From Bacillota bacterium (lineage in GTDB: Bacteria > Patescibacteriota > Minisyncoccia > Phycocordibacterales > Phycocordibacteraceae): a stretch of 64,000 bases of DNA. Each line of letters opens with the position of its first letter. Positions within the stretch are counted from its first letter, which is position 1. The position numbers were made by a program, and so were the translations under genes. The notes under the pieces are model-generated. The model worked only from the letters and a program-made list of their open reading frames with translations, did not search any database and was not told the origin of the DNA. The stretch covers positions 58,236 through 122,235 of the forward strand of contig JBLNCF010000012.1 in the NCBI GenBank assembly GCA_050260455.1. Direction: 5' to 3'. Positions 1 to 64,000 of the stretch are shown piece after piece.

Positions 1-693
1 GATGATGCCGAGGACTTTGCTGGGATGCTTCGACGTATGTACGAAGGATATGCAGATCGTAAAGGATGGAATGTGCGCGAACTGCATGCGAACGAGAACG
101 ACCATGGCGGGTATCGCAACCTCCTACTTGAGATAACCGGGAAGGGAGTATACGGCAGGTTGAAACACGAAGCTGGCGTACATCGCCTGGTCCGCATCTC
201 GCCATTTAATGCCAACGACAAACGCCAGACCAGCTTCGCGATGGTAGAGGTCCTCCCGATTGTAAAGAATGCTGACATCGAGATTAAAGACGATGAGCTT
301 GATATGCAGTTTGCAAAGTCTGGCGGGGCAGGTGGTCAAAACGTGAACAAGCGCGAGACGGCGGTGCGTATAACGCATGTGCCAACCGGAACCTCGGTGC
401 ATGTCTCTTCGGAGCGAAGCCAGCAAGCCAATCGAGAGAAGGCACTCGAACTCCTGAAGGCAAAACTGTATGCGAGGAAGCTCGAAGAAGAGGAAGCTGT
501 CGCCAAGGGTCGTTCGGTCGCGGCAACGACCGCCAACGAGTGGGGGAGTCAGATGCGTTCCTATGTCCTCCACCCCTATAAATTGGTGAAGGATCACGAA
601 ACAGGGCACGAATCGCGCGATACGGAAGGCGTGCTCGCCGGTGATCTGGACGGTTTTATTGATGCGGCACCGGCATCAGAGGAGGCGAATTAG
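1..693 (+). CDS. prfB: peptide chain release factor 2, C-terminal part (5' end outside window)
   Basis: ORF in frame from window edge; SPF tripeptide (RISPFNAN) and GGQ motif (GGAGGQNVNK). Confidence 0.8.
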   Translation, partial: DDAEDFAGMLRRMYEGYADRKGWNVRELHANENDHGGYRNLLLEITGKGVYGRLKHEAGVHRLVRISPFNANDKRQTSFAMVEVLPIVKNADIEIKDDELDMQFAKSGGAGGQNVNKRETAVRITHVPTGTSVHVSSERSQQANREKALELLKAKLYARKLEEEEAVAKGRSVAATTANEWGSQMRSYVLHPYKLVKDHETGHESRDTEGVLAGDLDGFIDAAPASEEAN

Positions 694-784
694 CTTATCC
701 ACACACTCTGTACGCCACGGGGCGGTGTGAGCGCTTCATTTTCATAGACGCGAAAAACGGGGTGGGGTACAATACCCCTCGTAC

Positions 785-1465
785 ATGATCTATTTCGACA
801 AGGTCACGAAGATGTATCGCGATGGGACACCTGCCCTTGAGGATGTGACCATCAACATCGCCCCCAAAGAATTCGTCTCCATCGTCGGTCACTCGGGCGC
901 CGGTAAAACGACCCTCCTCAAAATGCTTCTTGCCGAAGAGCGTCCCACCGAAGGATCGGTCTTCTTCGAATCGGTAGACGTACATGCGTTGCCGGCTTCC
1001 TCGCTCCACCACTACCGCCGCAAAATAGGGATGGTGTTCCAGGACTTCCGCCTCATTCCAAATAAGACGGCATACGAGAACGTTGCTTTTGCCATGGAGG
1101 CGGCTGGCCGTACCGAGGATGAAATCGGAAGCGATGTACCGCACTTCCTTGATCTTGTGGACCTCGGCAGCAAGGCGCACCATTTCCCAAGCCAGCTCTC
1201 GGGTGGTGAGCAGCAGCGTGTGGCTATCGCACGCGCCATTGTGAATGGTCCGGATGTCATTGTCGCTGACGAACCGACTGGCAACCTTGATCCGATTAAC
1301 ACGTACGAGATCATCGAGATCTTGAAGAAAATCAACGAGCTCGGTACGACCGTCATTATCACGACGCACAATAAGGGAGTGGTGGATGCGCTCGGCAAAC
1401 GCGTGGTCACGATGGACCGCGGTCGTGTCGTGCGTGATGATCAGCGTGGGCATTACGTCCTGTAA
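785..1465 (+). CDS. ftsE: cell division ATP-binding protein FtsE
   Basis: Walker [13 protein letters not shown] signature LSGGEQQR, Walker B; directly followed by ftsX. Confidence 0.9.
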
Positions 1466-1471
1466 ATCTAT

Positions 1472-2392
1472 ATGGGTACTTTCCTGAAACGAATCATCTC
1501 AAGCGGTGCGACGAGTTTCGCGCGCAGTGGCGCGGTATCGTTCGCAACCGTGCTCATCATGACCGTGACCCTCACGATCATCGGTTCCCTTATCTTCCTA
1601 TCGGCTATCCTAAACAACACCCTCTCCGAGATTGTGAGCAAGGTGGACGTGAACGTCTATTTCACGACCGATACGGCTGAATCCGATATTCTCGCTGTGA
1701 AATCAAAGCTCGAGGCGCTTCCGCAGGTTGCACTGGTCACCTATACGTCGCGCGATCAGGCGCTCGACGATTTCAAGACCCGTCACGCGAACGACACGCT
1801 CACGCTCCAGGCGCTCCAGGAGCTAGGCACTAATCCGCTTGAGGCCTCTCTTGCGGTGAAGGCCCAGGACCCAGGTCAATACAGTGCGATTGTTGACTAC
1901 CTTACATCGCAAAATCTCACTCCGGGTGATGGTTCCATCGTCGATCGTATTAACTATTTCCAGAATAAGACGGTCATCGACCGCCTTACGGCCGCCATCC
2001 GCACTACCCAGCAGGTAGGTCTTGCCATCATTGTCCTCTTCGCTCTTGCTTCCACGGTCATTGCACTCGCCACTATCCGGCTCGCTATCTACACTGCACG
2101 TGATGAGATTGCCGTCATGCGACTCGTCGGTGCATCGAACATGTACATCCGGGGTCCGTTCATCGTGGCAGGCATTATTGCTGGTACCCTCGCGGCACTC
2201 ATCTCCCTCATCCTCTTCTATCCAGTCACCTGGTATGCGGGTGGGGCACTGGAATCTTGGCTTGGTGGATTTAATCTCTTCCAGTACTACATGAGCCACT
2301 TTGCCTTCGTGTTCTTTGTGCTCGTCGGCTCCGGTATCTTCCTCGGCGCGCTCGCTAGCTGGATCGGCGTGCGCCGATATCTAAGAATCTAG
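1472..2392 (+). CDS. ftsX: cell division permease FtsX
   Basis: 306 aa, N-terminal TM, large extracytoplasmic loop, three C-terminal TMs; 7 nt after ftsE. Confidence 0.85.
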   Translation: MGTFLKRIISSGATSFARSGAVSFATVLIMTVTLTIIGSLIFLSAILNNTLSEIVSKVDVNVYFTTDTAESDILAVKSKLEALPQVALVTYTSRDQALDDFKTRHANDTLTLQALQELGTNPLEASLAVKAQDPGQYSAIVDYLTSQNLTPGDGSIVDRINYFQNKTVIDRLTAAIRTTQQVGLAIIVLFALASTVIALATIRLAIYTARDEIAVMRLVGASNMYIRGPFIVAGIIAGTLAALISLILFYPVTWYAGGALESWLGGFNLFQYYMSHFAFVFFVLVGSGIFLGALASWIGVRRYLRI

Positions 2393-2402
2393 TCTCGCAA
2401 TC

Positions 2403-4052
2403 ATGGCCATCGAAGGACATAAGTACATATTCGTGCTGGGCGGCGTCATGTCTGGCGTCGGTAAGGGTATCGCCACGTCCTCGATGGGTCTCATTCTCAA
2501 CCAACGCGGCTACAAGGTGAATCTCGTGAAGATCGATCCGTATCTCAACGTAGATGCGGGCACCATGAACCCGACCGAACACGGCGAAACCTTCGTGCTG
2601 AAGTCCGGTCTTGAGACCGACCAGGACATGGGTAACTACGAGCGCTTCCTCGGTCGCGACCTTGGTCCCGAGGACTACATGACCTCGGGTATGGTGTACA
2701 AGACCGTGATTGAGCGTGAACGTGCGCTTGAATACGGAGGCAAGTGCGTTGAGGCAGTGCCGCACGTACGCGATGAGATACTTCGCCGCATTGAGAAGGC
2801 TGCCTCCAATAACGGCAGTCGCATCTCTGTCATTGAGATTGGAGGAACCGTAGGCGACTTCCAAAACGCACTTTTCATTGATGCTGCGCGCGTTCTTAAG
2901 TTGAAGCATCCAGATGACGTCATCTTTGTGATGGTGTCGTACCTTCCCGTGCCGGGCACACTTGGCGAAATGAAGACGAAACCGACCCAGTCGGCAGTGC
3001 GTGAGCTCAATTCATACGGCGTGCAGCCTGACTTCATCATCGCGCGCAGTACCAGTGCCATGGATGCTCGTCGCAAGGAAAAGCTCGCCATCTCCTGCAA
3101 TGTTCGTCCCGACCGCATCATCTCGGCTCCCGATGTTGAGTCCATCTACGACGTACCGCTCAATCTTGAGAACGATCATATTGGTGACGCGCTCCTTGAG
3201 GCACTTAATCTTGAGACGAATGTGGAAGCTGACCTCGACGATTGGCGTGCGTTCGTGGAAAAGACTCGTGGGGATGGACGACCCAATCTGCGCATCGGCA
3301 TCGTTGGGAAATACTTTGATACTGGTGATTTCGTGCTTTCCGATGCGTATCTTTCGGTCATCGAAGCACTCAAGTTCTCTGCAGCTGCAGTGGGCGTTAA
3401 GGCAAAGATTGAGTGGCTGAACGCCAAGGATTTCGAGAAGAGTGCAGACATTGCTACGCTTGCCGAGTACGACGGCATCATTGTGCCAGGCGGGTTCGGT
3501 GAGACGGGTATCGAAGGCAAGATCAAAGCTGCACAGTTCTGCCGCGAGAACAAGATTCCGTACTTTGGTCTCTGCTACGGCATGCACATGTTGGTCATCG
3601 AGTACGCACGCAACATTGTGGGACTCGATGGTGCTCACACGGTTGAAATAAATCCTGACGCAAAGCACCCGGTCATTGATGTGATGCCGGATCAGAAGGC
3701 ACTTATTGCGGAAGGGAGGTACGGCGGTACCATGCGTCTCGGTACCTACCCGGCATACCTCAAGGAGGGAACGGTTGCTCGTGAAGCATACGGTGCCGAC
3801 GTGGTTGATGAACGTCATCGTCATCGCTACGAGGTGAACCCCGAATACGTCGAGCAACTCACCGACAAGGGCCTGGTTTTCTCGGGAACCAGCCCTGACG
3901 GTGTCCTCATGGAAATCGCCGAGCTTCCGAAGTCCGAGCATCCGTTCTATCTTGGCTGTCAGTTCCATCCGGAGCTCCAGGCGCGTCCGCTTACTCCGCA
4001 CCCGCTCTTCTCCGCCTTCATGAAGGCCGCCAAGGAGCGTTCGGAAGGATAA
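2403..4052 (+). CDS. pyrG: CTP synthase
   Basis: N-terminal KYIFVLGGVMSGVGKGI synthetase domain plus C-terminal class I glutamine amidotransferase (GLCYGMH). Confidence 0.95.
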   Translation: MAIEGHKYIFVLGGVMSGVGKGIATSSMGLILNQRGYKVNLVKIDPYLNVDAGTMNPTEHGETFVLKSGLETDQDMGNYERFLGRDLGPEDYMTSGMVYKTVIERERALEYGGKCVEAVPHVRDEILRRIEKAASNNGSRISVIEIGGTVGDFQNALFIDAARVLKLKHPDDVIFVMVSYLPVPGTLGEMKTKPTQSAVRELNSYGVQPDFIIARSTSAMDARRKEKLAISCNVRPDRIISAPDVESIYDVPLNLENDHIGDALLEALNLETNVEADLDDWRAFVEKTRGDGRPNLRIGIVGKYFDTGDFVLSDAYLSVIEALKFSAAAVGVKAKIEWLNAKDFEKSADIATLAEYDGIIVPGGFGETGIEGKIKAAQFCRENKIPYFGLCYGMHMLVIEYARNIVGLDGAHTVEINPDAKHPVIDVMPDQKALIAEGRYGGTMRLGTYPAYLKEGTVAREAYGADVVDERHRHRYEVNPEYVEQLTDKGLVFSGTSPDGVLMEIAELPKSEHPFYLGCQFHPELQARPLTPHPLFSAFMKAAKERSEG

Positions 4053-4152
4053 ATTTCGCTCTCCACACGAGACCTGTGACGCTTCGTAAGAGCGCTATAC
4101 TTAATACGTCCTCTTACCAGGTACAGGTCCTTCCTTATCCTTCACACGCCCC

Positions 4153-4407
4153 ATGTCACACACTACGAAGATCGTGCTCGCGGTCGCCGTTGTAGCCGTC
4201 GTGCTCGCCGCGGCTTTCTTTTACTGGCAGCAGCACCAGACCGCCAATCAGCAGAACGATAGTGAGGTCACTACGCTTCCGAGCGGTTCCAGTACGACAG
4301 ATTCTTCTCTTGAAGATGACTTGGCAGCCATCGATAGTCAGCTTCAAGCATCGGCAAGTGATACTGCCGATGCAACCGGAAGCATCGATGCTGCAGCAGC
4401 TCAATAA
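4153..4407 (+). CDS. small membrane-anchored hypothetical protein
   Basis: N-terminal TM (IVLAVAVVAVVLAAAFFYW), Ser/Thr/Asp-rich tail; antisense ORF 4156..4404 judged spurious. Confidence 0.4.
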   Translation: MSHTTKIVLAVAVVAVVLAAAFFYWQQHQTANQQNDSEVTTLPSGSSTTDSSLEDDLAAIDSQLQASASDTADATGSIDAAAAQ

Positions 4408-4426
4408 CGTTTAGGCTCTCTCAATT

Positions 4427-5362
4427 ATGAAAAAGACTCACCTTATTACTTCATCGCTCGGTATTGCTCTGTTGCTCGCGTCGGCTGCACCGGCACTTGC
4501 GGACGAGGGTTCCGATGATTCTGTAACTGCCTCCAGCTCCTTGCGCGTAGAGATGCATGACAAGCAGGATGGCAAGCGTCCGCTATTTATGCTCGGCATG
4601 CCGAAGCTGAAGTTCATGGCTTCAACGTCCGCCCACATGGAACGGAAGGGGCAGGACGACGAAGATGCAACAAGCACGGACGATCGTATCGAGAACAAGG
4701 GCCAGCAGATGCATATCGAGAAAATGGACGAGCATGCATCTGTTTCCATCGACAATCGCATTGAGGCGCTCCAGAAGCTCTCGGCACGTCTTGCTTCCAT
4801 CAAGCTCCTCCCTGCAGATGTGCTCGCGAAACTCCAAGCATCCATCACGTCCGAGATCGATGCGCTTACTGCCCTGAAGACGAGCATCGGCACCACGACC
4901 GCAACTACCACCCTCAAGGCTGATCTTAAGGCCCTAGAGAAGGTGACCAAGGAACACCTGTTCGCCGAGCCGAAGGCACGTATTGCCGCAGCAGCGTCTC
5001 GTATCAATGCAGTCGTAACGCAGCTCACCGCGCTAGCAGGGAAGCTTGAGACTCGCATCAGCGATGCGCAGAAGGCCGGCATTGATGTGACTGCAGCGAC
5101 CTCTGCGCTCACTGACCTTAAGGCTAAGATTGCGGACGCAAAGATCCAGGCGGATGCCGCAGTTTCACTTACTGCCGATCTCACGGTGAGTACGTCGACC
5201 CAGGCGACCAATAAGGCCACTATGAAAACTGCCGGCCAAAAGCTAGTGGTTGCCCAGAAGGACCTTGCTGCCGCACGCCATGATGCTGCAACCATCATTG
5301 GAATCGTGAAGAAGGGTAACGGGGAAGACCACGCAACGACTACGGCTACCACCACACCGTAA
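4427..5362 (+). CDS. secreted hypothetical protein, Ala-rich coiled-coil-like
   Basis: Signal peptide MKKTHLITSSLGIALLLASAAPALA; intrinsic terminator 23 nt downstream; antisense ORF 4438..5355 rejected. Confidence 0.5.
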   Translation: MKKTHLITSSLGIALLLASAAPALADEGSDDSVTASSSLRVEMHDKQDGKRPLFMLGMPKLKFMASTSAHMERKGQDDEDATSTDDRIENKGQQMHIEKMDEHASVSIDNRIEALQKLSARLASIKLLPADVLAKLQASITSEIDALTALKTSIGTTTATTTLKADLKALEKVTKEHLFAEPKARIAAAASRINAVVTQLTALAGKLETRISDAQKAGIDVTAATSALTDLKAKIADAKIQADAAVSLTADLTVSTSTQATNKATMKTAGQKLVVAQKDLAAARHDAATIIGIVKKGNGEDHATTTATTTP

Positions 5363-5384
5363 ACTCCAACTCCACCCTAGTTAT

Positions 5385-5422
5385 CAGAACCGCCGCCCAT
5401 ATGGGCGGCGGTTCTTTTGCTT
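5385..5422 (+). terminator. Rho-independent terminator
   Basis: Perfect hairpin CAGAACCGCCGCCC-ATAT-GGGCGGCGGTTCT followed by TTTTGCTT. Confidence 0.7.
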
Positions 5423-5488
5423 GGTTGAAAAGAGATTTGATTTCCAGTATTGTCATAAAACCGTGGCCGCTTCGGCGGCCCACGGTAT

Positions 5489-5559
5489 TGCGGGATCGTC
5501 TAATGGTAGGACGCAACACTCTGGATGTTGTTATCTAGGTTCGAGTCCTAGTCCCGCAG
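5489..5559 (+). tRNA. tRNA-Gln (anticodon CTG)
   Basis: Cloverleaf by eye: acceptor TGCGGGA/TCCCGCA, anticodon stem CAACA/TGTTG with loop CTCTGGA, T-arm CTAGG-TTCGAGT-CCTAG; CCA not encoded. Confidence 0.7.
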
Positions 5560-5602
5560 CTCGTTAAGGCACCATATTTCTTCCAAATGCTATTGTTATG
5601 CA

Positions 5603-6073
5603 ATGGAAAAGTTCGAGCATAAACGTCCCGTAGGAAACTCAGAGCGGTTCGGAAGTGAACACAGACTTGAATTGATGATAGATGGCGAAAAGGTGGGGTA
5701 TGCAGCTTTCGAATACCATTCACGTCCATTTCCGCTTTATTACATTAATATCTTGGCCGTCGGTAAAGATGGAAACCAAAAGGATTGGGGCAAAGGCTAT
5801 GCTGGAAAGATTATGGCGTACCTTGAAGATATGCTTGATAAAAGCGGAAAGGCAGGGATTCTTATCGATGCTATAGATGAGAACTCTCCTGCCAAGGGAA
5901 TGTATGAACGACGAGGCTGGCATCCTGTTCCTGGTACTGCATACTTGGCGTACAACATTCCAAACTCAGCTTCAATCGAAAGATTAAAGGAGTATCAGCC
6001 ACGCACTGAAAACGATAGTCGAATGAACAGGTTGTGGCAGACGAGGGAGATTGGAGAATTACCTAACAATTAA
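5603..6073 (+). CDS. GNAT-family N-acetyltransferase
   Basis: Acetyl-CoA motif A-like NQKDWGKGYAGKIM; lower local GC. Confidence 0.55.
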   Translation: MEKFEHKRPVGNSERFGSEHRLELMIDGEKVGYAAFEYHSRPFPLYYINILAVGKDGNQKDWGKGYAGKIMAYLEDMLDKSGKAGILIDAIDENSPAKGMYERRGWHPVPGTAYLAYNIPNSASIERLKEYQPRTENDSRMNRLWQTREIGELPNN

Positions 6074-6147
6074 TGTTCGAATAACGTCTCAGACGGCCAG
6101 CTAACTTGAGATAGGTTCGGACTCCCAGGAGCCTTAGTATTACAAAT

Positions 6148-6654
6148 ATGGCAAGATCCAATAAACAAGAACTCGCGACTAGTTTTTTCGTCGATGGCAG
6201 AGAGTGTATAAAAAGTGCTGATATTCTCTTTCACGACAGAGATCGTGGTGCGCGTTCCCAGTATGGAATTCTCCTGATACACGGTATTGAGCTACTACTT
6301 AAGTCATACTTACTCTTAAAAAATGCATCGTTGCCGGATGATGCGAAAAAGATAGATGCGTACTTGATAGGACTCGGCCACAAATATAAGCATATCTACG
6401 ATGAGTGCAAAAAGTATGGAAACGAGTTAAGTGCACCCTTATCACCAGAGCTGCCTATTTCCATTTTAGAAGTCTACTTAGACTCTCTGAAAAATACTTA
6501 TTATGAAGATAGTGTTGGTGTTCGTTATGTAGATGAGTCGGGTTTGGTCCTTATTGACGGAATGATTTTCGCGGCAATTACTGGACATTTGATACGCCCC
6601 ATACACTCCATTCTTTTCCCCCACACTCCCTTTTCGGGAGATTACGGATACTAA
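6148..6654 (+). CDS. hypothetical protein (AT-rich, possibly foreign)
   Basis: 168-aa ORF with the lowest GC in the window; no motif recognised; HEPN-like fold is only a weak guess. Confidence 0.4.
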   Translation: MARSNKQELATSFFVDGRECIKSADILFHDRDRGARSQYGILLIHGIELLLKSYLLLKNASLPDDAKKIDAYLIGLGHKYKHIYDECKKYGNELSAPLSPELPISILEVYLDSLKNTYYEDSVGVRYVDESGLVLIDGMIFAAITGHLIRPIHSILFPHTPFSGDYGY

Positions 6655-6804
6655 TTCCGAGGAGCGTCGATTTGAGAAAGAAATATCCGCTAGAAAAGAC
6701 TTGTGGAGCTTGGCGGCAGGACTTACGAGACCGAGGAGGCCAGCAGCTTACAAAGTCTGAAAAATGAAAAGCCGTCCTCCAACGACCTTTCGTTGGAGGA
6801 CGGA

Positions 6805-7266
6805 CTAGAAGGGAACTGGCCGTATGCGTTGGAAGGAGTAGCGGATGCCCAGGTTGAGAAGTAAACGTTCGCCTTCTTCGACAACAGTAACTGCATGCCG
6901 GTACTTGCAAGGTTCGAAGATCTTGAAGTGCCGCCGGTTGACGATGAAATGCGGAACGACAAGCTCTCCGCCACTCACGGCATTCTTTAAGATGAACTGA
7001 ACACGGAATTGCCGTTCGCCTTTCTCGATGTAATCAATGTGCTCCGCCAAGTAGTCACCAACTCCATACTTGCTCACATGGAGCTGGAGCTGTAGAAGTA
7101 TGGGCCAGCGGAGATTGATAACATACTCTTGGTACCGCAAGCTCCCGCCGTCGTACTCGACTCGCTGCCATTTAGGCCTGACGATTATGCTCAATACGGG
7201 ATCTTTCCATAAGAGCCCGCCGTCAGGGGTGTGCCTCGGTATGAGGCGCCATAAGTCTTTTCTCAT
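6805..7266 (-). CDS. hypothetical protein
   Basis: 153-aa ORF convergent with the previous gene; no recognisable motif. Confidence 0.35.
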   Translation of the reverse strand: MRKDLWRLIPRHTPDGGLLWKDPVLSIIVRPKWQRVEYDGGSLRYQEYVINLRWPILLQLQLHVSKYGVGDYLAEHIDYIEKGERQFRVQFILKNAVSGGELVVPHFIVNRRHFKIFEPCKYRHAVTVVEEGERLLLNLGIRYSFQRIRPVPF

Positions 7267-7415
7267 AAGACGCCTCCGGTGATTGCCTGGACAGAACCTA
7301 TCACATGTTGCAGAAAGTCTCCAGTGGTCGCACTCTAAAGCACTCCAAGAATACTCCCGGGGTTCTTCATTCAGATACTGCTATAGTTACTTCATTATTC
7401 GTGTTGCCTCGTATT

Positions 7416-7760
7416 ATGAACAAATACGTAGCTATCTTCTGTATTCCGGCCGCAGCCATGCAAGACTGGATGACTAATGTGGACGAAACTACTCGCAAAG
7501 AACAGTCCCAGCAGGTCATGGAGCAGTGGAATGCCTGGCGCGAAACCAATAAGGATGCAATCGTCGAAGAGGGAATGCCTCTCGGCAAGACCAAGCGTGT
7601 CAGCAAGGATGCTATCGAAGATGTAAAGAACGATATGAACTGGTTCATGATCGTGCAGGCGGAGTCGCATGAGGCAGCGGCTACGCTTGTTCAGTCAAAC
7701 CCGCACCTCCAGCTTATCCCGAGTGCATACGTGGAGGTCATGGATACGGGCGGGATGTAG
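7416..7760 (+). CDS. YciI/DGPF-like dimeric alpha/beta-barrel protein (putative)
   Basis: Internal start MNKYVAIF in ORF 7305..7760; C-terminal NWFMIVQAESHEAAATLVQSNPH resembles YciI-like family; TGcTATAGT extended -10 about 22 nt upstream. Confidence 0.45.
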   Translation: MNKYVAIFCIPAAAMQDWMTNVDETTRKEQSQQVMEQWNAWRETNKDAIVEEGMPLGKTKRVSKDAIEDVKNDMNWFMIVQAESHEAAATLVQSNPHLQLIPSAYVEVMDTGGM

Positions 7761-7895
7761 CTCCTTGCTTGAGAATTATTATGGGGATGGGCGAACCTCG
7801 GCTGGTGCTCACTCGCACGAGGGTGCCATAGATTCTCCCTGGTTCTCGTGGTATAACCCGTCCGGCAATCTCGCCTCGACACCAGGGAGGGTGGA

Positions 7896-8738
7896 ATGAC
7901 CACCACGGAAATATTTCGCTGTCCCTTCGAGGTGAAGGGAGAACAAGATAGTCGTATCCGCCGGGTCGTACTCGGCGAGAACCGCGAAGAGCGCTTCGAG
8001 CTAATAACTGGAGCGTTCAAAGAATTTCAGCAGGATCTAGAGCGTGTCGCGATCAGATTCTGTCTGGATGCTGCTCTCTGGAGCGGCTGCAAGACCATCC
8101 GTGCTCTGCGTTCTTCTCTTGTACCTTACCAAGCAGAGCTGCTTGCTACGGAGATGAGTCTCCGTCTCTCTCCTTTCCTTCCACATCAATTCTGTGAGCT
8201 TGATGAGGAGGAGCGGCACCTGGCGTATAAGAATAATCCTCATGGCCTCGACGCCGCGTACGCACTCTTCGAAACGATTTCGGGGTGTGGTGGTGATGCG
8301 GGATCGGTGAGCGGCATTGCGGACTGGATGCAGCAGCAGCTTACAGCAGGGTTCATTGCCGCCAAGAAAACGCCCCGGCTCGACATCCATGATCCACGCA
8401 TACCATTTGTAACTGCGGAAACACGCTTGCTAAGCATTCATCCACACTCGTTCGTGCTACATCGTGAGCGAGAGGGTGGACTCGAGGATCCGCAGAAGAA
8501 TCGGAATACGTTCTCCGTCGTTAAGACACCTTTCTACCCTCACTCGTTCGGAAGGTATAGCGAAACGGTCGAGATCGTCGTCACGCGTGAGGCGGACTTC
8601 ACCGCGATCTCAAGCGAAACCCGTGAACGTATCCGAGTGGCGTCCACACAAATACTCAAACGTGGAGGAGTAAAGGTTCACCAAGACCTACGCGAGCACC
8701 GCAACGAGCTCGGGCTCTGGATCCCCAAACTACGCTAG
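7896..8738 (+). CDS. hypothetical protein
   Basis: 280-aa ORF; no recognisable motif. Confidence 0.45.
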   Translation: MTTTEIFRCPFEVKGEQDSRIRRVVLGENREERFELITGAFKEFQQDLERVAIRFCLDAALWSGCKTIRALRSSLVPYQAELLATEMSLRLSPFLPHQFCELDEEERHLAYKNNPHGLDAAYALFETISGCGGDAGSVSGIADWMQQQLTAGFIAAKKTPRLDIHDPRIPFVTAETRLLSIHPHSFVLHREREGGLEDPQKNRNTFSVVKTPFYPHSFGRYSETVEIVVTREADFTAISSETRERIRVASTQILKRGGVKVHQDLREHRNELGLWIPKLR

Positions 8739-8818
8739 CTCTGTGGGCAGCGTCCGGCCGGCGAGAGATCGCCGGCTTTTCATATCTTATTTACCCGATT
8801 CCTCGTATGCTCCGTGCT

Positions 8819-9004
8819 ATGCCTGCAAAATCGAAGAAGCAACAGATGGCCGCGGGAGCAGCTCTCTCCGCTAAACGGGGAGAGAAGAGCAAAGCCTCAC
8901 TCAAGGGTGCATCGAGGAGTATGTACGAATCTATGAGCGAGAAGGAACTCGACAAGATGGCGAGCGTCAAACGCAAGAAACTTCCGGCAAAGAAACGCTC
9001 CTAA
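8819..9004 (+). CDS. small basic protein, DUF3008-like
   Basis: MPAKSKKQQMAAGAALSAKRGE...KGASRSMYESMSEKELDKMAS matches the short Lys-rich DUF3008 pattern as I recall it. Confidence 0.45.
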   Translation: MPAKSKKQQMAAGAALSAKRGEKSKASLKGASRSMYESMSEKELDKMASVKRKKLPAKKRS

Positions 9005-9046
9005 GTTCATCGTTTCCTTAAGAAAAGAGGGGGTACAATAGCGGGT

Positions 9047-9934
9047 ATGACACGATTTGGCATGCTCGTAGTGTTAGGAGCGATTGTTCTCGTTGGTCTG
9101 ATTGGGTGGTATGCGTTTGGACGTACTGGAACACAGGTGGCTCCTGCTGAACAAGCAACCACCACACCAACTACTTCCGTTACACCACCACAACCCGCAT
9201 CCAAGGACGATCTGATCGTGGTTGACGCACCGTTACCGAATGCGGTGGTCGGAAGCCCTCTTACAGTGACGGGAAAGGCACGTGGCTCATGGTATTTCGA
9301 GGCACAGTTTCCCGTGAAGCTCTATGACGCAACGGGAAAGCTGATCGCAAGCGCCCCTGCGCATGCATCCGGGGACTGGATGACGACTGAATATGTGCCA
9401 TTCTCGGTAACACTTACGTTCGCCTCCTCAAACACATCCACGGGGAAGCTTGTGCTTGAGAAAGATAACCCTTCTGGACTTCCTCAAAACGCAAACTCGC
9501 TTGAGATTCCGGTGAGTTTCTTATCGAGTCAATCTGGACAGACAACGGTGAAGCTCTATTACTACAACCCCTTGCTTGATCAAGGACCGGGTGGAGCACA
9601 ATGCAGCTCGAAAGGCTTAGTCGCAGTCGAGCGCAATATCCCGAAAACTTCTACGCCGCTTACTGACGCAATACAATTGCTACTCAAGGGTGAATTGACT
9701 GATGCCGAACGAGCTCAAGGTCTTACGACAGAATTTCCATTGCCAGACGTTTCACTCACCAATGCATCGATAACAAGTGGGGTGGCGACGCTCACCTTTG
9801 CTGATCCACAGCACAAGCTTTCTGGTGGTTCGTGCCGGACCTCCATCCTGTGGAAGGAGATAGAAGCTACCGCAAAGCAATTCCCGACCGTTTCTTCTGT
9901 CCGCTACCATCCTGCGACCTTGTTCCAACCCTAG
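9047..9934 (+). CDS. Gmad2 Ig-like plus GerMN domain protein, membrane-anchored
   Basis: N-terminal TM; Gmad2-like VVDAPLPNAVVGSPLTVTGKARGSWYFEAQFPVKLYD; C-terminal GerMN-like (LYYYNP...ATLTFADP...SVRY). Confidence 0.65.
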   Translation: MTRFGMLVVLGAIVLVGLIGWYAFGRTGTQVAPAEQATTTPTTSVTPPQPASKDDLIVVDAPLPNAVVGSPLTVTGKARGSWYFEAQFPVKLYDATGKLIASAPAHASGDWMTTEYVPFSVTLTFASSNTSTGKLVLEKDNPSGLPQNANSLEIPVSFLSSQSGQTTVKLYYYNPLLDQGPGGAQCSSKGLVAVERNIPKTSTPLTDAIQLLLKGELTDAERAQGLTTEFPLPDVSLTNASITSGVATLTFADPQHKLSGGSCRTSILWKEIEATAKQFPTVSSVRYHPATLFQP

Positions 9935-9935
9935 T

Positions 9936-9944
9936 GGTATTCTG
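9936..9944 (+). promoter_or_regulatory. extended -10 element TGGTATTCT ending 6 nt before the VIT start codon
   Basis: TGnTATTCT; spacing implies the transcript starts at or next to the ATG (leaderless). Confidence 0.3.
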
Positions 9945-9949
9945 AATCC

Positions 9950-10651
9950 ATGAGGACCCACCGCGAACTTCACACCGCTCCGATTGCGGGCAAGCTGAAT
10001 TGGCTGCGTGCGGCGGTGCTGGGTGCAAACGATGGCATCGTCTCACTTGCTGCACTTGTAGTTGGAGTTGCCGGAGCATCCGTCCCGTCAGGAGTGATAT
10101 TTGTGACGGGTATCGCGGGGCTTCTGGCAGGTGCCTTTTCCATGGCGGTGGGTGAGTACGTATCGGTGAGTAGCCAACGCGATGCCGAACGAGCGCTGCT
10201 CGATAAGGAACGCTACGAGCTTGAGCACTATGCCGGACCCGAACTCGATGAACTCACCTCCCTCTACGAAAAGAAAGGACTTAATCCTGGCACGGCGCGT
10301 ACTGTGGCCGAAGAACTCACTGCCCATGATGTCTTTGCAGCGCACGCGGAAGCTGAGCTTGGTATTAACCCTAAAGAACTCACGAATCCGTGGCATGCTG
10401 CCGGCGCGTCAGCGGCTGCGTTTACGGTAGGTGCCCTTATTCCGCTCCTCGCAATACTCATTCCGCCCGCGCCGCTTCGCATACCGGTCACATTCGCCGC
10501 AGTGCTCGTAGCTCTTACAATTACTGGGGTAGTAAGCGCGCGTGCCACCGGGGTAAAAACCATACCCGCAACACTTCGGGTACTTATCGGTGGTATCCTT
10601 GCGATGGCCATCACCTTCCTGATTGGGCGGCTGTTTGAAGGAGCGGCATAA
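9950..10651 (+). CDS. VIT1/CCC1-family iron/manganese transporter
   Basis: LRAAVLGANDGIVS and GEYVSVSSQRD signatures; five TMs; stop 3 nt before the sigma factor gene. Confidence 0.8.
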   Translation: MRTHRELHTAPIAGKLNWLRAAVLGANDGIVSLAALVVGVAGASVPSGVIFVTGIAGLLAGAFSMAVGEYVSVSSQRDAERALLDKERYELEHYAGPELDELTSLYEKKGLNPGTARTVAEELTAHDVFAAHAEAELGINPKELTNPWHAAGASAAAFTVGALIPLLAILIPPAPLRIPVTFAAVLVALTITGVVSARATGVKTIPATLRVLIGGILAMAITFLIGRLFEGAA

Positions 10652-10653
10652 GC

Positions 10654-11217
10654 ATGGAAACAGACGAGTCGCTTGCTAGTCGGGTTCAGCAGGGAGACGA
10701 TCAGGCGCTCGGGGAACTCATAGAACGTTACGAAAAGAAACTATTACGGTACGGTTCTCGTTTCTTGGGGAGTCAGGGAGAAGATGCAGTTGTACAAGCG
10801 GTCCAGGACATTTTCATTCGGGTTTATCAGAACATTGCATCATTCGATACGCGTCAACGGTTTTCGCCCTGGATTTATCGGGTTGCACACAATACCTTTG
10901 TGAGCATTCTTCGCCAACGGACGCGTCAACCCGTGTACGGTATTGATTTCGATAGCTTCTTTCCGCATCCGGTACATGAAGATTCCGAGCGCCGAGAGAA
11001 AGAACATGCAGAAATCCGCGTAGTAGTAGAGGCGGCACTCTCCTCCTTGTCTGCCGCACATCGTGAAATTATCGTCCTATACTATTTTGAGGAACTCTCG
11101 TATCAGGAAATCGCCGATGTGCTCCGTATCCCGGTCAGCACGGTAGGGGTGCGGCTATCGCGCGCTCGTGAACGGCTGAAGCGAATCCTTCCCGAGAGTT
11201 CTGAACTGCCCCTATGA
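10654..11217 (+). CDS. ECF-type RNA polymerase sigma-70 factor
   Basis: Sigma region 2 (IFIRVYQNIASFD...FSPWIYRVAHN) and region 4 (YYFEELSYQEIADVLRIPVSTVGVRLSRARERL). Confidence 0.85.
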   Translation: METDESLASRVQQGDDQALGELIERYEKKLLRYGSRFLGSQGEDAVVQAVQDIFIRVYQNIASFDTRQRFSPWIYRVAHNTFVSILRQRTRQPVYGIDFDSFFPHPVHEDSERREKEHAEIRVVVEAALSSLSAAHREIIVLYYFEELSYQEIADVLRIPVSTVGVRLSRARERLKRILPESSELPL

Positions 11218-11927
11218 CGGACCACCCCAACAATTCGATACGAAGTACCGTACTTGAAAAGATACGGGAGGGGACGGTGCGTCGCCGACCGCGCGCGTAT
11301 TTTGTGGCGCGCATCGTAGCAACCGTGCTGGTAGCTATACTCCTCCTTGCCACGTCGGGGGTCGTCATTAGTTTCATTCTTTTCAGCTTGCATGAGAGCG
11401 GTGAACAGTTCTTGCTCGGGTTCGGTACCCGGGGAGTGCTCACATTCCTCACACTCTTTCCGTGGACCTGGGGAGTAGGTGCTGTGTTCCTCATCATCAT
11501 CCTCGATTGGCTCATACGTGGATTTCGGTTTGCGTATCGCATACCGCTCATGCCTATCTTCCTTGGCACTGTCGTGGCTAGCGTAATTCTCGGCATCGTA
11601 TTAAACCTCACACCGCTACACGCCACGCTTCTTCGGGAGGCGCATGAGCGTCAACTACCCGTTGTTGAAGATGTGTACGGCCATATATTTGATTCACACG
11701 AGCGGAAGGGAGTGTATCGCGGCTCCGTGATTTCTGTAGCGACAAGCACCTTCACACTTCAACACAATGATTGGGATCATGATCCCGATGACGGCATATT
11801 CACCATATTTGTGTCCCCGGAGAGCGGCATCCTGTTGCCACGTGTTGGAGACAAGGTGTTTGTTCTAGGAACGCTCGAAGAGGGGGTGATAGAAGCAAAG
11901 AACATCCAGATTTTCACATCTCGGTGA
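11214..11927 (+). CDS. putative membrane anti-sigma factor
   Basis: ATGA overlap with the sigma factor stop; cytoplasmic N-term, three TMs, extracytoplasmic C-term; call rests on position and topology only. Confidence 0.45.
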   Translation: MTDHPNNSIRSTVLEKIREGTVRRRPRAYFVARIVATVLVAILLLATSGVVISFILFSLHESGEQFLLGFGTRGVLTFLTLFPWTWGVGAVFLIIILDWLIRGFRFAYRIPLMPIFLGTVVASVILGIVLNLTPLHATLLREAHERQLPVVEDVYGHIFDSHERKGVYRGSVISVATSTFTLQHNDWDHDPDDGIFTIFVSPESGILLPRVGDKVFVLGTLEEGVIEAKNIQIFTSR

Positions 11928-11978
11928 GGATGTAATAAAGTCAGAAATCGTGCGTACTAAAGGGGTACCAGATACCCT

Positions 11979-12527
11979 ATGAAGAAATTCATCATCTCCG
12001 CTCTGTTTTTGCTTGGATTTGGATCGTATGCGATTTATAACCACACATCAGCCAAGCAGGCGAATGGCCTTGGTGTCGATGTAGCAACCACCACTTCGCT
12101 TGCTGTCGTGCCAACGGAAACCGACTCGACCTCTGCCGCTCCATCGAAACCCGTATCAAGCGCTCAACCACCAACGCGGCCGGTGACGAAGCCGTCAGCT
12201 CCGACTCCTGCACCTGTTCCAGAAACTCCGCGTCCTACGGGGAAGTATGTGGATGGCGTATATACGGGGAATGCGGCAGATGCGTATTACGGATATGTGC
12301 AAGTGCGCGCCACCATTTCGGGAGGTAAGTTGACGAATATTGCATTCCTGCAGTATCCAAATGACCGTCAGACTTCCGTCTATATTAGCCAGCAGGCTCT
12401 TCCGATGCTTCGTACCGAGGCGATAGAAGCTCAGAGCGCGAACGTCGATGGTGTCTCCGGTGCCTCGGATACCAGCCAAGCATTCGTCGAGTCACTCGGT
12501 TCTGCACTTGCTCAAGCCAAGGCATAG
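11979..12527 (+). CDS. secreted or anchored FMN-binding domain protein, likely ApbE substrate
   Basis: Signal/anchor MKKFIISALFLLGFGSYAIY; Pro/Thr linker; FMN_bind-like domain with flavinylation-type motif DGVSGASDTS. Confidence 0.7.
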   Translation: MKKFIISALFLLGFGSYAIYNHTSAKQANGLGVDVATTTSLAVVPTETDSTSAAPSKPVSSAQPPTRPVTKPSAPTPAPVPETPRPTGKYVDGVYTGNAADAYYGYVQVRATISGGKLTNIAFLQYPNDRQTSVYISQQALPMLRTEAIEAQSANVDGVSGASDTSQAFVESLGSALAQAKA

Positions 12528-12531
12528 CGGT

Positions 12532-13275
12532 ATGCGCGAAACACGCTCAATTATGGGCATGCCGGTGGTGCTTGAGATTGTAGGAGGAGCTCCTTCTTCG
12601 GAGTATGACGGAGTTTTCTCTTTCCTTCGAGAGGTGGATGAGCGCTTTAGTACCTATAAGGAGGGTAGTGAAGTGTCGCGGATCAATCGAGGAGAAATTG
12701 AACCGGATGCCTATAGCTCCGAACTTACAGAAATACTTGAACGGGCTGAAGAAACGAAACGCATAACAGGCGGATACTTTGATGTATATACACCTGATGG
12801 AACACTCGATCCTTCTGGACTGGTGAAAGGATGGGCAATCCAGCGTGCGGCCGAACTCCTACGCAGTCGTGGACTCGATCAATTCTATTTAGAGATTGCT
12901 GGAGATATCCAGACGAGCGGCATGAATCGCGATGGAAAAGAATGGAGTATTGGCATTCGTAATCCATTCGCATCCGAGGAGGTGGTGAAGGTGGTGTATC
13001 CGCATGGCAGGGGTGTCGCCACCTCGGGTACCTATGTACGAGGCGCACATATTTATGATCCGCATGCGGGCACGACCGCATCTGATGCGTTCGTGAGCCT
13101 CACCGTGATCGGTCCTAACGTATATGAGGCAGATAGGTTGGCGACGGCCGCATTTGCCATGGGTGAGCGGGGTATCGAATTCCTCGAGCGGTTCGGGGGA
13201 TGCGAAGCATACGCCATTACTCCCTCCGGCACCGCTGTTATGACGAGCGGATTTGAAGCATACACTTCTCTATGA
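12532..13275 (+). CDS. apbE: FAD:protein FMN transferase (ApbE family)
   Basis: Start MRETRSIMGMPV 4 nt after the previous stop (track ORF 12448 begins inside the upstream gene); ApbE-like GGYFDVYTPDG, WSIGIRNP, TSGTY. Confidence 0.8.
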   Translation: MRETRSIMGMPVVLEIVGGAPSSEYDGVFSFLREVDERFSTYKEGSEVSRINRGEIEPDAYSSELTEILERAEETKRITGGYFDVYTPDGTLDPSGLVKGWAIQRAAELLRSRGLDQFYLEIAGDIQTSGMNRDGKEWSIGIRNPFASEEVVKVVYPHGRGVATSGTYVRGAHIYDPHAGTTASDAFVSLTVIGPNVYEADRLATAAFAMGERGIEFLERFGGCEAYAITPSGTAVMTSGFEAYTSL

Positions 13276-14771
13276 TGCGCTTCATTGACTCGATCCTGAA
13301 CCGGATAACGATGTACCGGCTCGTGTTGTATGAACTGCTGATGCTTCTCGGTGTAGCTGTCCTGTTCGGTGCATTCCATTTCCTGCCGTACAGTCCGCTG
13401 TACATTGCGTATTCTGCGATTCTTATATTCGCAGTGACCTGGATCACCAATGAGATCTTCGCACTTGCATTCGATGCGCCTTCAAATCCAGAGTCCACCT
13501 ACATCACGGCGCTCATTCTCGCGCTCATCATCTCGCCGCCGCAAGCGTTCTGGGATCCGCACTATTTCATGCTTGCAGGCTGGGCTGCAGCACTTGCCGC
13601 TGCTTCCAAATATATTTTTGCGATACGTCACAAGCATCTCTTTAATCCAGCGGCGTTTGGTGTCGCCCTTCCGGCGCTTACGCTCGGCGTGGGTGCAAGT
13701 TGGTGGGTAGGTACGCTTTCTATGCTGCCGTTCGTAACTGTCGGGGGCTTCCTCGTCGCACGAAAGATACGGCGTCTTGACCTCGTACTTGCTTTCGGGG
13801 CATCGGTCGTGGTGACCATTCTGTTTTTGAGTGCGGGAGAAGGTTCTGGTGCACTGCATATTGTGAAGCAGGCGCTCCTGTATTCTCCGGCGGTGTTCTT
13901 GGGTACGGTCATGCTTACCGAACCACTCACTATGCCACCAGGGCGTTTTAACCGGGTGTGGTATGCGGTTCTGGTAGGATTCCTCTTTGCGCCTGAAGTG
14001 CACATTGGCACGTTCTATTTCACTCCCGAACTCGCATTGCTTGCAGGAAATATCGTTGCATACGTGATGAGTCCAAAAGGGAAGCATACCCTTACCCTCG
14101 TCGACCGCGTTCGCACTTCTTCGGGCACCTATGAGTTCGTATTTCAACCCGATGAGCATTTCGCATTCTCTGCGGGCCAGTATCTCGAGTGGACGCTCCC
14201 GCACCAACACGCGGATAGTCGTGGTATCCGTCGATACTTCACCATTGCCTCTGCTCCGTCTGACCCTTTTATACGGCTCGGCGTTAAATTCTATGATCCG
14301 ATGAGTACCTACAAAGGGCGATTACTCGCCATGAAGAAGGGTGACATTATCATTGCTTCGCAGGTGGCAGGAGATTTCGTTCTTCCATCCGATTCTGGTC
14401 GCAAGCTAGCGTTCATTGCGGGAGGTATTGGCATTACCCCTTTCCGTAGCATGCTGAACGAGTTGCGCGCCCGGGGTGAAAAGCGCGACATTGTTTTACT
14501 GTATTCCAATCGAAGTCGGCAGGAGACTCCGTATCTTGCCGACCTAGCGGAAGCCGAAAGCGAGCTTGGCATCCAGGTAGTTCCGGTATATACGGATACA
14601 GAAGGCCAACTTACGCCCGCACTCATTGCTCGCTATATACCTGATTACCAAGAACGCTTCTTCTATCTTTCTGGACCTCAAGGAATGGTGACCGGGTTCG
14701 ACCGGATGCTCCGTTCGATCGGTGTCTCCTGGCATCGCATCAAGAAGGACTACTTCCCTGGTTTTGCATAG
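13272..14771 (+). CDS. fusion oxidoreductase: RnfD/NqrB-like membrane domain plus FNR-type FAD/NAD(P)H-binding domain
   Basis: ATGA overlap with apbE; membrane half has HLFNPAAFG and MLTEPLT (compare RnfD NPFNPAM, ILTDPVT) but SPAV where RnfD has SGAT; C-half has RYFTIAS and GGIGITPF. Confidence 0.65.
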   Translation: MMRFIDSILNRITMYRLVLYELLMLLGVAVLFGAFHFLPYSPLYIAYSAILIFAVTWITNEIFALAFDAPSNPESTYITALILALIISPPQAFWDPHYFMLAGWAAALAAASKYIFAIRHKHLFNPAAFGVALPALTLGVGASWWVGTLSMLPFVTVGGFLVARKIRRLDLVLAFGASVVVTILFLSAGEGSGALHIVKQALLYSPAVFLGTVMLTEPLTMPPGRFNRVWYAVLVGFLFAPEVHIGTFYFTPELALLAGNIVAYVMSPKGKHTLTLVDRVRTSSGTYEFVFQPDEHFAFSAGQYLEWTLPHQHADSRGIRRYFTIASAPSDPFIRLGVKFYDPMSTYKGRLLAMKKGDIIIASQVAGDFVLPSDSGRKLAFIAGGIGITPFRSMLNELRARGEKRDIVLLYSNRSRQETPYLADLAEAESELGIQVVPVYTDTEGQLTPALIARYIPDYQERFFYLSGPQGMVTGFDRMLRSIGVSWHRIKKDYFPGFA

Positions 14772-14825
14772 TTGCGGCGTCAGCTGCCCATGCTTTAATG
14801 CGATCGGTAGCGAAAGGAGGCGACC

Positions 14826-15080
14826 ATGAATAGTACCTATTCCGGCGCCTCCCGGCGCTTTAGACAAGTCCGCGACGCTCAACGAGGGCCGCACCGAGGA
14901 GCTCTTTCGGCTCCCGATCGGCTTGAAGAAGAGTTCGCTGTCGGCGATGTGGTCGAAGTAAAGTTGACCAAACTTAAGACGAAAGTACGCGTAAAAACAG
15001 CGTGGAAAGATTATGAAGTTGAAGGGGTTACCGGATACTATTCGGCACGACAGCTTCGATTGATACAAAAAGCCCGCTAG
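14826..15080 (+). CDS. small hypothetical protein
   Basis: 84-aa ORF; hairpin plus U-tract terminator immediately downstream supports expression. Confidence 0.35.
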   Translation: MNSTYSGASRRFRQVRDAQRGPHRGALSAPDRLEEEFAVGDVVEVKLTKLKTKVRVKTAWKDYEVEGVTGYYSARQLRLIQKAR

Positions 15081-15082
15081 GA

Positions 15083-15110
15083 GAGCCTGCGACCCAGGCT
15101 CTTTTGCGTT
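15083..15110 (+). terminator. Rho-independent terminator
   Basis: GAGCCTG-cgacc-CAGGCTC followed by TTTTGCGTT. Confidence 0.6.
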
Positions 15111-15146
15111 CGGAGTCCGGCAAGTGTTTTATGGTACCCTCGATAT

Positions 15147-15668
15147 ATGGAAGACTCTCGCGGCTTTACGCTTATCGAACTACTCATTGTCATCGCCATC
15201 ATAGGAATCATTTCATCCGTAGTGGTGGCATCACTCGTCCTCACACGGCCCCGTGCACGTGACGCGGAACGGCTTTCAGATCTCCGTCAAATACGCATTG
15301 CACTTTCGTTGTACTACTCGACCTATAAGAAATTTCCGTACTGTCTGTCTGGGTGCACCGGAGCGCTCGACACTACTTCATATATGCCGAATGTACCCAA
15401 GGATCCGAAAACTGGCAGGGATTATAACTATGCCGCGTTAGCTCCTGGTTGTCTGACCTATCATCTCGGAGCACCGCTTGAAGATAAGAGTAACCGTGCT
15501 CTTCTCACTGATTCGGATGCGCCCTCTCAAGCACGCTGTTCTGATCAGAGCAGCTCTGATTTCTCTGGTACGTCCTACTACACTGGGGGTGTGTGCACGG
15601 GATCGACCGGGACTCCGCAGCCTACGACGGCAGGGAATGGTGAGAATTGCTATGATATCGTTCCCTAA
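15147..15668 (+). CDS. type IV pilin / pseudopilin (prepilin N-terminal cleavage/methylation domain)
   Basis: GFTLIELLIVIAIIGI class III signal at the N-terminus. Confidence 0.75.
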   Translation: MEDSRGFTLIELLIVIAIIGIISSVVVASLVLTRPRARDAERLSDLRQIRIALSLYYSTYKKFPYCLSGCTGALDTTSYMPNVPKDPKTGRDYNYAALAPGCLTYHLGAPLEDKSNRALLTDSDAPSQARCSDQSSSDFSGTSYYTGGVCTGSTGTPQPTTAGNGENCYDIVP

Positions 15669-15671
15669 TAT

Positions 15672-16061
15672 ATGACCCGCACCATCGCCATCATCCTGCT
15701 CGTTCTCGCGCTCATTGGCGCATTGATCTGGATATCAGAGCGCCAGGAATTCGGTAATGACGCGAAGGCCCCGTCGGTATCTCCTGGCTGCAGAGTGGGG
15801 GAGTGTCCGTTTGAAATCACCGAGGCGGATTCAGGTAAAACATTTACCTATACTGTCACGTCCCGCTTCACGCTCATTCTTGATGAAACGAAGCACCCGC
15901 AGCAGGAGCTTTCCTGTGTGCCTGCAGGTATCTTAGGAAGTATCTCGAACATTCCTGCGGTTTCGCCGCCCTCTTATGCGGCACGGTTTGAAGGAGTTGC
16001 TCCAGGTACCTGTACGTTTTCGGATCGGGATTTTACGGCCACCATTACCATCGTGCCGTAG
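15672..16061 (+). CDS. membrane-anchored hypothetical protein (possibly pilus-associated)
   Basis: N-terminal TM; starts 4 nt after the pilin gene. Confidence 0.4.
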   Translation: MTRTIAIILLVLALIGALIWISERQEFGNDAKAPSVSPGCRVGECPFEITEADSGKTFTYTVTSRFTLILDETKHPQQELSCVPAGILGSISNIPAVSPPSYAARFEGVAPGTCTFSDRDFTATITIVP

Positions 16062-16117
16062 ACGGTTCAGGGAAGCGTCAGATTGCCTAGGTGAGAATGC
16101 AGTGATAGAACCGATAT

Positions 16118-17587
16118 ATGGATTCGAAGAATAAATACCCGATTTTAGGCGGCATCTTGCTCGCCATGTTGCTTGCGGCCATGGATCAGACCATCGTTTC
16201 GACAGCAATGCCGCAGATCGTGCGGGAGCTTAACGGTCTTGAGCACCTCTCTTGGGTGTTCACGGCATACATGCTTGCAAGCACCCTCACCACCCCTATT
16301 TACGGCAAGCTCTCCGACATGTTCGGACGTCGTACGCTCTATATTGTCGCCATCGTCATTTTCCTTGGCGGTTCTATCCTTTCCGGTGCGGCGCACTCGA
16401 TGCTGCAGCTCATTCTCTTCCGCGGGTTGCAGGGTATTGGTGGCGGAGCCATCATGGTGACCTCTTTTGCGCTCATTGCGGATGTCTTTCCGCCTGCAGA
16501 ACGTGGCAAGTACCAAGGCATCATTGGTGCTGCCTTTGGTATCGCTTCCGTGGTGGGCCCGCTTCTTGGTGGATGGATTACCGATAATGTGTCGTGGCGT
16601 TGGGTCTTCTATGTGAATATTCCGCTCGCCATCCTCGCCATTGTCGTCTTGCTTGCCACTTTGCCACGCACCGAGCGTCATCATGACAACGCCAAGATCG
16701 ACTATCTCGGCGCATTCCTGCTCATGACGACGCTCATGCCGTTCCTGTTGGCAATGGTGTGGGGTGGAAGCACCTACGCCTGGGATTCGCGAGAGATACT
16801 CGCGCTCTTCGGTCTCTCGTTCATCTCACTCTTCTTCTTCGTGTGGCGTGAGGAAAGTATTCCGCAGCCCATTCTCTCGCTCCGGCTGTTCGGCACAAAA
16901 GCGTTCAGCCTGTCCGTCATCACTACCTTCCTTACGGCTGCGGGCATGTTCGGTGCGATTGTGTACATTCCGCTCTTTGCGCAGACGGTGCTCCATGCCT
17001 CTGCGACTGATGCAGGTCTTGCACTTACGCCCATGATGATTGGTATTGTGGTGGCCTCGACCACAAGCGGGCAGATTATTTCGCGAACAGGGAAATATCG
17101 GTCACTTCTCATTGGTGCACTCTTCGTAGCCACCGTTGCGATGTTCTTTTTTGCTACGGTCTCGACCGCGACGACATCGTGGGGACTTGCGGTGCGTATG
17201 GTGTTCCTTGGTCTTGGTCTTGGTCCTACCATGTCCGCCTTCACGCTCATTGTGCAGAGCGCCTTTGATGCAAAGCGCACGGGAGAAGTAACCGCCACCA
17301 TTCAAATGTTCCGTTCCATCGGTAGCACCATCGGCACTGCGGCCATGGGCGGCATCATGAACGCAGCGCTTGCCTCGGGTCTCGCTGCTGGCATGACCCA
17401 GCCGGAAGCGTTCACGCACGCTATGGATCGAGTCTTCTTCATTGGAAGCTTCTTCCTTCTCGCTGCGTTTCTTTTGGTCTTCTTTATCCCGCAGATACAA
17501 CTGCGTCGCTCGAACCGTCCGGTACTCGAAGAGATCGGTATCGAGATGGAAGAGGACTTCGCTTCGCCCGTCAGTCCACGGCAGTAG
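16118..17587 (+). CDS. MFS transporter, DHA2 (EmrB/QacA) drug:H+ antiporter family
   Basis: 14 predicted TMs; MFS motif [10 protein letters not shown]. Confidence 0.85.
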
Positions 17588-17623
17588 CTGCTCCTGCGGG
17601 CAGGTAGGGAGTACCATGCAGCT

Positions 17624-17881
17624 ATGAGCTACACGGTATATCTCCTTCAGTGCTCCGACGGTACTTTCTATACCGGCATCACGACGGACGTGGTACGTCG
17701 ACTCAAGGAACATAATGAGTCCTCCAAAGGAGCTGCATACACGAGAACACGTCGGCCGGTACTGCTCGTGTACGAAGAGCCGTGTTCTTCGCGTAGCGAT
17801 GCCTTGAAACGGGAATATGCCATCCGTACGTTACCTCGTGCACAGAAGGAGGAGCTCATGAACGCAACGGCTGGTCGGTAG
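17624..17881 (+). CDS. GIY-YIG nuclease family protein
   Basis: YTVYLLQCSDGTFYTGITTDVVRRLKEHN. Confidence 0.8.
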   Translation: MSYTVYLLQCSDGTFYTGITTDVVRRLKEHNESSKGAAYTRTRRPVLLVYEEPCSSRSDALKREYAIRTLPRAQKEELMNATAGR

Positions 17882-18614
17882 GGCACCAGTAGCTCCATCG
17901 CCCGCGCCGGCCAGTCTTCTCTTTGGTTAGTTTGCCACCACAGTAGGGGCACGTGCCGCGTCCATGAACCTTCAGGTTTTTCCGTAGCACAAACTTCCGG
18001 CGCCATGCGAGGAATTGCTTGGAGAACGCTCGTGTCGTATCCACCAATTCCTCTCGCTGTTTCTTTGTGAGCGCACCTATCTTGGTGCGTGGGTTCTGCC
18101 GGACGATGGAGAGCACTTCGTTTTTGATAATATTCCCGACACCGGCAAAAATGTCCTGATCAAGGAGCACGTCTGCTACTTCCTCGTCGCCTTGTTTCGC
18201 GAGGAGCGCGAGCACTTTCTGTCGATCCCATTTCCGTGAGAGAATATCGATACTGAAATCGTAATCTCCTTTAGCGTTCTTCGATTCGATCGGTTTCACC
18301 GAGCAGTTGAACATGAGCACTTCGCCGTTTTCGAATGAAAAGGAAAGTCGTGGCTCGCGCGCACGGCGATAATCGCCGGTCACGACCACGCCTTCAATCT
18401 CCGCTTCATACGTCCCGAAGAGCATGAAATGGATGCGCACGGCTTCATCGGGGAACTGGAATACCAAATGTTTGCCCCACGAGAATATGTCCGTTACTTC
18501 TTTGCCAACATATCGAGCAGCTCCCACTTTCGTATTGCCGCTCGCTTCACGTACTATCCTGCCGCGAAGCGGACGCATCTGCTCTTCCGCAAGCTTGAGC
18601 GAGGGACCTTCCAT
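17856..18614 (-). CDS. Fpg/Nei-family DNA glycosylase / AP lyase
   Basis: H2TH region and C-terminal zinc finger CPYCGGKL...WCPTDQ; N-terminus MEGP not canonical PELPEVE, so Nei-like rather than classic Fpg. Confidence 0.75.
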   Translation of the reverse strand: MEGPSLKLAEEQMRPLRGRIVREASGNTKVGAARYVGKEVTDIFSWGKHLVFQFPDEAVRIHFMLFGTYEAEIEGVVVTGDYRRAREPRLSFSFENGEVLMFNCSVKPIESKNAKGDYDFSIDILSRKWDRQKVLALLAKQGDEEVADVLLDQDIFAGVGNIIKNEVLSIVRQNPRTKIGALTKKQREELVDTTRAFSKQFLAWRRKFVLRKNLKVHGRGTCPYCGGKLTKEKTGRRGRWSYWCPTDQPLRS

Positions 18615-18654
18615 TAACGGGACGGTACGCTCATTGGCCTGAATCCGGAATGAA

Positions 18655-19995
18655 TCACGAGACCTCGCCTAGATACGGAAGAGAGAAGAGCTTTTTCATG
18701 CCCCGGCCGGAGAAGCGTTGTGGAGCGTTTTTCCGGAGCGACGCCGATGTGCCGTACTCGACATGCTGTTCAGCGTCAGTTTTCTCCACGATCGCTTGCA
18801 TAGAAGAGGCGAGAAAGATCGTATGCCGTCCGAACCGTTCCGAGAGTTCATCCACCTTCTCGAAGATCCGAGCCTTACCTGCGATTTTTGCTGGATCCGT
18901 AAAAAGATCAGGCTGGCGCTCTGCGTGCTCCGCAAGATGTGAAAGGGTTACCCCGGTGGTGCGATATGTTTCGCCCGGCCGCACGAGATCTTTCATGTGG
19001 CGCTCGATGACCGGCAGAATATCAGAGGGAACATTCGTGGGTCGTTCGAGGGTAAGTTCGCACACGCGGTATCGGAATGTTTCTTGGGTTTTCAGGAAGA
19101 ATGAAATACGTCTCGCAGACAATTCAAACCGTCGCGCTTTGGCACAGGCACCCTCGACATTCTTCGATAGTTGCGCGAAGAGAAACACGGGATCTTGCGA
19201 AGCGGGACGGAAAGTACGTGTTTTCTGAATGGACTGGTAGGTCTCCTTGGGATCGGTAACCAACTCATGGACTAGAGTCCCGTTCAACTCCTTCCATATG
19301 TCATGGATAGGTGCGGTTACGCGTTCTTCCACCCACCCTGCGGGCTTCCTCGCGAAATCAAGCGCGCTACGGATACCGAGCGTATTCAAGTAGCGCGCGG
19401 TATTCGGCCCAATACCCCAAATCTTATCGACGGACGTACTTGCCAGGTATCGATCCTTCTCGGACAGCGGGATGGCGGTGAAGCCGTTTGGCTTTCTATA
19501 CTTCGAGCCGACCTTGGCGAGCACTTTCGTGGGTGCGAGACCGACACCGAAGGTGATGTTGAGTTCGCGGGTGAGATCCGCCTGGATGTCACGAGCGATG
19601 GCCTCGTAAGATTTATGGAATTTGCGACGCAGGCCGGTGAGCTCACCGAAGCATTCATCGATACCGTATTCCTCTACGATGGGCGTATAGCGGCGCATGA
19701 TTGCGTACATACGCTCCGAGTAGAGTCCGTAGGTCTCATAATCCGATTCGATAACCACGAGATCGGGACAGATGCGCTTTGCTTCCGCGAGCGACACACC
19801 ACGCTTCACGCCCAACGCTTTAGCTTCATACGTGGCGGCCGATACGATACCGCGTTCGGCACCGGTGGCTACCGGTTTTCCTTTTAGGGCAGGGTTCTTT
19901 GCTACCTCGCAGGCCGCGAAGAAAGAGTCACCATCCACGTGGATGATGGCGCGTGGGTAATAGTAATTCTTTTCCCATCCGACCTCTGTCGGCAT
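18655..19995 (-). CDS. dinB: Y-family DNA polymerase (DinB/UmuC-like)
   Basis: N-terminal IIHVDGDSFFAACE catalytic motif; 446 aa; 4 nt downstream of lexA on the same strand. Confidence 0.85.
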   Translation of the reverse strand: MPTEVGWEKNYYYPRAIIHVDGDSFFAACEVAKNPALKGKPVATGAERGIVSAATYEAKALGVKRGVSLAEAKRICPDLVVIESDYETYGLYSERMYAIMRRYTPIVEEYGIDECFGELTGLRRKFHKSYEAIARDIQADLTRELNITFGVGLAPTKVLAKVGSKYRKPNGFTAIPLSEKDRYLASTSVDKIWGIGPNTARYLNTLGIRSALDFARKPAGWVEERVTAPIHDIWKELNGTLVHELVTDPKETYQSIQKTRTFRPASQDPVFLFAQLSKNVEGACAKARRFELSARRISFFLKTQETFRYRVCELTLERPTNVPSDILPVIERHMKDLVRPGETYRTTGVTLSHLAEHAERQPDLFTDPAKIAGKARIFEKVDELSERFGRHTIFLASSMQAIVEKTDAEQHVEYGTSASLRKNAPQRFSGRGMKKLFSLPYLGEVS

Positions 19996-19999
19996 AGCA

Positions 20000-20566
20000 T
20001 TAGTACTTGCGAACGACGCCCGTCACTACCGCCTCGATATTGAGCGCACCTTTCGGATAGATGGGCTTGAACGCTGCGTTGGCGGGGTCGAGATAGAATC
20101 GATCGCCGCTCTTGCGAAGGTACTTCATCGTGTACTCGCCATCGACCGACGCGATGACTATCTGACCAGGCTTATACGATGCACGACGTTCGACGATAAC
20201 CAGATCGCCCGGGCAGATGCCGGCATCAATCATGCTCTCGCCCTTTACCTTGAGAATGTAGGAGTTCTCCTTGTTTGGAGTGAGGAACTCATCGAAATCC
20301 ATGACATCGAGGAGTTCTTCTTCAGCGGGGGAGGGGAAACCTGCCTCGACCAGACCGAGGAGAGGGACACCTACCAGGGTGCGACCGGGTGCGAGACGTC
20401 CTTGCTTGTCCTTCTTTACGACCCCGTCCTCGACCAGCTTATTGATGAGCTTATAGACGGAGTTCTTTGAAGAAAGACCTGTCGCTTCCATGATCTCCTT
20501 GTAGCCGGGCATGCGCTTATGCCGTTCATAAAAACCGACAATCTTCCGTTTGTAGCTGTCGTACAT
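20000..20566 (-). CDS. lexA: LexA repressor (S24 peptidase)
   Basis: Winged HTH (GYKEIMEATGLSSKNSVYKLINKL), Ala-Gly cleavage-site-like VEAG, Ser/Lys dyad region (GESM...MKY); start moved to MYDSYKR because the track's GTG start at 20596 lies inside the SOS box. Confidence 0.85.
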   Translation of the reverse strand: MYDSYKRKIVGFYERHKRMPGYKEIMEATGLSSKNSVYKLINKLVEDGVVKKDKQGRLAPGRTLVGVPLLGLVEAGFPSPAEEELLDVMDFDEFLTPNKENSYILKVKGESMIDAGICPGDLVIVERRASYKPGQIVIASVDGEYTMKYLRKSGDRFYLDPANAAFKPIYPKGALNIEAVVTGVVRKY

Positions 20567-20573
20567 GCTTACT

Positions 20574-20604
20574 ATGATAGGTGAACTAGGGTTCACCAGT
20601 CAAG
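20574..20604 (-). promoter_or_regulatory. putative lexA promoter TTGACT-N18/19-TATCAT with the SOS box in the spacer
   Basis: Minus strand reads TTGACTGGTGAACCCTAGTTCACCTATCATAGTAAGCATG; -10 ends about 7 nt before the ATG, implying a leaderless or near-leaderless transcript. Confidence 0.45.
20581..20596 (-). promoter_or_regulatory. SOS (Cheo-type LexA) box GTGAAC-TAGG-GTTCAC
   Basis: Perfect GAAC-N4-GTTC palindrome about 17 nt upstream of the lexA ATG. Confidence 0.7.
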
Positions 20605-20616
20605 TGGTGCGGTGGA

Positions 20617-21243
20617 TTATGTCTCGGTAGCGGGGGAGGAGCGTTGCTTCTTTTTGCGTGCACGCAGATATGCCGATAGAACATATCCGCCCACGCCGAT
20701 GGCGAGCGCGACACCGATACCGAGAGAGGTGAGCTTTGCATCCTGCTTCCATGCCGCACCGATGAAATAGCCTGCAGCTAGATAGGCAGCAGTGCACAGG
20801 GCATTTCCCAACAGATCGAAGAAGGCGAATTCGACGACGCGCATTTGTGAGAGACCGGCAATAGCATTTACGGGTGTGCTTGCGACACCGATAAGGCGGG
20901 AAAGAAAAACGGTTGCGCGCGGGTGGCGCTTGGCGTAGCCCTCGATGCGATTTGCGAATCGGTTACGCTCAACGAATCGGCGATACCCAGCCTTCTTGCC
21001 GAGCCGCCGTGATATCTCAAACACAATAATGTCGCTCATGGTGCTTGCAGCAGCGGCCGTGAAGAACGATATGAAAAAACTTAAATAGTGCGCACGCGCG
21101 AGTGCTCCTACGCCGATGAGAATGATGCCGATCGGTAGGAAGCTTGTGACTTCGCTTGCTGCGACCAAAAGAAAAAGCGCGCTGTATCCGTACGCGAGAA
21201 TGTACCCAATATCGGTCGAAGGCGTGGGGAGTGCCATCGACAC
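20617..21243 (-). CDS. DedA/TVP38-family membrane protein
   Basis: DedA-like TM arrangement with conserved G and R residues (RLIGVASTPVNAIAGLSQM). Confidence 0.7.
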   Translation of the reverse strand: MSMALPTPSTDIGYILAYGYSALFLLVAASEVTSFLPIGIILIGVGALARAHYLSFFISFFTAAAASTMSDIIVFEISRRLGKKAGYRRFVERNRFANRIEGYAKRHPRATVFLSRLIGVASTPVNAIAGLSQMRVVEFAFFDLLGNALCTAAYLAAGYFIGAAWKQDAKLTSLGIGVALAIGVGGYVLSAYLRARKKKQRSSPATET

Positions 21244-21277
21244 CAGTATACGTCAGCAGGATGAGTCCCGAGTGAGG

Positions 21278-24200
21278 CTATTCCTCCGAACTTCGTGCGA
21301 AACGGGCAAGCACCTCCTTCCCGGGCCAGCGGTAGTAGAGAACGGGAATGAGGACGAGTGTGAGAAGGAGTGAAAAGGCGAGACCGAACATGATGGCGAC
21401 GGCAAGCGGTCCCCAGAATGGCGACACCAGAGCGAGCGGCACCATACCGATCACGGTCACAACGGTGGTGAGGAGGATGGGGCGTAGGCGGGTGGATGCT
21501 GCCTCGATCACCACGTTCTCAAGGGACATGGTCTCGTCTTCACGATGGATACGAGCGATCGAGTCCATGAGAATGATGGCGTGGTTGATAATCACGCCCG
21601 CAAGCGCGATGACACCGAGCATGGAGGTGAGGGAGAGCGGCTGTCCGACGAGCGTAAGACCGGCAAATACACCCACCAACGAAAGCGGAATGATGGAGAG
21701 GAGGTAGAAGGATTGACGGAATGAATTGAACTCAAGCACCAGGATGGAAAGCATAAGCGCTGCACCTGCGATGAGTGCAATAAAGAGTTCAGTGAAGGAT
21801 TTGCCAATGTCTTCTGACGCACCGCCGAGCTTCATGGTCACCCCCGTGCCGAGCATCGCGGGAGTAAAACGTTTCTCAAAGGCACGGGTCGCTTCAAGTG
21901 CGTTGGTCTTCGGACCCACATCTGCGGTTACGGTCGCGATGCGATGTCCGGCTTCGTGATGAATGGCCGTCTGTGCCGCTGCGTAATGGACGTCAGCGAT
22001 AGTGGAAAGGGGTACGGGACCCTTGGCGCCTGGAATGGTGAGTGCACGCACCGCATCAATATTGGCATGGGTGGTCTCGGAAGGATCAGCGTACGTTGGA
22101 TTGAGATCAAGCTTCACCCGCACCTCGATATCATTCGTACCGGTGCGAATAGAGGTCGCCTTGGCACTATAGAGGGCGGTGCGAAGCGTATCAGCAACCA
22201 CTGCAGGTGAGACTCCCATCTCGGCTGCTTTTGCACTATCAAGTGCGACCACAAACTCTGCGCTGGCATCCTTGGTGCTGGAATCGATGTTCACGACACC
22301 GGGGATATCGGAGAGAGTGTGTGCGGCACGATCTGCAGTGGCCGAAAGCGCCCCCAGGTCATCACCCGAGAAGGTGATGGTGATAGGGGAGGAGGAAGGA
22401 GGACCACCTTGCGGCTCACCGACGGTGATGGAAGCGGATGTAATGCCGGAAAGCTCCTTACGCAGTTCGGTCACGAACTTCGCGCTCGGGATATGGTGTT
22501 TCGGAAGATTCACCGTGATATTCGCGACATTGCTTCCCGAAGAGGGACCGGTAAGACCGCCGCCGGCAAAGGAACTACCAGAACCAACCTCGGTCACGAA
22601 CGAAGCGACGTGCTTGTCTCCATACAACACTTCTTCAATCTGACGTACTGCAAGATCGGTTTCAGAGAGTTCTGTACCCTGCGGTTTCTCAATCTCTACG
22701 TATACGTAATCTGAATCAGCACCGGGGAAGAAAATGGATTTAAGAAGTCCGGTGGAGGGAAGTGCAAGAGCAATGAAGAAAAGCGCGATCATCGCTGCAA
22801 TGAAGCGGTTTTGACTTTTGGTGTCATGGAGAAGCTTACGCAAGAACTGCTGATACCACGCACGAGCTTTCACGTTGTACTCTTCCTGGCGCGCGGCGAG
22901 CGGGTTGTATGAATCTTTCACGAAGAAGACAGAAAGAATCGGTACGAATCCAAGTGCGACGAAGATGGACGCCAGGAGAACGAAGATAACAGTGAATGGA
23001 ATCGCGGCGAGGAATTTACCGACGATACCCGACAGGAAGAAGAGTGGGATGAACACCACGATGGTAGTGAAGGTACCGGCGATGAGTGGCCAGGCGTATT
23101 CGCGAATAGCAGCGATTGCTGCTTCATGGCGATCACCATATTTATGCAGACGGGTATGAAAGGCTTCGACCACCACGATACCCGAGTCGACCAAAATACC
23201 GATAGCAAGGATGAGCGAGAACAACGAAACATTATTGAGGGTGTTGCCTGAAGCCATGAGGCCGATGAACGCAACCAAGAAAGAAAGAGGAACCGAAGCG
23301 GCTGCTACCAGTGACTCGCGCCATCCGAGGGTGACCAAGAGTACGAGCATGACGAGGATAACCGTCTCGATACCGGCGCGTCCCAGTTCAGTGAGACTCT
23401 TATTCACCTCTTCCGCTCCGTTATAGGAGATAACGGTTTCAGTTCCGGCGAGCATGCCGGACTGCAGGTCCGTAAGTTTCTTCTCGATAGCATGCCCGGT
23501 CTCGACAATGTTGCCTCCGCGGCTTTTAAAGATAGTGAGCGTGAGGGAAGGTTCTGCCGGTTTGCCTCCTACCGACACGCGCGAGAACGAAGTGGGGTCC
23601 TCAAGGCCATCGACGACATCGGCCACGTCGCGCACGTGGAGAGTCGAACCACCGGGACCTGCAATAGCAACGTTCGCGACGGCCTCGGTTGAAGGTACGC
23701 CCGAATCAAAACGCACCGCGTAGCGGATACCGTCCACGGTGATGGAGCCAGCCGGGGAGGCGACGCCAGCAGCGCGAATTGCGTTCGTAATATCGGAAAG
23801 TGAGAGGCCATACTCGCGCAAGCGATCCTCTCTGGCGATGACCTGCACCTGGCGCGCACGCACGCCAGAGACAGTCACTTTGGAAACACCGGGCACACGC
23901 TTCAGCTCTTCGGAAAGGGAGTCACCGAGCGCCGTCAATTCAGCAGGCGCCAAATCGCCGGAAACCGATACCACCATGATGGGCGAGTCGGCAAAGTTCA
24001 CGTCGGATACTACCGGTGCCTGCGCTTCAGCGGGAAGTTCGGGACGTACCTTATCGACTGCATCCTTCAAGAGCTGGATCGACTTATCAATATCTGCAGA
24101 GGAATCAAACTCAACTGATACTACGGAAATACCCTCGCCAGATGTAGAAGTCACCTTCGAAACATGTTCGACGGGGAGCACACCGCTCTCGATTTTGTCG

Positions 24201-24394
24201 GTGATGAGGCGCTCGACATCCGAAGAACTGGCACCCGGCAGCGTGGTTGAGACCACGCCAAGCGGAATGGAGATATCTGGCGTTGCCTCCTTTGGTATGG
24301 CGGTAAGTGCGTAAAGACCGCCTGCCAGAAGCACCAGCATCAGAAACACCGTGAAGTGGTGCTTGCGTATGAAAAAGGTCCAGAACCTGGTCAT
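21278..24394 (-). CDS. RND-family efflux transporter (AcrB/HAE-like)
   Basis: 1038 aa, 12-TM architecture with two large extracytoplasmic loops. Confidence 0.9.
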   Translation of the reverse strand: MTRFWTFFIRKHHFTVFLMLVLLAGGLYALTAIPKEATPDISIPLGVVSTTLPGASSSDVERLITDKIESGVLPVEHVSKVTSTSGEGISVVSVEFDSSADIDKSIQLLKDAVDKVRPELPAEAQAPVVSDVNFADSPIMVVSVSGDLAPAELTALGDSLSEELKRVPGVSKVTVSGVRARQVQVIAREDRLREYGLSLSDITNAIRAAGVASPAGSITVDGIRYAVRFDSGVPSTEAVANVAIAGPGGSTLHVRDVADVVDGLEDPTSFSRVSVGGKPAEPSLTLTIFKSRGGNIVETGHAIEKKLTDLQSGMLAGTETVISYNGAEEVNKSLTELGRAGIETVILVMLVLLVTLGWRESLVAAASVPLSFLVAFIGLMASGNTLNNVSLFSLILAIGILVDSGIVVVEAFHTRLHKYGDRHEAAIAAIREYAWPLIAGTFTTIVVFIPLFFLSGIVGKFLAAIPFTVIFVLLASIFVALGFVPILSVFFVKDSYNPLAARQEEYNVKARAWYQQFLRKLLHDTKSQNRFIAAMIALFFIALALPSTGLLKSIFFPGADSDYVYVEIEKPQGTELSETDLAVRQIEEVLYGDKHVASFVTEVGSGSSFAGGGLTGPSSGSNVANITVNLPKHHIPSAKFVTELRKELSGITSASITVGEPQGGPPSSSPITITFSGDDLGALSATADRAAHTLSDIPGVVNIDSSTKDASAEFVVALDSAKAAEMGVSPAVVADTLRTALYSAKATSIRTGTNDIEVRVKLDLNPTYADPSETTHANIDAVRALTIPGAKGPVPLSTIADVHYAAAQTAIHHEAGHRIATVTADVGPKTNALEATRAFEKRFTPAMLGTGVTMKLGGASEDIGKSFTELFIALIAGAALMLSILVLEFNSFRQSFYLLSIIPLSLVGVFAGLTLVGQPLSLTSMLGVIALAGVIINHAIILMDSIARIHREDETMSLENVVIEAASTRLRPILLTTVVTVIGMVPLALVSPFWGPLAVAIMFGLAFSLLLTLVLIPVLYYRWPGKEVLARFARSSEE

Positions 24395-24396
24395 TG

Positions 24397-25938
24397 CTAT
24401 TTGGTCGCCTCGACGACGTTCACTTTCTGTCCTTCCGAGAGTCCGCGGGCGTCGGTGACGATACGTAGGTCACTAGGGAGGTCGGTAGTGATCTCGATGC
24501 GGTCACCATGCACATCGCCGATATCGACGGGGTGTGCAATCAAACGACCGTCTTCGCCCAGAGAGAACACCACGCGCGAGTTTGGCGTGAGTTTGAGTGC
24601 GGCAAGGGGAAGCATGAGAGGACCGCTTGCAGTCGAGGTCGCAACAGCTGCGCCCGGCAATGAAACGCGGACCGACTGACCGTTCACGAGCGTGGATGCA
24701 CCAGTAACGGCGATGTGGACTTCGATCTGCTTGGTGGTGGGATCGAGTGCGGGAGCAATGGAAGTGATGATGCCGGGGTACTGGTCTTCTATCATGACGT
24801 TCGTTCCCACAGAGAGATGAGAGCGGGTCTCCTCGGAAACATACGCAACGATTTCAAGCGCACCATTTTGTGCCACGGTTGCCACATGCGTATAGGCGGT
24901 TACGTAGTCGCCCACGTGAAGCGGAAGGAAGTTCACTTGGCCGGAGATCGGTGCACGGATGAGTGTTTTCTCGAGGTTTGCTTGTGCGGCACGCAAGGTG
25001 CCGAGTGCCGTTTTCACACTCGCGTCCGCACCCGCAGTCGCCGATGTTCCCTGGCTGCGGTACGTCTGCTTAGCAGCCGTGATGCTTGCCTGGACCGAAG
25101 CAATGTTTGTGCGTGCGGTAGCGAGCGCAGCGAGTTGGGTTGCGTTGGCGTCGGTGCCGTAACGGGTCGCGATGCTTGCGATATCAGTAACGAGCGCTGA
25201 TGCTTCACGGGTGATGCTGTCGGCTTCGGTAAGGAGTGTCTCACCATTTGCGGACGATGCGGTCGCAAGGTGCGAGCGCCACACATCCATATCCTTGCTT
25301 AGTGTCTGGCGCTTGGTGGAGAAATAGGTTGAACCGAATTCGCGTGGACTGATGAGGAACGTCGGACCGAACGCGCCCTGGCTACCATAAAAGGTGTCGA
25401 CGTAGGTCTTGAGCGTCGAGTCGAGTGAGTTATACGAAGAAGTATAGGTGTTAAGAGCGGATGCTCCGATGTCGCCGACAGAAATGCCCGAACGCGCAGC
25501 AACGGCTGCGTCGTAGGATCCTTCAGCTTGTAGTACGGCAGCACGTTGGCTTGCGTTATCAAGTTCCGCAAGCACGTAGCCAGCCGGAACGTTCTGGCCA
25601 AGTTTCGCGTGGATGGAACGGACGGTACCACCTGATTCGGCGAGAATGTTCGCTTCGGTAATGGAGCGAACCGATCCAATGACACCGACCGAAGAAGCGT
25701 TTCCTGAAAGTTCAGCGATGGGCGCGAGTGTTACGGAAGGGAGGGTCTGTACTGCTTCGGCGGAAGAACCCAACCGTATGAGAAATGATATGACGGCAAG
25801 GAGGAGAATGACGACCAGAACACCGATAAGTGTCTGCAGCCAGAGGGCGAGTGAGAGATATCGAGACCAAAGCCGCTTACCGAAGCGGCCGACAGGAGCA
25901 AAGCGTTCCAAAGGAAAAGCGAGTCGTGGTATACGCAT
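24397..25938 (-). CDS. efflux periplasmic adaptor / membrane fusion protein (HlyD family)
   Basis: N-terminal TM, coiled-coil and beta-barrel domains; 3 nt upstream of the RND gene. Confidence 0.8.
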   Translation of the reverse strand: MRIPRLAFPLERFAPVGRFGKRLWSRYLSLALWLQTLIGVLVVILLLAVISFLIRLGSSAEAVQTLPSVTLAPIAELSGNASSVGVIGSVRSITEANILAESGGTVRSIHAKLGQNVPAGYVLAELDNASQRAAVLQAEGSYDAAVAARSGISVGDIGASALNTYTSSYNSLDSTLKTYVDTFYGSQGAFGPTFLISPREFGSTYFSTKRQTLSKDMDVWRSHLATASSANGETLLTEADSITREASALVTDIASIATRYGTDANATQLAALATARTNIASVQASITAAKQTYRSQGTSATAGADASVKTALGTLRAAQANLEKTLIRAPISGQVNFLPLHVGDYVTAYTHVATVAQNGALEIVAYVSEETRSHLSVGTNVMIEDQYPGIITSIAPALDPTTKQIEVHIAVTGASTLVNGQSVRVSLPGAAVATSTASGPLMLPLAALKLTPNSRVVFSLGEDGRLIAHPVDIGDVHGDRIEITTDLPSDLRIVTDARGLSEGQKVNVVEATK

Positions 25939-26033
25939 GAAGGCTTCATCAGTATACGGAAAAGTAGGGATAAAGTCAAATTAGCTCATTTCTTTCCTGA
26001 ATCCTTCACGGAGGAGAAAGGATACTGGTTTAT

Positions 26034-26735
26034 ATGCATCCGCTCATAATCCAGCGCGTTGCCACGGTTGCCGCCATGCCGCTTGTCGCGGCTGGTGGCT
26101 GGGCAGGGTATTCCCATTATGGAACCCCTTATCCGGCGCCACAGCCGCAGCAGATCGTCTGTACTACGCTCTCGACGGACCTGTACTACGGTGGCCATGC
26201 AAACGACGTGATGTATCTTCAACGATTCCTTTCAGCACAAGGCTACCTCGTCGCCTCGCCTACGGGATACTACGGACCGGCGACCCGTCAGGCCGTCTCG
26301 CGTTTCCAAGCAGACCGGGGCATTCCGATTAGCGGCTACGTCGACTGGCAAACGCGCCAGAGCATCGAGCAGGTCACCTGTACGCACTACAGCCCGCAGA
26401 GTAACGGAAGCTATTCATACCAAGACCATTACACCTGTGACGGATATGGACCCTGCGATCATTCGTACGCTCCTTCCTATCCGGATGGCTGCACCAGTTA
26501 CTATGATCGCTCCTGTTATGTGAACGGACGGTATATAGGACCGTCATACGATACCGGTACGTATCGTGGTCACGACGATAGCTGCTATCTCTCAAACGGT
26601 AGATGGTATGGAGACTGTGCCAACCAGCAGTATGGATACGATTATTCGTACCCCAGCTATTACCCGTATGACAACGAATACGCGTGTTACTACGACCGCG
26701 CATGTCTCGCGCGTATGCAGGGCCGCGACTACTAG
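26034..26735 (+). CDS. peptidoglycan-binding (PG_binding_1) protein with Tyr/Cys/Asp-rich low-complexity C-terminal domain
   Basis: DVMYLQRFLSAQGYL...GYYGPATRQAVSRFQADRGIPISGYVDWQTRQSI; C-terminal 120 aa contain about 12 Cys and more than 25 Tyr. Confidence 0.6.
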   Translation: MHPLIIQRVATVAAMPLVAAGGWAGYSHYGTPYPAPQPQQIVCTTLSTDLYYGGHANDVMYLQRFLSAQGYLVASPTGYYGPATRQAVSRFQADRGIPISGYVDWQTRQSIEQVTCTHYSPQSNGSYSYQDHYTCDGYGPCDHSYAPSYPDGCTSYYDRSCYVNGRYIGPSYDTGTYRGHDDSCYLSNGRWYGDCANQQYGYDYSYPSYYPYDNEYACYYDRACLARMQGRDY

Positions 26736-26798
26736 CGTTAACCTCTACTTCATTCCAGCTATCGTGAAATGAGTGCATTACCTTCTAATGCACTCGAT

Positions 26799-27338
26799 AT
26801 GAAAAAATTCACGATAGGCGTATTTGAATCACGCGATGTCGCCGAGAAAGCGATTAATCGCGTCCACAACGAACTCTCCATTCCAAACGATGACATTTCG
26901 TACATCTACCGCAACGCAGAAGGGGATGTGCAAGAAGTCGATGCCGGGAAAGTAAGCACTAACACTCCTGCGGAAGGTGCGGGGAAGGGAGCCGTAGTCG
27001 GTGGAGCGGTGGGAGCGCTCGCAGGTATCGCTGCGGTTGCGGGAGTGATCCCAGTCGTAGGACCATTATTTGCGGCCGGACCGCTTGCTGCTGCGCTTGG
27101 GCTTACCGGCGCGATCGGCACTACTGCTGCCGGTGCGCTCACGGGAGCCGCTGCAGGAGGACTTATCGGTGCGCTCGGTAATATGGGTGTTGGCGAAGAA
27201 CACGCACAACGTTATGCAGACCTGGTGCATGCAGGAGACATTCTCGTTGCAGTCTATGCCCCTGAAGAGACGGATGTCGCAACGCTCTTCCGAGATGCGG
27301 GAGCTATGGAGACGGAGTCCTACGTACTCAAGGTCTAG
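26799..27338 (+). CDS. YflT-like general stress protein with glycine-zipper membrane segment
   Basis: MKKFTIGVFESRDVAEKAINRVHNELSIPNDDISYIY resembles the YflT/GSP17M domain; Gly/Ala zipper. Confidence 0.5.
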   Translation: MKKFTIGVFESRDVAEKAINRVHNELSIPNDDISYIYRNAEGDVQEVDAGKVSTNTPAEGAGKGAVVGGAVGALAGIAAVAGVIPVVGPLFAAGPLAAALGLTGAIGTTAAGALTGAAAGGLIGALGNMGVGEEHAQRYADLVHAGDILVAVYAPEETDVATLFRDAGAMETESYVLKV

Positions 27339-27385
27339 TCCCCATGTTAGTTAGGCATCCTCGCATCTACGCGTAGAATGGAAGT

Positions 27386-29065
27386 ATGACCCAGGCCCAA
27401 GCGCTCGACATTCTCAAGACCGGCGCGAACGTGTTCCTCACGGGGGAGCCGGGAAGCGGCAAGACGCACACGCTTTCCGCATACATCGCCTGGCTTAAGT
27501 CTCATGGCATCGAACCATCGGTGACTGCATCTACGGGCATCGCCGCAACGCATGTGGGCGGCATGACTATCCATTCGTGGAGCGGGATCGGTATTCTTGA
27601 GCACCTCGATGCAGAAGATCTCGATCGCATCGCCTCGAAGGAGCACGTTGCGCGCCGCATTCAAAAAGCAAAGGTACTTATCATTGATGAGATCTCCATG
27701 CTCTCTGCAGGGGCGCTCTCGATGGTGGACGCGGTTGCTCGCGAGGTGCGTCGAGATACTCGCGCCTTCGGCGGTCTACAAGTAATCTTCTGCGGCGATT
27801 TCTTCCAGCTTCCGCCCGTCACGCGCGGTGGCACGCCAGCAGAGTTTGCGTTCATGTCTCCATCGTGGCGTTCGGCTACACCGCTCGTGTGTTATCTCAC
27901 GGAGCAGCATCGCCAGGAGGACGACACCTATCTCTCCATTCTCTCCGCTATACGCGATGGCAGTTTCGATCATACGCATGCGTCGGCCATTCTCTCGCGC
28001 GAATCGGATGGGGACGAGCTTGAGAGCGACACGCCGCGCCTCTTCACGCACAACGCGGACGTGGATCGCATCAACGATGAATGTCTTGCGCGGCTTCCCG
28101 GTTCTTCTCGTGCGTTCCGTATGGAAACCACCGGTCCTGATGTGCTTATCGAAGGATTGAAGCGGGGTTGTCTGTCGCCCGAGACACTGGAACTGAAAGT
28201 GGGCGCCGTTGTGATGTGTACCAAGAATCATCCGGCAGGCATGTACGTGAACGGTACGCTCGGAACCGTCACCGGTTTCGCACGCGGTTCAGGCGAACCG
28301 ATCATCGAAACCCGCGATGGTCGGGAGCTGTCGATGGTATCAACCGAGTGGGCTCTTGAAGAGAATGGCAAGGTGCGTGCAAAGATTGCACAGGTGCCGC
28401 TTCGACTTGCATGGGCCATTACGATACATAAGAGTCAGGGCATGAGCATGGATGCCGCGGCCATCGATCTGTCACGCTCGTTTGAGTTTGGACAGGGGTA
28501 CGTTGCACTCTCGCGCGTGAGATCACTGTCAGGTCTTGTGCTTCTCGGGTGGAGTGAACAAGCGACTTTGGTGCATCCAGAAGTTGCGCGCATGGATGAA
28601 CGTCTGCGCGAGGAATCCTATGCCGCAGAAGAGGCGTTCCAGACGTTGAGTGAAGATGGCGACCTCGCAATCATGCACCGCAATTTCATCATGGCGTCCG
28701 GGGGTACGCTCACGGAAGCTCCAGAAGGAGCGAAGTCGACCAAGCGTACGACGTATGACGAGACACTCGCATTCATTGAAGACGGCATGCCGCTTATCGA
28801 TATCGCCAAAGAACGCAAACTCACGATCGGTACCATTGCCGATCATGCGGAAAAACTCATTGCAGGTGGACGCATTGATGCGGCGACCTTACTTGCACTC
28901 ATCCCGGCCCGACTGGTCGCCGGACTCCCTGATATCCACGAGACCTTCGAAGAAGTCGGTACGGAGAAACTTGCTCCGGCGCATGCAAAATTGCACGGCC
29001 GATATACCTACGATGAGTTGAAACTGGCCCGCATCCTGTACGCTCGGGAGGCTGGGGTAAAATAA
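27386..29065 (+). CDS. PIF1/RecD-like ATP-dependent DNA helicase
   Basis: Walker A GEPGSGKTH, DEIS Walker B, PIF1-like motifs; C-terminal helicase HTH-like region. Confidence 0.8.
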   Translation: MTQAQALDILKTGANVFLTGEPGSGKTHTLSAYIAWLKSHGIEPSVTASTGIAATHVGGMTIHSWSGIGILEHLDAEDLDRIASKEHVARRIQKAKVLIIDEISMLSAGALSMVDAVAREVRRDTRAFGGLQVIFCGDFFQLPPVTRGGTPAEFAFMSPSWRSATPLVCYLTEQHRQEDDTYLSILSAIRDGSFDHTHASAILSRESDGDELESDTPRLFTHNADVDRINDECLARLPGSSRAFRMETTGPDVLIEGLKRGCLSPETLELKVGAVVMCTKNHPAGMYVNGTLGTVTGFARGSGEPIIETRDGRELSMVSTEWALEENGKVRAKIAQVPLRLAWAITIHKSQGMSMDAAAIDLSRSFEFGQGYVALSRVRSLSGLVLLGWSEQATLVHPEVARMDERLREESYAAEEAFQTLSEDGDLAIMHRNFIMASGGTLTEAPEGAKSTKRTTYDETLAFIEDGMPLIDIAKERKLTIGTIADHAEKLIAGGRIDAATLLALIPARLVAGLPDIHETFEEVGTEKLAPAHAKLHGRYTYDELKLARILYAREAGVK

Positions 29066-29069
29066 GCGG

Positions 29070-30080
29070 ATGAGCGCGACCGTTCCTCCTCGGCCAAGCA
29101 TCGGCCGCGTCATCGGGCTTGCATTCTTATGGTTCTCTCTCGCCGTGATAGCGGTGGCGCTTCTGTATGCCGCCGCCTTCGGTCCCACCGATGCTTCTGC
29201 ACCGTCAGCACAATTCCTGGTGGAGCCGGACGAATCGGTAGAACAGGTGGGGAAGGCACTGGCTGTACAAGGATACGTGCGTTCTCCATTTATATTTGAA
29301 CTCGCGTACCTGCGTGCCACTCCGAATGGGAAAGGTATTCGTCCGGGTCAGTATGAGATAAGCAAGTCCATGGATGCCTGGGCCATCGGCGCTGCGCTTG
29401 TACGCTTGCCTTCAGTCGCGTGGGTAAAGATTCCTGTGGGACTACGTAAAGAGCAGATCGCTGATCTACTTGCAGACTCTCTTGAGTGGAGTGATGCACA
29501 AAGAACCGCATGGCTTGCGGCGACCGCAAGCACGAGTGTGAACTACCAGGAAGGTGTGTACTTCCCGGATACCTATTTCATTCCCACAGATGAAGACCCC
29601 GCGCTCATAGCTGAACGTATGCGCAACCGTTTTAAAGAAGTGTTCGCTCCCTATGCTGCGGAAGCGGTGAAGAAGGGTATTCCGTGGACGAAGGTGGTGA
29701 CCATTGCGTCACTGATTCAGCGTGAGGCGGGAAGTGCGAGCGACATGCCTATCATTTCCGGCATCATACAGAACCGTCTTAAGACGGGTATGCCGCTCGC
29801 GATAGATGCAACACTTCAATATATGGAGGGGAATGAGGAGAATGGCTGGTGGCCCAAACCGCATGCCGCTGCAACTTATCCCGCTTCACCTTTCAATACG
29901 TATAAAGAGACAGGGTTGCCGCCGCACCCGATTGCTAATCCAGGTTTGGTGGCCATTAATGCTGCGCTCAATCCCACCGCCACCGATTGTCTCTTCTATA
30001 TCCATGACAACAATGGTCAGATCCATTGTTCAAAGACCTATTCAGGGCAGATGGCGAATATCAAGAAATACTTAAGGTAA
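29070..30080 (+). CDS. mltG: endolytic murein transglycosylase MltG (YceG-like)
   Basis: N-terminal TM, YceG-like domain (GVYFPDTYFIP...ASLIQREAG...GMPLAIDATLQY). Confidence 0.8.
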   Translation: MSATVPPRPSIGRVIGLAFLWFSLAVIAVALLYAAAFGPTDASAPSAQFLVEPDESVEQVGKALAVQGYVRSPFIFELAYLRATPNGKGIRPGQYEISKSMDAWAIGAALVRLPSVAWVKIPVGLRKEQIADLLADSLEWSDAQRTAWLAATASTSVNYQEGVYFPDTYFIPTDEDPALIAERMRNRFKEVFAPYAAEAVKKGIPWTKVVTIASLIQREAGSASDMPIISGIIQNRLKTGMPLAIDATLQYMEGNEENGWWPKPHAAATYPASPFNTYKETGLPPHPIANPGLVAINAALNPTATDCLFYIHDNNGQIHCSKTYSGQMANIKKYLR

Positions 30081-30096
30081 TTGACCGTATAGGATC

Positions 30097-30789
30097 TTGT
30101 GTCATTCTCTCTCCAGAAAGGAGACACGCATGCGTGCCGACACTATCCCGAGTGACGAAGAAATCATCGAGATAAATCTTCGCTACTATCGTGAAAGAGT
30201 AGAAACGGAGCTCGTTGTCCAGCAACAGTATCAGGAGGAAAACGAACACGAGGATTCCGAAGCGGACTTGCTTTTCGAAGAGTTCAACGCGCGTTGCCCC
30301 AAGGATGGCATCCTGATTGATATTGGGTGTGGTCAGGGCCATTACGTCCCGTGGATGAAAGAGATGGGATTCACCGGGTACCTTGGCATCGACCCTTCGG
30401 AGGCAATGCTTGGACTTGCTCGTCTTCAGAATCCGGAGACCGAGTTCCGCGTGGGGAACGTGCTCACTCTGACAGAAACTGCGCCCGGGCCTTACGCTGG
30501 CTTTCTCTGCTGCTTTGCACTGCCGTTCATTCCTCGGGCGTATGTGCCCCGTGCTCTCGCAAATATCCGGAGTGTTCTACGCGATGGAAGCTACGGCATC
30601 TTCGCAGTTGCGTACGGAGATGGGGAGCGGTGGTCCGAGATTGTCGCTGAAGGAGAAGGGCTTCGGCCGTTCGTCACGGAGTGGGATGCGGAGCTTCTTG
30701 ATCCGCACTTATGCACTGCGGGCTTCGAGATGGTCCAGACCTATCTTGATCGCGACCGTTTCTTGTGGATGCTTGTTCGTGCGGAGTGA
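30097..30789 (+). CDS. class I SAM-dependent methyltransferase
   Basis: Motif I DIGCGQGHY. Confidence 0.7.
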   Translation: MCHSLSRKETRMRADTIPSDEEIIEINLRYYRERVETELVVQQQYQEENEHEDSEADLLFEEFNARCPKDGILIDIGCGQGHYVPWMKEMGFTGYLGIDPSEAMLGLARLQNPETEFRVGNVLTLTETAPGPYAGFLCCFALPFIPRAYVPRALANIRSVLRDGSYGIFAVAYGDGERWSEIVAEGEGLRPFVTEWDAELLDPHLCTAGFEMVQTYLDRDRFLWMLVRAE

Positions 30790-30796
30790 GTATATA

Positions 30797-30840
30797 GCCG
30801 CCGACGTGAGAGCCTTCTGCTCTCACAGGCGGCTTTCATG
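30797..30840 (+). terminator. candidate terminator (imperfect hairpin GCCGCC..GTGAGAGC-cttct-GCTCTCAC..GCGGC then TTTCATGTTTC)
   Basis: 8 nt after the methyltransferase stop. Confidence 0.4.
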
Positions 30841-30883
30841 TTTCATTGACGCCTTGCATATATAAAGGTATTTTTTACTCAAC

Positions 30884-30902
30884 GGCCGCGCGGCCTCTTT
30901 TT
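30884..30902 (+). promoter_or_regulatory. GC palindrome GGCCGCGCGGCC plus TCTTTTT immediately upstream of the typA start codon
   Basis: Perfect 12-bp palindrome followed by a U-tract ending 4 nt before the ATG; attenuator, operator or weak terminator. Confidence 0.35.
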
Positions 30903-30906
30903 AATT

Positions 30907-32694
30907 ATGGAAATACGGAATATCGCCATCATCGCCCACGTGGACCACGGCAAAACCACCCTTACTGACGCCCTCATGCGCCAGACCGGTGCGGTGCAGG
31001 AAGGCGTCTCCATGGACTCCAATACGCTTGAGCAGGAGCGCGGTATCACTATCTATTCGAAGAACACCTCCATCGAGTACAAGGGTACGAAGATCAACAT
31101 CGTGGACACACCGGGTCACGCCGACTTCGGCTCTGAAGTGGAGCGTGTGCTTCGTTCCATCGACTCGGTGCTTCTCGTCGTTGATGCGCAGGAAGGTCCG
31201 ATGCCGCAGACCCGCTTCGTGCTCAAGAAGTCGCTAGAGCTTGGATTGAAACCTATTGTGGTCCTGAACAAGATTGATAAGCCGGCAGCGAATCCTGCAC
31301 AGGCAGAGGAGCAGGTGCTTGAACTCTTCTGGGAACTCGGTGCAAGCGATGAGCAGTCTGACTTCCGTACGGTGTACGCTATCGGTCGCGAGGGTGTTGC
31401 CATGAAGAACCTTGAAGACGAGCGTACGGACCTTACGCCGCTTCTCGATACCATTCTTGAACTCGTTCCTCCTGCGTCCACGCCGGAAGCAGTGGAGAAA
31501 CCTGCGAAACTCCAGGCATTTAATCTCGCGTACGACAACTTCCTTGGCCGCCTCGCCATCTGCCGCGTATACGAAGGTGTCATCAAGGGGACTGACAACG
31601 TGACGGTGAAAAAACCGACTGGCGAAGCACGCACGGGCAAGCTCACCAAGGTCTTTACCTTCAAAGGGCTTGAACGTGTTGACGTACCTGAAGCCCAGGC
31701 GGGCGACATTGTTATCATTGCTGGTCTCCCCGACATCTTCATTGGCGAAACGATTACGACTGATCCGAATGCCGAGGCGCTTCCGGCCATCGCTATTGAT
31801 GAGCCGACCATTACGCTCTCGTTTCTGGTCAACAACTCTCCGTTTGCTGGTAAGGAAGGGAAGTACGTCACTTCACGCCAGCTCCGTGAGTATCTTGAAC
31901 GCGAGCTTGAAGTGAACGTGGGCCTTAAGGTGGACTTTGTTGCACCGGATAATTTCCAGGTCTCCGGCCGTGGTGAGCTTCACATTGCGATTCTTCTTGA
32001 GAATATGCGCCGTGCAGGATACGAAATGCAGGTCTCGCAGCCGCAGGTCATCATTCACGACAACAATGGCGTGAAGGAGGAACCGTTTGAAGAAGTCATT
32101 ATTGATACGCCGTCCGAGTTCCAGGGTGCCATCATCGAGAAGCTTGGTCAGCGCGGTTTTGTGCTTCAGAACATGCTGCAGCACGACACGCAGGTGCGCC
32201 TTACGCTTGAAGGTCCGACGCGCGGACTCCTCGGCTACCGCAACCAGTTTGTAATCGACACTAAGGGTGAGGGCATCCTCTCTTCACGTGTTATCGGCTT
32301 CAAGCCATTTGCCGGTGAAATTAAGAAGCGCCAGGTAGGCTCGATGATCTCGATGGCGGCTGGCAAAGCGCTCGGCTACGCCCTCTGGGGTCTTCAGGAA
32401 CGCGGCACACTCTACATGGGTCCAGGTGTGGATGTCTACGAGGGTCAGGTTATCGGCAATACCTCGAAGGGTGAAGAGATGATCGTGAATCCCACCAAGG
32501 GTAAGAACCTTACCAACGTGCGTTCGTCTGGCAACGATGAGGCTATCAATCTCTTTCCGCCGTATACGCTTTCTATCGAGCGTGGTCTTGAAGTGATGGC
32601 GGAGGACGAGTATCTCGAAATCACTCCTTCTTCGGTTCGTTTGCGCAAGCAGTATCTGACCGAGACCGATCGCGCAAAGGCTCGTCGCGCGTAG
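30907..32694 (+). CDS. typA: translational GTPase TypA/BipA
   Basis: [26 protein letters not shown]; 595 aa. Confidence 0.95.
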
Positions 32695-32731
32695 TTGCCA
32701 CAATTATAAATACGTGTTTCTATGCGGCGGG

Positions 32732-32756
32732 GCCTCGAACGAGGCTTTGCTGTTTT
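32732..32756 (+). terminator. candidate terminator GCCTC-gaac-GAGGC then TTTGCTGTTTT
   Basis: Short GC stem plus U-tract after typA, only about 25 nt before the dapD start. Confidence 0.4.
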
Positions 32757-32782
32757 CAACTGGTCACGAGGGAGATGACCGA

Positions 32783-33982
32783 ATGTCGACCGAAGGATAT
32801 ATAGTTCAACTCGAGGCGCTCGCCAAACGTCTTGGGAAGCAGTTTCCGCTCCGAGAAGACGAACTCGGCGTGCAGGCCATCAATTTTCCCGCGCTCGACA
32901 AACTGGTCATCGAAGCGACGGCTAATAATCTAGGTTCTCGGCTCTTCGCTGAGAGCCTCGCCTTTGAACCGCTTGAGGCTGGCGTACAGCAGCAAGTCAT
33001 GGTCACTGATACCGTGATCGCTACGGCGCGGGCATACTTCTGTCAGTATTGGGATGATGAACCTCTTTCGGGCAAGCATCCCTTCATCGATGCGCTCAAA
33101 CGGGCCCATGCGGCAAAAAGCGCGTTCTACCTCGTTGTGAAAGAAGGGAAGAAAAAACCGATGTTCGACGGACTTGAAGAAACGATCAATAGGGCGTGGG
33201 AGGATCGGGGCTCCATCTCGGTCGAGACCAGGGGTCAGGCCCGCGATGCCGTTCATGCTGTGCTTGAACTTCTCGATTCAGGTGCCCTTCGGGTCGCCGA
33301 GAAGGGAAAAGACGGCTGGGTGGTCAATCAATGGGCCAAAAAGGCAGTGCTGCTTTCTTTCCGCCTCAATCCGAACGCTCTCATCGTGCCGGCCACCAGT
33401 GGGGCGTGGTACGACAAAGTGCCGGGAAAATTCGAGAGCTGGACTGGAAAGCAATTCGCGTCTGCCGGCATTCGCGCGGTGCCAGGCTCGATTGCTCGTC
33501 GCGGTGCGTTCATTGGCAAGGGTGTGGTGCTCATGCCCTCCTTCGTCAACATTGGTGCGTACGTCGATGAGAATGCGATGGTGGATTCCTGGGCGACCGT
33601 CGGTTCTTGTGCTCAGATCGGCAAGAACGTCCACCTCTCCGGCGGTGTCGGTATCGGTGGCGTTCTCGAACCGCTCCAGGCCAACCCGACCATCATCGAG
33701 GATGATTGCTTTATTGGCGCTCGTTCCGAAGTGGTGGAAGGGGTCATTGTCGGCCAAGGTTCGGTGCTCTCGATGGGTGTCTTCATCGGCGAATCGACCA
33801 AGATCTACAACCGGGAGACGCGCGAAATCATCTATGGACATGTACCTCCATACTCGGTGGTGGTCCCCGGATCGCTGCCGGCGGCTGACGGTACTCACTC
33901 GCTATACTGCGCCGTCATCGTGAAGACGGTGGATGCTCAGACTCGGGCCAAGACCAGCATCAACGAACTTCTGCGCGGCTAA
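32783..33982 (+). CDS. dapD: 2,3,4,5-tetrahydropyridine-2,6-dicarboxylate N-succinyltransferase (long form)
   Basis: Hexapeptide-repeat C-terminal half with [20 protein letters not shown] and ...[24 protein letters not shown] as in DapD; start MSTEGY preceded by GAGGGAG. Confidence 0.75.
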
Positions 33983-34004
33983 CGCTCGCGTCGGACTACA
34001 ACTT

Positions 34005-34044
34005 GGGCGCTTCCTCTCTGGGGAAGCGCCTTCATCTTTTCTTT
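34005..34044 (+). terminator. Rho-independent terminator
   Basis: GGGCGCTTCC-tctctg-GGAAGCGCC then TTCATCTTTTCTTT. Confidence 0.6.
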
Positions 34045-34126
34045 GGATGCGATGTACTACAAATGCTAATCCGAGACCCTCTCGTACGTCTCGCGTGAGC
34101 CACTTAATCGGCTAACTCCTCACCCT

Positions 34127-34279
34127 ATGCTCGTAACTATCGCCGTCATTCTCCTCGTCCTCTGGGCCTTGGGCCTCGTGACGTCCTATACCATTGGAGG
34201 ATTCATCCATCTCCTTCTTGTTGCCGCGATCATCCTCGTCCTCATTCGTCTTATCCAGGGACGGAGCCCGGTCGCGTAG
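34127..34279 (+). CDS. lmo0937-family small membrane protein (50 aa)
   Basis: MLVTIAVILLVLWALGLVTSYTIGGFIHLLLVAAIILVLIRLIQGRSPVA matches the lmo0937 family pattern; too short for the ORF track; no obvious Shine-Dalgarno. Confidence 0.65.
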   Translation: MLVTIAVILLVLWALGLVTSYTIGGFIHLLLVAAIILVLIRLIQGRSPVA

Positions 34280-34366
34280 GGAAGGATAATATCGTGCCGG
34301 CTTCTGCACGGCGTGCAGCGCAAGTCTCAGCGAGCGGGACGTGCGCTGCACGCTAGGGCAGAAGCC

Positions 34367-34395
34367 TTGAATAAGCGCCATGCGCGTGGTATACT
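34367..34395 (+). promoter_or_regulatory. sigma70-type promoter TTGAAT-N17-TGGTATACT (extended -10) for the DEAD-box helicase
   Basis: Good -35, 17-nt spacer, TGn extended -10; predicts a 5' UTR of about 155 nt. Confidence 0.5.
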
Positions 34396-34558
34396 CCCGG
34401 TACAACAGTGCTCCAAGTTTACTGTCTTGAGGACTCCATTTTGTCGGTAGTCGGCTCGAGACCAGGAAGGACTCTTCCACCTGAAACTCTCGAGGACCGT
34501 TGTGCTTATCCGATTTCGGCCTGTATTTACATACGGTTCCGACAAGACAATTACTTAC

Positions 34559-35947
34559 ATGCAGCAATTCAAGAACAGGGGCGGTGGCGCAGTGCGTTCA
34601 CGTCCCGCTAAGTCCGGCGCACGGCGTGCCGCTCCTTCGAGTGCGTACGAGGCGGGTATGAAGTTCGCCCAGGAGCTCGGTATGACGCCGACCCTCAATT
34701 ATGTTCCTCGTCGCGAAGCGCCTCGCGGCCGTCCCAATCGCGGTGGTTCCGGGGGTGGGCGCTCACGTACGGGGAGTTCTCGCGGTCGCAACGATTCTTC
34801 GCGCGGAGGCGGTAAACGCAATGCGCAGGAGATGGCCGTTGACCTCTCGAAGCTCATCAACAAAGCAGCACCGATGGAAGCGGAAGCTCCCTATGTGCCG
34901 CAGCACTCATTCAACGACTTTAAGATTGACGAGCGACTGAAGGCTAACATCGCCGCGAAGGGATATCTCACCCCGACTCCCATCCAAGATCAGTCCATCC
35001 CGCATGTGCTTAAGGGTGAGGACATTGTGGGACTCGCAAACACCGGTACCGGCAAGACCGCATCCTTCCTCATTCCGCTCATCGACAAGGTGATCAAGTT
35101 CCGCACCCTCGGCAAGAATGAGCGCGTGCTCATCATGGTGCCTACGCGCGAACTCGCACTCCAGATCGAGCAGGAGTTCTTCGGCTTTGCCAAGGGGCTC
35201 GGACTCGCAAGCGTCACCTGTGTTGGTGGTGCAAATATTGTGCCGCAGATTCGTGTACTCCGTCGCAATCCTGCCTTCGTCATCGGTACGCCGGGACGTC
35301 TGAAGGATCTTATGGAACGCAAGGATCTCGACCTCTCCGATTTCGCTACCGTCGTGCTCGACGAGGCGGACCGCATGCTCGACATGGGATTCATTGGCGA
35401 TATGCGCTACATCCTTTCCTGCATGCAGGAGAAGCGCCACACGCTTTTCTTCTCGGCCACTATGGATAAAGAGATTGAGAAACTCATCGGTGATTTCCTC
35501 ACCAATCCGGCTCGTGTGTCCGTGAAGACGCGTGATACCGCAGCGACTATCGACCAGGATGTTGTGTACGTTACACGCGACAACAAGTTCGATGTGCTTG
35601 TAGACCTTCTTACGGGTCCGGACATGGACAAGGTTCTCGTCTTCGGCCGCACGAAGCATGGCGTCGAGCGTCTCACTCGTGACCTCAATCGTCGCGGAGT
35701 GAAGGCTGATTCTATCCATGGCGATAAAACGCATGGTCGCCGCCAGAAGGCACTTGGTCTCTTCAAGCAGAATCATATCCAAGTGCTAGTTGCGACTGAC
35801 GTGGCTGCTCGCGGTCTCGATATCTCGGGTGTCTCGCATGTCATCAACTATGATCTGCCCGCGACGTATGAGGACTATACGCACCGCATCGGCCGCACCG
35901 GCCGTGCCGGGAAGACGGGCCAGGCCCTCACGTTCGTAAGCCAATAA
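34559..35947 (+). CDS. DEAD-box ATP-dependent RNA helicase with Arg/Gly-rich N-terminal extension
   Basis: Q-motif, AxTGTGKT, DEAD, SAT, HRIGRTGRAG motifs; start taken at MQQFKNRGGG (track ORF starts 34502 with GTG); N-terminal about 110 aa RG/RGG-rich. Confidence 0.85.
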   Translation: MQQFKNRGGGAVRSRPAKSGARRAAPSSAYEAGMKFAQELGMTPTLNYVPRREAPRGRPNRGGSGGGRSRTGSSRGRNDSSRGGGKRNAQEMAVDLSKLINKAAPMEAEAPYVPQHSFNDFKIDERLKANIAAKGYLTPTPIQDQSIPHVLKGEDIVGLANTGTGKTASFLIPLIDKVIKFRTLGKNERVLIMVPTRELALQIEQEFFGFAKGLGLASVTCVGGANIVPQIRVLRRNPAFVIGTPGRLKDLMERKDLDLSDFATVVLDEADRMLDMGFIGDMRYILSCMQEKRHTLFFSATMDKEIEKLIGDFLTNPARVSVKTRDTAATIDQDVVYVTRDNKFDVLVDLLTGPDMDKVLVFGRTKHGVERLTRDLNRRGVKADSIHGDKTHGRRQKALGLFKQNHIQVLVATDVAARGLDISGVSHVINYDLPATYEDYTHRIGRTGRAGKTGQALTFVSQ

Positions 35948-35959
35948 TCAGGCTCGTAT

Positions 35960-36002
35960 AGCAGAACCCCCGCGCCTAGCGGGGGTTCTGCTATACTGCT
36001 TC
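35960..36002 (+). terminator. Rho-independent terminator (3' arm overlaps a TGcTATACT -10-like element)
   Basis: AGCAGAACCCCCGC-gccta-GCGGGGGTTCTGCT, then ATACTGCTTCGG. Confidence 0.55.
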
Positions 36003-36034
36003 GGTATTGGAATAACGGGCCTCTAACATACCGT

Positions 36035-36736
36035 ATGGATTCGAAAGCATCGTTCCTCGAGAAATATCTGACACCCATTGCTGTGCTCTTGGGTGCCGTC
36101 ATCATCGCTGCCGCATTTATCTTTGGACACCCGGGCAAGCCGGCTGGCACGAATGGACAGCAGCAGGCCACGCAGGTGGATATCAAGAAGGTAAAGACCG
36201 AAGGTGATCCCTTCATTGGTGACCCGAACGCACCGGTCACGATCGCGTTCTGGTTTGATTATCAGTGTCCGTTCTGCAAGCAGTTCGAGGAAAACGTTGC
36301 GTCACAGCTCTACGAGAACTACGTGAAGACTGGCAAGGTGAAAATCGTTTTCAAGGACTTCCAGTTCCTCGGTCAGGACTCCATGACAGGGGCCGAGTTT
36401 GCGCGTGCGATGTGGGAGGCCTATCCCGACCATTTCTACGAGTGGTACCAGGCGATGTTCAATGCCCAGGATGATGAAGGTGACCAGGGCTTCGGTGACC
36501 TCGATTCCATCAAGGCACTTACCGCGAAGATCCAGGGTGTCGACGTGAATAAGGTTGTCGCGCTCATGAATCAGAAGAAGAGCCAGTACGATGCCGCCAT
36601 TGCGGCAGATCGGGACGAGGGTCAGGCTATGGGAGTCAACGGCACTCCGGCGCTTATCGTCGGCACCACGCTCCTTTCAGGTGCGCAGCCATACGCCACC
36701 GTTGCACCGCTCATTGACGCACAGCTCAAGAAATAG
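36035..36736 (+). CDS. DsbA/BdbD-like thiol:disulfide oxidoreductase, membrane-anchored
   Basis: N-terminal TM, thioredoxin fold with CPFC active site (WFDYQCPFCKQFEE). Confidence 0.75.
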   Translation: MDSKASFLEKYLTPIAVLLGAVIIAAAFIFGHPGKPAGTNGQQQATQVDIKKVKTEGDPFIGDPNAPVTIAFWFDYQCPFCKQFEENVASQLYENYVKTGKVKIVFKDFQFLGQDSMTGAEFARAMWEAYPDHFYEWYQAMFNAQDDEGDQGFGDLDSIKALTAKIQGVDVNKVVALMNQKKSQYDAAIAADRDEGQAMGVNGTPALIVGTTLLSGAQPYATVAPLIDAQLKK

Positions 36737-36763
36737 AATCTTCAGTGCTTTCGGAATGAAGCC

Positions 36764-36797
36764 ATCACGCCCCGTTCACCGGGGCGTGATGTATTAT
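36764..36797 (+). terminator. candidate terminator ATCACGCCCCG-ttcac-CGGGGCGTGAT then GTATTAT
   Basis: 11-bp stem; weak U-tract. Confidence 0.45.
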
Positions 36798-36805
36798 CAG
36801 CGGAT

Positions 36806-37510
36806 ATGACAGACGACACCTACGTTACGCTCGCCGTGGAAGACGGATCTGAAATGCGCGCCTATGTGGCGCAGCCCTCGGTTACGCCGCGTGCCGGCAT
36901 CATCGTTATTCAGGAAGCGTTCGGGGTGAATCCCTATATTCGTAGTGTGGCGGACCGATTCGCGAGCGAGGGATATCTCGCTGTCGCACCCGAGCTCTTT
37001 CATCGCACCGCTCCTGGTTTTGAATCTGATTACGTAAATCGCGACGGTGTGGCAGAGAACATGGCGGGACTCACACTCGGAGGCCAGGAACATGATCTCC
37101 GAGCAGCCTACGAATGGCTCCGTACAGAAGGAGGTGTAGGGGAACGCATCGCGACCGTTGGATTCTGCATGGGCGGAAAGGCATCGTATCTTGCAAACGC
37201 CATCCTTCCGTTGAAGGCTGCGGTGTCCTACTACGGCGGGGGTATTGCACCTGACCTTCTCGATCGTGCCGTGAACCTGAATGCTCCCATGCTCTTCTTC
37301 TGGGGAGGGAAGGACGCACACATTCCGCGCGAGCTCTGGAGTCAAATTCCAGAAGCAATGGAGCAGGCAGGAAAATCCCACATCACGGTGGAGATGGGGG
37401 ACGCCGGTCATGGCTTCTTCTGCGATCAGCGCGATAGCTACGACCCAGCAGCCAGTGCGCTTGCGTGGCCCCTCACACTCCAATTCCTCGACCAAAAGTT
37501 ATCCTCGTAG
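36806..37510 (+). CDS. dienelactone hydrolase family protein
   Basis: alpha/beta hydrolase with GFCMGG nucleophile elbow; DLH-like N-term IIVIQEAFGVN. Confidence 0.75.
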   Translation: MTDDTYVTLAVEDGSEMRAYVAQPSVTPRAGIIVIQEAFGVNPYIRSVADRFASEGYLAVAPELFHRTAPGFESDYVNRDGVAENMAGLTLGGQEHDLRAAYEWLRTEGGVGERIATVGFCMGGKASYLANAILPLKAAVSYYGGGIAPDLLDRAVNLNAPMLFFWGGKDAHIPRELWSQIPEAMEQAGKSHITVEMGDAGHGFFCDQRDSYDPAASALAWPLTLQFLDQKLSS

Positions 37511-37526
37511 CGCAGTTGGTTGACTT

Positions 37527-38045
37527 TTGCATTTCGTACGGCCTGGTACACTTACCGGTATGGACGGATACACCACCTGGAAGTCGACCGTAAGTTGGAC
37601 GCGGGGCATTCCGCACTACTACGGGGATCATGTGCGGTTCCTCTTTATTAGTATGGCCGTGCTCTCGTTCGTCGTTATGCCGCTCTGGGGCGATCTGTTA
37701 CCGTTCGGGATATTCGCGCAAGTAGGAGCATCGCTCCTCCTCGTGCTGCTTGCTGGTCTTACCAATCCACGCAATTTCTACGTGATGCTTACCAATGCGA
37801 CGATTTCCGCCGTATCGGTACTGCTTCTTGAGACGTTCGCCATCGCACTCCGACAGTCTCAGTCGATAGAGCTTTTCATTGCTCGAGAGGCGGGGGTGCT
37901 GCTTATGCTTGCATCACTCTACTTCAGCGTGAAAACCGTGCGATCCATGATGAGTGGCAAGCTGGGTCACGCTGATACACCACTCGAATTTGATGAGATG
38001 GCGGAACCTGTCGTACCGCCGACCTACGATTCAGACGCAAAGTAG
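37527..38045 (+). CDS. hypothetical membrane protein (4 TM)
   Basis: Hydrophobic segments; no motif; true start may be an internal Met. Confidence 0.4.
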   Translation: MHFVRPGTLTGMDGYTTWKSTVSWTRGIPHYYGDHVRFLFISMAVLSFVVMPLWGDLLPFGIFAQVGASLLLVLLAGLTNPRNFYVMLTNATISAVSVLLLETFAIALRQSQSIELFIAREAGVLLMLASLYFSVKTVRSMMSGKLGHADTPLEFDEMAEPVVPPTYDSDAK

Positions 38046-38064
38046 CAGGGTGTAGAATCGAGGC

Positions 38065-39018
38065 ATGTCAGCGCGTACGCTCTCGGTCCCATTCCGGGCC
38101 CTTATGTGGGTGTACGCCATCGTACCCATTCTCTCCTTGGTCGCTGGTGCAGATCTCTTGATTGCACACGGCGCCCTCCGCTCCTTCCTCCCACGCGACC
38201 CCGAACATTTCTTCCTCTATCTACTTCTGTTCAATGTTCCGCATCATGTCGGGAGTCTGTTGTCGTTCGCGGATGCCGAGTACCTGAAGCACTATCGGCG
38301 TAGGTTACTCACCACACTCCCCCTTGTGTGGACGGCGACCGCGCTGTGTTTCTTCTTCGCTCCACTCCTCGCGCTCGTAATATTTATCGTTTACACGGAA
38401 TATCACACGCTTAATCAACAGATAGGCATCGGGGGTGCATTTATACGGACACGTCTTGCATATCTATCACTCTGGCGTTGGTCGACCGTTGCCATCATGG
38501 CACTGTTCTACGCAGCGACCACGTATCCAACACTCATACCAGCAGCGGCAGGACATGCCGCTGCTGTGTTTGGCATTGCGGTCAGTATCATGCAAGCGGG
38601 GGTGACACTCCTCTTGTACCGACAGATAGAGACCTCACACGGGAAGTCGTTTTTCCTTGCAATCAGCATGAGTCTTGCAGGCGCTGCGTGGATTATGGCG
38701 CTCGGCTACCCACTCCTCTCCGCCCTTATGACACGGTTCATACACGATGTGACAGCGTTTATGGTCTATGCGGTGCATGACCGCAACCGTAATCATGAGC
38801 GACGACACAATGTGATTTATCGTGCGCTCTCGTTCCTGCCGATCCCCGTACTTGTCCTGGTACCTCTTGTTGCGGTACTTATCGCAGCGCCTCTTACCTT
38901 CGGTCTCGCTGCTGGGAGTCTTGTGCTCATGCTCTTATTTATGACCCACTACTACGTCGAGGGCATTATTTGGCGGCGCGGCACCATCCATCGCGCCCAC
39001 CTCACATTTGCCCCGTAG
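38065..39018 (+). CDS. hypothetical polytopic membrane protein
   Basis: 317 aa, about 8 TMs; no motif recognised. Confidence 0.45.
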   Translation: MSARTLSVPFRALMWVYAIVPILSLVAGADLLIAHGALRSFLPRDPEHFFLYLLLFNVPHHVGSLLSFADAEYLKHYRRRLLTTLPLVWTATALCFFFAPLLALVIFIVYTEYHTLNQQIGIGGAFIRTRLAYLSLWRWSTVAIMALFYAATTYPTLIPAAAGHAAAVFGIAVSIMQAGVTLLLYRQIETSHGKSFFLAISMSLAGAAWIMALGYPLLSALMTRFIHDVTAFMVYAVHDRNRNHERRHNVIYRALSFLPIPVLVLVPLVAVLIAAPLTFGLAAGSLVLMLLFMTHYYVEGIIWRRGTIHRAHLTFAP

Positions 39019-39030
39019 TACACTGGGAAC

Positions 39031-39447
39031 ATGAACATCGAATGGAATAAGGTGACGCGGTACTCGCAGATCATCGCTATCGTGCTTTTTGTAGGCGTAT
39101 TCGTACTTGGATTCTGTCTGGGTAGGGCGTATGAGTATCATGCCTTCGTAAATGCGTTGCCGGTATTCACTGCAGCTCCTACGTCACTAGGTGAGAAGCC
39201 GATTGCAGACGTTACCTATTCCTGTTCGAAGGAGAAGACCGTCCACGCTATCTATCGCAAGCAAGAAGTTGAACTTCTTTTGTCGGATGGTCGCCACCTT
39301 ACCGTGCCGCAGGCGATATCTGGTTCGGGCGCGCGCTACGCCAATGCCGACGAATCCTTTGTCTTTTGGAATAAGGGGAATACTGCCTTCATCACGGAAG
39401 GCAATGACACTACCTATGCCGACTGCACAGAAATGAACGCGCAGTAG
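39031..39447 (+). CDS. MliC-family protein (membrane-bound lysozyme inhibitor of C-type lysozyme)
   Basis: N-terminal anchor; DVTYSCSKEKTVHAIY...LLLSDGRHLTVPQAISGSGARYANADESFVFWNKGNTAFITEG...YADC matches MliC. Confidence 0.65.
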   Translation: MNIEWNKVTRYSQIIAIVLFVGVFVLGFCLGRAYEYHAFVNALPVFTAAPTSLGEKPIADVTYSCSKEKTVHAIYRKQEVELLLSDGRHLTVPQAISGSGARYANADESFVFWNKGNTAFITEGNDTTYADCTEMNAQ

Positions 39448-39906
39448 CTAGGGAGTGATTTCGAAGAGTACTTCGTCCGTGTGATGACCTTCGGTGAAAT
39501 CACCAAAGCGTACAAAAGAAGGCGTGATACGGAAGAAGCGCACATCGCCTCGATCGAAGCGTGCGAGGGGTGCGTAGTACTTCGCGTTCATCTGCAGATT
39601 ATGAAATAGCGTCTCGATCACCGCATCGTCAGCAGGCATGTTGGTAATGTCTTCTGCAACGCCTTCGATTTGTACGGTACGGGGTTCAGTCTCGTCTGCG
39701 ACCGTGAAGGCCACTTTCTTCGAGTATCGGAGATCATCCGCCTTGCGCGTGTTGCCGAGCGTGAGGAAGTAGATATTGAAGCGATCGTCGTTTGCGTAGT
39801 AAACGAGACGGGCACGCGGTGCGCCATCTGCCGATAGAGTGGCGAGTACACCGGTCTTCTTACTAGCGAGGAAATCAAGCGCGGCTTGCTTGGGGTCGGT
39901 AGTCAT
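39448..39906 (-). CDS. pyridoxamine 5'-phosphate oxidase-like FMN-binding split-barrel protein
   Basis: GVLATLSADGAPRARLVYYANDD...FYFLT; internal start MTTDPKQ preferred over track start 40014. Confidence 0.65.
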   Translation of the reverse strand: MTTDPKQAALDFLASKKTGVLATLSADGAPRARLVYYANDDRFNIYFLTLGNTRKADDLRYSKKVAFTVADETEPRTVQIEGVAEDITNMPADDAVIETLFHNLQMNAKYYAPLARFDRGDVRFFRITPSFVRFGDFTEGHHTDEVLFEITP

Positions 39907-39945
39907 ATCCGCAGTATATCGCAGTGCCGATGCTAGAATGCACCC

Positions 39946-40761
39946 ATGGCTCAAAAACGCCTCCATTACTACACCCATCGTGGCCGACGAGCACATCCCA
40001 CGACCATCGCGCATCGAGTGGGGAACGGACTCATCCTCCCGCTTCTCCTCGTGGTACTTGCTGTCGCTGCAGGAACCGGAGCCTTTTTCCTACCGTCTCC
40101 CTACACCATTCCTGCGGGTATGTTGCTCGGTGCACTCGGGGCTTCTCTCCTCCGACTCTTCGGTGCTTTCTTTCTTGCGCTTCTCATAGGCATCCCCCTT
40201 GGACTTCTTGCTGAATCGAATCGGCGAATTGAATCGGCCCTCTTGCCGATTTTCGATGTACTTGAGTCCATGCCAGTGCTCGCGTTCTTTCCCGTGATCA
40301 TTCTTTTCTTCCTACATTCTGGATGGGTGGAGGGTGCTGCGCTCTTCATTATCTTTTTTTCGATGGTCTGGAATATCGCGTTCAGTACAGTCGGTGGCCT
40401 CAAAGTCGTTCCAGCTGATGTGAATTCAATAGGGAAGGTCTTTGGTCTCTCACCTTTCGCTCGGCTCACAAAGATTACCTTGCCTGCCTTGTTCCCTCCG
40501 TTGGTTACCGGCTCTATCCTTTCCTTAGCAGACGGATGGAACGTACTCATTGTCGCTGAAGCATTACACGCGTATGCGCCTGCTACATCCAGCGCTCCGG
40601 ATCTCTTTGGTATCGGGAGCATATTGGTTGCTGCGTCATCGACCGGCGATACCTCAACCCTGCTTGTGGCTATGGGTATTCTCGTGCTGGTAATCGCACT
40701 CATTAATCTGTTCGTGTGGCAGCCCTTACTCGCTCTATCCGAGCGCTACAAATTCGAATAA
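39946..40761 (+). CDS. ABC transporter permease (NitT/TauT, SsuC-like)
   Basis: BPD_transp_1 EAA-like region SPFARLTKITLPALFPPLVTG; 6 TMs; start uncertain, may be an internal Met. Confidence 0.75.
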   Translation: MAQKRLHYYTHRGRRAHPTTIAHRVGNGLILPLLLVVLAVAAGTGAFFLPSPYTIPAGMLLGALGASLLRLFGAFFLALLIGIPLGLLAESNRRIESALLPIFDVLESMPVLAFFPVIILFFLHSGWVEGAALFIIFFSMVWNIAFSTVGGLKVVPADVNSIGKVFGLSPFARLTKITLPALFPPLVTGSILSLADGWNVLIVAEALHAYAPATSSAPDLFGIGSILVAASSTGDTSTLLVAMGILVLVIALINLFVWQPLLALSERYKFE

Positions 40762-40767
40762 GGATAT

Positions 40768-41487
40768 ATGGAGCACGCCCCCATTGTTTCGTTTAAGAAT
40801 GTACGCTTCGCGTACGATCCTGCACTTCCTGAAGTGGTGCACGACGTTTCATTCGATCTAGGTCGGGGCTCGTTCACAGTGATTGTGGGACCTTCTGGGT
40901 CGGGGAAGTCTACGCTCCTGCGGCTTGCGATCGGTCTTGATCAGCCTACACACGGTACCGTTTCGCGAAATGCCCGCGCGCGCATGATATTTCAGTCTGG
41001 CGCCCTCTTGCCGTGGGCGACGGTACTTGAAAATGTATGTATCGGATTCACCGGGCTTTCCGTTCCCCAGATGGAACAGAAGAAACGCGCTCTGAATGCA
41101 CTCGCAGAACTTGGCATCCATGAGCTAGTGAACGCATATCCTCGTTCTCTTTCCGGTGGACAACGCCAGCGCGTGGGTATTGCTCGCGCGCTTGTATCGG
41201 AACCAGAACTTATGCTGCTCGACGAACCCTTCTCTGCACTCGACATTGAAACTGCCGACAAGCTGGCTTCCGAGCTACTGGCCATTCAAGCCCGCACAGC
41301 TATGACCATGCTCATGGTGTCGCACAGTATCGAAGACGCAGTTGTTCTTGCCGATTCCATTCTTGTATTTAAAGGAGGTGTTATTGCACACACAGTACCG
41401 ATCTCGCTGCCTAAGCCGCGTACTCGTGATGATGTGGAGGTGCTTTCGTTGGTGAAAGAAGTAAAAGGTCTTTTACCCGGTGAATAA
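40768..41487 (+). CDS. ABC transporter ATP-binding protein (SsuB/TauB-like)
   Basis: Walker A GPSGSGKST, signature LSGGQRQR, Walker B LLDEPFSALD. Confidence 0.85.
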   Translation: MEHAPIVSFKNVRFAYDPALPEVVHDVSFDLGRGSFTVIVGPSGSGKSTLLRLAIGLDQPTHGTVSRNARARMIFQSGALLPWATVLENVCIGFTGLSVPQMEQKKRALNALAELGIHELVNAYPRSLSGGQRQRVGIARALVSEPELMLLDEPFSALDIETADKLASELLAIQARTAMTMLMVSHSIEDAVVLADSILVFKGGVIAHTVPISLPKPRTRDDVEVLSLVKEVKGLLPGE

Positions 41488-41489
41488 CT

Positions 41490-41915
41490 ATGGATCCAAA
41501 GCAATTCGAAGAACTCGTAGGAGAAACGTGGGAGGCCATGCCGGAGCGTTTCAAAAAGCGTGTGGAGAATGTTGCACTTCTCATCGAAGAGGAACCGAGT
41601 GAAGAGGTACGAGAACGGGAAGGGTTAGGACCTCACGAGACGTTACTGGGTCTCTATCACGGCATTCCAGCCATCGCGCGCGGCGAGATGTATGGCATCG
41701 GGGGAGTTGTTCCAGATACCATTACGTTGTATCGGTTACCTATTTTGGAGGAGGCGCACCGTCTTTCTCGCGAGCGAAACTATGCTTCGTTTGACGAAGC
41801 GATAGCCGAGGCTGTCCGCGAAACGTTATGGCATGAAGTGGGGCATTATTTCGGTTTATCGGAAGGGGAAATAGACGAACGGGAATCTGACGGAAGCAAC
41901 CAATTTGCTCCTTAA
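41490..41915 (+). CDS. zincin-like metallopeptidase family protein (DUF1025-like)
   Basis: HExxH (WHEVGHYFG) in a 141-aa acidic protein. Confidence 0.55.
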   Translation: MDPKQFEELVGETWEAMPERFKKRVENVALLIEEEPSEEVREREGLGPHETLLGLYHGIPAIARGEMYGIGGVVPDTITLYRLPILEEAHRLSRERNYASFDEAIAEAVRETLWHEVGHYFGLSEGEIDERESDGSNQFAP

Positions 41916-42017
41916 CGGCTATCCACACTCGTGTGAAGCCTGCACGGCACGGCTCTTCAAAGGATTCATACTTATAGACGAGATCCGCTCTGGGTCCCTT
42001 ATCCCTTAATCATTCCT

Positions 42018-42431
42018 ATGGCTAAAACGCTTGCGATAGTCTTCGGCATCGTACTTGTCATTGTTGGCGTGCTTGGATTTGTTCCGAACACGCTCGTCGG
42101 TGCTGGCGACACATTCGCGACCAATCTGGCGCATGATCTGGTGCACCTCGTCACTGGCATCATTCTGCTTGCTGTTGCCTTCATGGCATCTGGTAAGTCC
42201 GGTCTCTGGCTTAAGATTCTGGGCGTGGTGTACCTTGTGCTTGCGGTTGTCGGATTCGTGCTTGCTCCGAATGGCGGCATCCTGTTCGGTCTTAATGTGA
42301 ATCCGGCCGACCACCTTCTCCACATCGTGCTCGGCGTGGTGTTTCTGGTGGCGGGCTTCGTTGGCAAAGGCTCGAAAGCCTCCGTTCCTGCTGCGCCTAT
42401 GTCCACTCCTCCTACTGGAGGAACGATGTAG
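42018..42431 (+). CDS. DUF4383-family membrane protein
   Basis: 4 TMs with conserved N-x2-D-x3-H (NLAHDLVH) and PADHLLH. Confidence 0.6.
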   Translation: MAKTLAIVFGIVLVIVGVLGFVPNTLVGAGDTFATNLAHDLVHLVTGIILLAVAFMASGKSGLWLKILGVVYLVLAVVGFVLAPNGGILFGLNVNPADHLLHIVLGVVFLVAGFVGKGSKASVPAAPMSTPPTGGTM

Positions 42432-42908
42432 TTTCTCCGGGATAGGTGCTTACGAACGCGCGCTTCGGTGCGCGTTCGTCATATACGCAAAAGCCACCAT
42501 CGAGGAAGATGGCGGCGTAAGAAGAAGAATCAGTAGGGACCGACTTGTCGTGCTTGAGGGAGTGGGTAGGGAGGAAGTGCGGGAGTGCCGAGGGCTGCAG
42601 CTTGTGCGGCATATCCTGAAGCAACATTCGCGGAAACCTCTGCTCCTTTCAAGAATGACAGGACGGTAGATTCTCCTTGGGACAGGACAGCGGGTGCGAG
42701 GCATTTAAGGACGAGTATCAGCACCGCTATCCCTATGGCGTTCCATACGGACATAGGCGAGCGATTAAAAGCGGGTAAACCAGTACGATGAAGCACTGGC
42801 GAGACACGGTGCGGTGTCTCCTGATCTGGTCCTCGAAGGTTCCTCGTTCCCTCTGTCCCTTATAACCAGACTGGCCTTTAAAGGGTTGCGGAGGTGTTAG
42901 AGTGAGGC

Positions 42909-43490
42909 ATGCAATTTGAATGGCACACCGTGCTCGGAATGGCGGGAAGCCTCCTGCTTATCCTTTTGGCGTATCCGTATATCCGGAGCATCGTGAAAGA
43001 TACGACCCGGCCGAGTGCTGTTTCTTGGCTCGGCTGGGCCCTCCTCTTCGGTATCACTTCGGCTGCGCAGTTCTCGAAAGGTGTGGACTGGTCGCTTGCC
43101 GTGCCGGTCATTTCCACCTTGAGCACCTCGATTATATTTGTTTTCGCGCTCTTCATCGGTCGGATCGTATGGACTCGTTTTGATGCTCTATGTCTTTTCC
43201 TTGCCGTACTTGCAGTAGTGCTGTGGCTTATCACTAAAGAGCCACTTACGGCGATCGTACTTAGCATGGCTGCTGATTTCTTCGTCACCATCCCCACACT
43301 CATCAAAACGTATCAGGATCCGACGTCCGAACCGCGCATCCTCTGGACGCTATATACCCTAGGTGCACTCCTTGAAGTTCTTGCGACTCAGGAATTAACC
43401 ATCTACAACCTGTTGTTCCCGATATATACCGTGCTTGGTTCAGGAAGCATCGCACTTCTTTCCTGGCGGGCCGTGGGACAGCGAACCTAA
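42909..43490 (+). CDS. polytopic membrane protein, paralog of 48779..49381 (possibly PQ-loop-like)
   Basis: About 35% identity to the 48779 protein across six TMs; shared YPYI/IPYI and IPTLIKT/IPTIVKT motifs. Confidence 0.5.
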   Translation: MQFEWHTVLGMAGSLLLILLAYPYIRSIVKDTTRPSAVSWLGWALLFGITSAAQFSKGVDWSLAVPVISTLSTSIIFVFALFIGRIVWTRFDALCLFLAVLAVVLWLITKEPLTAIVLSMAADFFVTIPTLIKTYQDPTSEPRILWTLYTLGALLEVLATQELTIYNLLFPIYTVLGSGSIALLSWRAVGQRT

Positions 43491-43491
43491 T

Positions 43492-44037
43492 TCAGACACC
43501 CGAGCGGTTTGCGAGCAGTTCAGCAAATTCCTTCTGCACCTTCTGTAGTTTGGGAGCGATGATGACCTGGCAATAGCCCTGCTGCGAGTTTCGTGCGTAA
43601 TAGTCCTTGTGGTACTCCTCGGCAGGATAGAAGGTCGCATGCTCCTCCACGGTCGTTACGATAGGATCGCCTTCGCTCGAAGATCCCTGCAATTCCTGGA
43701 TGAAAGCCTGTGCCTCTTTCGTTTGTTCTGCTGTAGTAGGGAAGACGGCGGAGCGGTATTGCGTGCCAATATCGTTCCCTTGCCGGTTTAACTGTGTTGC
43801 ATCATGGCTACCGAAGAAAACGGTCATGAGCTCTCGGTAGGAGATCTGTGATGGATCGAATTCGATACGGATGACTTCTGCGTGTCCCGTTGTCCCCGTG
43901 CACACCTGCTCGTAGGTGGGATTGCTGGTATGTCCGCCTGCATAGCCAGGTTCTACCTTGGTCACACCTTTCAGCATCTTAAATACCGCTTCGGTGCACC
44001 AGAAGCATCCGCCTCCGAATATCGCTGTTTCGGTCAT
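43492..44037 (-). CDS. msrA: peptide methionine sulfoxide reductase MsrA
   Basis: GGGCFWC active site. Confidence 0.9.
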   Translation of the reverse strand: MTETAIFGGGCFWCTEAVFKMLKGVTKVEPGYAGGHTSNPTYEQVCTGTTGHAEVIRIEFDPSQISYRELMTVFFGSHDATQLNRQGNDIGTQYRSAVFPTTAEQTKEAQAFIQELQGSSSEGDPIVTTVEEHATFYPAEEYHKDYYARNSQQGYCQVIIAPKLQKVQKEFAELLANRSGV

Positions 44038-44053
44038 GGATTCATCGTAGCAC

Positions 44054-44085
44054 TAGAAAGAAAGAGCGCGCCTGTCCCGGCGCGC
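44054..44085 (-). terminator. hairpin GCGCGCC-gggaca-GGCGCGC plus UCUUUCUUUCU on the minus strand, 12 nt upstream of the msrA ATG
   Basis: Terminates the upstream acidic micro-ORF or acts as a leader structure. Confidence 0.45.
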
Positions 44086-44124
44086 AAAAGTTCAACTGCC
44101 CACATACTCCTCTCTTCTTGTTAT

Positions 44125-44271
44125 TCAGTCTTCCTCTTCTTCTAGCGCCGCGTCGGCTTCTTCGTCGGCTTGACGTTGGGTGTCAGCGGCATCGCGCAGC
44201 GCCTCCGCTTTCTCGGAGCCGCGTTCTTCAGCGGCGTCAGCTTGTTCTTCGAGTTCTCGTGGTGTAGGCAT
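44125..44271 (-). CDS. candidate 48-aa highly acidic micro-protein
   Basis: MPTPRELEEQADAAEERGSEKAEALRDAADTQRQADEEADAALEEEED; GGGAGA RBS 6 nt upstream; followed by a terminator; low complexity. Confidence 0.3.
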   Translation of the reverse strand: MPTPRELEEQADAAEERGSEKAEALRDAADTQRQADEEADAALEEEED

Positions 44272-44408
44272 CGTGGTCTCCCGTGGTTCTCGTGCCTGGC
44301 GTAGTTAATACAAAAGGTAGTGAAGGACGAGTGAGTCGCCGCTGCTTCACCGCTCCATCATCGATAAGCTCGTATACAAGAGCGACTCTAATTACATTGC
44401 TCATTCTT

Positions 44409-44897
44409 ATGGACCCCATCGAACTCATCACCGAAGACCACCGCCGCATTCAAGCACTCCTCGACGAGTACGAAGCGTACGGCGAGGACGCATACATTCA
44501 GAAACAGGAACTTGTCGATTCCATTATCGATGAGCTTGAAGCACATACGGAGATGGAAGAGACCATTGCGTATCCCGCGTTCCGCGAAGCGTTCGATACC
44601 GAGGGAGATAAGAAGATAGAAGAGGCGTATGCAGAGCATGACGTTGCCAAGAATCTCATAGAAGAATTACGTGGCCTGGATCCCCAGGATCCGCAATTTG
44701 ATGCGAAGCTGGTGGTGCTTCGGGAAAGTGTCATGCACCACATGGAGGAAGAGGAAAGCAGCCTCCTCCCTTCAGCAGAGACATCGATGAGTGGGGAAGA
44801 TATGGCGCGAATCGGAGAGGAAATGAAGGCATTCAAGGATGCGCGCGATGATGCGGCGCTCGATGCTTTGAGCGACCTTGACGACGACGCGTTATAG
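44409..44897 (+). CDS. hemerythrin HHE cation-binding domain protein
   Basis: H/E-rich four-helix pattern (DHRRI...H..EE...YP...EH...HH.EEE); start MDPIEL preferred over track start 44283. Confidence 0.7.
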   Translation: MDPIELITEDHRRIQALLDEYEAYGEDAYIQKQELVDSIIDELEAHTEMEETIAYPAFREAFDTEGDKKIEEAYAEHDVAKNLIEELRGLDPQDPQFDAKLVVLRESVMHHMEEEESSLLPSAETSMSGEDMARIGEEMKAFKDARDDAALDALSDLDDDAL

Positions 44898-44996
44898 ACG
44901 CTATCCACCGCACGTGCTCGACGGGGCACTGGGGCACGTGCCTATACTCGAAATAGAGGTGCGCTCCTGCACACTCGGTAGCAAAGGGGTTTTGAC

Positions 44997-45503
44997 ATGG
45001 GCTGGACAGAAGAACGGATAGCCTTGCTCAAGAAGATGTGGCTTGAAGGACTCTCGGCGAGCCAGATCGCGAAGCAGTTGGGTGGGGTGACCAGGAACGC
45101 GGTGATCGGGAAGGTGCATCGGCTGGGCCTTTCTGGACGCGCTACACCGTCGCAGCCACGAGCAGCTGCATACAAGGTCAAGGTGCCCCGCGCGCCACGA
45201 CCGGTTACGACGAAGCCTGCGCGTCGGGAACCGGCTGAAGCGGTGCATCGGCCGGCGGCACGGGTACAGATATACCGCGAAGAATCTCCTGGCTCGGCGA
45301 CGATACTCACGCTCGGGGCACATATGTGCAAATGGCCGATCGGGGATCCCGTCTCCGACAGCTTCACCTTCTGCGGCAAGCGGGTGGGGGATGGCAACCC
45401 GTACTGTGTGGATCACGGACGGATCGCCTACCAACCCATGCAGGCAGGCCAGAAGAAATCATCCGGGGATGATCTCGTCCGTTCTCTGCGCCGGTACGCG
45501 TAA
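44997..45503 (+). CDS. gcrA: GcrA cell-cycle regulator homolog
   Basis: N-terminal MGWTEERIALLKKMWLEGLSASQIAKQLGGVTRNAVIGKVHRLGLSGR and C-terminal CKWPIGDP...FTFCG...PYCVDH...AYQP correspond closely to alphaproteobacterial GcrA as I recall it. Confidence 0.8.
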   Translation: MGWTEERIALLKKMWLEGLSASQIAKQLGGVTRNAVIGKVHRLGLSGRATPSQPRAAAYKVKVPRAPRPVTTKPARREPAEAVHRPAARVQIYREESPGSATILTLGAHMCKWPIGDPVSDSFTFCGKRVGDGNPYCVDHGRIAYQPMQAGQKKSSGDDLVRSLRRYA

Positions 45504-45521
45504 AACTCGGCTGGTAAGTCA

Positions 45522-45555
45522 GGGCGCCTTCGGCACATATGTGCTCGAGGCGCCC
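45522..45555. terminator. bidirectional terminator between gcrA and msrB (GGGCGCC...GGCGCCC enclosing palindrome GCACATATGTGC)
   Basis: Convergent gene ends 57 nt apart; compound hairpin. Confidence 0.5.
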
Positions 45556-45559
45556 GCAC

Positions 45560-45958
45560 TTATTCCTTATCGAAAGCAAGACAGACGGAATTAATACAGT
45601 ATCGTTTGCCGCCTGCATCCTTGGGTCCATCATCAAATACATGACCCAGATGACTGCCGCAGTGCTTGCAGAATACTTCCGTGCGTTGCATGCCGTGGCT
45701 GTCGTCCACTCTCGTACCTACATTCTCTGCGACCGCGGGATCAGTGAAGGATGGCCAGCCGGTCCCTGAATCAAATTTTTGTGCGCTGGTGAAGAGGACA
45801 TTTCCACATACTTTGCAGCGGTACACACCCTCCTCATGATTATCGACATATTCGCCGGTGAAGGGTGCTTCGGTGGCCCCTTCGCGAAGCACCGCATATT
45901 CTTCAGTTGTGAGCCGCTCGCGTAATTCTTCTTCGGTTGGCATCGGTTTTTCATTCAT
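45560..45958 (-). CDS. msrB: peptide methionine sulfoxide reductase MsrB
   Basis: Two CxxC pairs (CKVCGNV, CKHCGSH) and GTGWPSF...HLGHVF. Confidence 0.9.
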   Translation of the reverse strand: MNEKPMPTEEELRERLTTEEYAVLREGATEAPFTGEYVDNHEEGVYRCKVCGNVLFTSAQKFDSGTGWPSFTDPAVAENVGTRVDDSHGMQRTEVFCKHCGSHLGHVFDDGPKDAGGKRYCINSVCLAFDKE

Positions 45959-46009
45959 GCGGAAAGTATATACCCAGGCTCGGTGAAGGCTCCGTGTTAG
46001 AATCGGGCC

Positions 46010-46462
46010 ATGAAGCGCTCGACGCTCATTTCTCTTATCATTGCGCTCTCATTCCTCGGCGTGGCAGATGCCTGGTATCTCGCGGAGACCGCGCTTACCC
46101 ATACGGCTCTGACCTGCAGTATAGCAGGGCTCGATGGCTGCAATGTCGTTGCGCAAAGCCCCTATTCGCACGTTTTCGGCATTCCGCTTGGGGTATACGG
46201 TGTCGTCTTCTACGCCCTCACTATCATTATCGCAGCCCTCTCGGCGCGGCTGGTTCGTACCTGGCTCGATCGCATTCTGGCGCTGATTGTTTTTGTCGGA
46301 GCGCTCGCCTCCCTCTATTTCTTGTACGTCCAGTTCGTACTTATTCAGGCGCTGTGCGTGTACTGCCTTGCGTCTGCAGTCATCTCGCTTGCGCTCACGG
46401 TCGTAGTTATTCGTCTGGTACGAGGGCAGAAAACGAGCGACCCTGCGGCTACTGTCTCTTAA
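46010..46462 (+). CDS. vitamin K epoxide reductase (VKOR) family protein
   Basis: TM-embedded CxxC (CVYC), loop Cys pair (TCSIAGLDGC), 4-5 TMs. Confidence 0.7.
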   Translation: MKRSTLISLIIALSFLGVADAWYLAETALTHTALTCSIAGLDGCNVVAQSPYSHVFGIPLGVYGVVFYALTIIIAALSARLVRTWLDRILALIVFVGALASLYFLYVQFVLIQALCVYCLASAVISLALTVVVIRLVRGQKTSDPAATVS

Positions 46463-46468
46463 ACTCTC

Positions 46469-47641
46469 GTGTTATTATCAGGCCATATGAAGCGGTACCT
46501 AGCTATCGCAACTCTGCTTCTCCTTGCGCCGTCGTTCGCGTACGCATCCACATTCACCTCAAGCCGCACCGTCGTTCTTTCCGACGAGACGACCAACGCA
46601 TACCTGACTGGTACAGATATTACGGTCGTAGCGCCGCTTGCGGGCGACCTGCTTGCGGCCGGAGGCACGGTGACGGCGAATAGTCCGATAGCCGGAGACG
46701 CGATGCTCGCGGGCGGTACTATCGATATCGAGAAACCGGTGGCAGGCGATGTGCGTGCGGGTGGCGGTACCGTCACCGTGAACGCTCCTGTGGGCGGTGA
46801 CCTGGTTGCAGGAGGAGGAACGGTTACCGTTTCAGGAACCGCCAAGGAGATGCGTATTGCGGGCGGCACGGTACGCATAACTAATGGTGCCACCGGTCCA
46901 GTCATTATCTACGGCGCCGATATTTCTCTTGCGGGTGATTTTGCAGGCGATGTCACCATCGAGGCTTCCGACCGAATCACCATTGCGGAGGGCACTCATA
47001 TCCATGGTGCGCTGCGGTATAACGCACCGCAGGAGATCACACTTCCGGTGGGTGCTGTTGCTGATGGGGGCGTCTCCTATATCGGTTCGTCATCGTTCCT
47101 GCCGACCTCGCAGGAAGCACAGACGTTCGCGGTAGCCGGCGCGACCATCTTCTTTGTGGTACATCTCCTTGCCGTACTCATCCTTGCCGGTCTCCTTGCC
47201 GGTCTTTTCCCGGTATTCACCGAGCGGGTAGCCGAGCGCACACTTGCTGATCATTCTCCCGGTCGGTTTGTCCTTCTTGCTTTGCTTGGATTCGGTATAC
47301 TCGTAGCCGCACCGGTGCTCATCCTCTTCCTCCTCTTCTCGTTCGTCGGTATTGGCGTAGCACTCGTACTGGCTGCGCTCTATGCACTCTTTATCATGCT
47401 TGCCTATATCTATGCCGGTATCCTTGCTGGTGCCGCCCTCGCTCGGGGACTTATGAAGCGGCACATCATTACGTGGAAGGAGGCGGTGCTCGGCATGCTC
47501 GTCCTCTACCTTATCGGAGTCATTCCAGTCATTGGCATGCTCGTTAAGTTTGTGCTCATGCTTGCTGCGGGCGGAGCTATTGTTTCCATAGCGTACGTAT
47601 TCGCGTTCCGCCGGACCTCTGCAGAGCCGCTCTTCGAGTGA
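46469..47641 (+). CDS. signal-peptide protein with Gly-rich beta-helix-like repeats (bactofilin/DUF4097-like) and C-terminal polytopic membrane domain
   Basis: Reiterated about 19-aa units (AGD..AGGTVTVN.P); then about 5 TMs. Confidence 0.5.
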   Translation: MLLSGHMKRYLAIATLLLLAPSFAYASTFTSSRTVVLSDETTNAYLTGTDITVVAPLAGDLLAAGGTVTANSPIAGDAMLAGGTIDIEKPVAGDVRAGGGTVTVNAPVGGDLVAGGGTVTVSGTAKEMRIAGGTVRITNGATGPVIIYGADISLAGDFAGDVTIEASDRITIAEGTHIHGALRYNAPQEITLPVGAVADGGVSYIGSSSFLPTSQEAQTFAVAGATIFFVVHLLAVLILAGLLAGLFPVFTERVAERTLADHSPGRFVLLALLGFGILVAAPVLILFLLFSFVGIGVALVLAALYALFIMLAYIYAGILAGAALARGLMKRHIITWKEAVLGMLVLYLIGVIPVIGMLVKFVLMLAAGGAIVSIAYVFAFRRTSAEPLFE

Positions 47642-48117
47642 TCATGGGGTTCCCGCGTGTAGGTACTGCCGCACCCGACTTCACACTCCTGGATCAGGAC
47701 GGGAAAGAACACCGTCTTTCTGCCTACCGGGGGAAATGGGTGCTTATCTATTTCTATCCTAAGGACGATACTCCGGGCTGTACTAAGGAAGCGTGTGCCA
47801 TTCGTGACGCCGATCCTGACTTCAGCACACTCGATGCGGTCGTGCTCGGTATTTCCGCTGATAGCGTAAAGTCGCACAAGAAATTTGCGGAGAAGTACGA
47901 ACTTACATTCCCGCTCCTTGCAGACGAAGACAAAACGGTCATCAATGCATACGGCGTGTGGGGCCTGAAAAAATTCATGGGCCGAGAGTATGAGGGCATT
48001 CTTCGTACTTCATTCCTGGTTGATCCGAACGGGAAGATCGCCTACGTCTATGAAAAGGTGAAGCCGGAGCAGCATGCTGCGGAAGTAATCGCTGATCTGA
48101 AGGAATTTGTCGCATGA
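47638..48117 (+). CDS. bcp: thiol peroxidase Bcp/PrxQ (peroxiredoxin)
   Basis: YFYPKDDTPGCTKEAC active site. Confidence 0.85.
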   Translation: MIMGFPRVGTAAPDFTLLDQDGKEHRLSAYRGKWVLIYFYPKDDTPGCTKEACAIRDADPDFSTLDAVVLGISADSVKSHKKFAEKYELTFPLLADEDKTVINAYGVWGLKKFMGREYEGILRTSFLVDPNGKIAYVYEKVKPEQHAAEVIADLKEFVA

Positions 48118-48782
48118 CGTCCGAGAAACTGAAAGAACGCAAAGCGCGCGCAAAGAAGATCGTTGCGTATTTGAAGAAGGAATATCCCGTTCCGAAAACG
48201 GAACTTGCGTATAAGACGCCCTTCCAGCTTGTTGCTTCTGTCATTCTCTCTGCGCAATGCACGGACAAGAAGGTGAATGCGGTCACCGAAACGTTGTGGA
48301 AGAAATACAAGACTATAGATGATTTCGCCAACGCGGATCTCGCAACCTTCACGAGAGAGATATCCTCACTTACGTTCTATCAAAACAAAGCCAAGCACAT
48401 CATTGCGGCGGCCAACTATGTACGCGACCATTTCAAGGGAAAGGTGCCGAAGACCGAAAGCGAGATGGTGCAGCTCCCCGGTGTGGCGTACAAGACTGCG
48501 CATGTGGTGCTGGGCGAGCTCTATGACATCTGGGAAGGAATACCTACTGATACGCATGTGCGCCGCTTTGCCATCCGATTCGATCTCGTTGACAGTCGAG
48601 ACCTGACCAAGATTTCCAAAGAGCTTGAAGCACTCATACCCAAAGAGGACTGGCGATATGTAAATAACGGGCTCGTGCTCTATGGCCGCTACCTATGTCC
48701 AGCCACACCGCACGACTGCACCCAGCATCCGCTCACCAAACTCTATCCTCTGGCGGCGAACGTCTGGCCTAAATCAAAATGA
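48114..48782 (+). CDS. nth: endonuclease III
   Basis: HhH-GPD (LPGVAYKTAHVVL) and C-terminal Cys cluster region. Confidence 0.9.
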   Translation: MTSEKLKERKARAKKIVAYLKKEYPVPKTELAYKTPFQLVASVILSAQCTDKKVNAVTETLWKKYKTIDDFANADLATFTREISSLTFYQNKAKHIIAAANYVRDHFKGKVPKTESEMVQLPGVAYKTAHVVLGELYDIWEGIPTDTHVRRFAIRFDLVDSRDLTKISKELEALIPKEDWRYVNNGLVLYGRYLCPATPHDCTQHPLTKLYPLAANVWPKSK

Positions 48783-49381
48783 TTGACCACGAACTCATTG
48801 GCATCATCGCAGGTCTTCTCGCGTTCGGAACGGGCATTCCCTACATCTGGAATATTCTGGGTGGCATCACAAAGCCCAATGTCGTGACGTATTTTGTCTG
48901 GACACTTCTCCAGACCATTGCCCTCATTGCGCAGTGGAGAGCGGGCGCCTCCTGGTCCATTCTGCTTCTCCTTGGTTCGACGGTAAGTGTCGCCATCATA
49001 TTTCTGCTGTCGCTTACCAAATACGGATATAAGCACTACACGCCCGTGGACACCATTGCTCTTCTGTTGGCTGGACTCGCCGTTATCATCCTCGTATTTA
49101 CGGATCATCCTACGCTCGCCATCCTTCTACCTATCGTCGCGGATGGACTCGGTGCCATACCAACCATCGTGAAGACGAAGAAGTATCCGCACACCGAGGA
49201 TCAGTTGGCATGGTTCCTCATGATTATTGCGTCGGCCTTGGGTGTGATTGCCACCGAGAAGATGGATGTGGCGAATCTGGCATATCCTATCTTCCTCTTG
49301 TTTGAAGCGACGTTCATATTTAGTCTCGCATTTTTCACCAAGAAGACGGTGGTGTGTCGATGGGGAAGAGGGTGTGTCTAA
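48779..49381 (+). CDS. polytopic membrane protein, paralog of 42909..43490
   Basis: See the 42909 entry; 4-nt overlap with nth. Confidence 0.5.
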   Translation: MIDHELIGIIAGLLAFGTGIPYIWNILGGITKPNVVTYFVWTLLQTIALIAQWRAGASWSILLLLGSTVSVAIIFLLSLTKYGYKHYTPVDTIALLLAGLAVIILVFTDHPTLAILLPIVADGLGAIPTIVKTKKYPHTEDQLAWFLMIIASALGVIATEKMDVANLAYPIFLLFEATFIFSLAFFTKKTVVCRWGRGCV

Positions 49382-49426
49382 CTCGTTTGACCTCTCGAGG
49401 TGAGGGGTATAGGATGCGCGCAGTGG

Positions 49427-49456
49427 TCCTGCGGGCGCAGCCTGTTCTTTTGTTCT
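49427..49456 (+). terminator. candidate terminator (short GC hairpin CTGC-gggc-GCAG then TGTTCTTTTGTTCT)
   Basis: 46 nt after the 48779 gene stop. Confidence 0.35.
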
Positions 49457-49657
49457 CTCGGGGGAGAGTCGACTGAAACAACGTGATGATGCGTGGGAGG
49501 GCAAAACCGCACGCGACTGATCGTTGCCGATTCGGCCTAAAACCTATTCTACAGAGAACAAGCTTCACCTCCAGGACCACACCCTCACTTCTATGACCTT
49601 TTGTGGCGTCCCGAATGGGGCGCTTTTGCATTTCCTTGGAAGCGGTACCATGAGGGT

Positions 49658-50350
49658 ATGGAGAAGTCCAAACCAGTCGCAGTATTCGATATCGACGGAA
49701 CCCTGTTCCGCTCCTCGCTCCTTATCGAATTGGTGGAGGAGCTAGTGCGACGCGGCATATTCCCCCCGGAGGCGCGTAACACCTATAAGGATGCGCACGA
49801 GGACTGGCTGAATCGAAAGGGAGAATACGGACCGTTCATTCAGAAGGTTGTGCTCGCGTTTGGTAAGTACGCCAAAGGTGCACCGTATGGGGAGGTGGCG
49901 GATATTGCCGGCGAGATCATCGAAGCCAAACGCGATCGTGTTTATCGCTATACCCGGGACCTTATTACCGATCTCAAGAAGGATGGTCACTACCTTCTTG
50001 CCGTATCGCACTCGCCAAAGTTCATTGTGGATGGCTTTGCGTATGAACTGGGATTCGATAAGTCGTACGGTACCTTCTATGACACTGGCGCAAGTAATCG
50101 TTTCACTGGAGAGATCATCGATGAGCATCTCATTATGAATAAGGCGGCGATATTGAAACGCGCCGTTGAGAAGGAGGGACTCACGCTCGAAGGGTCGGTG
50201 GGGGTAGGAGACACCGAGAGCGATATTTCTATGCTTACCATGGTCGAAACAGCTATTGCGTTCAACCCGAATCGTTTGCTCTACCGCCACGCCAAAAAGC
50301 ATGGGTGGAAGATAGTGGTGGAGCGGAAAGATGTGATTTATGAGATCTAG
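49658..50350 (+). CDS. HAD-superfamily hydrolase (subfamily IB-like)
   Basis: Motif I DIDGTLF at the N-terminus when started at MEKSK; C-terminal GDTESD. Confidence 0.7.
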   Translation: MEKSKPVAVFDIDGTLFRSSLLIELVEELVRRGIFPPEARNTYKDAHEDWLNRKGEYGPFIQKVVLAFGKYAKGAPYGEVADIAGEIIEAKRDRVYRYTRDLITDLKKDGHYLLAVSHSPKFIVDGFAYELGFDKSYGTFYDTGASNRFTGEIIDEHLIMNKAAILKRAVEKEGLTLEGSVGVGDTESDISMLTMVETAIAFNPNRLLYRHAKKHGWKIVVERKDVIYEI

Positions 50351-50375
50351 ATAGTGCATTTGCTATACTCTCCGT

Positions 50376-50627
50376 ATGACCAAGCGACTCTATCGAAGCA
50401 GGACCAATAAGGTGCTCGAGGGCGTGTGCGCGGGCGTCGGTGAGTATTTCGACGTGGATCCGGTACTCGTCCGCCTCATCTATCTCATGGCCACCGTATT
50501 CACCGGATTCGTGCCTGGCATCGTCGGTTACATAATCGCTATGCTTATTGTTCCGGAACAGCCGAAAGCGGTAACCGAATCGAAGCCGAAGGAGGAACCG
50601 GTCAAGGATGACTCCGCAGCAGTTTAG
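50376..50627 (+). CDS. PspC-domain protein
   Basis: LYRSRTNKVLEGVCAGVGEYFDVDPVLVRLIY plus TM. Confidence 0.7.
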   Translation: MTKRLYRSRTNKVLEGVCAGVGEYFDVDPVLVRLIYLMATVFTGFVPGIVGYIIAMLIVPEQPKAVTESKPKEEPVKDDSAAV

Positions 50628-51408
50628 GACGCTCGTCTGGAAGCACTATCATACTCATGGTCGCCACGATTTGCCGTGGCGAAAAACGCGCGATCCCTAT
50701 CGCATACTTGTTTCAGAGGTGATGCTCCAACAAACGCAGGTAGAGCGGGTGAAGCCTTTTTACGAGGCCTGGCTTAAGAGATTCCCAACTATCGCAGCGC
50801 TCGCAAAAGCTCCGCTCCGCGATGTGCTCACGGTATGGCAGGGGCTCGGTTATAACCGTCGTGCAAAGATGCTCCATGAGGCTGCAAAAGCACTGACTGC
50901 AGAGGGAAAGGTTCCGAAGACGGCAGAGGAACTACAGAAGCTCCCCGGCATCGGTCCGTACACTGCCCGAGCGGTTATAGCGTTTGCTCATAATGCAGAT
51001 ACGGTGTTCATCGAGACCAACATCCGTACAGCAGTCATGCATCACTTCTTTCCGCGGAAGAAGCAGGTAAGTGATAAGGAGATACTCTCCATACTTGAGA
51101 AGGCACATCCAACAGGGAAGAGTCGTGAATGGTATGCGGCACTCATGGACTATGGCGCGTATCTGAAACGAAATGGTGTGCGGTTGAATGCGAGAACTAA
51201 GGGTTACACGAAGCAGAAGACATTCTCGGGCTCAAGCCGTCAGGCGCGTGGGGCCATTCTCAAGGAGCTGGTGAAGGGTAGGAGTAGCAAAGCGCGACTC
51301 GTCGGTCTTTTTGGTGACGACCGGAAGTTGCAGCTCGAAGAGCAACTCGCCAAGCTCGTGGACGAAGGCATGGTGCAAAAACGCGGTATTTCCTACACTC
51401 TTCCATAG
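50608..51408 (+). CDS. A/G-specific adenine glycosylase-like HhH-GPD protein (MutY family, no NUDIX domain)
   Basis: PYRILVSEVMLQQTQVERV, LPGIGPYTARAV; 266 aa. Confidence 0.7.
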   Translation: MTPQQFRTLVWKHYHTHGRHDLPWRKTRDPYRILVSEVMLQQTQVERVKPFYEAWLKRFPTIAALAKAPLRDVLTVWQGLGYNRRAKMLHEAAKALTAEGKVPKTAEELQKLPGIGPYTARAVIAFAHNADTVFIETNIRTAVMHHFFPRKKQVSDKEILSILEKAHPTGKSREWYAALMDYGAYLKRNGVRLNARTKGYTKQKTFSGSSRQARGAILKELVKGRSSKARLVGLFGDDRKLQLEEQLAKLVDEGMVQKRGISYTLP

Positions 51409-51446
51409 GTGAACCATAGTTCACCTCTTTGTGATATCATGGCCCG

Positions 51447-51992
51447 ATGCGCGGCCGCATAGGAGACCAGTACCCACTGTTTGATGTTCCTGCATCGTTT
51501 CCAAACGGCTTCATATACCGTCCGAATTTCATTACGCCCGAAGAAGAAGCAGAACTACTGAAACATATCCGGGAACTCCCGCTTCGGAATGCACCCTTTA
51601 AGGAATACATCGCCAAGCGTCGAGTATACGGCTGGTGGGGAAATCGTAAGTTGCCCGAATGGCTTCTCCCGATAACCGCGAAGCTTGCCGAGTGGGAAGG
51701 GGTGCCACAGGACACATTCAAGAACGCGCTTGTTTCGGAGTACTCTCCCGGTACGGGAGTTGGGTGGCATCGTGATCAGCCACCGTATAAGAAGATATTT
51801 GGTCTGTCACTCGCTGGGTGGGCAACGTTCGAACTACGACCCAATAAAAACGCGAGCACGAAAGAACCTGTGTCGCTCACCGCCGAACCCCGTTCGGTCT
51901 ACGTCATGCAGGGCGAGAGTCGCGAGCGTTTCCAGCATCGGGTGAAGCCGACCAAGACGTTGCGGTATTCGATAACGTTTCGGACTATTTGA
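51447..51992 (+). CDS. alkB: AlkB-like 2OG-Fe(II) oxygenase (alkylated DNA/RNA repair)
   Basis: LVSEYSPGTGVGWHRDQ (HxD) and distal H/R (RFQHRVKP...RYSITFR). Confidence 0.8.
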   Translation: MRGRIGDQYPLFDVPASFPNGFIYRPNFITPEEEAELLKHIRELPLRNAPFKEYIAKRRVYGWWGNRKLPEWLLPITAKLAEWEGVPQDTFKNALVSEYSPGTGVGWHRDQPPYKKIFGLSLAGWATFELRPNKNASTKEPVSLTAEPRSVYVMQGESRERFQHRVKPTKTLRYSITFRTI

Positions 51993-53148
51993 TGTCCTTG
52001 ATTGCAAGACCGCTTGCAACACCGACGATACCAATGAGCATGCCGGTGACGATAAAGAGTGCGCCGTAGCTCGATATAGAAAGCAGAATGCTGCAGACAA
52101 CTGGTGCGGTAAGTGCCGCCATGGGGCGTGTCATACGGAACAGACTCACCGTCGCCGCGTCATTCTCTGAAACGCGTCGGAAGAAATGACCTTCGGACAT
52201 TGCTTCGACGAGTGCTGCGCCCGCGCGGTTCATGACGAGAAGGATAAGGATAACCAGTACGGTAGTATCGGCAGTGACCATCGCGAGCGCAGCGAAAGCG
52301 GTGGCCATGAGTACAAAGCCCGCAAGAAGAAGTTCTTGATCGCCCCATTTACGATCTGCTAACCAACCGGCAGGGTATTCCAAGAGCACAAAGGGGAAGA
52401 GCATGACTGCGAACATCCATCCGAGGTTTTGCCACGGCATACCGAGCACATGATGAAGGTAGAGCGGAATATAGAGCGGCGCCACATGATAGAAGAACTG
52501 GAGCGTACCGTGTGCAATGACAATGGCCCGTAGATCCTTGTCGCGAAGCAAACAGACATACGCCTCCATCACCGTAACGAAATTGGGAGTGCGGCCTTCC
52601 GGAAGACGTCGCACTAGCATGAGGCCGATAAATGGAACGAGACTCACTGCTGCAAGTGCATAGACGCGCCAATAGGCCTCACCAGAATCAAGAAGCATGC
52701 CGGCGATAAGAGGGGAAGCCACAAGGGCGATATTGCCCGCTGTGAGGAACATGGTGCGGATACGCCCCGTGGTGCCTTCTTTGGCGATCGTTGCTTCAAG
52801 CAAGAGATCGAGTTGGTAGACGAGGAGAGGACTCGTCGCGCAGGCGACCGCGACCATAAGCACGGCCGGGATAGGGGTGGGTTCGACTGCGAGCCAGGCA
52901 AGCGCGAATGCCTCTATCGAGCCAAAGAATACCGCGAGACGGCGCGGTCCATACCGACGTACGAGATGCGGCATGAAAGGGAACACTGAAAGGGTCATGA
53001 TGGCACCGAGTGATACCACGAGACCGGTTGCCGAATCTGGCATGAACGTCGCCAGGTACGGCGTAATGAGGTAGATGATGAGATAGAAATGCGCGACGGC
53101 GAAGAAGTTGCCGAAGGTAAGTATGGAGCGTGGCGACATGTCGAACAT
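51985..53148 (-). CDS. MFS transporter
   Basis: 12 TMs; start moved to MFDMSPRSILTFGNFF because the track's first 121 residues look non-protein-like. Confidence 0.7.
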   Translation of the reverse strand: MFDMSPRSILTFGNFFAVAHFYLIIYLITPYLATFMPDSATGLVVSLGAIMTLSVFPFMPHLVRRYGPRRLAVFFGSIEAFALAWLAVEPTPIPAVLMVAVACATSPLLVYQLDLLLEATIAKEGTTGRIRTMFLTAGNIALVASPLIAGMLLDSGEAYWRVYALAAVSLVPFIGLMLVRRLPEGRTPNFVTVMEAYVCLLRDKDLRAIVIAHGTLQFFYHVAPLYIPLYLHHVLGMPWQNLGWMFAVMLFPFVLLEYPAGWLADRKWGDQELLLAGFVLMATAFAALAMVTADTTVLVILILLVMNRAGAALVEAMSEGHFFRRVSENDAATVSLFRMTRPMAALTAPVVCSILLSISSYGALFIVTGMLIGIVGVASGLAIKDIK

Positions 53149-53256
53149 AATTTTAGCATCCGGTGCTGGTGCTTCGATCACACATTTCTCCCCGGTTTGT
53201 GATGAGTAGCGTCCTGCGGTATAACGCACAGAGGAGAATCTTTCGGGGAGAGGGCT

Positions 53257-53640
53257 ATGAGCCTTAAGGAAGCGACGCAAGACGTGTCCAGTAAAGCTTT
53301 GCAACCGCCGTGCCGGAAAACCGGACAGCATCACATCATCAAGTTCTATGGCATCGGCTGGTGCACTTGGTGTGGCACGACCGTTGCCGAGGGCGATACC
53401 GTATCGGCCGAAGGGGCCGTACGAGCATGCACGAAGGCGGGCGGCGGAAAACACGAATTCCGCGAACTGCACCGGGAACAAGCATCCGCGAACGTGGATG
53501 CAGTCGTGCACTGGTGCGTGCGCTGCGGCGGCTTCGTCGTAGATCGTGAATCCGATAACCGGGTGCTACCCGGCCCTCTCCTTGCCATGCGGTGGCCGGA
53601 ATTCCGGCTTAGTAATGGAACGTGGAGGAAGGCTGCCTGA
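53257..53640 (+). CDS. candidate small protein with two CxxC pairs (zinc-ribbon-like)
   Basis: GGAG/AGGG 6-8 nt upstream; CTWC...49 aa...CVRC; terminator 24 nt downstream; overlapping ORFs in other frames make this uncertain. Confidence 0.25.
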   Translation: MSLKEATQDVSSKALQPPCRKTGQHHIIKFYGIGWCTWCGTTVAEGDTVSAEGAVRACTKAGGGKHEFRELHREQASANVDAVVHWCVRCGGFVVDRESDNRVLPGPLLAMRWPEFRLSNGTWRKAA

Positions 53641-53663
53641 GATCGGGCGCCATCACCTAAAAG

Positions 53664-53706
53664 AATCGCCCCCGGCCGTTGGTCGAGGGCGATTTCTCTT
53701 TGTGTT
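53664..53706. terminator. bidirectional Rho-independent terminator (AATCGCCC...GGGCGATT) after rnj
   Basis: U-tract on both strands (TCTCTTTGTGTT on +, CUUUU on -); 15 nt after the rnj stop. Confidence 0.6.
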
Positions 53707-53720
53707 GGTGATCTGCGTAG

Positions 53721-55637
53721 CTAGACGCCGATCAGGACCGGGATGACCATCGGCGCCTTGTTGGTGCGCGCGAAGAGGTAACCGGCCATAGTGTCAGACA
53801 ACGTGTTCTTCACGTAATCGAGATCCACCGGGTTCATACCCTTGGTGGAATCCTCGACCGTCTTCTTGATGAGAAGGCGGGCCTGGTTCAAGAGATCCTG
53901 GCTCTCGCGCAGATACACGAAGCCGCGGGAAATGATGTCCGGGGACTTGCGGAGCTTGCCGGTCTTCAGGTTCACCGTCGCGATGATGACGAACATACCG
54001 TCCTTGGCGAGCATCTGGCGGTCGCGAATGACCACCTCCTGCATGTCACCGATAGAGAAGCCGTCCACAAGAAGCGGCGCGCTCGGCACCTTCTCCTTAT
54101 GGATGTTGAGCTTCTCGCCACCTTCGATGTCGATCACCATGCCGTTCTCGGCGAGGATGATGGTGTCGCGTGGGCGTCCAGCCTGTTCCACCGCCTTCGC
54201 ATGGCACGAGGTCATGGAGTAGTAGCCGTAGGCGGGCATGAAGAACTTAGCGTTCACCTTCTGGTTGATCCAGACGAGCTCACCGGCGCGGGCATGGCCG
54301 CCCGAGTGCACATCGGAAGAACGGTAGTGGATGAGGGTCACCTTGTTGTGGTAGAGGTTGTCCTTCAGTTTCTGGACCGAAAGTTCGTTACCCGGAATGA
54401 CGGAAGACGAGAGGACCACGGTATCGCGCTCGCTAAGCGTGATGTTTTTGTGCTGTTTCGTTGCGATGCGCATGAGCGCTGCGAATTCTTCGCCCTGGGC
54501 ACCGGTAGCGAGCACCACGATCTTGTCGGGAGCGTAGTCGCCAATTTCCTGGGCGCTAATAATAGTGCCTTTCTTGAGTTCAACGAGACCGAGCTTCTGC
54601 GCAATCTCGAGGTTCGTCTTGATCGAACGACCTTCCATGACAATCTTCTTGCCGTACTTCTCGGCGATCTCGATGATCTTCACCATACGCTCGAACTGCG
54701 AGGCGAAGGTGCCGATGATCACACGACCCTTCACGGTCTTGATGATTTCCTCGAGGGTGTCGTGCACCTTCTTGTCGGGAATGGAGAAGCCTTCGATTTC
54801 CGCGTTGGTAGAGTCACCGATGAAGAGGAGATTCTTCTCTGCTCCGATGGCGCTCCATTTCTTCACTTCGTCGTCTGCCGGAACACCGTTCTCATGCTCA
54901 AGCTTCAAGTCGCCGGTCACGATGACATTGCCATACGGAGTCTCTACCTTGATACCCATGGAGTCGGGGATGGAGTGGGTCACGGGGAAGAAGTGCACCT
55001 TCGTGCTGCCGATGGTCACTGTCTGGTCATCCTCAACGACGATCAGGTTCGGCTTCGGCATGTCCGGATATTCCTCCTGACGCTTCTGAATCATAGTCGC
55101 CGAGAGCTGCATGGTGTAGATCGGGGGATTGCCGAAGCGGTTCATCAAGAAGGGAATGCCGCCGATGTGATCCAAGTGACCGTGGGTGATGAACACCGCG
55201 CGGATACGGTCCTGGTTCTTCTCGAGATACTTCGTATTCGGAAGGACGTAGTCGACGCCGGGGGAATCATCCTCGGAGACGAACTGGAAGCCGACATCGA
55301 AGATAAAGATGTCGTTGTTCGTTTCGATGGTGAACATGTTGCGTCCCACTTCTTCGACGCCTCCCAAGGGAACGACGCGGACTACTTCCTTGCTCGGAGC
55401 GTCCGGAAGGTAGTCGGCACCTTTCTTTGCGGGTGCACCGCCAGAAGGTCCCATGGGGCGACGAAGCTGTCGGCGAATCGAACGCGAGGCTCCGCCTGCG
55501 CGTCCTTTTCCACCACGAGGAGAACGACCGCCGCGGAATTCACGACCGCCGCGTTCACCGCGTGCTGCTGGTTTCTCGCCTGCCTGCCCGGCGTTCTTTG
55601 GAGATGGTGCCGGAGCGGGTGCTGGTGCTGTACTCAT
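53721..55637 (-). CDS. rnj: ribonuclease J (beta-CASP metallo-beta-lactamase) with Arg/Gly-rich N-terminal extension
   Basis: HGHLDHIGG, beta-CASP and C-terminal domains; about 85 N-terminal residues RG/P/A-rich, start uncertain. Confidence 0.9.
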   Translation of the reverse strand: MSTAPAPAPAPSPKNAGQAGEKPAARGERGGREFRGGRSPRGGKGRAGGASRSIRRQLRRPMGPSGGAPAKKGADYLPDAPSKEVVRVVPLGGVEEVGRNMFTIETNNDIFIFDVGFQFVSEDDSPGVDYVLPNTKYLEKNQDRIRAVFITHGHLDHIGGIPFLMNRFGNPPIYTMQLSATMIQKRQEEYPDMPKPNLIVVEDDQTVTIGSTKVHFFPVTHSIPDSMGIKVETPYGNVIVTGDLKLEHENGVPADDEVKKWSAIGAEKNLLFIGDSTNAEIEGFSIPDKKVHDTLEEIIKTVKGRVIIGTFASQFERMVKIIEIAEKYGKKIVMEGRSIKTNLEIAQKLGLVELKKGTIISAQEIGDYAPDKIVVLATGAQGEEFAALMRIATKQHKNITLSERDTVVLSSSVIPGNELSVQKLKDNLYHNKVTLIHYRSSDVHSGGHARAGELVWINQKVNAKFFMPAYGYYSMTSCHAKAVEQAGRPRDTIILAENGMVIDIEGGEKLNIHKEKVPSAPLLVDGFSIGDMQEVVIRDRQMLAKDGMFVIIATVNLKTGKLRKSPDIISRGFVYLRESQDLLNQARLLIKKTVEDSTKGMNPVDLDYVKNTLSDTMAGYLFARTNKAPMVIPVLIGV

Positions 55638-55726
55638 AATGATTACTGATTAGAGATTAATTAATCGTTTCTAGTAGAGTCACTAGTCTTCGGACAGAAC
55701 TGATTCCGTACAAAAACCAATAACCC

Positions 55727-57454
55727 TTAGGGAAGACTCCTCGGTGCGAAGAACGGCCAGACCCACTCGGTGCGCATGTGCCACGTGGACACCGTTGCAA
55801 AGCGATCCGACGGAGCGGTGATCTGCGGCAGTACGACACCCTGCATTGATTGCGGGAGTGCGTAGATGAATTCAGGCGCATGCGTGAACGCGGCCGGGTA
55901 GTCTGCGGCGATGAGATCGCTCGCTTTCTGTAGATCTGTTGTGCGTGCCGCAGGATCGCTCTCCTGGCGTGCTTTCTCAAGCAACTGATCCACACTCTTG
56001 TTGGTGTAGAGCGCAATGTTGAGACCTGGATCGTTCTTCTGCGAGGAATCCCAGAAAGCAAAGAGGTCCTGATCGTGTCCGATCACCATGCCGAAGTAGA
56101 GCGCGGCGTAGTTGCGGGGACGAATCACTGAAGTGGCGAGTGCGCTCGGATCGGAGAACTCAAGGGAGGTCTCAACCCCGAGTGCTTCCCAGTCAGTCTC
56201 GACCGAACTTGCGAGCGTTTTCAGCTCCGGAACGTTCGACGTCGTGATGACGATAGGGTCGAGGGTGAGCGAGAGTTTCGCGTTCTTCCAGGTGCCGGCT
56301 TCTTCGTCAAAGGTCCATCCCGCATCCGTAAGCACCTTTCGTGCGGCGGCGAGACGATCATCGTACTCGAGTACTGGCGATTTGATGCCGCTACCAGGCG
56401 GAACAGGACCCATAAGCGGCGTAGCGTATCCACCAAGGACATTGTTCACGATATGGTCGCGGTCAATCGCGATGGAAAGAGCTTTGCGGACGGCAAGCTG
56501 CGAGAGTGCCTTGTTCTGTGATTGATTGAAGAACACTCCAAACACACGCGAGTACGGAGCAGTGAGCGCGCCCTTCGCGGGAATGCCATACGCGCTGTCC
56601 ACCGTGCCGTGCTTGTAGGCGCTTGAGAGCTCGTCGGTCGTGTCGTAGAAGCGTAGGCGGATGGCATCTAGATACGGCCGACCGAGTGCGTACGAACGAT
56701 TCGCAACCAGATCGTAACCGGTGATGATGCCGTTGCGGTCCCGGATTACACGCGAGACCTTGAACGGTCCATCTCCTACTGGAACCACCATGCGTTTATC
56801 GAACGGGAACTGCTCATCGGGAACATTCTTCCAAAGACGCGAGGGCAGGATGCCGAGTGTGGTGTCCTCAAGGAACGCTGCATATGCTTTCGGAAGCGTG
56901 AACCGTACCGTTTGCGCGTCCAATGCCTCGACTCGGATATTTGCCCAGTTGGCGAGTTCCGGAGACTTAAGTGCAGGATCCTGCGCCTTGGTAACCGTGA
57001 ATACCACGTCATCTGCGGTGATAGGGGAACCGTCCGTAAACTTGAGCCCCTTACGCAACGTGAACGTATACGTCTTGCCATCGGGCGATATCTCGTAGCT
57101 CTCTGCAAGCACGGGACGAAGACCATCGGGACCTGTACCCATAAGGCCTGCATAGGTCAGGGTAGTGAGGTCGCGATCAGCATCCGTGAGTGCCAGAAGC
57201 GGATTCACGAAACGTGGCGTTCCGACGATGCCTTCCGTAATGGAACCGCCATACGTAGGTACCTCGACGAGCATGGTACGTTCGAGGGCAACCAGGCCCG
57301 AGAAACACGACAGGGCGAAAATGAGTGCGAGCGTGCCCGCAATCAGTTTGTCTCCGGCTGGCATTGCGCCAACCATGTTCGACACCCGGTCAAAAAGTCC
57401 GATGCGCCTATGGCGCGTCAGGGTGTCGAGCATGCCGGAGGACCGACCCGCCAT
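55727..57454 (-). CDS. ABC transporter substrate-binding protein, family 5 (peptide/nickel type), membrane-anchored, orphan
   Basis: SBP_bac_5-like length and motifs; N-terminal TM anchor; no adjacent permease genes. Confidence 0.75.
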   Translation of the reverse strand: MAGRSSGMLDTLTRHRRIGLFDRVSNMVGAMPAGDKLIAGTLALIFALSCFSGLVALERTMLVEVPTYGGSITEGIVGTPRFVNPLLALTDADRDLTTLTYAGLMGTGPDGLRPVLAESYEISPDGKTYTFTLRKGLKFTDGSPITADDVVFTVTKAQDPALKSPELANWANIRVEALDAQTVRFTLPKAYAAFLEDTTLGILPSRLWKNVPDEQFPFDKRMVVPVGDGPFKVSRVIRDRNGIITGYDLVANRSYALGRPYLDAIRLRFYDTTDELSSAYKHGTVDSAYGIPAKGALTAPYSRVFGVFFNQSQNKALSQLAVRKALSIAIDRDHIVNNVLGGYATPLMGPVPPGSGIKSPVLEYDDRLAAARKVLTDAGWTFDEEAGTWKNAKLSLTLDPIVITTSNVPELKTLASSVETDWEALGVETSLEFSDPSALATSVIRPRNYAALYFGMVIGHDQDLFAFWDSSQKNDPGLNIALYTNKSVDQLLEKARQESDPAARTTDLQKASDLIAADYPAAFTHAPEFIYALPQSMQGVVLPQITAPSDRFATVSTWHMRTEWVWPFFAPRSLP

Positions 57455-57461
57455 GAACCTA

Positions 57462-57692
57462 TCAGATGAGGAACCCGAGGACCGCTGCTGCCACGAACAA
57501 GACCGCGATGACTATAGTTGCGTTGAAAAGAAATTTCTCCGCGCCGCGGCGCTTATAGAATGTCGATGCGAAATTATCGCCTCCAAAGGCTCCTCCGAGA
57601 TTGGCGCCTCGCTGCTGAAGCACGACGCCGAGGATAAGGAGAAGGGAGAGGGTGAGTTCCGCGTATGGCAGTATCGCCTTGAGTAGCTCCAT
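57462..57692 (-). CDS. secG: preprotein translocase subunit SecG
   Basis: Two TMs flanking GANLGGAFGG...KRRGAEK loop; start at MELLKAIL. Confidence 0.7.
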   Translation of the reverse strand: MELLKAILPYAELTLSLLLILGVVLQQRGANLGGAFGGDNFASTFYKRRGAEKFLFNATIVIAVLFVAAAVLGFLI

Positions 57693-57783
57693 CTGTGCCT
57701 GAAAGCCTACCATAGGGGCATACGAGAGACAAGAACAACAAATCCCCGGTTACCCGGGGATTGTCCTGGAGAGAGGAAAGTTC

Positions 57784-58176
57784 TTATCGCTCGGGCATTT
57801 CTATGGTTACCGCATGCTTGCCCAGATCGAGCGTGACGGGTTCGGGAGTATCGATGCTGATCTCCTGAGCCTTTGTGGGCGCCTCGATGGTTACGGGTGG
57901 GGGAGCGTCAGTCGATTTCTTTCCAGCTGTAGGATGCTCACCGTGGATCGTATCGGTAGCTTCTGCTGGGTTGCTGTGCGCTTTTTGTGGAATACCATCG
58001 GCATCAAATGCTCCTGCTGCGCCGAGTGCTGCCACACCGGCGGCAGCACCAATTCCTACGCCCATAGCGATTCGATCCTTAGTCTTCCTTTCGCGTTCCT
58101 CCCGCTCCATCCTTTCTTCGATGGTTTCCTCGGGAGCCTTGTTCTGCTTTGGTTTAAAGAATTTATCGAGACCCAT
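57784..58176 (-). CDS. hypothetical protein with Gly/Ala zipper
   Basis: 130-aa ORF. Confidence 0.35.
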   Translation of the reverse strand: MGLDKFFKPKQNKAPEETIEERMEREERERKTKDRIAMGVGIGAAAGVAALGAAGAFDADGIPQKAHSNPAEATDTIHGEHPTAGKKSTDAPPPVTIEAPTKAQEISIDTPEPVTLDLGKHAVTIEMPER

Positions 58177-58324
58177 ATATAGTGACTAGTGGTATGTCTT
58201 AATCGTAGCCGGTAGAAACACGCTCGTGCCGGCTGTGTGGGGATAAAAGAAGACCCCCGGGAACGCTTGTGGCGAACCCGGGGGCACAGTGCGGCGTCCT
58301 TATTCTGCGTGGGTCACAGAGGGG

Positions 58325-58750
58325 CTAGGACGCCGTGAGCAGTCGCGGTATGCGGACGTTGCCGAAGACCAGCATTGCGCCGGTGACCGCCATGAAGCCG
58401 ATCGTGATGGCCGCGTAGAGCTGGATGAAGCCCGACACGTCACCGGCCGAAGCTGCGAGCATCAGAGCGCCGAACAGGAGTCCTGCGAAGGCAGCGATGA
58501 ACAGCAGCGAGTCCAGGGCGTCGTAGAGGATCTCCTTGCGGGCGAAGTAGGCGATGACGCCGTTTGCGAGCCCTGCGAACAGGGTAACGACTCCGAGGGT
58601 AGCGGCGTGTTGGCCGATGTCACCGGAATCCGTGAGCGCGTTCCAGCGGAAGATGCAGCCGATGGCTGCCGCCAGGAACGCCGCACCGAGCAGGAGCCCG
58701 ATCACGACGATGAACGCGCGACGACGCGAAGAAAGCGAAGAAAAGGGCAT
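58325..58750 (-). CDS. hypothetical 4-TM membrane protein
   Basis: Downstream hairpin CCCCCGGG...CCCGGGGG plus U-tract on the minus strand. Confidence 0.4.
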   Translation of the reverse strand: MPFSSLSSRRRAFIVVIGLLLGAAFLAAAIGCIFRWNALTDSGDIGQHAATLGVVTLFAGLANGVIAYFARKEILYDALDSLLFIAAFAGLLFGALMLAASAGDVSGFIQLYAAITIGFMAVTGAMLVFGNVRIPRLLTAS

Positions 58751-58853
58751 GGTTTATCTCCCAGTTGCCAATACAAGATTAACCGAAGCGAACTACAGTA
58801 TTGCACATAGGCTACATATTGTCAAGTACTTTAAGAACAGCTTGCTGCCCGGA

Positions 58854-58882
58854 TTGACGCTGAAAATCGGCATTCATATACT
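58854..58882 (+). promoter_or_regulatory. sigma70-type promoter TTGACG-N17-TATACT for groES-groEL
   Basis: Near-consensus -35 and -10; about 80-nt leader; no CIRCE (TTAGCACTC-N9-GAGTGCTAA) seen. Confidence 0.55.
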
Positions 58883-58968
58883 GGGGATAACCGGCGCGGC
58901 CCCGCTGCGCCGAATTCGGGTCAGTTTTATTAAGGTGTATTAACCGCATCGAGCGAATTTATTTCCCT

Positions 58969-60914
<1,946 letters not shown>

Positions 60915-60933
60915 CCGACAGGTAAACGAACGG

Positions 60934-60957
60934 GCCCCGCTTGTGGCGGGGCTTTTT
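60934..60957. terminator. Rho-independent terminator after groEL
   Basis: GCCCCGC-ttgtg-GCGGGGC then TTTTT. Confidence 0.7.
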
Positions 60958-60959
60958 CG

Positions 60960-61088
60960 TTAGTTCATCTCCTTGTCGTAGGTTCCGGAGAACCAAAGGC
61001 CAACAAAACCGGCCGCAGCGACCACGATAACCACAGTAAAGGCAACGCAGGCTGCAGCAATTGGGTGTGCTTGTATCCAGGCTTCCAT
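60960..61088 (-). CDS. small single-TM protein, 42 aa (tandem family member 1)
   Basis: MEAWIQAHPIAAACVAFTVVIVVAAAGFVGLWFSGTYDKEMN; GGAGGG RBS; start context ACACCACATGG shared with member 4. Confidence 0.5.
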   Translation of the reverse strand: MEAWIQAHPIAAACVAFTVVIVVAAAGFVGLWFSGTYDKEMN

Positions 61089-61103
61089 GTGGTGTTCCCT
61101 CCA

Positions 61104-61256
61104 TCAGAAATCGCCTTGGGCCATTTCCTCCTCTTCTTGGTAGAGTGCAGCTTCGCGTTTGAGTGCGGCGCCGAGCAGAGTAGCGCACGCAGCAACAAGA
61201 GCAATCGTTGGTCCGGCCCATTGATGGACCGAGATCCATATAAAGAGTCTTTCCAT
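61104..61256 (-). CDS. small single-TM protein, 50 aa (tandem family member 2)
   Basis: MERLFIWISVHQWAGPTIALVAACATLLGAALKREAALYQEEEEMAQGDF; GGAGGTG RBS 4 nt upstream. Confidence 0.45.
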   Translation of the reverse strand: MERLFIWISVHQWAGPTIALVAACATLLGAALKREAALYQEEEEMAQGDF

Positions 61257-61345
61257 AACTCACCTCCTGTGGGGAACCATAGCGCAGGGGAGATGCACTC
61301 GCAATGTCGGAAAGCCGTAGTCGAGGACTACGGCTTTCTCTCTGG

Positions 61346-61468
61346 CTAGGGTGCGTCCGTCGTGGAGTAGAAGGACCGCCACAGTTCAAACGGAAGGGTG
61401 TAGCACGAGAGCCAGAAGCTGGTCACCATCTTGGGAGAAGGTGGCGGCAACAGGAGCCAAGTGAACAT
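61346..61468 (-). CDS. small hydrophobic protein, 40 aa (tandem family member 3, divergent)
   Basis: MFTWLLLPPPSPKMVTSFWLSCYTLPFELWRSFYSTTDAP; AGGAGGT RBS; hairpin plus UUUCC after the stop. Confidence 0.35.
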   Translation of the reverse strand: MFTWLLLPPPSPKMVTSFWLSCYTLPFELWRSFYSTTDAP

Positions 61469-61573
61469 GGAGCACCTCCTGCATCTAGTATGACGCGCTG
61501 AAGCAGGTGAATTGAGAGGTGAGGGGATAAGGCAAGGGCTCTGCGGCATTATGTCCGCAGAGCCCGTGCGCCG

Positions 61574-61714
61574 TCACGCGCGTCGCTTGGCTTCCTCGTC
61601 ATCATCCGAACCTTGGAATGATCCCCACAGGGTGGAGATGGCCGGCAGCAGGATAATCACGATGCCAAGAGCGAGCACGATCTGAACGCGATGAGTAGCG
61701 ATCCAGGTGCCCAT
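61574..61714 (-). CDS. small single-TM protein, 46 aa (tandem family member 4)
   Basis: MGTWIATHRVQIVLALGIVIILLPAISTLWGSFQGSDDDEEAKRRA; AGGGAGG RBS; strong hairpin GGGCTCTGCGG...CCGCAGAGCCC after the stop. Confidence 0.5.
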   Translation of the reverse strand: MGTWIATHRVQIVLALGIVIILLPAISTLWGSFQGSDDDEEAKRRA

Positions 61715-61787
61715 GTGGTGTCCTCCCTGGGGCTGACCATACTCCCCGGTCCCGCTTCACGCAATCTTTGGAGGTATTCAGCGACTC

Positions 61788-61817
61788 TGTATAATGACAA
61801 GCGATTCTTATAATCGC
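61788..61817 (+). promoter_or_regulatory. extended -10 TGTATAAT followed by perfect palindrome GCGATTCTTATAATCGC, 9 nt before the lemA ATG
   Basis: Palindrome sits between the -10 and the start codon, an operator-like position. Confidence 0.4.
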
Positions 61818-61825
61818 TCACTTGT

Positions 61826-62386
61826 ATGACTATCCTCTATATCATCATTGCCGCCGTCATCGTGGTGCTTGTCTGGGTGGTGGCCGCGTTCAATGGCTTC
61901 GTATCTAAGGTAAACCGCACGAAGGAAGCGTGGGCAGATATTGATGTGCAGCTGAAGCGCCGCTACGATCTCATCCCTAACCTTGTCGAAACGGTAAAGG
62001 GCTATGCTGCACACGAATCGCAGGCGTTTGAGAACGTTACGAAGGCACGTGCTGCAGCCATGGGTGCTACGGGTGCCGCACAGAAGGCCGAGGCGGAGAA
62101 TGCGCTCACGGGCACGCTCAAGTCACTCTTTGCGGTCGCAGAGGCATACCCCCAGCTGAAGGCGAACGAGAATTTCCTTCAGCTTCAGAAGGAGCTCGGT
62201 GATACCGAGGATAAAATCCAGGCAGCACGCCGCTTCTACAACAGCAACGTGCAGGATCTTAATACGTCCATCCAGTCGTTCCCTGGCAACCTCATTGCCA
62301 ACATGTTCGGGTTTAAAGCGATGGATCTATTCCAGCTCGGGGTAGGTGAAGAGGCTGCACGCGAGCCAGTAAAAGTGTCATTCTAA
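61826..62386 (+). CDS. lemA: LemA family protein
   Basis: N-terminal TM plus NGFVSKVNRTKEAWADIDVQLKRRYDLIPNLV. Confidence 0.85.
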   Translation: MTILYIIIAAVIVVLVWVVAAFNGFVSKVNRTKEAWADIDVQLKRRYDLIPNLVETVKGYAAHESQAFENVTKARAAAMGATGAAQKAEAENALTGTLKSLFAVAEAYPQLKANENFLQLQKELGDTEDKIQAARRFYNSNVQDLNTSIQSFPGNLIANMFGFKAMDLFQLGVGEEAAREPVKVSF

Positions 62387-62431
62387 GGAGTCTTCAGCGT
62401 CTCCTTAGAAAGGAACGCTTACTCTTGTTTC

Positions 62432-63328
62432 ATGGCTACTCTCTACCAGGAACGCTCAAGTAATGTCTGGCGCACCGCTATCTTGATGGCGGTGTTCCTC
62501 GCGTTTGTTATCGGCATCGGGTATGCCGTTGCCTGGTACTACAACTCACCGACCATTCTCTATGCCGCGATCATCTTTGCGGTGGGCATGAACTTCTATA
62601 GCTATTGGTTCAGCGACAAGCAGGTGCTCTCGATGACGACCGCACGGCCTGCGTCGCGTGAAGAGTTCTTCGACTTCTACACGGTTGCAGAGAACATGGC
62701 GATAACATCTGGCATCCCGATGCCCAAGCTATATGTCATTGAGGATCCCGCACCGAATGCGTTTGCGACCGGCCGAGATGAAAAGCATGCGGTGGTGTGC
62801 GCTACCACCGGACTCCTTGCCATGATGACGCGCCCAGAACTTGAGGGTGTGATCGCACATGAGATGTCGCACATCAAGAACCGCGACATCCTCGTGATGA
62901 CGGTCGCAGTGGTACTCGCGGGCTTCCTTGCTATCGTCGCCGACATCTTCCTGCGCATGTCGTTCTGGGGCGGTCGCGATCGCGATCGAGAGGGTGGAGG
63001 ACTTCTTATGGTCCTCGCCATCGTCGGCATCATTCTCGCGCCTATCGCTGCGCAGCTCATCCAGCTCGCCATCTCTCGCCGCCGCGAATACCTTGCAGAC
63101 GCCTCCGGCGCGCTCCTCACACGCTATCCGGAGGGTCTCGCTTCAGCGCTCGCCAAGATTGGCAACTACCCGGCTCCCATGGAGCATGCAAGTCATGCGA
63201 CCGCACATCTTTTCATCGGAGATCCGTTTAAGGCAGAGGAGAAATCGAATTGGATCAATAATCTTTTTTCGACCCATCCTCCTATCAAGGATCGCATCCA
63301 GCAGCTCCTCCATCCGGACGGCAAATAA
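62432..63328 (+). CDS. htpX: HtpX-like M48 zinc metalloprotease
   Basis: HEMSHIKNRD zinc motif, 4 TMs; the usual lemA-htpX pair. Confidence 0.85.
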   Translation: MATLYQERSSNVWRTAILMAVFLAFVIGIGYAVAWYYNSPTILYAAIIFAVGMNFYSYWFSDKQVLSMTTARPASREEFFDFYTVAENMAITSGIPMPKLYVIEDPAPNAFATGRDEKHAVVCATTGLLAMMTRPELEGVIAHEMSHIKNRDILVMTVAVVLAGFLAIVADIFLRMSFWGGRDRDREGGGLLMVLAIVGIILAPIAAQLIQLAISRRREYLADASGALLTRYPEGLASALAKIGNYPAPMEHASHATAHLFIGDPFKAEEKSNWINNLFSTHPPIKDRIQQLLHPDGK

Positions 63329-63357
63329 CGGAAGAGTGTGCTATAACAGCTCCTAAC

Positions 63358-63447
63358 GGAGGCGTCGCATAGTGGTCTAGTGCGCCCGCTTGGAAAGCGG
63401 GTAAGGGGTAAAACCCTTCGAGAGTTCGAATCTCTCCGCCTCCGCCA
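63358..63447 (+). tRNA. tRNA-Ser (anticodon GGA) with encoded CCA
   Basis: Acceptor GGAGGCG/CGCCTCC, anticodon stem CCCGC/GCGGG with loop TTGGAAA, long variable arm, T-arm GAGAG-TTCGAAT-CTCTC, then G-CCA. Confidence 0.7.
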
Positions 63448-63498
63448 CATTCGGGGATAGTTGATTGCACTCATAACAGCCCGTGTCATAGTTTGGGC

Positions 63499-64000
63499 AT
63501 GAAAACCTATAAATACCTGGGCATCATCACGGTGCTCTACGTCGCGTTCCAGCTCGTTTCCGACGTCACTGCCGGAAAGATCGTGCAACTCGGTATTTTC
63601 ACCGTATCGGTGACAGCGTTGTATTTCCCGTTCACGTATATCTTCGCTGACGTGCTGACGGAGGTATATGGGTATGCGAAAGCGCGAAGCGTGGTGTGGC
63701 AGGTCCTGTTCGCTTCAGTGCTCGCCGGTCTCATCTACCAACTCGTGATATGGCTTCCACCTGCCAGTGGTTTCGATGCGAACGATGCCTATGTTCGCGT
63801 ACTAGGTTCGGTACCCCGCATCCTTCTCGGCGGGTGGGTCGCGGTGTGGGTCGGCGGCATCCTGAACGACTACATCATGGCTAAGATGAAGGTTCTGACA
63901 AAGGGCAAATATCTTTGGACCCGCACCATCGGTTCCACTATTGTAGGAGAGTTCGCAAACACCGCGCTCTTCTACTCCATCGCTTTGTATGCTGTTCTGC
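63499..64000 (+). CDS. yhhQ: queuosine precursor transporter (YhhQ/DUF165 family), 3' end outside window
   Basis: MKTYKYLGIITVLYVAFQLVSDVTAGKIVQLGIFTVSVTALYFPFTYIFADVLTEVYGY. Confidence 0.75.
   Translation, partial: MKTYKYLGIITVLYVAFQLVSDVTAGKIVQLGIFTVSVTALYFPFTYIFADVLTEVYGYAKARSVVWQVLFASVLAGLIYQLVIWLPPASGFDANDAYVRVLGSVPRILLGGWVAVWVGGILNDYIMAKMKVLTKGKYLWTRTIGSTIVGEFANTALFYSIALYAVL

Follow-up and report, generated by a model that had tools for sequence, protein, structure and literature searches.

The genomes of CPR/Patescibacteria are tiny, and the usual description is that they contain few mobile elements. Integrase-less cargo is familiar from streptococci, where cis-mobilizable elements (CIMEs) flanked by att remnants become stacked at one tRNA/attB site through tandem accretion. 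For insertions at tRNA genes, the Islander criteria for tDNA islands are an intact tRNA or tmRNA gene that the island abuts, a displaced tRNA 3' fragment at the far end, an integrase inside and, among related genomes, presence or absence of the insert or different cargo at the site (PMC4383910).

Here we analyze a locus downstream of a tRNA-Gln gene in a 64-kb stretch of DNA, referred to as the window. Its source genome belongs to an uncultured, Paceibacteria-like clade of the CPR/Patescibacteria. An original prediction had read positions 5560–8760 as a decayed island at the tRNA 3' flank or a lineage-specific cluster. The island reading is supported for about 5561–6770, whereas 6805–8760 carries no compositional or contextual sign of insertion. 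Our analysis supports an islet of this smaller extent, made up of a GNAT gene and a HEPN-fold gene and stopping before the hairpin at 6772–6803. It is probably what is left, now immobile, of two small insertions that followed one another at a recurrently used tRNA-Gln site. The features of the locus are:

5386–5415, plus strand: terminator-like intrinsic hairpin (13-bp stem and T tract) closing the upstream gene for a secreted protein; last conserved left-flank feature before the tRNA
5489–5560, plus strand: tRNA-Gln, anticodon CTG (Rfam, 61 bits), downstream of pyrG; conserved anchor and proposed insertion target
5574–6702, no strand: low-GC segment (GC 0.424), the sole significant one in the window, starting 14 nt past the tRNA 3' end
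5603–6073, plus strand: divergent GNAT acetyltransferase, 156 aa, with a PF00583 match, a motif-A-like K60DWGKG65 and a GC3 anomaly; cargo of unit 1
6074–6131, plus strand: putative degenerate, displaced tRNA-Gln 3' end (GTTCGAAT ... CCAGC) with conserved trailer; separates the GNAT unit from the HEPN unit
6148–6654, plus strand: HEPN-fold protein, 168 aa, with family-invariant residues and a GC3 anomaly; cargo of unit 2
6772–6803, minus strand: perfect 14-bp hairpin with T-rich tail that terminates the convergent 2OG gene; in practice the right-hand edge of the islet
6805–7266, minus strand: 2OG-Fe(II) oxygenase, 153 aa (PF13640; H76-x-D78 ... H124), normal GC3; outside the islet
7416–7760, plus strand: YCII-related small protein, 114 aa, whose homologs match PF03795; outside the islet
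7896–8738, plus strand: YqcI/YcgG-like fold protein, 280 aa, from a 6-member family with an invariant N-terminal C9-P10-F11; outside the islet
8756–8777, plus strand: terminator-like hairpin that ends the 7416–8738 transcription unit

Composition and extent of the islet

Measured in 500-nt windows, GC across the 64 kb averages 0.545 with a standard deviation of 0.029. Values below 0.47 are confined to 5401–6900, with a minimum of 0.41 at about 6100, which bears out the predicted fall directly past the tRNA-Gln, itself confirmed with a CTG anticodon. A maximal-scoring-segment test defines the low-GC segment with a score of 32.9, the null maximum being 13.0; all other low-GC segments in the 64 kb stay within chance. 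Among 74 ORFs, the two lowest GC3 values are those of the HEPN-fold gene, already noted as strongly AT-rich (0.41, z -2.8), and of the GNAT gene (0.43, z -2.4). At 6805(-), 7416 and 7896, GC3 is normal (0.63, 0.60 and 0.58), and a compositional shift over the whole of 5560–8760, as had been proposed, is contradicted. The foreign-looking part of the locus is 5574–6702 alone, with its two genes.

Three ORFs had been called orphans; this stands for 6148–6654 in that it matches no Pfam family, even though it has a HEPN fold, but the other two belong to recognizable enzyme folds. The minus-strand 6805–7266 protein matches PF13640 (29.5 bits, cut-off 27) and the PADLOC '2OG' model (E 1.4e-8), and it carries the iron-binding triad HxD/E...H as H76-I-D78 and H124. 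The protein predicted to be YciI-like earns this name transitively: it has no Pfam match of its own at E up to 0.1, while 13 of 42 homologs (29–54% identical) match PF03795 (YCII) with a best E of 6e-9. Its family comprises 591 cluster representatives, and its true start is the ATG at 7416 rather than 7305.

The 7896–8738 protein has an AglA-type sandwich fold. It reaches 15.7 bits against PF08892, below the gathering score of 27; three of the six members of its family match PF08892 weakly, this being their only family, and the family profile does not match AglA among PDB sequences. Its invariant residues are a single Cys (C9, in the CPF motif) and R220, R231 and R247. AglA, one of the YqcI/YcgG thiolate-haem N-hydroxylases (PDB 9ub3), ligates haem through Cys44 and binds the propionates with the basic residues Arg166, Lys196 and Arg200 (PMC12866846). 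Compared with these enzymes, the similarity of the 7896 protein stays below the cut-off, its invariant Cys sits at position 9 instead of about 44, and its gene lies outside any biosynthetic cluster.

Could the whole of 5560–8760 nevertheless be one island, whose right half is older and has been compositionally ameliorated? No relative has any of the genes from 5603–12527 within 10 kb of its pyrG, the 7896 and 6148 families are both tiny and patchy, and the terminator at 8756–8777 closes the span. These observations would fit a single island, yet we consider it very improbable: the three right-hand genes are normal in GC3 and codon usage, they form transcription units of their own with terminators separate from the islet, and their homologs lie among housekeeping genes in unrelated contexts, never alongside the HEPN gene. 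Nor is a boundary defined at 8760, since the loss of synteny extends well past this position. Genes 6805–8738 are compositionally native accessory enzymes outside the islet.

The cargo genes and the spacer between them

The predicted GNAT identity of the 5603–6073 gene is confirmed by Pfam (PF00583, 26.6 bits against a cut-off of 20.7). Its motif A, K60DWGKG65, is compatible with (Q/R)xxGxG/A, with K at the first position. At word-index sensitivity the protein is a singleton among 5.8 billion proteins. GNAT-RHH toxin-antitoxin systems of the TacT/AtaT type carry a small RHH/DUF1778 antitoxin gene directly upstream of the toxin. Here the gap from the tRNA to the GNAT gene measures 42 nt and has no ORF inside, so an antitoxin gene of this kind is absent.

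The 6148–6654 protein is confidently assigned the four-helix, up-down HEPN fold. Its family has 15 members among 5.8 billion proteins, with H45, E48, K52, H78, D121, R126 and Y127 invariant. The Rx4-6H motif of catalytic HEPN RNases was not found in the protein by a regular-expression search; the invariant R126 precedes YV(D/Q)ES. None of the 15 members matches any Pfam family, the family profile has no match among PDB sequences at E up to 10, and searches of NCBIfam and PHROGs return nothing for the protein, with one insignificant match in PADLOC (E 0.039). The genes next to it encode the GNAT and the 2OG oxygenase; the adjacent MNT gene of HEPN-MNT type II toxin-antitoxin systems is missing. 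In eight other contexts of the family the neighbors are mutually unrelated and include no conserved partner gene. The defence or toxin functions suggested earlier are thus compatible with the fold, but neither the catalytic motif nor a credible PADLOC match backs them. An RNA-targeting toxin or defence effector appears the most likely role, a proposal we make with low confidence.

HEPN and GNAT domains are each found in known toxin systems. It is therefore tempting to view the two genes as partners in a new toxin-antitoxin or defence module, with the GNAT controlling or complementing the HEPN protein. They share a strand, with 74 nt and no terminator between them, both are compositionally foreign, and in the relative L095 a GNAT gene likewise precedes the same spacer element. 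Such a pair would nonetheless surprise us greatly: a GNAT gene adjoins the HEPN gene in none of the eight other contexts, the GNAT is a singleton, a PADLOC match and an RHH or MNT partner are both lacking, and an apparent remnant of a tRNA end separates the two genes. This remnant argues that GNAT and HEPN are separate acquisitions.

The evidence for the remnant comes from the spacer. Positions 6096–6131 are identical at 29 of 35 positions to the acceptor end and trailer of a tRNA-Gln(TTG) from the same sample (L082), with an alignment score of 40 against a null of 12.5 +/- 2.0 and a null maximum of 20 (p<0.002). In L082 a HEPN paralog, 77% identical to the one in the window, starts 44 nt past this tRNA. 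The putative displaced end at 6074–6131 closes the GNAT unit and resembles the TTG isoacceptor, not the CTG copy. That the locus lacks an obvious second tRNA 3' end had been predicted; this is right for exact repeats of the CTG gene, where a 19-mer of its 3' end has no further copy with up to three mismatches, but it overlooks this degenerate remnant and its trailer. Beyond the HEPN unit, a search for a tRNA 3' fragment found none.

Within the spacer, the 29 nt at 6074–6102 are matched at 27 of 29 positions in L095. Taken alone, this element bears a weak likeness to the tRNA-Gln 3' end (p about 0.045 for TTG and about 0.4 for CTG); the strong tRNA signal resides in the acceptor end plus trailer. 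The secreted protein adjoining the locus is 41% identical between the window genome and L095, and the preservation of the element despite this divergence points to functional constraint rather than decay. The element might serve, for example, as an attachment site still in use, or the HEPN gene might have its promoter or 5' leader there.

Genes of the HEPN family lie 3' of a tRNA-Gln in five of nine contexts (the window, L082, L102, L104/105 and L014), on the same strand and at most 1.3 kb away; in the other four no tRNA-Gln is near. Restricted to contexts found by protein homology alone, the count is three of seven. In L101 a homolog lies 1.6 kb from a large serine recombinase. Could the family be functionally tied to tRNA-Gln and not a mere hitch-hiker? 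Two versions of this idea come to mind, which together we rate as a long shot. In one, the HEPN gene would be the edge gene of very small, recombinase-less CPR cassettes whose exchange is specific to tRNA-Gln 3' ends, and the 29-nt element would be a still active attachment site. In the other, the protein would be a non-canonical HEPN nuclease that targets tRNA-Gln or its precursor.

The tRNA-Gln flank in related genomes

pyrG followed by tRNA-Gln(CTG) is the arrangement in most relatives. The left flank (window positions 1–4052) is syntenic in all of them and the right side in none; the right-hand genes that relatives have in common vary in their distance from the tRNA. A comparison of synteny, which had been suggested as a check, thus reveals alternative cargo at the same tRNA, but the loss of synteny does not delimit an insertion ending at 8760.

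The cargo past the tRNA-Gln differs in every relative, none of which is close enough to reveal a strictly empty site. Orthologous large serine recombinases are encoded 1.1–1.6 kb past the same tRNA in L003, L060 and L070. L009 carries a type I restriction-modification system with a PDDEXK nuclease at this position, and L097 carries RelA_SpoT and Mrr_cat. Repeats of tRNA fragments occur in L008 and L092 (44–56 nt) and in L096 (23 nt), where a repeated tRNA 3' end (20/23) bounds a 1.7-kb islet with a GC of 0.45 in a background of 0.61–0.64. In L105 a tRNA-Gln(TTG) is followed by a DUF2806 gene and an 83-aa ORF, and 13 nt that repeat the tRNA 3' end perfectly separate these from a HEPN homolog. 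GC drops past the tRNA-Gln in at least six relatives. Most likely, insertions have recurred in this Paceibacteria-like clade at the 3' flank of the tRNA-Gln(CTG) linked to pyrG.

In L095 a near-identical tRNA-Gln is followed by a different GNAT gene and then by the 29-nt element. The two GNATs share 23% identity over 56 aa and are essentially unrelated in sequence, although their flanks are 93–97% identical; the L095 gene has a GC of 0.41, compared with 0.59 upstream.

This bears on the view that nothing was inserted, in which GNAT and HEPN would be native, lineage-specific genes, their low GC would be gene-intrinsic (AT-rich codon choice, low expression) and the neighborhood of the tRNA would be coincidental or functional, for instance through co-transcription. 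The HEPN homologs have AT-rich third codon positions in every host (z -1.7 to -3.4), and the paralogs of the window and L082 are ancient, with saturated synonymous sites (pS) and a pN of 0.16. The low GC of the HEPN gene is hence partly intrinsic to the family and no proof of a recent arrival. A GNAT also occupies the L095 slot, and the 29-nt element is conserved. Still, we hold this view to be quite unlikely, given the unrelated GNATs between nearly identical flanks, the patchy distribution of the HEPN family (2 of about 20 pyrG-anchored relatives), a tRNA end duplicated along with the HEPN gene, and the unrelated mobile or defence cargo that relatives carry at this site.

If DNA was inserted, what brought it in? 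As predicted, the locus has no integrase: we find no recombinase domain in any gene from about 5.5 to 18.6 kb (13 kb), and tblastn with two serine recombinase queries reveals no relatives of the L003/L101-type enzymes in the whole 64 kb. Integrase-free acquisition would be one answer, by homologous or homology-facilitated illegitimate recombination with conserved tRNA-Gln genes as the anchor, for example following DNA uptake or by exchange between the two isoacceptor loci, CTG and TTG; the outcome would be the same foreign islet, reached by a different mechanism. The window without recombinase, the long identical D-arm and T-arm stretches of both isoacceptors, the HEPN unit and tRNA end common to the TTG and CTG loci, and the variable right-hand ends without clear repeats all agree with it. 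We hold this route to be unlikely, however, given that relatives have recombinases at this very site as well as clean displaced tRNA 3' fragments (44–56 nt in L008 and L092, 23 nt in L096, 13 nt in L105), which are the expected product of site-specific integration. Serine recombinases leave a 2-bp core duplication only, so the long tRNA-fragment repeats are not explained by the serine enzymes.

A probable two-step origin and the place of the islet among known systems

In the two-insertion scenario that we favor, a first event would have placed a tRNA-Gln 3' end, its trailer and the HEPN-fold gene directly past the tRNA, an arrangement that L082 still shows at its tRNA-Gln(TTG). A later GNAT-bearing unit would then have inserted at the same tRNA and regenerated it, displacing the older 3' end to 6074–6102, where it would have degenerated since. 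As neither unit contains a recombinase, insertion was presumably catalyzed in trans or by a part of the element that has since been lost.

For the window itself the practical outcome is modest, with supposed orphans turning out to be recognizable enzyme folds. The analysis also defines a HEPN-fold family outside all curated libraries that repeatedly adjoins tRNA-Gln genes, far more often than a random arrangement would give. Moreover, a single tRNA-Gln flank reused for insertion across a clade, with cargo ranging from serine-recombinase elements and restriction systems to tRNA-fragment scars and minimal integrase-less islets, offers a concrete locus to study gene flow in the CPR.

The islet itself is most likely an ordinary feature of a known kind, a decayed, integrase-less, two-step tRNA-flank islet, or 1.1-kb fossil. 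With the HEPN superfamily (HEPN/MNT toxins, Abi proteins, Csm6/Csx1, sacsin HEPN) the 6148 family shares the fold, but it lacks Rx4-6H, a Pfam HEPN match and a partner, and it has other invariant residues and the recurrent link to tRNA-Gln. Elements with large serine recombinases lie past the same tRNA-Gln in L003, L060 and L070, whereas the window has no such gene. Like the tDNA islands of Islander (PMC4383910), the islet adjoins an intact tRNA 3' end, deviates in composition, contains a putative displaced tRNA fragment and sits at a tDNA that is reused in relatives; it differs in having no integrase, a degenerate and TTG-like fragment and just two genes in 1.1 kb, and the recombinases at the site in relatives are large serine enzymes instead of the usual tyrosine integrases. 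With CIMEs and tandem accretion it has in common the integrase-less units stacked at one tRNA and the internal att-like remnant between them, while it differs in lacking an intact att pair or an identified mobilizing element, in its far smaller units and in belonging to a CPR phylum.

Gene content and composition downstream of tRNA-Gln

The tRNA-Gln gene and its neighbours are arranged as follows:

5386-5415: terminator-like hairpin
5489-5560: tRNA-Gln (anticodon CTG), on which ARAGORN and Rfam agree
5603-6073 (+): GNAT protein; weak but valid match to PF00583 (26.6 bits, cut-off 20.7), motif A K60DWGKG65
6148-6654 (+): orf168, HEPN-fold protein of 168 aa
6803-6772 (-): terminator-like hairpin
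6805-7266 (-): 2OG-Fe(II) oxygenase; PF13640 at 29.5 bits, phrog_13746 at E 1e-15, residues H76xD78...H124
7416-7760 (+): YCII-related protein of 114 aa; Pfam YCII matched by 13 of 42 homologs, 591 cluster representatives
7896-8738 (+): orf280, YqcI/YcgG-like protein of 280 aa
8756-8777: terminator-like hairpin

The three hairpins split the span into three transcription units, namely GNAT with HEPN, the 2OG gene, and the YCII-like with the YqcI-like gene. The drop in GC begins straight after the tRNA. Against a mean of 0.545 (sd 0.029, 500-nt windows over 64 kb), windows with GC below 0.47 are confined to 5401-6900, and the global minimum of the 64 kb (0.41) lies near 6100. Maximal-scoring-segment analysis delimits a segment at 5574-6702 with a GC of 0.424, whose score of 32.9 compares with a shuffle maximum of 13.0; the second-best segment is at chance level. 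The GNAT gene (GC3 0.43, z -2.4) and orf168 (0.41, z -2.8) have the two lowest GC3 values among 74 ORFs, and GC3 is normal in the 2OG (0.63), YCII-like (0.60) and YqcI-like (0.58) genes. As the codon-level anomaly is limited to two genes, the low-GC stretch that the original prediction placed beside the tRNA is real but covers about 1.1 kb instead of 3.2 kb, and a single 3.2-kb island, as proposed there, is very improbable.

Low GC can also belong to the genes themselves. In all their hosts the HEPN homologs have a GC3 below that of the host (z -1.7 to -3.4), so the low GC is partly a trait of this family. That GNAT and HEPN are simply native genes whose coding sequence is AT-rich by nature nevertheless appears quite unlikely to us. 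Between orf168 and its paralog in L082, a locus from the same sample, synonymous sites are saturated at a pN of 0.16, from which it follows that the acquisitions are not recent.

Three ORFs had been described as orphans with no recognisable motifs, a description that did not survive closer analysis: 6805-7266 encodes a 2OG oxygenase, 7896-8738 a YqcI-like protein, and 6148-6654 adopts the HEPN fold. The latter protein matches no library model and represents a new sequence family within the fold, with H45, E48, K52, H78, D121, R126 and Y127 invariant. With nothing but the fold to go by, its most likely role is that of a toxin or defence effector directed at RNA, which we propose with little confidence because the Rx4-6H motif typical of catalytic HEPN RNases is missing. 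The GNAT protein is a singleton among 5.8 billion proteins. For the 2OG oxygenase, the phage family of unknown function phrog_13746 fits better than Pfam. AglA, a thiolate-ligated haem N-hydroxylase, has a fold known from nowhere else (PMC12866846); in the family of orf280 the single invariant cysteine is C9, within a CPF motif. The public annotation of this gene (ACM3TU_02420, 268 aa) starts 12 codons after the ATG at 7896 and would delete C9-P10-F11, invariant in six of six members. The longer ORF is preceded by a Shine-Dalgarno-like GGGAGGG, and an exact-protein look-up returned no record with that start.

A phage or plasmid origin was considered and rejected: the HEPN family and the 2OG gene have no relatives on viral contigs, BFVD gave no significant structural match, and phage and plasmid collections contain no DNA match to the low-GC 1.24 kb. 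PADLOC returned only a generic 2OG match and an insignificant one to PDC-S19, and profile searches against PDB sequences gave nothing useful for either of two small families (A1, A2). A link between orf168 and orf280 was likewise dismissed, as the two do not co-occur.

A probable tRNA end inside the islet

The original prediction saw no obvious repeat of the tRNA 3' end, and for the CTG tRNA none exists: its 19-mer has no exact or near-exact copy across the window, and when the 3' half of the tRNA was aligned locally, with gaps, to the 14 kb downstream, the best score was 19-20 (shuffle mean 20-21). Besides the hairpin at 6772-6803, a general repeat search over 5.4-16 kb found only short repeats at chance level.

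Comparison with other loci gives a different picture of the GNAT-HEPN spacer. The metagenome contig L095 (Ga0068855_100319870) carries a tRNA-Gln 97% identical to that of the window and, in the same slot, a different GNAT (162 aa, 47 bits against Pfam) with 23% identity over 56 aa to the window protein and a GC of 0.41, compared with 0.59 upstream. Right after its stop codon a 29-nt element of the window, 6074-6102, recurs at 27 of 29 positions. In L082 the HEPN paralog (77% identical) starts 44 nt past a tRNA-Gln(TTG), whose acceptor end and trailer match window 6096-6131 at 29 of 35 positions; the alignment score is 40, where the null gives 12.5 ± 2.0 with a maximum of 20. Upstream of this block the window retains the T-loop GTTCGAAT. 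A by-eye T-arm resemblance at 6112-6128 was discarded as a signal of its own, not being significant against either tRNA, and is meaningful only within the 35-nt block common to the window and L082. Together, the L095 element, the L082 match and the retained T-loop indicate that 6074-6131 most plausibly represents a tRNA-Gln 3' end, now degenerate, followed by its trailer.

Between the window and L095 the 29-nt element has kept 27 of 29 positions while the secreted protein next to it shows just 41% identity, which suggests constraint. The element could be a still-functional attachment site, or it could serve the HEPN gene as promoter or leader. The GNAT-HEPN spacer folds no better than shuffles (z -0.1), promoter-like sites are not enriched over shuffles, and Rfam finds the tRNA alone among known RNAs.

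The tRNA-Gln flank in relatives

By its upstream CTP synthase the window belongs to the Patescibacteria (Paceibacteria/Kaiserbacteria-like), the closest species-representative pyrG being only 77% identical and metagenome matches short or equally distant. In the public record the source MAG appears as 'Bacillota bacterium', which, going by pyrG identity and a four-gene synteny that indicate Patescibacteria/Paceibacteria, is probably a wrong taxonomic label.

Every relative keeps the synteny of the four genes at 1-4052, and in most of them pyrG is followed by tRNA-Gln(CTG). By contrast, no relative has any window gene of the span 5603-12527 less than 10 kb from its pyrG, and the cargo after tRNA-Gln differs in each. 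Two relatives have defence-type cargo directly after the tRNA: L009:13300-21614 a NucS/PDDEXK nuclease, a complete type I R-M system (HsdM, HsdS, HsdR) and DUF3800, and L097:681-8301 TnsA-like (a weak match), RelA_SpoT-like and Mrr-like (Mrr_cat) genes. L007 has an EEP-family nuclease/phosphatase and L096 TspO, DUF2177 and a 202-aa protein without assigned family. In at least six relatives GC falls right after the tRNA. A right-hand gene common to three relatives lies at +1.1, +2.8 and +7.0 kb from the tRNA. Displaced tRNA 3' parts occur as a perfect 44-nt copy in L008 and a 56-nt copy in L092. In L096 (reverse complement; tRNA-Gln at L096:7183-7254) an islet of 1.7 kb reaches to about L096:5462, has a GC of 0.45 compared with 0.64 upstream and 0.61 downstream, and ends in a repeat that matches the tRNA 3' end at 20/23; it is a textbook integrase-less mini-island. 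The varied cargo, GC drops, displaced tRNA fragments and shifting right-hand gene establish the tRNA-Gln flank as a recurrent insertion site.

In three relatives (L003, L060, L070) tRNA-Gln is followed at 1.1-1.6 kb by a large serine recombinase, and the three enzymes are mutually 51-59% identical. For the islet of the window, recombination guided by tRNA homology, without a site-specific enzyme, is one of the competing explanations, and we hold it to be unlikely.

Several further observations concern these loci. Counting L043 and L006, five large serine recombinases (L003:15224-16555(-), L060:14243-15523(-), L070:3863-4783(-), L043:6999-8270(-), L006:12290-13489(-)) are found 0.4-1.6 kb beyond a tRNA gene, facing it: tRNA-Gln in the first three, tRNA-Ser in L043, tRNA-Glu in L006. 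The L043 enzyme falls within the same 51-59% group, that of L006 is about 24% identical to the L003 one, and the recombinase aside the five loci have no common cargo. At L008:12805-13034 (L008 being from the complete genome CP174359) and L092:372-594 (minus), 18-22 nt of the 5' end of the intact tRNA-Gln(CTG) recur about 45-75 nt upstream of it, and the 44-56-nt 3'-part copy lies 23-27 nt downstream, as though an insert of about 150 nt carrying a fresh tRNA copy had split an older tRNA gene. The right-hand gene of L011 (+1.1 kb), L018 (+2.8 kb) and L097 (+7.0 kb) encodes a protein of about 165 aa, mutually 75-81% identical; it is more conserved than their pyrG is to that of the window, which implies either strong constraint or horizontal exchange. 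In L005 a GTPase gene (19785-21629) whose N-terminus is TypA/BipA-like follows tRNA-Gln at 3.6 kb, and its 75%-identical counterpart in the window (30868-32691) follows the tRNA at 25 kb, a difference that suggests a larger history of rearrangement or insertion to the right of the tRNA.

HEPN genes beside tRNA-Gln and a proposed order of events

HEPN contexts found by protein homology alone have a tRNA-Gln within 1.3 kb in three of seven cases, where random placement would give about 0.3% per gene by our estimate for a genome of roughly 1 Mb. L105 has the same layout as the window islet: tRNA-Gln(TTG) is followed by two cargo ORFs, then by 13 nt identical to the tRNA end, and then by the HEPN homolog. 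In L102 the homolog lies 800 nt past tRNA-Gln(CTG), and the pyrG-anchored relative L014 has a divergent family member (HMM E 8e-10) 70 nt past its own tRNA-Gln(CTG). Other contexts have unrelated neighbours, including a serine recombinase 1.6 kb away in L101. The 290-aa gene after the L082 paralog (L082:5527-6399, no Pfam match) has a GC of 0.425 in a locus of 0.545, so the foreign segment there probably extends past the HEPN gene; no displaced tRNA fragment was found downstream of it.

Might GNAT and HEPN be a functional pair? Elsewhere no HEPN homolog has a GNAT neighbour, which led us to reject a conserved module and makes a pair highly improbable. We rather favour, with some reserve, an islet that was assembled in two steps at a clade-wide tRNA-Gln hotspot, has no integrase and is no longer mobile. 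The HEPN unit would have arrived first, bringing its own tRNA end; the later GNAT insertion would separate this displaced end from the tRNA.

What makes the locus moderately interesting for CPR genome biology is the hotspot shared across the clade, together with the linkage of HEPN to tRNA-Gln. The islet of the window itself is an ordinary feature, a decayed tDNA islet of a known kind. In the classical model, two elements that share one tRNA as insertion site in tandem are separated by a tRNA end (PMC4383910), and the placement of 6074-6131 agrees with it exactly.

Follow-up and report, generated by a model that had tools for sequence, protein, structure and literature searches.

The locus examined here raises the question of whether three adjacent genes of a CPR bacterium could pass NAD(P)H-derived electrons through the membrane, and on which side of that membrane the flavin of the exported subunit is attached. 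Within the window (the whole 64,000-nt stretch of DNA that was analysed), the forward strand encodes an NqrC/RnfG-like FMN_bind protein of 182 aa (positions 11979 to 12527), the FAD:protein FMN transferase ApbE (247 aa; 12532 to 13275) and a 499-aa fusion of an NqrB/RnfD-like with an FNR-type domain (13272 to 14771). As a preliminary description of the sequence had proposed, these genes form a co-directional and coupled set, with a 4-nt gap between the first two and an ATGA overlap joining the last two, and no pseudogene features were seen in any of the three. The neighbourhood survey advised in that description showed that most of the 80 related CPR loci examined share this gene order. Relatives of the fusion are encoded in at least 567 species genomes among those scanned, as full-length homologues of 47–67% identity, and their alignment uncovered dozens of invariant residues in both domains. 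Homologous clusters were also found on two plasmids, one of them high-GC and the other, carrying a close homologue of the cluster, from a cultured Mesorhizobium, strain B2-1-1 (plasmid pB2-1-1, NZ_CP083955.1).

The FMN_bind protein starts with MKK and a hydrophobic anchor (aa 4–20), continues with a linker rich in Pro, Thr and Ser (about aa 30–90) and ends in the FMN_bind domain (aa 103–177), which is its single domain; a lipobox is lacking. PF04205 matched the protein at 28.5 bits (cut-off 22), and the best match among solved structures was chain 8p2a, an FMN-binding domain (E 1e-12). The stretch DGVSGAS at aa 157–163 (positions 12447 to 12467, plus strand) fits the ApbE acceptor motif published as D-x-x-[S/T]-G-A-[S/T] (PMC12052999) and aligns to DAVSGAT in 8p2a, with Ser163, 19 residues before the C-terminus, as the predicted site of FMN attachment. 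The earlier assignment of an FMN_bind protein with a flavinylation-type motif is thus upheld by both the profile match and the canonical motif, and the [ST]GA[ST] context, which a proper alignment might have dissolved, is kept along with the anchor in all 69 aligned homologues. In each of these 69 proteins, basic N-terminal residues precede a hydrophobic helix, after which comes a linker rich in Pro, Thr and Ala, a layout that, according to the positive-inside rule, places the FMN_bind domain outside; export signals were judged here from sequence alone. The homologue encoded on the high-GC plasmid carries a twin-arginine signal plus a lipobox, the mark of an exported lipoprotein. Anchors of the CPR and Mesorhizobium proteins are of the MKK type.

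The fusion combines a membrane domain of about 10 helices (aa 1–268; positions 13272 to 14075, plus strand), with FNPA and TEP motifs, the latter reading TDP in RnfD, and an FNR-type FAD/NAD(P)H-binding domain (aa 271–499; 14082 to 14768, plus strand), with the RYFTIAS and GGIGITPF motifs and a C-terminal DYFPGFA. PF00175 matched aa 381–475 (E 1.5e-9). PF03116 yielded no match at E ≤ 10 with either the full fusion or aa 1–263, the membrane domain matched nothing when scanned directly against Pfam and NCBIfam, and a single-sequence PDB search with the fusion recovered FNR domains only. The identity of the membrane domain was obtained by a family profile, a family-wide Pfam scan and a fold search, which assigned it to the NqrB/RnfD fold. 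About a sixth of the close relatives of the fusion likewise have no PF03116 match, and the missing match is a sensitivity limit of the Pfam model, not an absence of homology. Of the profile searches suggested beforehand, those with PF04205, PF02424 and PF00175 were positive and that with PF03116 was not; the claim of an RnfD/NqrB-like domain and an FNR-type reductase on one polypeptide stands, and the membrane domain did not fall into an unrelated family.

We also inspected the fusion for cofactor sites. The loop after the FNPA helix, where RnfD/NqrB have their flavinylated Thr, is 13 residues long in the fusion versus about 35–65 in RnfD sequences. Ser143 (GASWW) is unlikely to be a cryptic NqrB-like flavinylation site: Ser or Thr occupies this position in 110 of 120 family sequences (about 92%), N, G, V or E in the other 10, and the upstream Asp and Ser/Thr are absent. 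Position 143 belongs to an outer-face loop that reads GA[ST]WW where the Ser/Thr is kept. No Cys is conserved in the fusion, and the membrane domain has a single invariant His, H122, whose loop is predicted to lie on the cytoplasmic side. The ferric-reductase and cytochrome b families of Pfam gave no match, and bis-His haem ligands of the PF01794 or PF01292 type are absent. Since the membrane domain has neither conserved Cys nor His pairs, its cofactor, if there is any, is presumably a non-covalent flavin; NqrB uses non-covalent riboflavin and FMN.

Comparison with Na+-NQR and RNF evidenced that the membrane domain is about 40–100 residues shorter than NqrB/RnfD (7xk3_B, 8ahx_D, 7zc6_D), that the NqrA/D/E/F and RnfA/B/C/E partners are absent from the scanned genes and that the FNR domain is fused directly; whereas electrons follow a semicircular, ion-pumping path in those complexes, their flow is presumed here to be outward and unidirectional. 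No other Nqr/Rnf families were detected among the genes scanned between positions 9047 and 17587, nor among the downstream genes in the related locus L081, and the six-subunit operon (NqrA-F or RnfA-E,G, with Fe-S subunits) is represented solely by its NqrB/RnfD-like and NqrC/RnfG-like parts. This architecture, which the preliminary description did not recognise, is already on record: Méheust et al. 2021 (eLife, PMC8238504) and Huang et al. 2024 (mSystems, PMC11334425) describe it as the "NQR/RNF-like system", with 127 clusters counted in 2021, an occurrence mainly in Actinobacteria and CPR and a complex modelled for Ktedonobacter racemifer. The parts are the same, namely an anchored FMN_bind protein, an NqrB/RnfD-like domain fused to PF00175 and an adjacent apbE. 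For the class, strict conservation of the NqrB/RnfD site for covalent FMN is not seen (Huang 2024, PMC11334425). The class allows up to five genes of distance and asks for at least one export signal; here, the FMN_bind and ApbE genes lie immediately upstream of the fusion, and the FMN_bind protein has a predicted signal. Without a PF03116 match, however, the fusion escapes the published operational definition, and the census based on this model probably undercounts the family. The searched literature yielded no functional or biochemical test of any member, and the class is known from genomics and AlphaFold models only. The locus adds an ordinary CPR member to this known class, not a new principle.

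Collectively, we regard it as likely that the triad is a CPR two-subunit Nqr/Rnf-like transmembrane electron-transfer system equipped with a dedicated flavin transferase. NAD(P)H would reduce the FAD of the cytoplasmic FNR-type domain, and the NqrB/RnfD-like domain would carry the electrons across the membrane, presumably via a non-covalent flavin, to the ApbE-attached FMN on Ser163 of the anchored FMN_bind protein at the outer face. Ser163-FMN would in turn reduce an extracytoplasmic acceptor, with iron as the leading candidate because of a recurrent VIT1 neighbour. The members of the VIT1/CCC1 family that have been characterised export Fe2+ from the cytosol, which is not an obvious fit to a reading in terms of iron uptake. 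The electron route anticipated in the preliminary description equals the published model, in which an extracytoplasmic flavoprotein receives the electrons of NAD(P)H by way of the membrane domain (PMC8238504; PMC11334425), but plain extracellular flavinylation does not fit a leaderless ApbE unless an extra step is added. In Listeria extracellular electron transfer, an ApbE-type enzyme likewise flavinylates a surface-tethered FMN_bind protein that relays electrons of cytoplasmic NADH outward; Listeria-type Ndh2, EetA/EetB, two-domain PplA and the DmkA/B quinone branch were not found among the scanned neighbours. MsrQ-like, PepSY-like and NOX-type proteins with a C-terminal PF00175 are alike in that a cytoplasmic FNR domain is fused to a membrane conduit, but their conduits are di-haem cytochromes, whereas the membrane domain here is devoid of conserved His pairs. 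Such fusions often adjoin apbE, FMN_bind and VIT1 genes.

The ApbE assignment was corroborated by PF02424 (E 3e-44, 152 bits) and by alignment to Vibrio cholerae ApbE (6nxi), with ATSGTY and ADRLATA present. The counterpart of the AHIYDP His in chain 6nxj, which we take to be the H257G active-site mutant, is Gly. The enzyme is compact and leaderless, its start, MRETRSIMGMP, coinciding with the domain's first strand; no signal peptide, lipobox or hydrophobic N-terminus was found, and the in-frame stretch upstream is not signal-like. All 65 intact CPR copies of the linked ApbE and both plasmid-borne ones proved leaderless, and the enzyme is therefore predicted to be cytoplasmic, although its FMN_bind substrate is exported. 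We rejected the idea that FMN_bind and ApbE make up a frameshifted or fused single protein that would export ApbE, given that every locus has a stop codon between the two and that the open frame upstream of ApbE varies from 0 to 166 codons and contains no hydrophobic stretch. The leaderless linked ApbE is without mention in Méheust et al. 2021 and Huang et al. 2024 (PMC8238504; PMC11334425). It differs from Listeria FmnB, an extracellular lipoprotein with FAD supplied by an ECF transporter (PMC9973259), in having no export signal. Conversely, the signal-less ApbE of Klebsiella pneumoniae is cytoplasmic and serves a soluble fumarate reductase (PMC12052999), a substrate in its own compartment, whereas the substrate here bears an export or anchor signal.

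A leaderless ApbE paired with exported substrates, one of them with a twin-arginine lipoprotein signal, hints that flavinylation may precede export. Extended to the whole class, the proposal that ApbE works in the cytoplasm and that the FMN_bind subunit is exported already bearing covalent FMN is a tentative one, which we hold to be possible rather than probable. Export would then follow the Tat route where a twin-arginine signal exists, as in the high-GC plasmid homologue. The 64-kb window, a small part of the genome, contained only an unconvincing match to a TatA motif, in a 142-aa frame. If pre-export flavinylation held true, an FAD exporter would not be needed. The consistent lack of an ApbE leader turns the site of flavinylation into a testable question.

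Upstream of the triad, and on the same plus strand, lie genes for a VIT1-family Fe/Mn transporter (positions 9950 to 10651; PF01988, E 1.3e-67), an ECF sigma factor (10654 to 11217; Sigma70_r2, Sigma70_r4_2 and Sigma70_ECF Pfam matches) and a polytopic membrane protein of 237 aa (11214 to 11927). The sigma gene starts 2 nt past VIT1, with which it probably shares a transcription unit, and overlaps the next gene by ATGA. The 237-aa protein matched no family; translationally coupled to the sigma gene and co-occurring with it in 12 loci, it is a candidate anti-sigma factor. In these 12 loci a close sigma orthologue (47–69% identity) followed by the anti-sigma candidate is located directly 5' of the triad, while weaker sigma matches (24–31%) occur in nine more, often on the opposite side or strand. 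An ECF-type promoter-like motif, TGTAATAA-N14-CGTA, maps to positions 11931 to 11956 (plus strand), 23 nt before the FMN_bind start codon, and TGAAATAA-N13-15-CGT[AG] is found in 12 related loci, directly 5' of FMN_bind, among them loci without an adjoining sigma gene. In roughly 1 Mb of loci, about 13 matches to the strict form were observed where base frequencies predict ~1.4, and most of them sit directly upstream of FMN_bind. A generic scan for sigma-70 promoters and terminators between 8700 and 16200 retrieved nothing exceeding the shuffled expectation. The promoter-like motif and the neighbouring sigma gene suggest that transcription of the triad may depend on the sigma factor, and the ECF sigma and promoter association is not mentioned in the class papers (PMC8238504; PMC11334425). 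VIT1, reported in 6 of 127 published clusters (about 5%; PMC8238504), is also near the triad in the related loci L001, L035 and L039, and it is divergent in the Mesorhizobium plasmid cluster. An ABC ATPase, an HlyD-like protein, a 2-hydroxyacid dehydrogenase, a P-type ATPase and a G6PD-like enzyme recur loosely as further neighbours. Clustering of the neighbourhoods beyond the triad revealed no neighbour consistent enough to name an electron acceptor.

The compartment of ApbE also bears on whether all redox chemistry might be cytoplasmic, with the triad acting as a mini-NQR, that is, an NAD(P)H reductase of quinone or another membrane acceptor whose FMN_bind domain remains inside. NqrB contributes to the quinone site of NQR, and the lack of a leader in all 65 CPR copies of ApbE and the two plasmid clusters would suit such an arrangement. 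The cytoplasmic ApbE of K. pneumoniae fumarate reductase offers a precedent (PMC12052999). The N-termini of all 69 FMN_bind proteins nevertheless place the domain outside by the positive-inside rule, and the high-GC plasmid homologue bears its twin-arginine signal and lipobox. CPR bacteria are, to our knowledge, generally without quinone biosynthesis, and we deem this cytoplasmic arrangement improbable. Less probable still is a transporter role for the membrane domain, in which the FNR domain would reduce what is taken up, such as a ferric chelate or a flavin; Amt and urea channels are structural relatives of the RnfD/NqrB fold. With homologues of just two among six NQR/RNF subunits, the locus could evoke a functionless, decayed remnant of the canonical operon; this exceedingly remote reading is effectively refuted by conservation, namely of the full-length fusion with its invariant residues across the species genomes scanned and of the triad order, and by the intact appearance of the genes.

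CPR/Patescibacteria are generally regarded as fermenters without electron-transport chains. A membrane module that oxidises NAD(P)H and reduces an outside acceptor, encoded in 567 or more of the species genomes scanned, would bear on their redox balance, on iron handling and perhaps on interaction with hosts. The plasmid cluster of Mesorhizobium (NZ_CP083955.1) provides a tractable host for experiments that are impossible in CPR. If flavinylation before export proved true, CPR bacteria would possess a self-contained, all-flavin wire, switched on by an ECF sigma factor, through which NAD(P)H-derived electrons would be discharged to the exterior, with iron as a possible recipient.

The triad lies on the + strand, where ORF analysis delimits genes for an FMN_bind protein of 182 aa (11979-12527; PF04205, 28.5 bits, cut-off 22), a 247-aa ApbE (12532-13275; PF02424, E 3e-44) and a 499-aa fusion protein (13272-14771; NAD_binding_1, PF00175, E 1.5e-9, aa 381-475). 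These Pfam matches bear out the FMN_bind, ApbE and NAD(P)H-binding domain calls of the preliminary description, and all the motifs that it quoted were found at the expected residues. The mechanical ApbE ORF opens at 12448; choosing the ATG at 12532 leaves a 4-nt gap. The junction sequences display this spacer and then the ATGA overlap, as previously described. The N-terminal 263 residues of the fusion returned no Pfam match even at E<=10 and no NCBIfam match. A database search with the fusion retrieved thousands of relatives, the best 120 being full-length (~505 aa, 50-67% identity). Among 61 aligned relatives, PF00175 was matched in all 61, PF00970 in 46 and PF03116 (NQR2_RnfD_RnfE) in 51 (best E 1.1e-9), and the missing match in the window protein reflects a sensitivity limit of the PF03116 model. 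Searching PDB sequences with a membrane-domain profile yielded RnfD of Azotobacter vinelandii (8ahx_D) as the sole match (E 0.0011, T(D/E)P region), hhalign aligned the domain to RnfD across the same half (E 2.5e-5), and the AlphaFold2 model derived from the 61-sequence alignment was confident (pLDDT 88.7, pTM 0.82). Collectively, the PF03116 matches in relatives, the RnfD profile match and this model indicate that the NqrB/RnfD-like domain had been called correctly. The 100%-identical NCBI MAG protein is annotated 'ferredoxin--NADP reductase', its membrane domain having been overlooked.

Sequence comparison placed the flavinylated Thr of RnfD after the FNPA helix and ahead of the following TM helix (GMTGAT in A. 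vinelandii, GVTTAT in C. tetanomorphum), whereas the corresponding interval of the fusion comprises no more than a loop of 13 residues (aa 139-151, TLGVGASWWVGTL). Because basic stretches (RHKH and RKIRR) flank it on both sides, this loop is predicted to face outward by the positive-inside rule. Position 143, though not invariant, is occupied by Ser or Thr in 110 of the best 120 relatives. Residues 141-145 (window 13692-13706) form a [SG]-A-[ST]-W-W loop at the predicted outer face, with Ser/Thr at the third position in 92% and an invariant Trp-Trp, which recalls the ApbE acceptor but without the remainder of the motif. The invariant columns of the fusion contain no Cys and a single His (H122), which makes Fe-S clusters and bis-His haems unlikely, so that the only plausible cofactor in the membrane would be non-covalent flavin.

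At least 567 fusion relatives were confirmed (one genome per species), nearly all named matches being Patescibacteria. Of the best 80 of these loci, 69 contain FMN_bind and 66 contain ApbE; the usual order is FMN_bind-ApbE-fusion, the genes being only a few bases apart. In one sub-clade ApbE lies a few kb away, usually on the other strand. As order and linkage recur among these 80 loci, both the fusion gene and the triad as a unit are genuine. The architecture, which the preliminary description did not recognise, is indeed present but not new: it is that of the 'NQR/RNF-like systems' defined by Méheust et al. 2021 (PMC8238504), who found VIT1 in six clusters; an AlphaFold-multimer model of the complex from Ktedonobacter racemifer was presented by Huang et al. 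2024 (PMC11334425). Our literature searches returned no paper on the class beyond these two, and no biochemical test. The proposed NAD(P)H-to-membrane-to-extracytoplasmic-flavoprotein route coincides with the published, predicted mechanism. The earlier interpretation of the triad was correct, and the triad adds one more member to a class already defined by computation. The identical MAG protein is labelled 'Bacillota bacterium'; since all named close fusion relatives (50-67% identity) among the best 120 are Patescibacteria, this label probably stems from an error in binning or classification.

The cluster also occurs in two plasmid records. That of Mesorhizobium sp. B2-1-1 (pB2-1-1, NZ_CP083955.1, 183272-196069), a cultured alphaproteobacterium, encodes an FMN_bind protein of 281 aa, an ApbE of 240 aa (5282-6004 in the locus, beginning MGMPITV) and a fusion of 503 aa that matches PF03116 (39 bits) and PF00175 and whose membrane domain is 49.8% identical; cytochrome b561 and VIT1 genes are divergent, with PepSY and two-component genes close by. 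This cluster may represent horizontal transfer of the module. The second record (NZ_CP081947.1, plasmid pDR48-1, 'Pseudomonas sp. DR48') encodes an FMN_bind-like lipoprotein, an ApbE and a fusion. The FMN_bind-like protein gives a weak, sub-threshold match to PF04205 (19 bits; cut-off 22), and its N-terminus (...ALRRTLYAGIAGLSLAGTVAGC; ALRRTLYAG...VAGC) resembles a lipobox-containing twin-arginine signal; the Pfam match of the ApbE (4078-4950 in the locus) starts at residue 15, leaving no room for a leader. This 'plasmid' is unannotated, 19 kb long and, on visual assessment of its ORFs, which are rich in Ala, Arg and Gly, seems very GC-rich; it encodes an apparent arginyl-tRNA synthetase. Overall it resembles a piece of an actinobacterial chromosome more than a plasmid of Pseudomonas.

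The FMN_bind protein opens with MKK and a hydrophobic stretch, continues with a linker rich in Pro, Thr and Ser, and ends in a C-terminal domain; its closest solved relative is the FMN-binding domain 8p2a (E 1e-12). Its DGVSGAS aligns with DAVSGAT of 8p2a and conforms to the D-x-x-[S/T]-G-A-[S/T] motif published for ApbE, Ser being one of the accepted attachment residues (PMC12052999), in keeping with the flavinylation-type motif noted previously. Both [ST]GA[ST] and the N-terminal anchor are kept in 69/69 FMN_bind homologues adjoining fusion genes. ApbE aligns with V. cholerae ApbE 6nxi (E 1e-26) and keeps ATSGTY, ADRLATA and the His aligned to Gly of chain 6nxj, which we take to be the active-site mutant H257G. 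Its N-terminus, MRETRSIMGMP, already lies at the first strand of the fold, and inspection of the in-frame stretch upstream of its start uncovered no hydrophobic segment. All 65 intact CPR homologues, including copies away from the FMN_bind gene, share an M[KR]xx[RK]xxMGMP start (a 66th copy, cut off by a contig end, is left out of this count). Typical ApbEs are exported lipoproteins. Every intact fusion-linked ApbE in the window, the 80 CPR loci and the two plasmid clusters is devoid of signal peptide or lipobox, and the FMN_bind substrate in these clusters always bears an N-terminal anchor or signal. Judging from these N-termini, ApbE appears to be cytoplasmic and its substrate exported; the known cytoplasmic ApbEs all serve substrates that are themselves cytoplasmic (PMC12052999), and the leaderless trait is not mentioned in the literature found on the class (Méheust 2021; Huang 2024). 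The simplest reconciliation would be flavinylation before export, which would be helped by the acceptance by ApbE of unstructured seven-residue tags, best at protein termini (PMC12052999), by the location of Ser163 19 residues from the C-terminus, and by the Tat components reported in Paceibacteria (PMC9166423). Most CPR anchors among the 69 homologues, however, carry KK, not RR. A TatA motif search within the 64-kb window, a small part of the genome, gave only an unconvincing match in a 142-aa frame.

Upstream of the triad, also on the + strand, VIT1 (9950-10651) is followed after 2 nt by an ECF sigma factor gene (10654-11217), and this by a gene for a 237-aa polytopic membrane protein (11214-11927; ATGA overlap) that matched no family in Pfam and NCBIfam scans. 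The sigma/membrane-protein pair recurs upstream of the triad in 12 related loci, and the membrane protein is a candidate anti-sigma factor. Its C-terminal part (...GDKVFVLGTLEEGVIEAKNIQIF) resembles that of a 150-aa single-pass protein, likewise without family assignment, encoded at the same place upstream of FMN_bind elsewhere (e.g. L028 5080-5589, L034 5359-5799). The 51-nt spacer before FMN_bind contains TGTAATAA-N14-CGTA (11931-11956, +). In 12 other loci, TGAAATAA-N13-15-CGT[AG] occurs 20-65 nt upstream of the FMN_bind ORF, the sites including L001 5052, L002 5686, L003 5640, L004 5676, L005 5541, L006 5625, L017 6394, L025 4750, L027 6240, L047 5418 and L064 2578. In L003 the motif precedes FMN_bind though an extra gene intervenes after the membrane protein, and in L001, L015 and L017 it is present with the sigma gene not adjacent. 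About 13 strict motifs were seen versus about 1.4 expected from base frequencies (our own calculation, ~1 Mb of loci); the looser pattern actually scanned gave 32 matches versus 11.2 in shuffles. ECF promoters combine an AAC-like -35 element with a CGT -10 element. The conserved motif resembles such a promoter, and transcription of the triad may be sigma-dependent, an association not mentioned in the literature found on the class (Méheust 2021; Huang 2024). In L002 a second copy (~4350-4375, minus strand) is oriented away from the ECF sigma gene, suggesting that this sigma factor also has a target that is transcribed divergently.

VIT1 adjoins the triad in the window, in L001, L035 and L039, which represent four distinct CPR arrangements, and in the Mesorhizobium cluster, in agreement with the involvement of iron hinted at in the literature. 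An uptake role does not readily follow, as the VIT1/CCC1 proteins that have been characterised remove Fe2+ from the cytosol. Looser neighbours, identified by eye from sequence rather than by family scan, comprise a D-2-hydroxyacid dehydrogenase (10/80 loci, often directly upstream), a heavy-metal P-type ATPase (10/80) and a G6PD-like (glucose-6-phosphate dehydrogenase-like) enzyme (7/80), which in the representative is an apparent fusion to 6-phosphogluconate dehydrogenase; examples lie at L008 5276-6463, L032 5269-6282 and 9821-12061, and L058 3849-6233. These enzymes serve NAD(P)H production and metal handling. Neighbours in at most 10 of 80 loci do not identify the acceptor. Gene calls at 15147-21600 of the window include a type IV pilin-like protein (N_methyl), MFS and RND transporters, a GIY-YIG protein, an Fpg/Nei-type glycosylase (H2TH), and a Y-family polymerase (IMS) adjoining a LexA-like S24 peptidase; a small cluster of DNA-damage-response genes is among them.

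Overall, the NQR/RNF-like class appears much more widespread in CPR than first reported and shows a puzzling apparent mismatch in compartment between ApbE and its substrate; the cultured Mesorhizobium with its plasmid triad provides an experimentally tractable host.

Follow-up and report, generated by a model that had tools for sequence, protein, structure and literature searches.

An RnfD/NqrB-related membrane domain fused to an NAD(P)H-binding reductase: a further member of the 'Nqr/Rnf-like' systems and probable transmembrane electron exporter

A membrane domain related to RnfD and NqrB and an NAD(P)H-binding reductase are fused in a single 499-aa protein encoded within the 64-kb stretch of DNA analysed here (the window, 64,000 nucleotides), and the fusion gene together with two neighbour genes constitutes a 'Nqr/Rnf-like' system as described in 2021 and 2024. 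We consider it probable, at roughly 0.7, that the fusion protein is the membrane subunit of a two-subunit, flavin-only transmembrane electron exporter of this type. The initial annotation had proposed an RnfD-like domain fused to an FNR reductase, and both halves of that proposal are borne out by family profile, hhalign, Foldseek and Pfam/NCBIfam matches. The genes and domains concerned are as follows.

11979..12527, + strand: FMN_bind subunit, 182 aa (Pfam FMN_bind, E 2.4e-6)
12532..13275, + strand: ApbE-type FAD:protein FMN transferase, 247 aa (Pfam ApbE, E 3e-44)
13272..14771, + strand: fusion gene (open reading frame of 499 aa, confirmed as real)
13272..14084, + strand: RnfD/NqrB-like ten-helix membrane domain, aa 1-271 (profile, hhalign, Foldseek, AF2 model)
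14085..14771, + strand: FNR-type FAD/NAD(P)H reductase domain, aa 272-499 (Pfam, NCBIfam, PDB sequence match, Foldseek)

'NQR/RNF-like systems' were defined by the fusion of NqrB/RnfD with PF00175 and comprised 127 clusters (Méheust et al., 2021; PMC8238504). The C-terminal domain scores 38.9 bits against PF00175 (NAD_binding_1; cutoff 22) at aa 381-475. In that study, a flavinylation-associated cluster had ApbE, FMN_bind or both no more than five genes away and an export signal on one or more of them; here, ApbE and an FMN_bind protein with an N-terminal signal anchor, assigned by eye rather than with SignalP, lie directly upstream. Relatives of the fusion are now far more numerous, with at least 497 matched stretches in a scan of 185,579 species genomes; Patescibacteria account for 35 of the best 80 among these, and related loci also occur in Chloroflexota, Alphaproteobacteria, Spirochaetota and Microbacteriaceae.

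Pfam PF03116 does not match the query, even when the N-terminal domain is scanned alone at E<=10, while homologues at 50-63% identity score 25.9-30.6 bits against its cutoff of 27.7; the search rule of the published studies would miss this member, since the query falls below the PF03116 threshold. Profile comparison and fold prediction were therefore used to establish the homology of the N-terminal domain. The family profile matches Azotobacter vinelandii RnfD at E 5e-5, and in hhalign query residues 1-272 match a set of four RnfD sequences with 95.3% probability and E 6.4e-9. Because FNR-family matches swamped the full-length Foldseek search, the N-terminal domain was modelled separately, and RnfD and NqrB proteins take all of the first 15 places among its Foldseek matches (E 3.5e-5 to 3e-3, TM 0.58-0.73). 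The AF2 model has ten membrane helices (pLDDT 89.7 at full length, 85.5 for the membrane domain alone), and the fusion protein as modelled has the ten-helix 5+5 inverted-repeat fold of RnfD/NqrB.

The C-terminal half has the characters of an FNR-like module, namely R-x-[YF]-[ST], GGxGxxP and a two-domain fold of beta-barrel plus Rossmann type, in agreement with the earlier view that an NAD(P)H-binding FNR module had been fused on. NAD_binding_1 matches with E 1.5e-9, NCBIfam matches to Hmp, Fre and NqrF cover aa 271-495, and Foldseek returns flavohemoglobin, Fre, NqrF and SpNOX dehydrogenase domains, with fold matches to 4eh1, 5ogx and 8qq1 at rmsd 2.5-3.6 Å. The recognizable motifs are R321-Y-F-T324-I-A-S327, G384-G-I-G-I-T-P-F391, S467-G-P and the C-terminal F495-P-G-F-A; R321-Y-F-T324 and G384-G-I-G-I-T-P390 are invariant in the family. 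A bound FAD is assumed rather than demonstrated for this domain, because its best single-sequence PDB match is E. coli Fre (1qfj, E 7.6e-11), for which flavin is a substrate and not a bound cofactor. The domain may accordingly resemble Fre/LuxG in having no flavin of its own and in passing hydride straight to a flavin of the membrane domain, which would make a chain of two flavins, not three. The NCBIfam matches to NAD(P)H-flavin reductase and LuxG point the same way, as does R-Y-F-T-I-A-S, which resembles the Fre flavin motif RPFSMAS, and PF00970 (FAD_binding_6) is undetected in the query itself. However, homologues do pass the PF00970 cutoff, the strongest NCBIfam match is the FAD-containing flavohemoprotein (E 2.6e-21), and the conserved FPGFA supplies a C-terminal aromatic of the kind typical of bound-flavin enzymes; we regard a two-flavin chain as unlikely and a reductase domain with its own flavin as the preferred arrangement.

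The fusion protein contains neither iron–sulfur nor heme ligands of the types sought: there are no Cys residues and no heme-type His pairs, and H122 is the sole invariant membrane His. With helix boundaries as predicted, the loops on the side of the N- and C-termini carry 12 Lys/Arg and those on the other side carry 0, and the termini of RnfD are cytoplasmic (PMC9588780). The topology is N-in/C-in with the FNR domain in the cytoplasm, and not outside the cell, where its position would have been incompatible with the initial annotation. A cytoplasmic FNR module in the same polypeptide as the RnfD-like domain is also what that annotation had envisaged in assigning hydride input and membrane transfer to one protein.

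The fate of the covalent flavin site in the membrane domain differs from what had been supposed. The initial annotation located the FMN of RnfD/NqrB on the Thr of SGAT just upstream of ILTDPVT and read the SPAV of the fusion protein as its counterpart, with the acceptor Thr replaced by Val. The string on which it relied is present, but SGAT (aa 278-281), in helix VIII, is peculiar to E. coli RsxD, and its position is unconserved: it reads SGGL in A. vinelandii, AGGL in C. tetanomorphum, SGGV in A. woodii and LGGF in V. cholerae NqrB. The covalent site itself, DGISQAT187 in E. coli, aligns with LDGVTTAT153 in C. tetanomorphum, and the flavinylated Thr (T187 and T153, respectively) lies about 95 residues upstream of SGAT in a periplasmic five-helix linker; Thr153 has been identified as the attachment residue and the linker covers residues 140-190 (Vitt et al., 2022; PMC9588780). 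SPAV aligns with G236-G237-L238-M239 of C. tetanomorphum RnfD, away from the acceptor. What stands of the claim is the absence of the acceptor Thr; SPAV is no replacement for SGAT, and the Thr is missing because the linker that carries it is deleted. The segments and residues that bear on this point and on the riboflavin site are listed below.

13644..13646, + strand: Asn125, within KHLFNPAA, the counterpart of Asn124 at the riboflavin site of C. tetanomorphum RnfD (hhalign, invariant columns, Vitt 2022)
13686..13724, + strand: remnant of the five-helix linker, GVGASWWVGTLSM, aa 139-151 (gap against C. tetanomorphum, uniform short spacing)
13881..13931, + strand: helix VIII and TEP motif, YSPAVFLGTVMLTEPLT, aa 204-220, the string cited in the initial annotation (string located; profile/hhalign alignment)
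13920..13922, + strand: Glu217, in place of the strictly conserved RnfD Asp248 of the riboflavin/Na+ site (hhalign alignment; invariant in the family)

In the hhalign alignment, a 32-residue gap in the query stands opposite T153-E185 of C. tetanomorphum. The spacing from NPA to TEP is 78-92 residues in all 175 family members (of 200) in which both motifs were located, against ~120 in C. tetanomorphum RnfD, and the roughly 50-residue periplasmic linker of RnfD/NqrB is cut to about 13 residues family-wide. The canonical ApbE motif, D-x-x-[ST]-x-A-[ST], is absent from 198 of the 200 family members, and its occurrence in the other two is at chance level. The Thr that bears the covalent FMN in RnfD/NqrB (C. 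tetanomorphum T153, E. coli T187, NqrB T236) thus has no counterpart in the fusion protein, and a membrane domain lacking the flavinylation site conserved in NqrB and RnfD has been reported for the Nqr/Rnf-like system (Huang et al., 2024; PMC11334425).

Two other residues were considered as flavinylation sites and rejected. Ser143 in 'GASWW' corresponds in the alignment to 'QMTSW', a conserved stretch that ends helix V of RnfDs, it has neither the upstream Asp nor the Ser/Thr of the ApbE motif, and distant family members have I, E, L, N, G or V there. The T-I-A-S327 stretch of the FNR domain was discarded as an ApbE target, since the R-x-Y-S-x-x-S flavin motif that it represents is universal in the superfamily.

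The residues of the riboflavin site are retained, as judged by alignment: Asn125, invariant in the family, and the likewise invariant Glu217, a putative substitute for the Asp of RnfD. Asn124 and Asp248 of C. tetanomorphum RnfD form the riboflavin site and a proposed Na+ site as well (Vitt et al., 2022). Electron transfer through the RnfD-like domain could on these grounds be coupled to Na+ or H+, so that the protein would act as a small redox-driven pump or an ion-gradient-assisted reductase and not as a passive conduit, given that the E217 carboxylate (equivalent to Asp248), N125 and the TxP motif are invariant and that their Rnf counterparts are proposed to bind Na+ and riboflavin. The gating elements of Rnf, however, are all missing here (the five-helix linker, the occlusion loop and the RnfD FMN), and the outer Na+ site, Asn90 and Glu185, is lost, with Ser/Thr at position 88 and Glu185 within the gap. 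Ion coupling is improbable in our assessment, and a flavin-only exporter remains the favoured reading.

The proposal that the flavin site had moved to the separate secreted FMN_bind protein fits well with the composition of that protein. An N-terminal MKK and hydrophobic signal anchor precede a linker rich in P/T/S (about aa 25-90) and the FMN_bind domain (aa 95-180), whose ApbE motif VDGVSGAS contains the predicted acceptor Ser163 (nt 12465-12467). The domain matches the FMN-binding domain of PDB 8p2a (E 1e-12), with DAVSGAT aligned to DGVSGAS, and [DNS]xx[ST]G[AS][ST] occurs in 47 of 50 partner proteins of related loci. The ApbE protein matches V. cholerae ApbE (6nxi, E 1.3e-26), with its catalytic 'HIIDP' aligned to 'HIYDP'. 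The operon is translationally coupled in the order FMN_bind, ApbE, fusion: ApbE begins 5 nt downstream of where FMN_bind terminates, and in ATGA its stop codon overlaps with the start of the last gene, the fusion. The same order is found in at least 50 of the best 80 related loci, a clustered FMN_bind-like ORF in 69 of the best 80, and the only genes common to related loci are FMN_bind and ApbE.

Compared with canonical periplasmic or lipoprotein ApbEs, the operon ApbE has the fold and the catalytic His motif and lacks an export signal; no hydrophobic leader or signal peptide was found in it or in the ApbEs of about 60 related loci, in every clade examined. Cytoplasmic ApbEs are known, e.g. 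in K. pneumoniae (PMC12052999), and neither Méheust et al. (2021) nor Huang et al. (2024) discuss the leaderless form in their text. A leaderless ApbE fits poorly with flavinylation of an exported domain, and the FMN_bind subunit, its one consistent target, is exported. We tentatively raise the possibility, itself rather doubtful, that the partner is flavinylated in the cytoplasm on an unfolded or nascent chain and then exported with its FMN attached.

The fusion protein might instead be a subunit of a conventional ion-pumping Rnf/Nqr complex with its remaining subunits encoded elsewhere, given the RnfD/NqrB fold and the retention of Asn125 and Glu217, which belong to the proposed Na+ site of Rnf. 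This is very unlikely. No homologues of RsxA/B/C/E/G were found among all ORFs of the 64-kb window (single-sequence phmmer with the E. coli proteins, E<=1, a search of limited sensitivity), the conserved operon in at least 50 loci holds only FMN_bind and ApbE besides the fusion, the covalent FMN loop required for the RnfG-to-RnfD step is absent, and the RnfC-docking N- and C-terminal arms have been exchanged for other sequence, at the C-terminus for the FNR domain; Huang et al. (2024) likewise treat the system as separate and two-subunit. Least probable of all is that the membrane domain is a solute channel of the fold shared with urea and ammonium transporters, with a regulatory or unrelated role for the reductase, since the urea transporters that follow RnfD/NqrB in the Foldseek list match weakly (E>0.2, TM about 0.4, versus E 1e-5 to 1e-3 for RnfD/NqrB) and the tight, widespread linkage to ApbE/FMN_bind and the retained riboflavin-site residues indicate a redox function.

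In the preferred reading of an electron exporter, NAD(P)H would deliver hydride to the flavin of the cytoplasmic FNR domain, from which single electrons would pass to a non-covalent flavin, probably riboflavin, in a cytoplasm-facing pocket of the RnfD-like domain near Asn125 and Glu217. The next carrier would be the covalent FMN at Ser163 of the exported FMN_bind subunit, presumably attached by ApbE. This partner FMN could enter the vacated outward-facing pocket, because RnfD's five-helix linker is missing together with RnfD's own FMN, and then pass electrons on to an acceptor outside, possibly ferric iron. The scheme is anchored in the homology and fold of both domains, the loss of the acceptor loop, the riboflavin-site residues, the lack of Fe–S and heme ligands, the topology, the operon and the partner motif; the identities of the flavins, the direction of electron flow, the docking of the partner, the acceptor and the presence or absence of ion coupling are inferred, and the docking is taken from the AlphaFold-multimer model of Huang et al. 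(2024). The same mechanistic model was proposed in PMC8238504 and PMC11334425.

The system agrees in its essentials with the published NQR/RNF-like systems, which share the N-terminal NqrB/RnfD and C-terminal PF00175 in one protein, the adjacent ApbE gene, the exported FMN_bind subunit, the membrane domain without the flavinylation Thr, an occasional VIT1 neighbour and the same taxa; Ktedonobacteria relatives (L006, L023) at 47-49% identity have the same operon. With RnfD/NqrB it shares the ten-helix inverted 5+5 fold, KH-x-F-NPA including the Asn of the riboflavin site, T(D/E)P, termini located in the cytoplasm and a partner with covalent FMN (here predicted) that is a homologue or analogue of RnfG/NqrC. 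Unlike RnfD/NqrB, it has no five-helix linker or covalent FMN in the membrane protein, Glu for Asp at the riboflavin/Na+ site, no RnfA/E (NqrD/E), RnfB, RnfC or NqrA/F partners and a donor module fused in cis, and its electron flow is presumably one-way outward and not a loop. Ferric reductases of the NOX/FRE type and the bacterial NADPH oxidase (S. pneumoniae SpNOX) follow the same overall logic, in which electrons from NAD(P)H cross the membrane through a membrane domain with a C-terminal cytoplasmic FNR-type dehydrogenase, and their dehydrogenase domains match in Foldseek (8qq1, 8qt6); the membrane domain here is, however, unrelated, with ten helices, predicted to be flavin-based and without bis-His heme sites, and the system needs a separate flavinylated partner. 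In the flavin-based extracellular electron transfer of Listeria (FmnB/PplA/Ndh2/EetAB), an ApbE-family enzyme also flavinylates an exported FMN_bind protein that leads to external acceptors. In Listeria, electrons cross the membrane by way of Ndh2, a quinone and EetA/B, and the exported FmnB is a lipoprotein (PMC9973259); the path proposed here would be quinone-independent and its ApbE is leaderless.

Three further genes lie upstream of the operon.

9950..10651, + strand: VIT1-family iron transporter gene (Pfam VIT1, E 1.3e-67)
10654..11217, + strand: ECF sigma factor (Pfam Sigma70_r2/r4/ECF matches)
11214..11927, + strand: membrane protein gene overlapping the ECF sigma gene, anti-sigma candidate (no family match)

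The sigma factor and the anti-sigma candidate are possible regulators of the operon, a weak link because a similar pair occurs in only one related locus (L044), and a scan for promoters and terminators around the operon gave chance-level results. VIT1 is near the operon in four of the best 80 related loci and in 6 of the 127 published clusters (Méheust et al., 2021). Clustering the neighbours of related loci produced no consistently linked acceptor gene; all that came up, in a scattered way, were two-component systems, ABC/HlyD efflux genes, P-type ATPases and VIT1.

The architecture, the absence of RnfD's flavinylation site (noted together with the docking of the FMN_bind subunit by Huang et al., 2024; mSystems) and the proposed mechanism (Méheust et al., 2021; eLife) are all published, and the 64-kb window adds one more member. 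Two points go beyond the published text, both drawn from sequence comparison: the site is lost by deletion of the five-helix linker and not by a Thr-to-Val change, and the operon ApbE is consistently leaderless. Cytoplasmic flavinylation, if true, would need no export of FAD, and the three genes would then provide a self-contained NAD(P)H electron outlet for organisms, such as Patescibacteria, that have neither quinones nor a respiratory chain. As proposed, the system would connect cytoplasmic NAD(P)H with the cell exterior by a minimal path that is independent of quinones. Patescibacteria, considered to lack respiratory chains, have it very commonly, and it could thus be an important redox outlet or metal-reducing device for them.

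A compact operon of three genes ends with the one for the RnfD/NqrB-like fusion protein; it is set out here with its surroundings in the window.

9950..11927, plus strand: genes for a VIT1 iron transporter, an ECF sigma factor and a membrane protein, directly 5' of the operon
11979..12527, plus strand: FMN_bind gene (Pfam E 2.4e-6), first of the three-gene unit
12532..13275, plus strand: ApbE flavin transferase gene (Pfam E 3e-44), second of the unit
13272..14771, plus strand: fusion gene (499 aa), third and last of the unit
15147..20596: genes 3' of the operon, judged from translations only, except for a pilin motif

The plausible ApbE start is the ATG at 12532, 5 nt past the FMN_bind stop, and the ApbE stop and the fusion-gene start codon overlap. 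The membrane-protein gene upstream has no family match and overlaps the ECF sigma factor gene by 4 nt; its product is a candidate anti-sigma factor, and its C-terminal 'KNIQI' beta-region resembles small proteins adjoining the operon in six CPR loci. The translations of the downstream genes suggest a pilin-like protein of type IV (Pfam recognises its N_methyl motif at E 1.3e-8), an MFS transporter, a small GIY-YIG-like protein and an Fpg/Nei-like glycosylase, and, as neighbours on the minus strand, DinB-like polymerase and LexA-like repressor candidates.

The N-terminal membrane half (residues 1–271) is homologous to RnfD/NqrB, and Pfam returned nothing for it even at E ≤ 10. A 22-member family profile matches A. 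vinelandii RnfD (8ahx_D) at E 5e-5, aligning query residues 155–261 with 222–328 and MLTEPLT with IATDPVT. An hhalign comparison of the family profile with a set of four, E. coli RsxD (NC_000913) and three RnfD sequences rebuilt from PDB alignments, gave 95.3% probability and E 6.4e-9 over query 1–272 and C. tetanomorphum 5–303. With an AF2 model of this domain alone (pLDDT 85.5), the first 15 Foldseek matches are exclusively RnfD/NqrB chains (E 3.5e-5 to 3e-3, TM 0.58–0.73). Homologues at 50–63% identity reach PF03116 at 25.9–30.6 bits (cutoff 27.7). Compared with RnfD, the riboflavin-site residues are retained with Glu for Asp at one position: N125 lies opposite Asn124, and the strictly conserved Asp248 is replaced by Glu217, both N125 and Glu217 being invariant in the family.

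The initial annotation had read SPAV as standing in place of a flavinylated SGAT upstream of ILTDPVT. This assignment fails, as S205-P-A-V208 aligns with G236-G237-L238-M239 of C. tetanomorphum RnfD, which is not the acceptor. The 'SGAT ... ILTDPVT' string is present in E. coli RsxD, where SGAT (residues 278–281) belongs to helix VIII, and the position is not conserved (SGGL in A. vinelandii, AGGL in C. tetanomorphum, SGGV in A. woodii and LGGF in V. cholerae NqrB). Gly237 of C. tetanomorphum RnfD, in helix VIII, contacts the FMN ring (Vitt et al. 2022, PMC9588780). The covalent site by alignment is DGISQAT187 of E. coli, opposite LDGVTTAT153 of C. tetanomorphum; Thr153 is the residue bonded to the FMN phosphate and sits in the 'five-helix linker' (140–190) that caps the FMN pocket (Vitt et al., PMC9588780). 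The fortuitous SGAT of RsxD (locus L001), in helix VIII beside ILTDPVT, mimics the ApbE target motif; it is probably the source of the mis-assignment and could mislead motif-based scans.

The RnfD-like domain does lack an acceptor for covalent flavin, as had been proposed, but through loss of the linker rather than through SPAV. A 32-residue query gap lies opposite T153 to E185 of C. tetanomorphum in the hhalign alignment, and helices V and VI are joined by only ~13 residues (139–151) in the AF2 model. In a family set of 200 members (120 database homologues and 80 genomic loci, 36–66% identity), the spacing from NPA to T(E/D)P is 78–92 residues, mostly 88, in all 175 members with both motifs located, compared with ~120 in C. 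tetanomorphum RnfD. Of the 200, 2 contain a canonical D-x-x-[ST]-x-A-[ST] motif, at scattered positions and no more often than chance would give. Ser143, in 'GASWW', was rejected as a concealed acceptor, since its counterpart in true RnfDs is the conserved 'QMTSW' and distant members do not retain it.

Residues 272–499 form an FNR-type reductase. This half matches Pfam NAD_binding_1 (E 1.5e-9) and, over residues 271–495, several NCBIfam models (flavohemoprotein, Fre, NqrF and BenC among them), all far under equivalog cutoffs; its PDB sequence matches include Fre, GcoB, flavohemoglobins and NqrF. The full-length AF2 model (pLDDT 89.7, pTM 0.83) retrieved flavohemoglobin, Fre, NqrF and SpNOX dehydrogenase domains in Foldseek at rmsd 2.5–4 Å. 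Among 70 homologues there is little or no variation in the flavin motif R321-Y-F-T324-I-A-S327, in the NAD(P)H motif G384-G-I-G-I-T-P-F391 or in the C-terminal F-P-G-F-A. A search of the fusion protein for heme or Fe-S ligands found none: there are no cysteines and H122 is the sole invariant membrane His, which excludes Fe-S clusters and bis-His hemes. Loop Lys/Arg residues, counted from sequence with AF2 helix boundaries, number 12 on the side of the termini and 0 on the opposite side, and RnfD itself has both termini in the cytoplasm. This places the FNR domain inside the cell, as the initial annotation supposed, and not outside, where it would have counted against that annotation.

In the FMN_bind partner, MKK and a hydrophobic anchor are followed by a P/T/S-rich linker and then by a small FMN_bind domain; among PDB entries 8p2a matches it best (E 1e-12), DAVSGAT lying opposite DGVSGAS163. 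The linker ranges from ~30 to >200 residues in related loci, longest in Alphaproteobacteria, which speaks for a long tether more than for fixed docking. The operon's ApbE is compact (247 aa): it can be aligned to the V. cholerae enzyme, with the catalytic HI(I/Y)DP among the matched residues, but is without ~40 residues found there. It has no leader: the fold's first strand (MRETRSIMGMPVV...) is already at its N-terminus, and 5' of its start the frame stays open for only 35 more codons, with no hydrophobic run among them. Across ~60 related loci and the window, no signal peptide or lipobox was found in any clade, and ahead of the fold the highest Kyte-Doolittle mean over 12 residues stays <1.5 in each of the ~60 loci except one, an ORF on the opposite strand that is probably unrelated. 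Cytoplasmic ApbEs are known, and the targets known for them are cytoplasmic too (PMC12052999), whereas here the sole consistent target, FMN_bind, is exported, a combination not addressed in the text of PMC8238504 or PMC11334425. Possibly flavinylation precedes export, a second, exported ApbE is encoded elsewhere in the genome, or the operon's ApbE has another role.

A scan of one genome per species (185,579 species) yielded at least 497 relatives, the best 80 comprising, as classed by record title, 35 Patescibacteria, 11 Alphaproteobacteria (Mesorhizobium, Kaistia and others), 8 Chloroflexota (including Dictyobacter and Ktedonospora), 7 labelled Gammaproteobacteria, 5 Microbacteriaceae/Micrococcales, 4 Spirochaetota and 10 others. 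NCBI attributes the identical protein to a 'Bacillota bacterium' MAG (123-kb contig), yet all of the next-best homologues (≤66% identity) belong to Patescibacteria/Paceibacteria; the source bin may be mislabelled taxonomically. By single-sequence phmmer, at least 50 of these 80 loci show the gene order FMN_bind, ApbE, fusion; FMN_bind-like ORFs cluster in 69, and [DNS]xx[ST]G[AS][ST] is carried by 47 of 50 partner proteins. A histidine kinase and response regulator pair adjoins the operon in ~20 of the 80, immediately 3' of it in Mesorhizobium and Kaistia and immediately 5' in Spirochaetota; MacAB/HlyD-like ABC efflux genes (~12–20), P-type ATPases (7) and VIT1 (4) also flank it. Neighbours vary, and no consistent acceptor gene was found in the flanks of these loci (L002 to L081).

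We favour, at a probability of roughly 0.7, an electron-export model in which NAD(P)H would reduce the FNR flavin, whose electrons would pass to riboflavin in the N125/E217 pocket and on to the FMN on Ser163 of the partner, entering the pocket left open by linker loss, and from there to an external acceptor. The cofactor identities, partner docking, acceptor and any ion coupling are those we infer. In Rnf, the RnfD FMN lies 7.7 Å from riboflavin, and riboflavin 11.7 Å from the first cytoplasmic cluster. Variants are electron transfer coupled to ions, a Fre-like two-flavin chain, a conventional Rnf subunit (no RsxA/B/C/E/G relatives were found in the window) and a solute channel (urea transporters come after RnfD/NqrB in the Foldseek matches of the N-terminal domain, at E >0.2).

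The feature is real and its kind already known. 'NQR/RNF-like systems', flavinylation clusters with a protein combining N-terminal NqrB/RnfD (PF03116) and C-terminal PF00175, were described in 127 clusters, chiefly from Actinobacteria and CPR, with VIT1 in 6 (Méheust et al. 2021, PMC8238504), and the Ktedonobacter racemifer pair has been modelled with AlphaFold-multimer by authors who also state that the membrane domain has lost the flavinylation site conserved in NqrB and RnfD (Huang et al. 2024, PMC11334425); the interpretation first offered for this locus was thus already published, its kind and likely role correctly named and its supporting SGAT/SPAV motif mis-assigned. Our literature search found no experimental study of the fusion family. 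The system is common in Patescibacteria.
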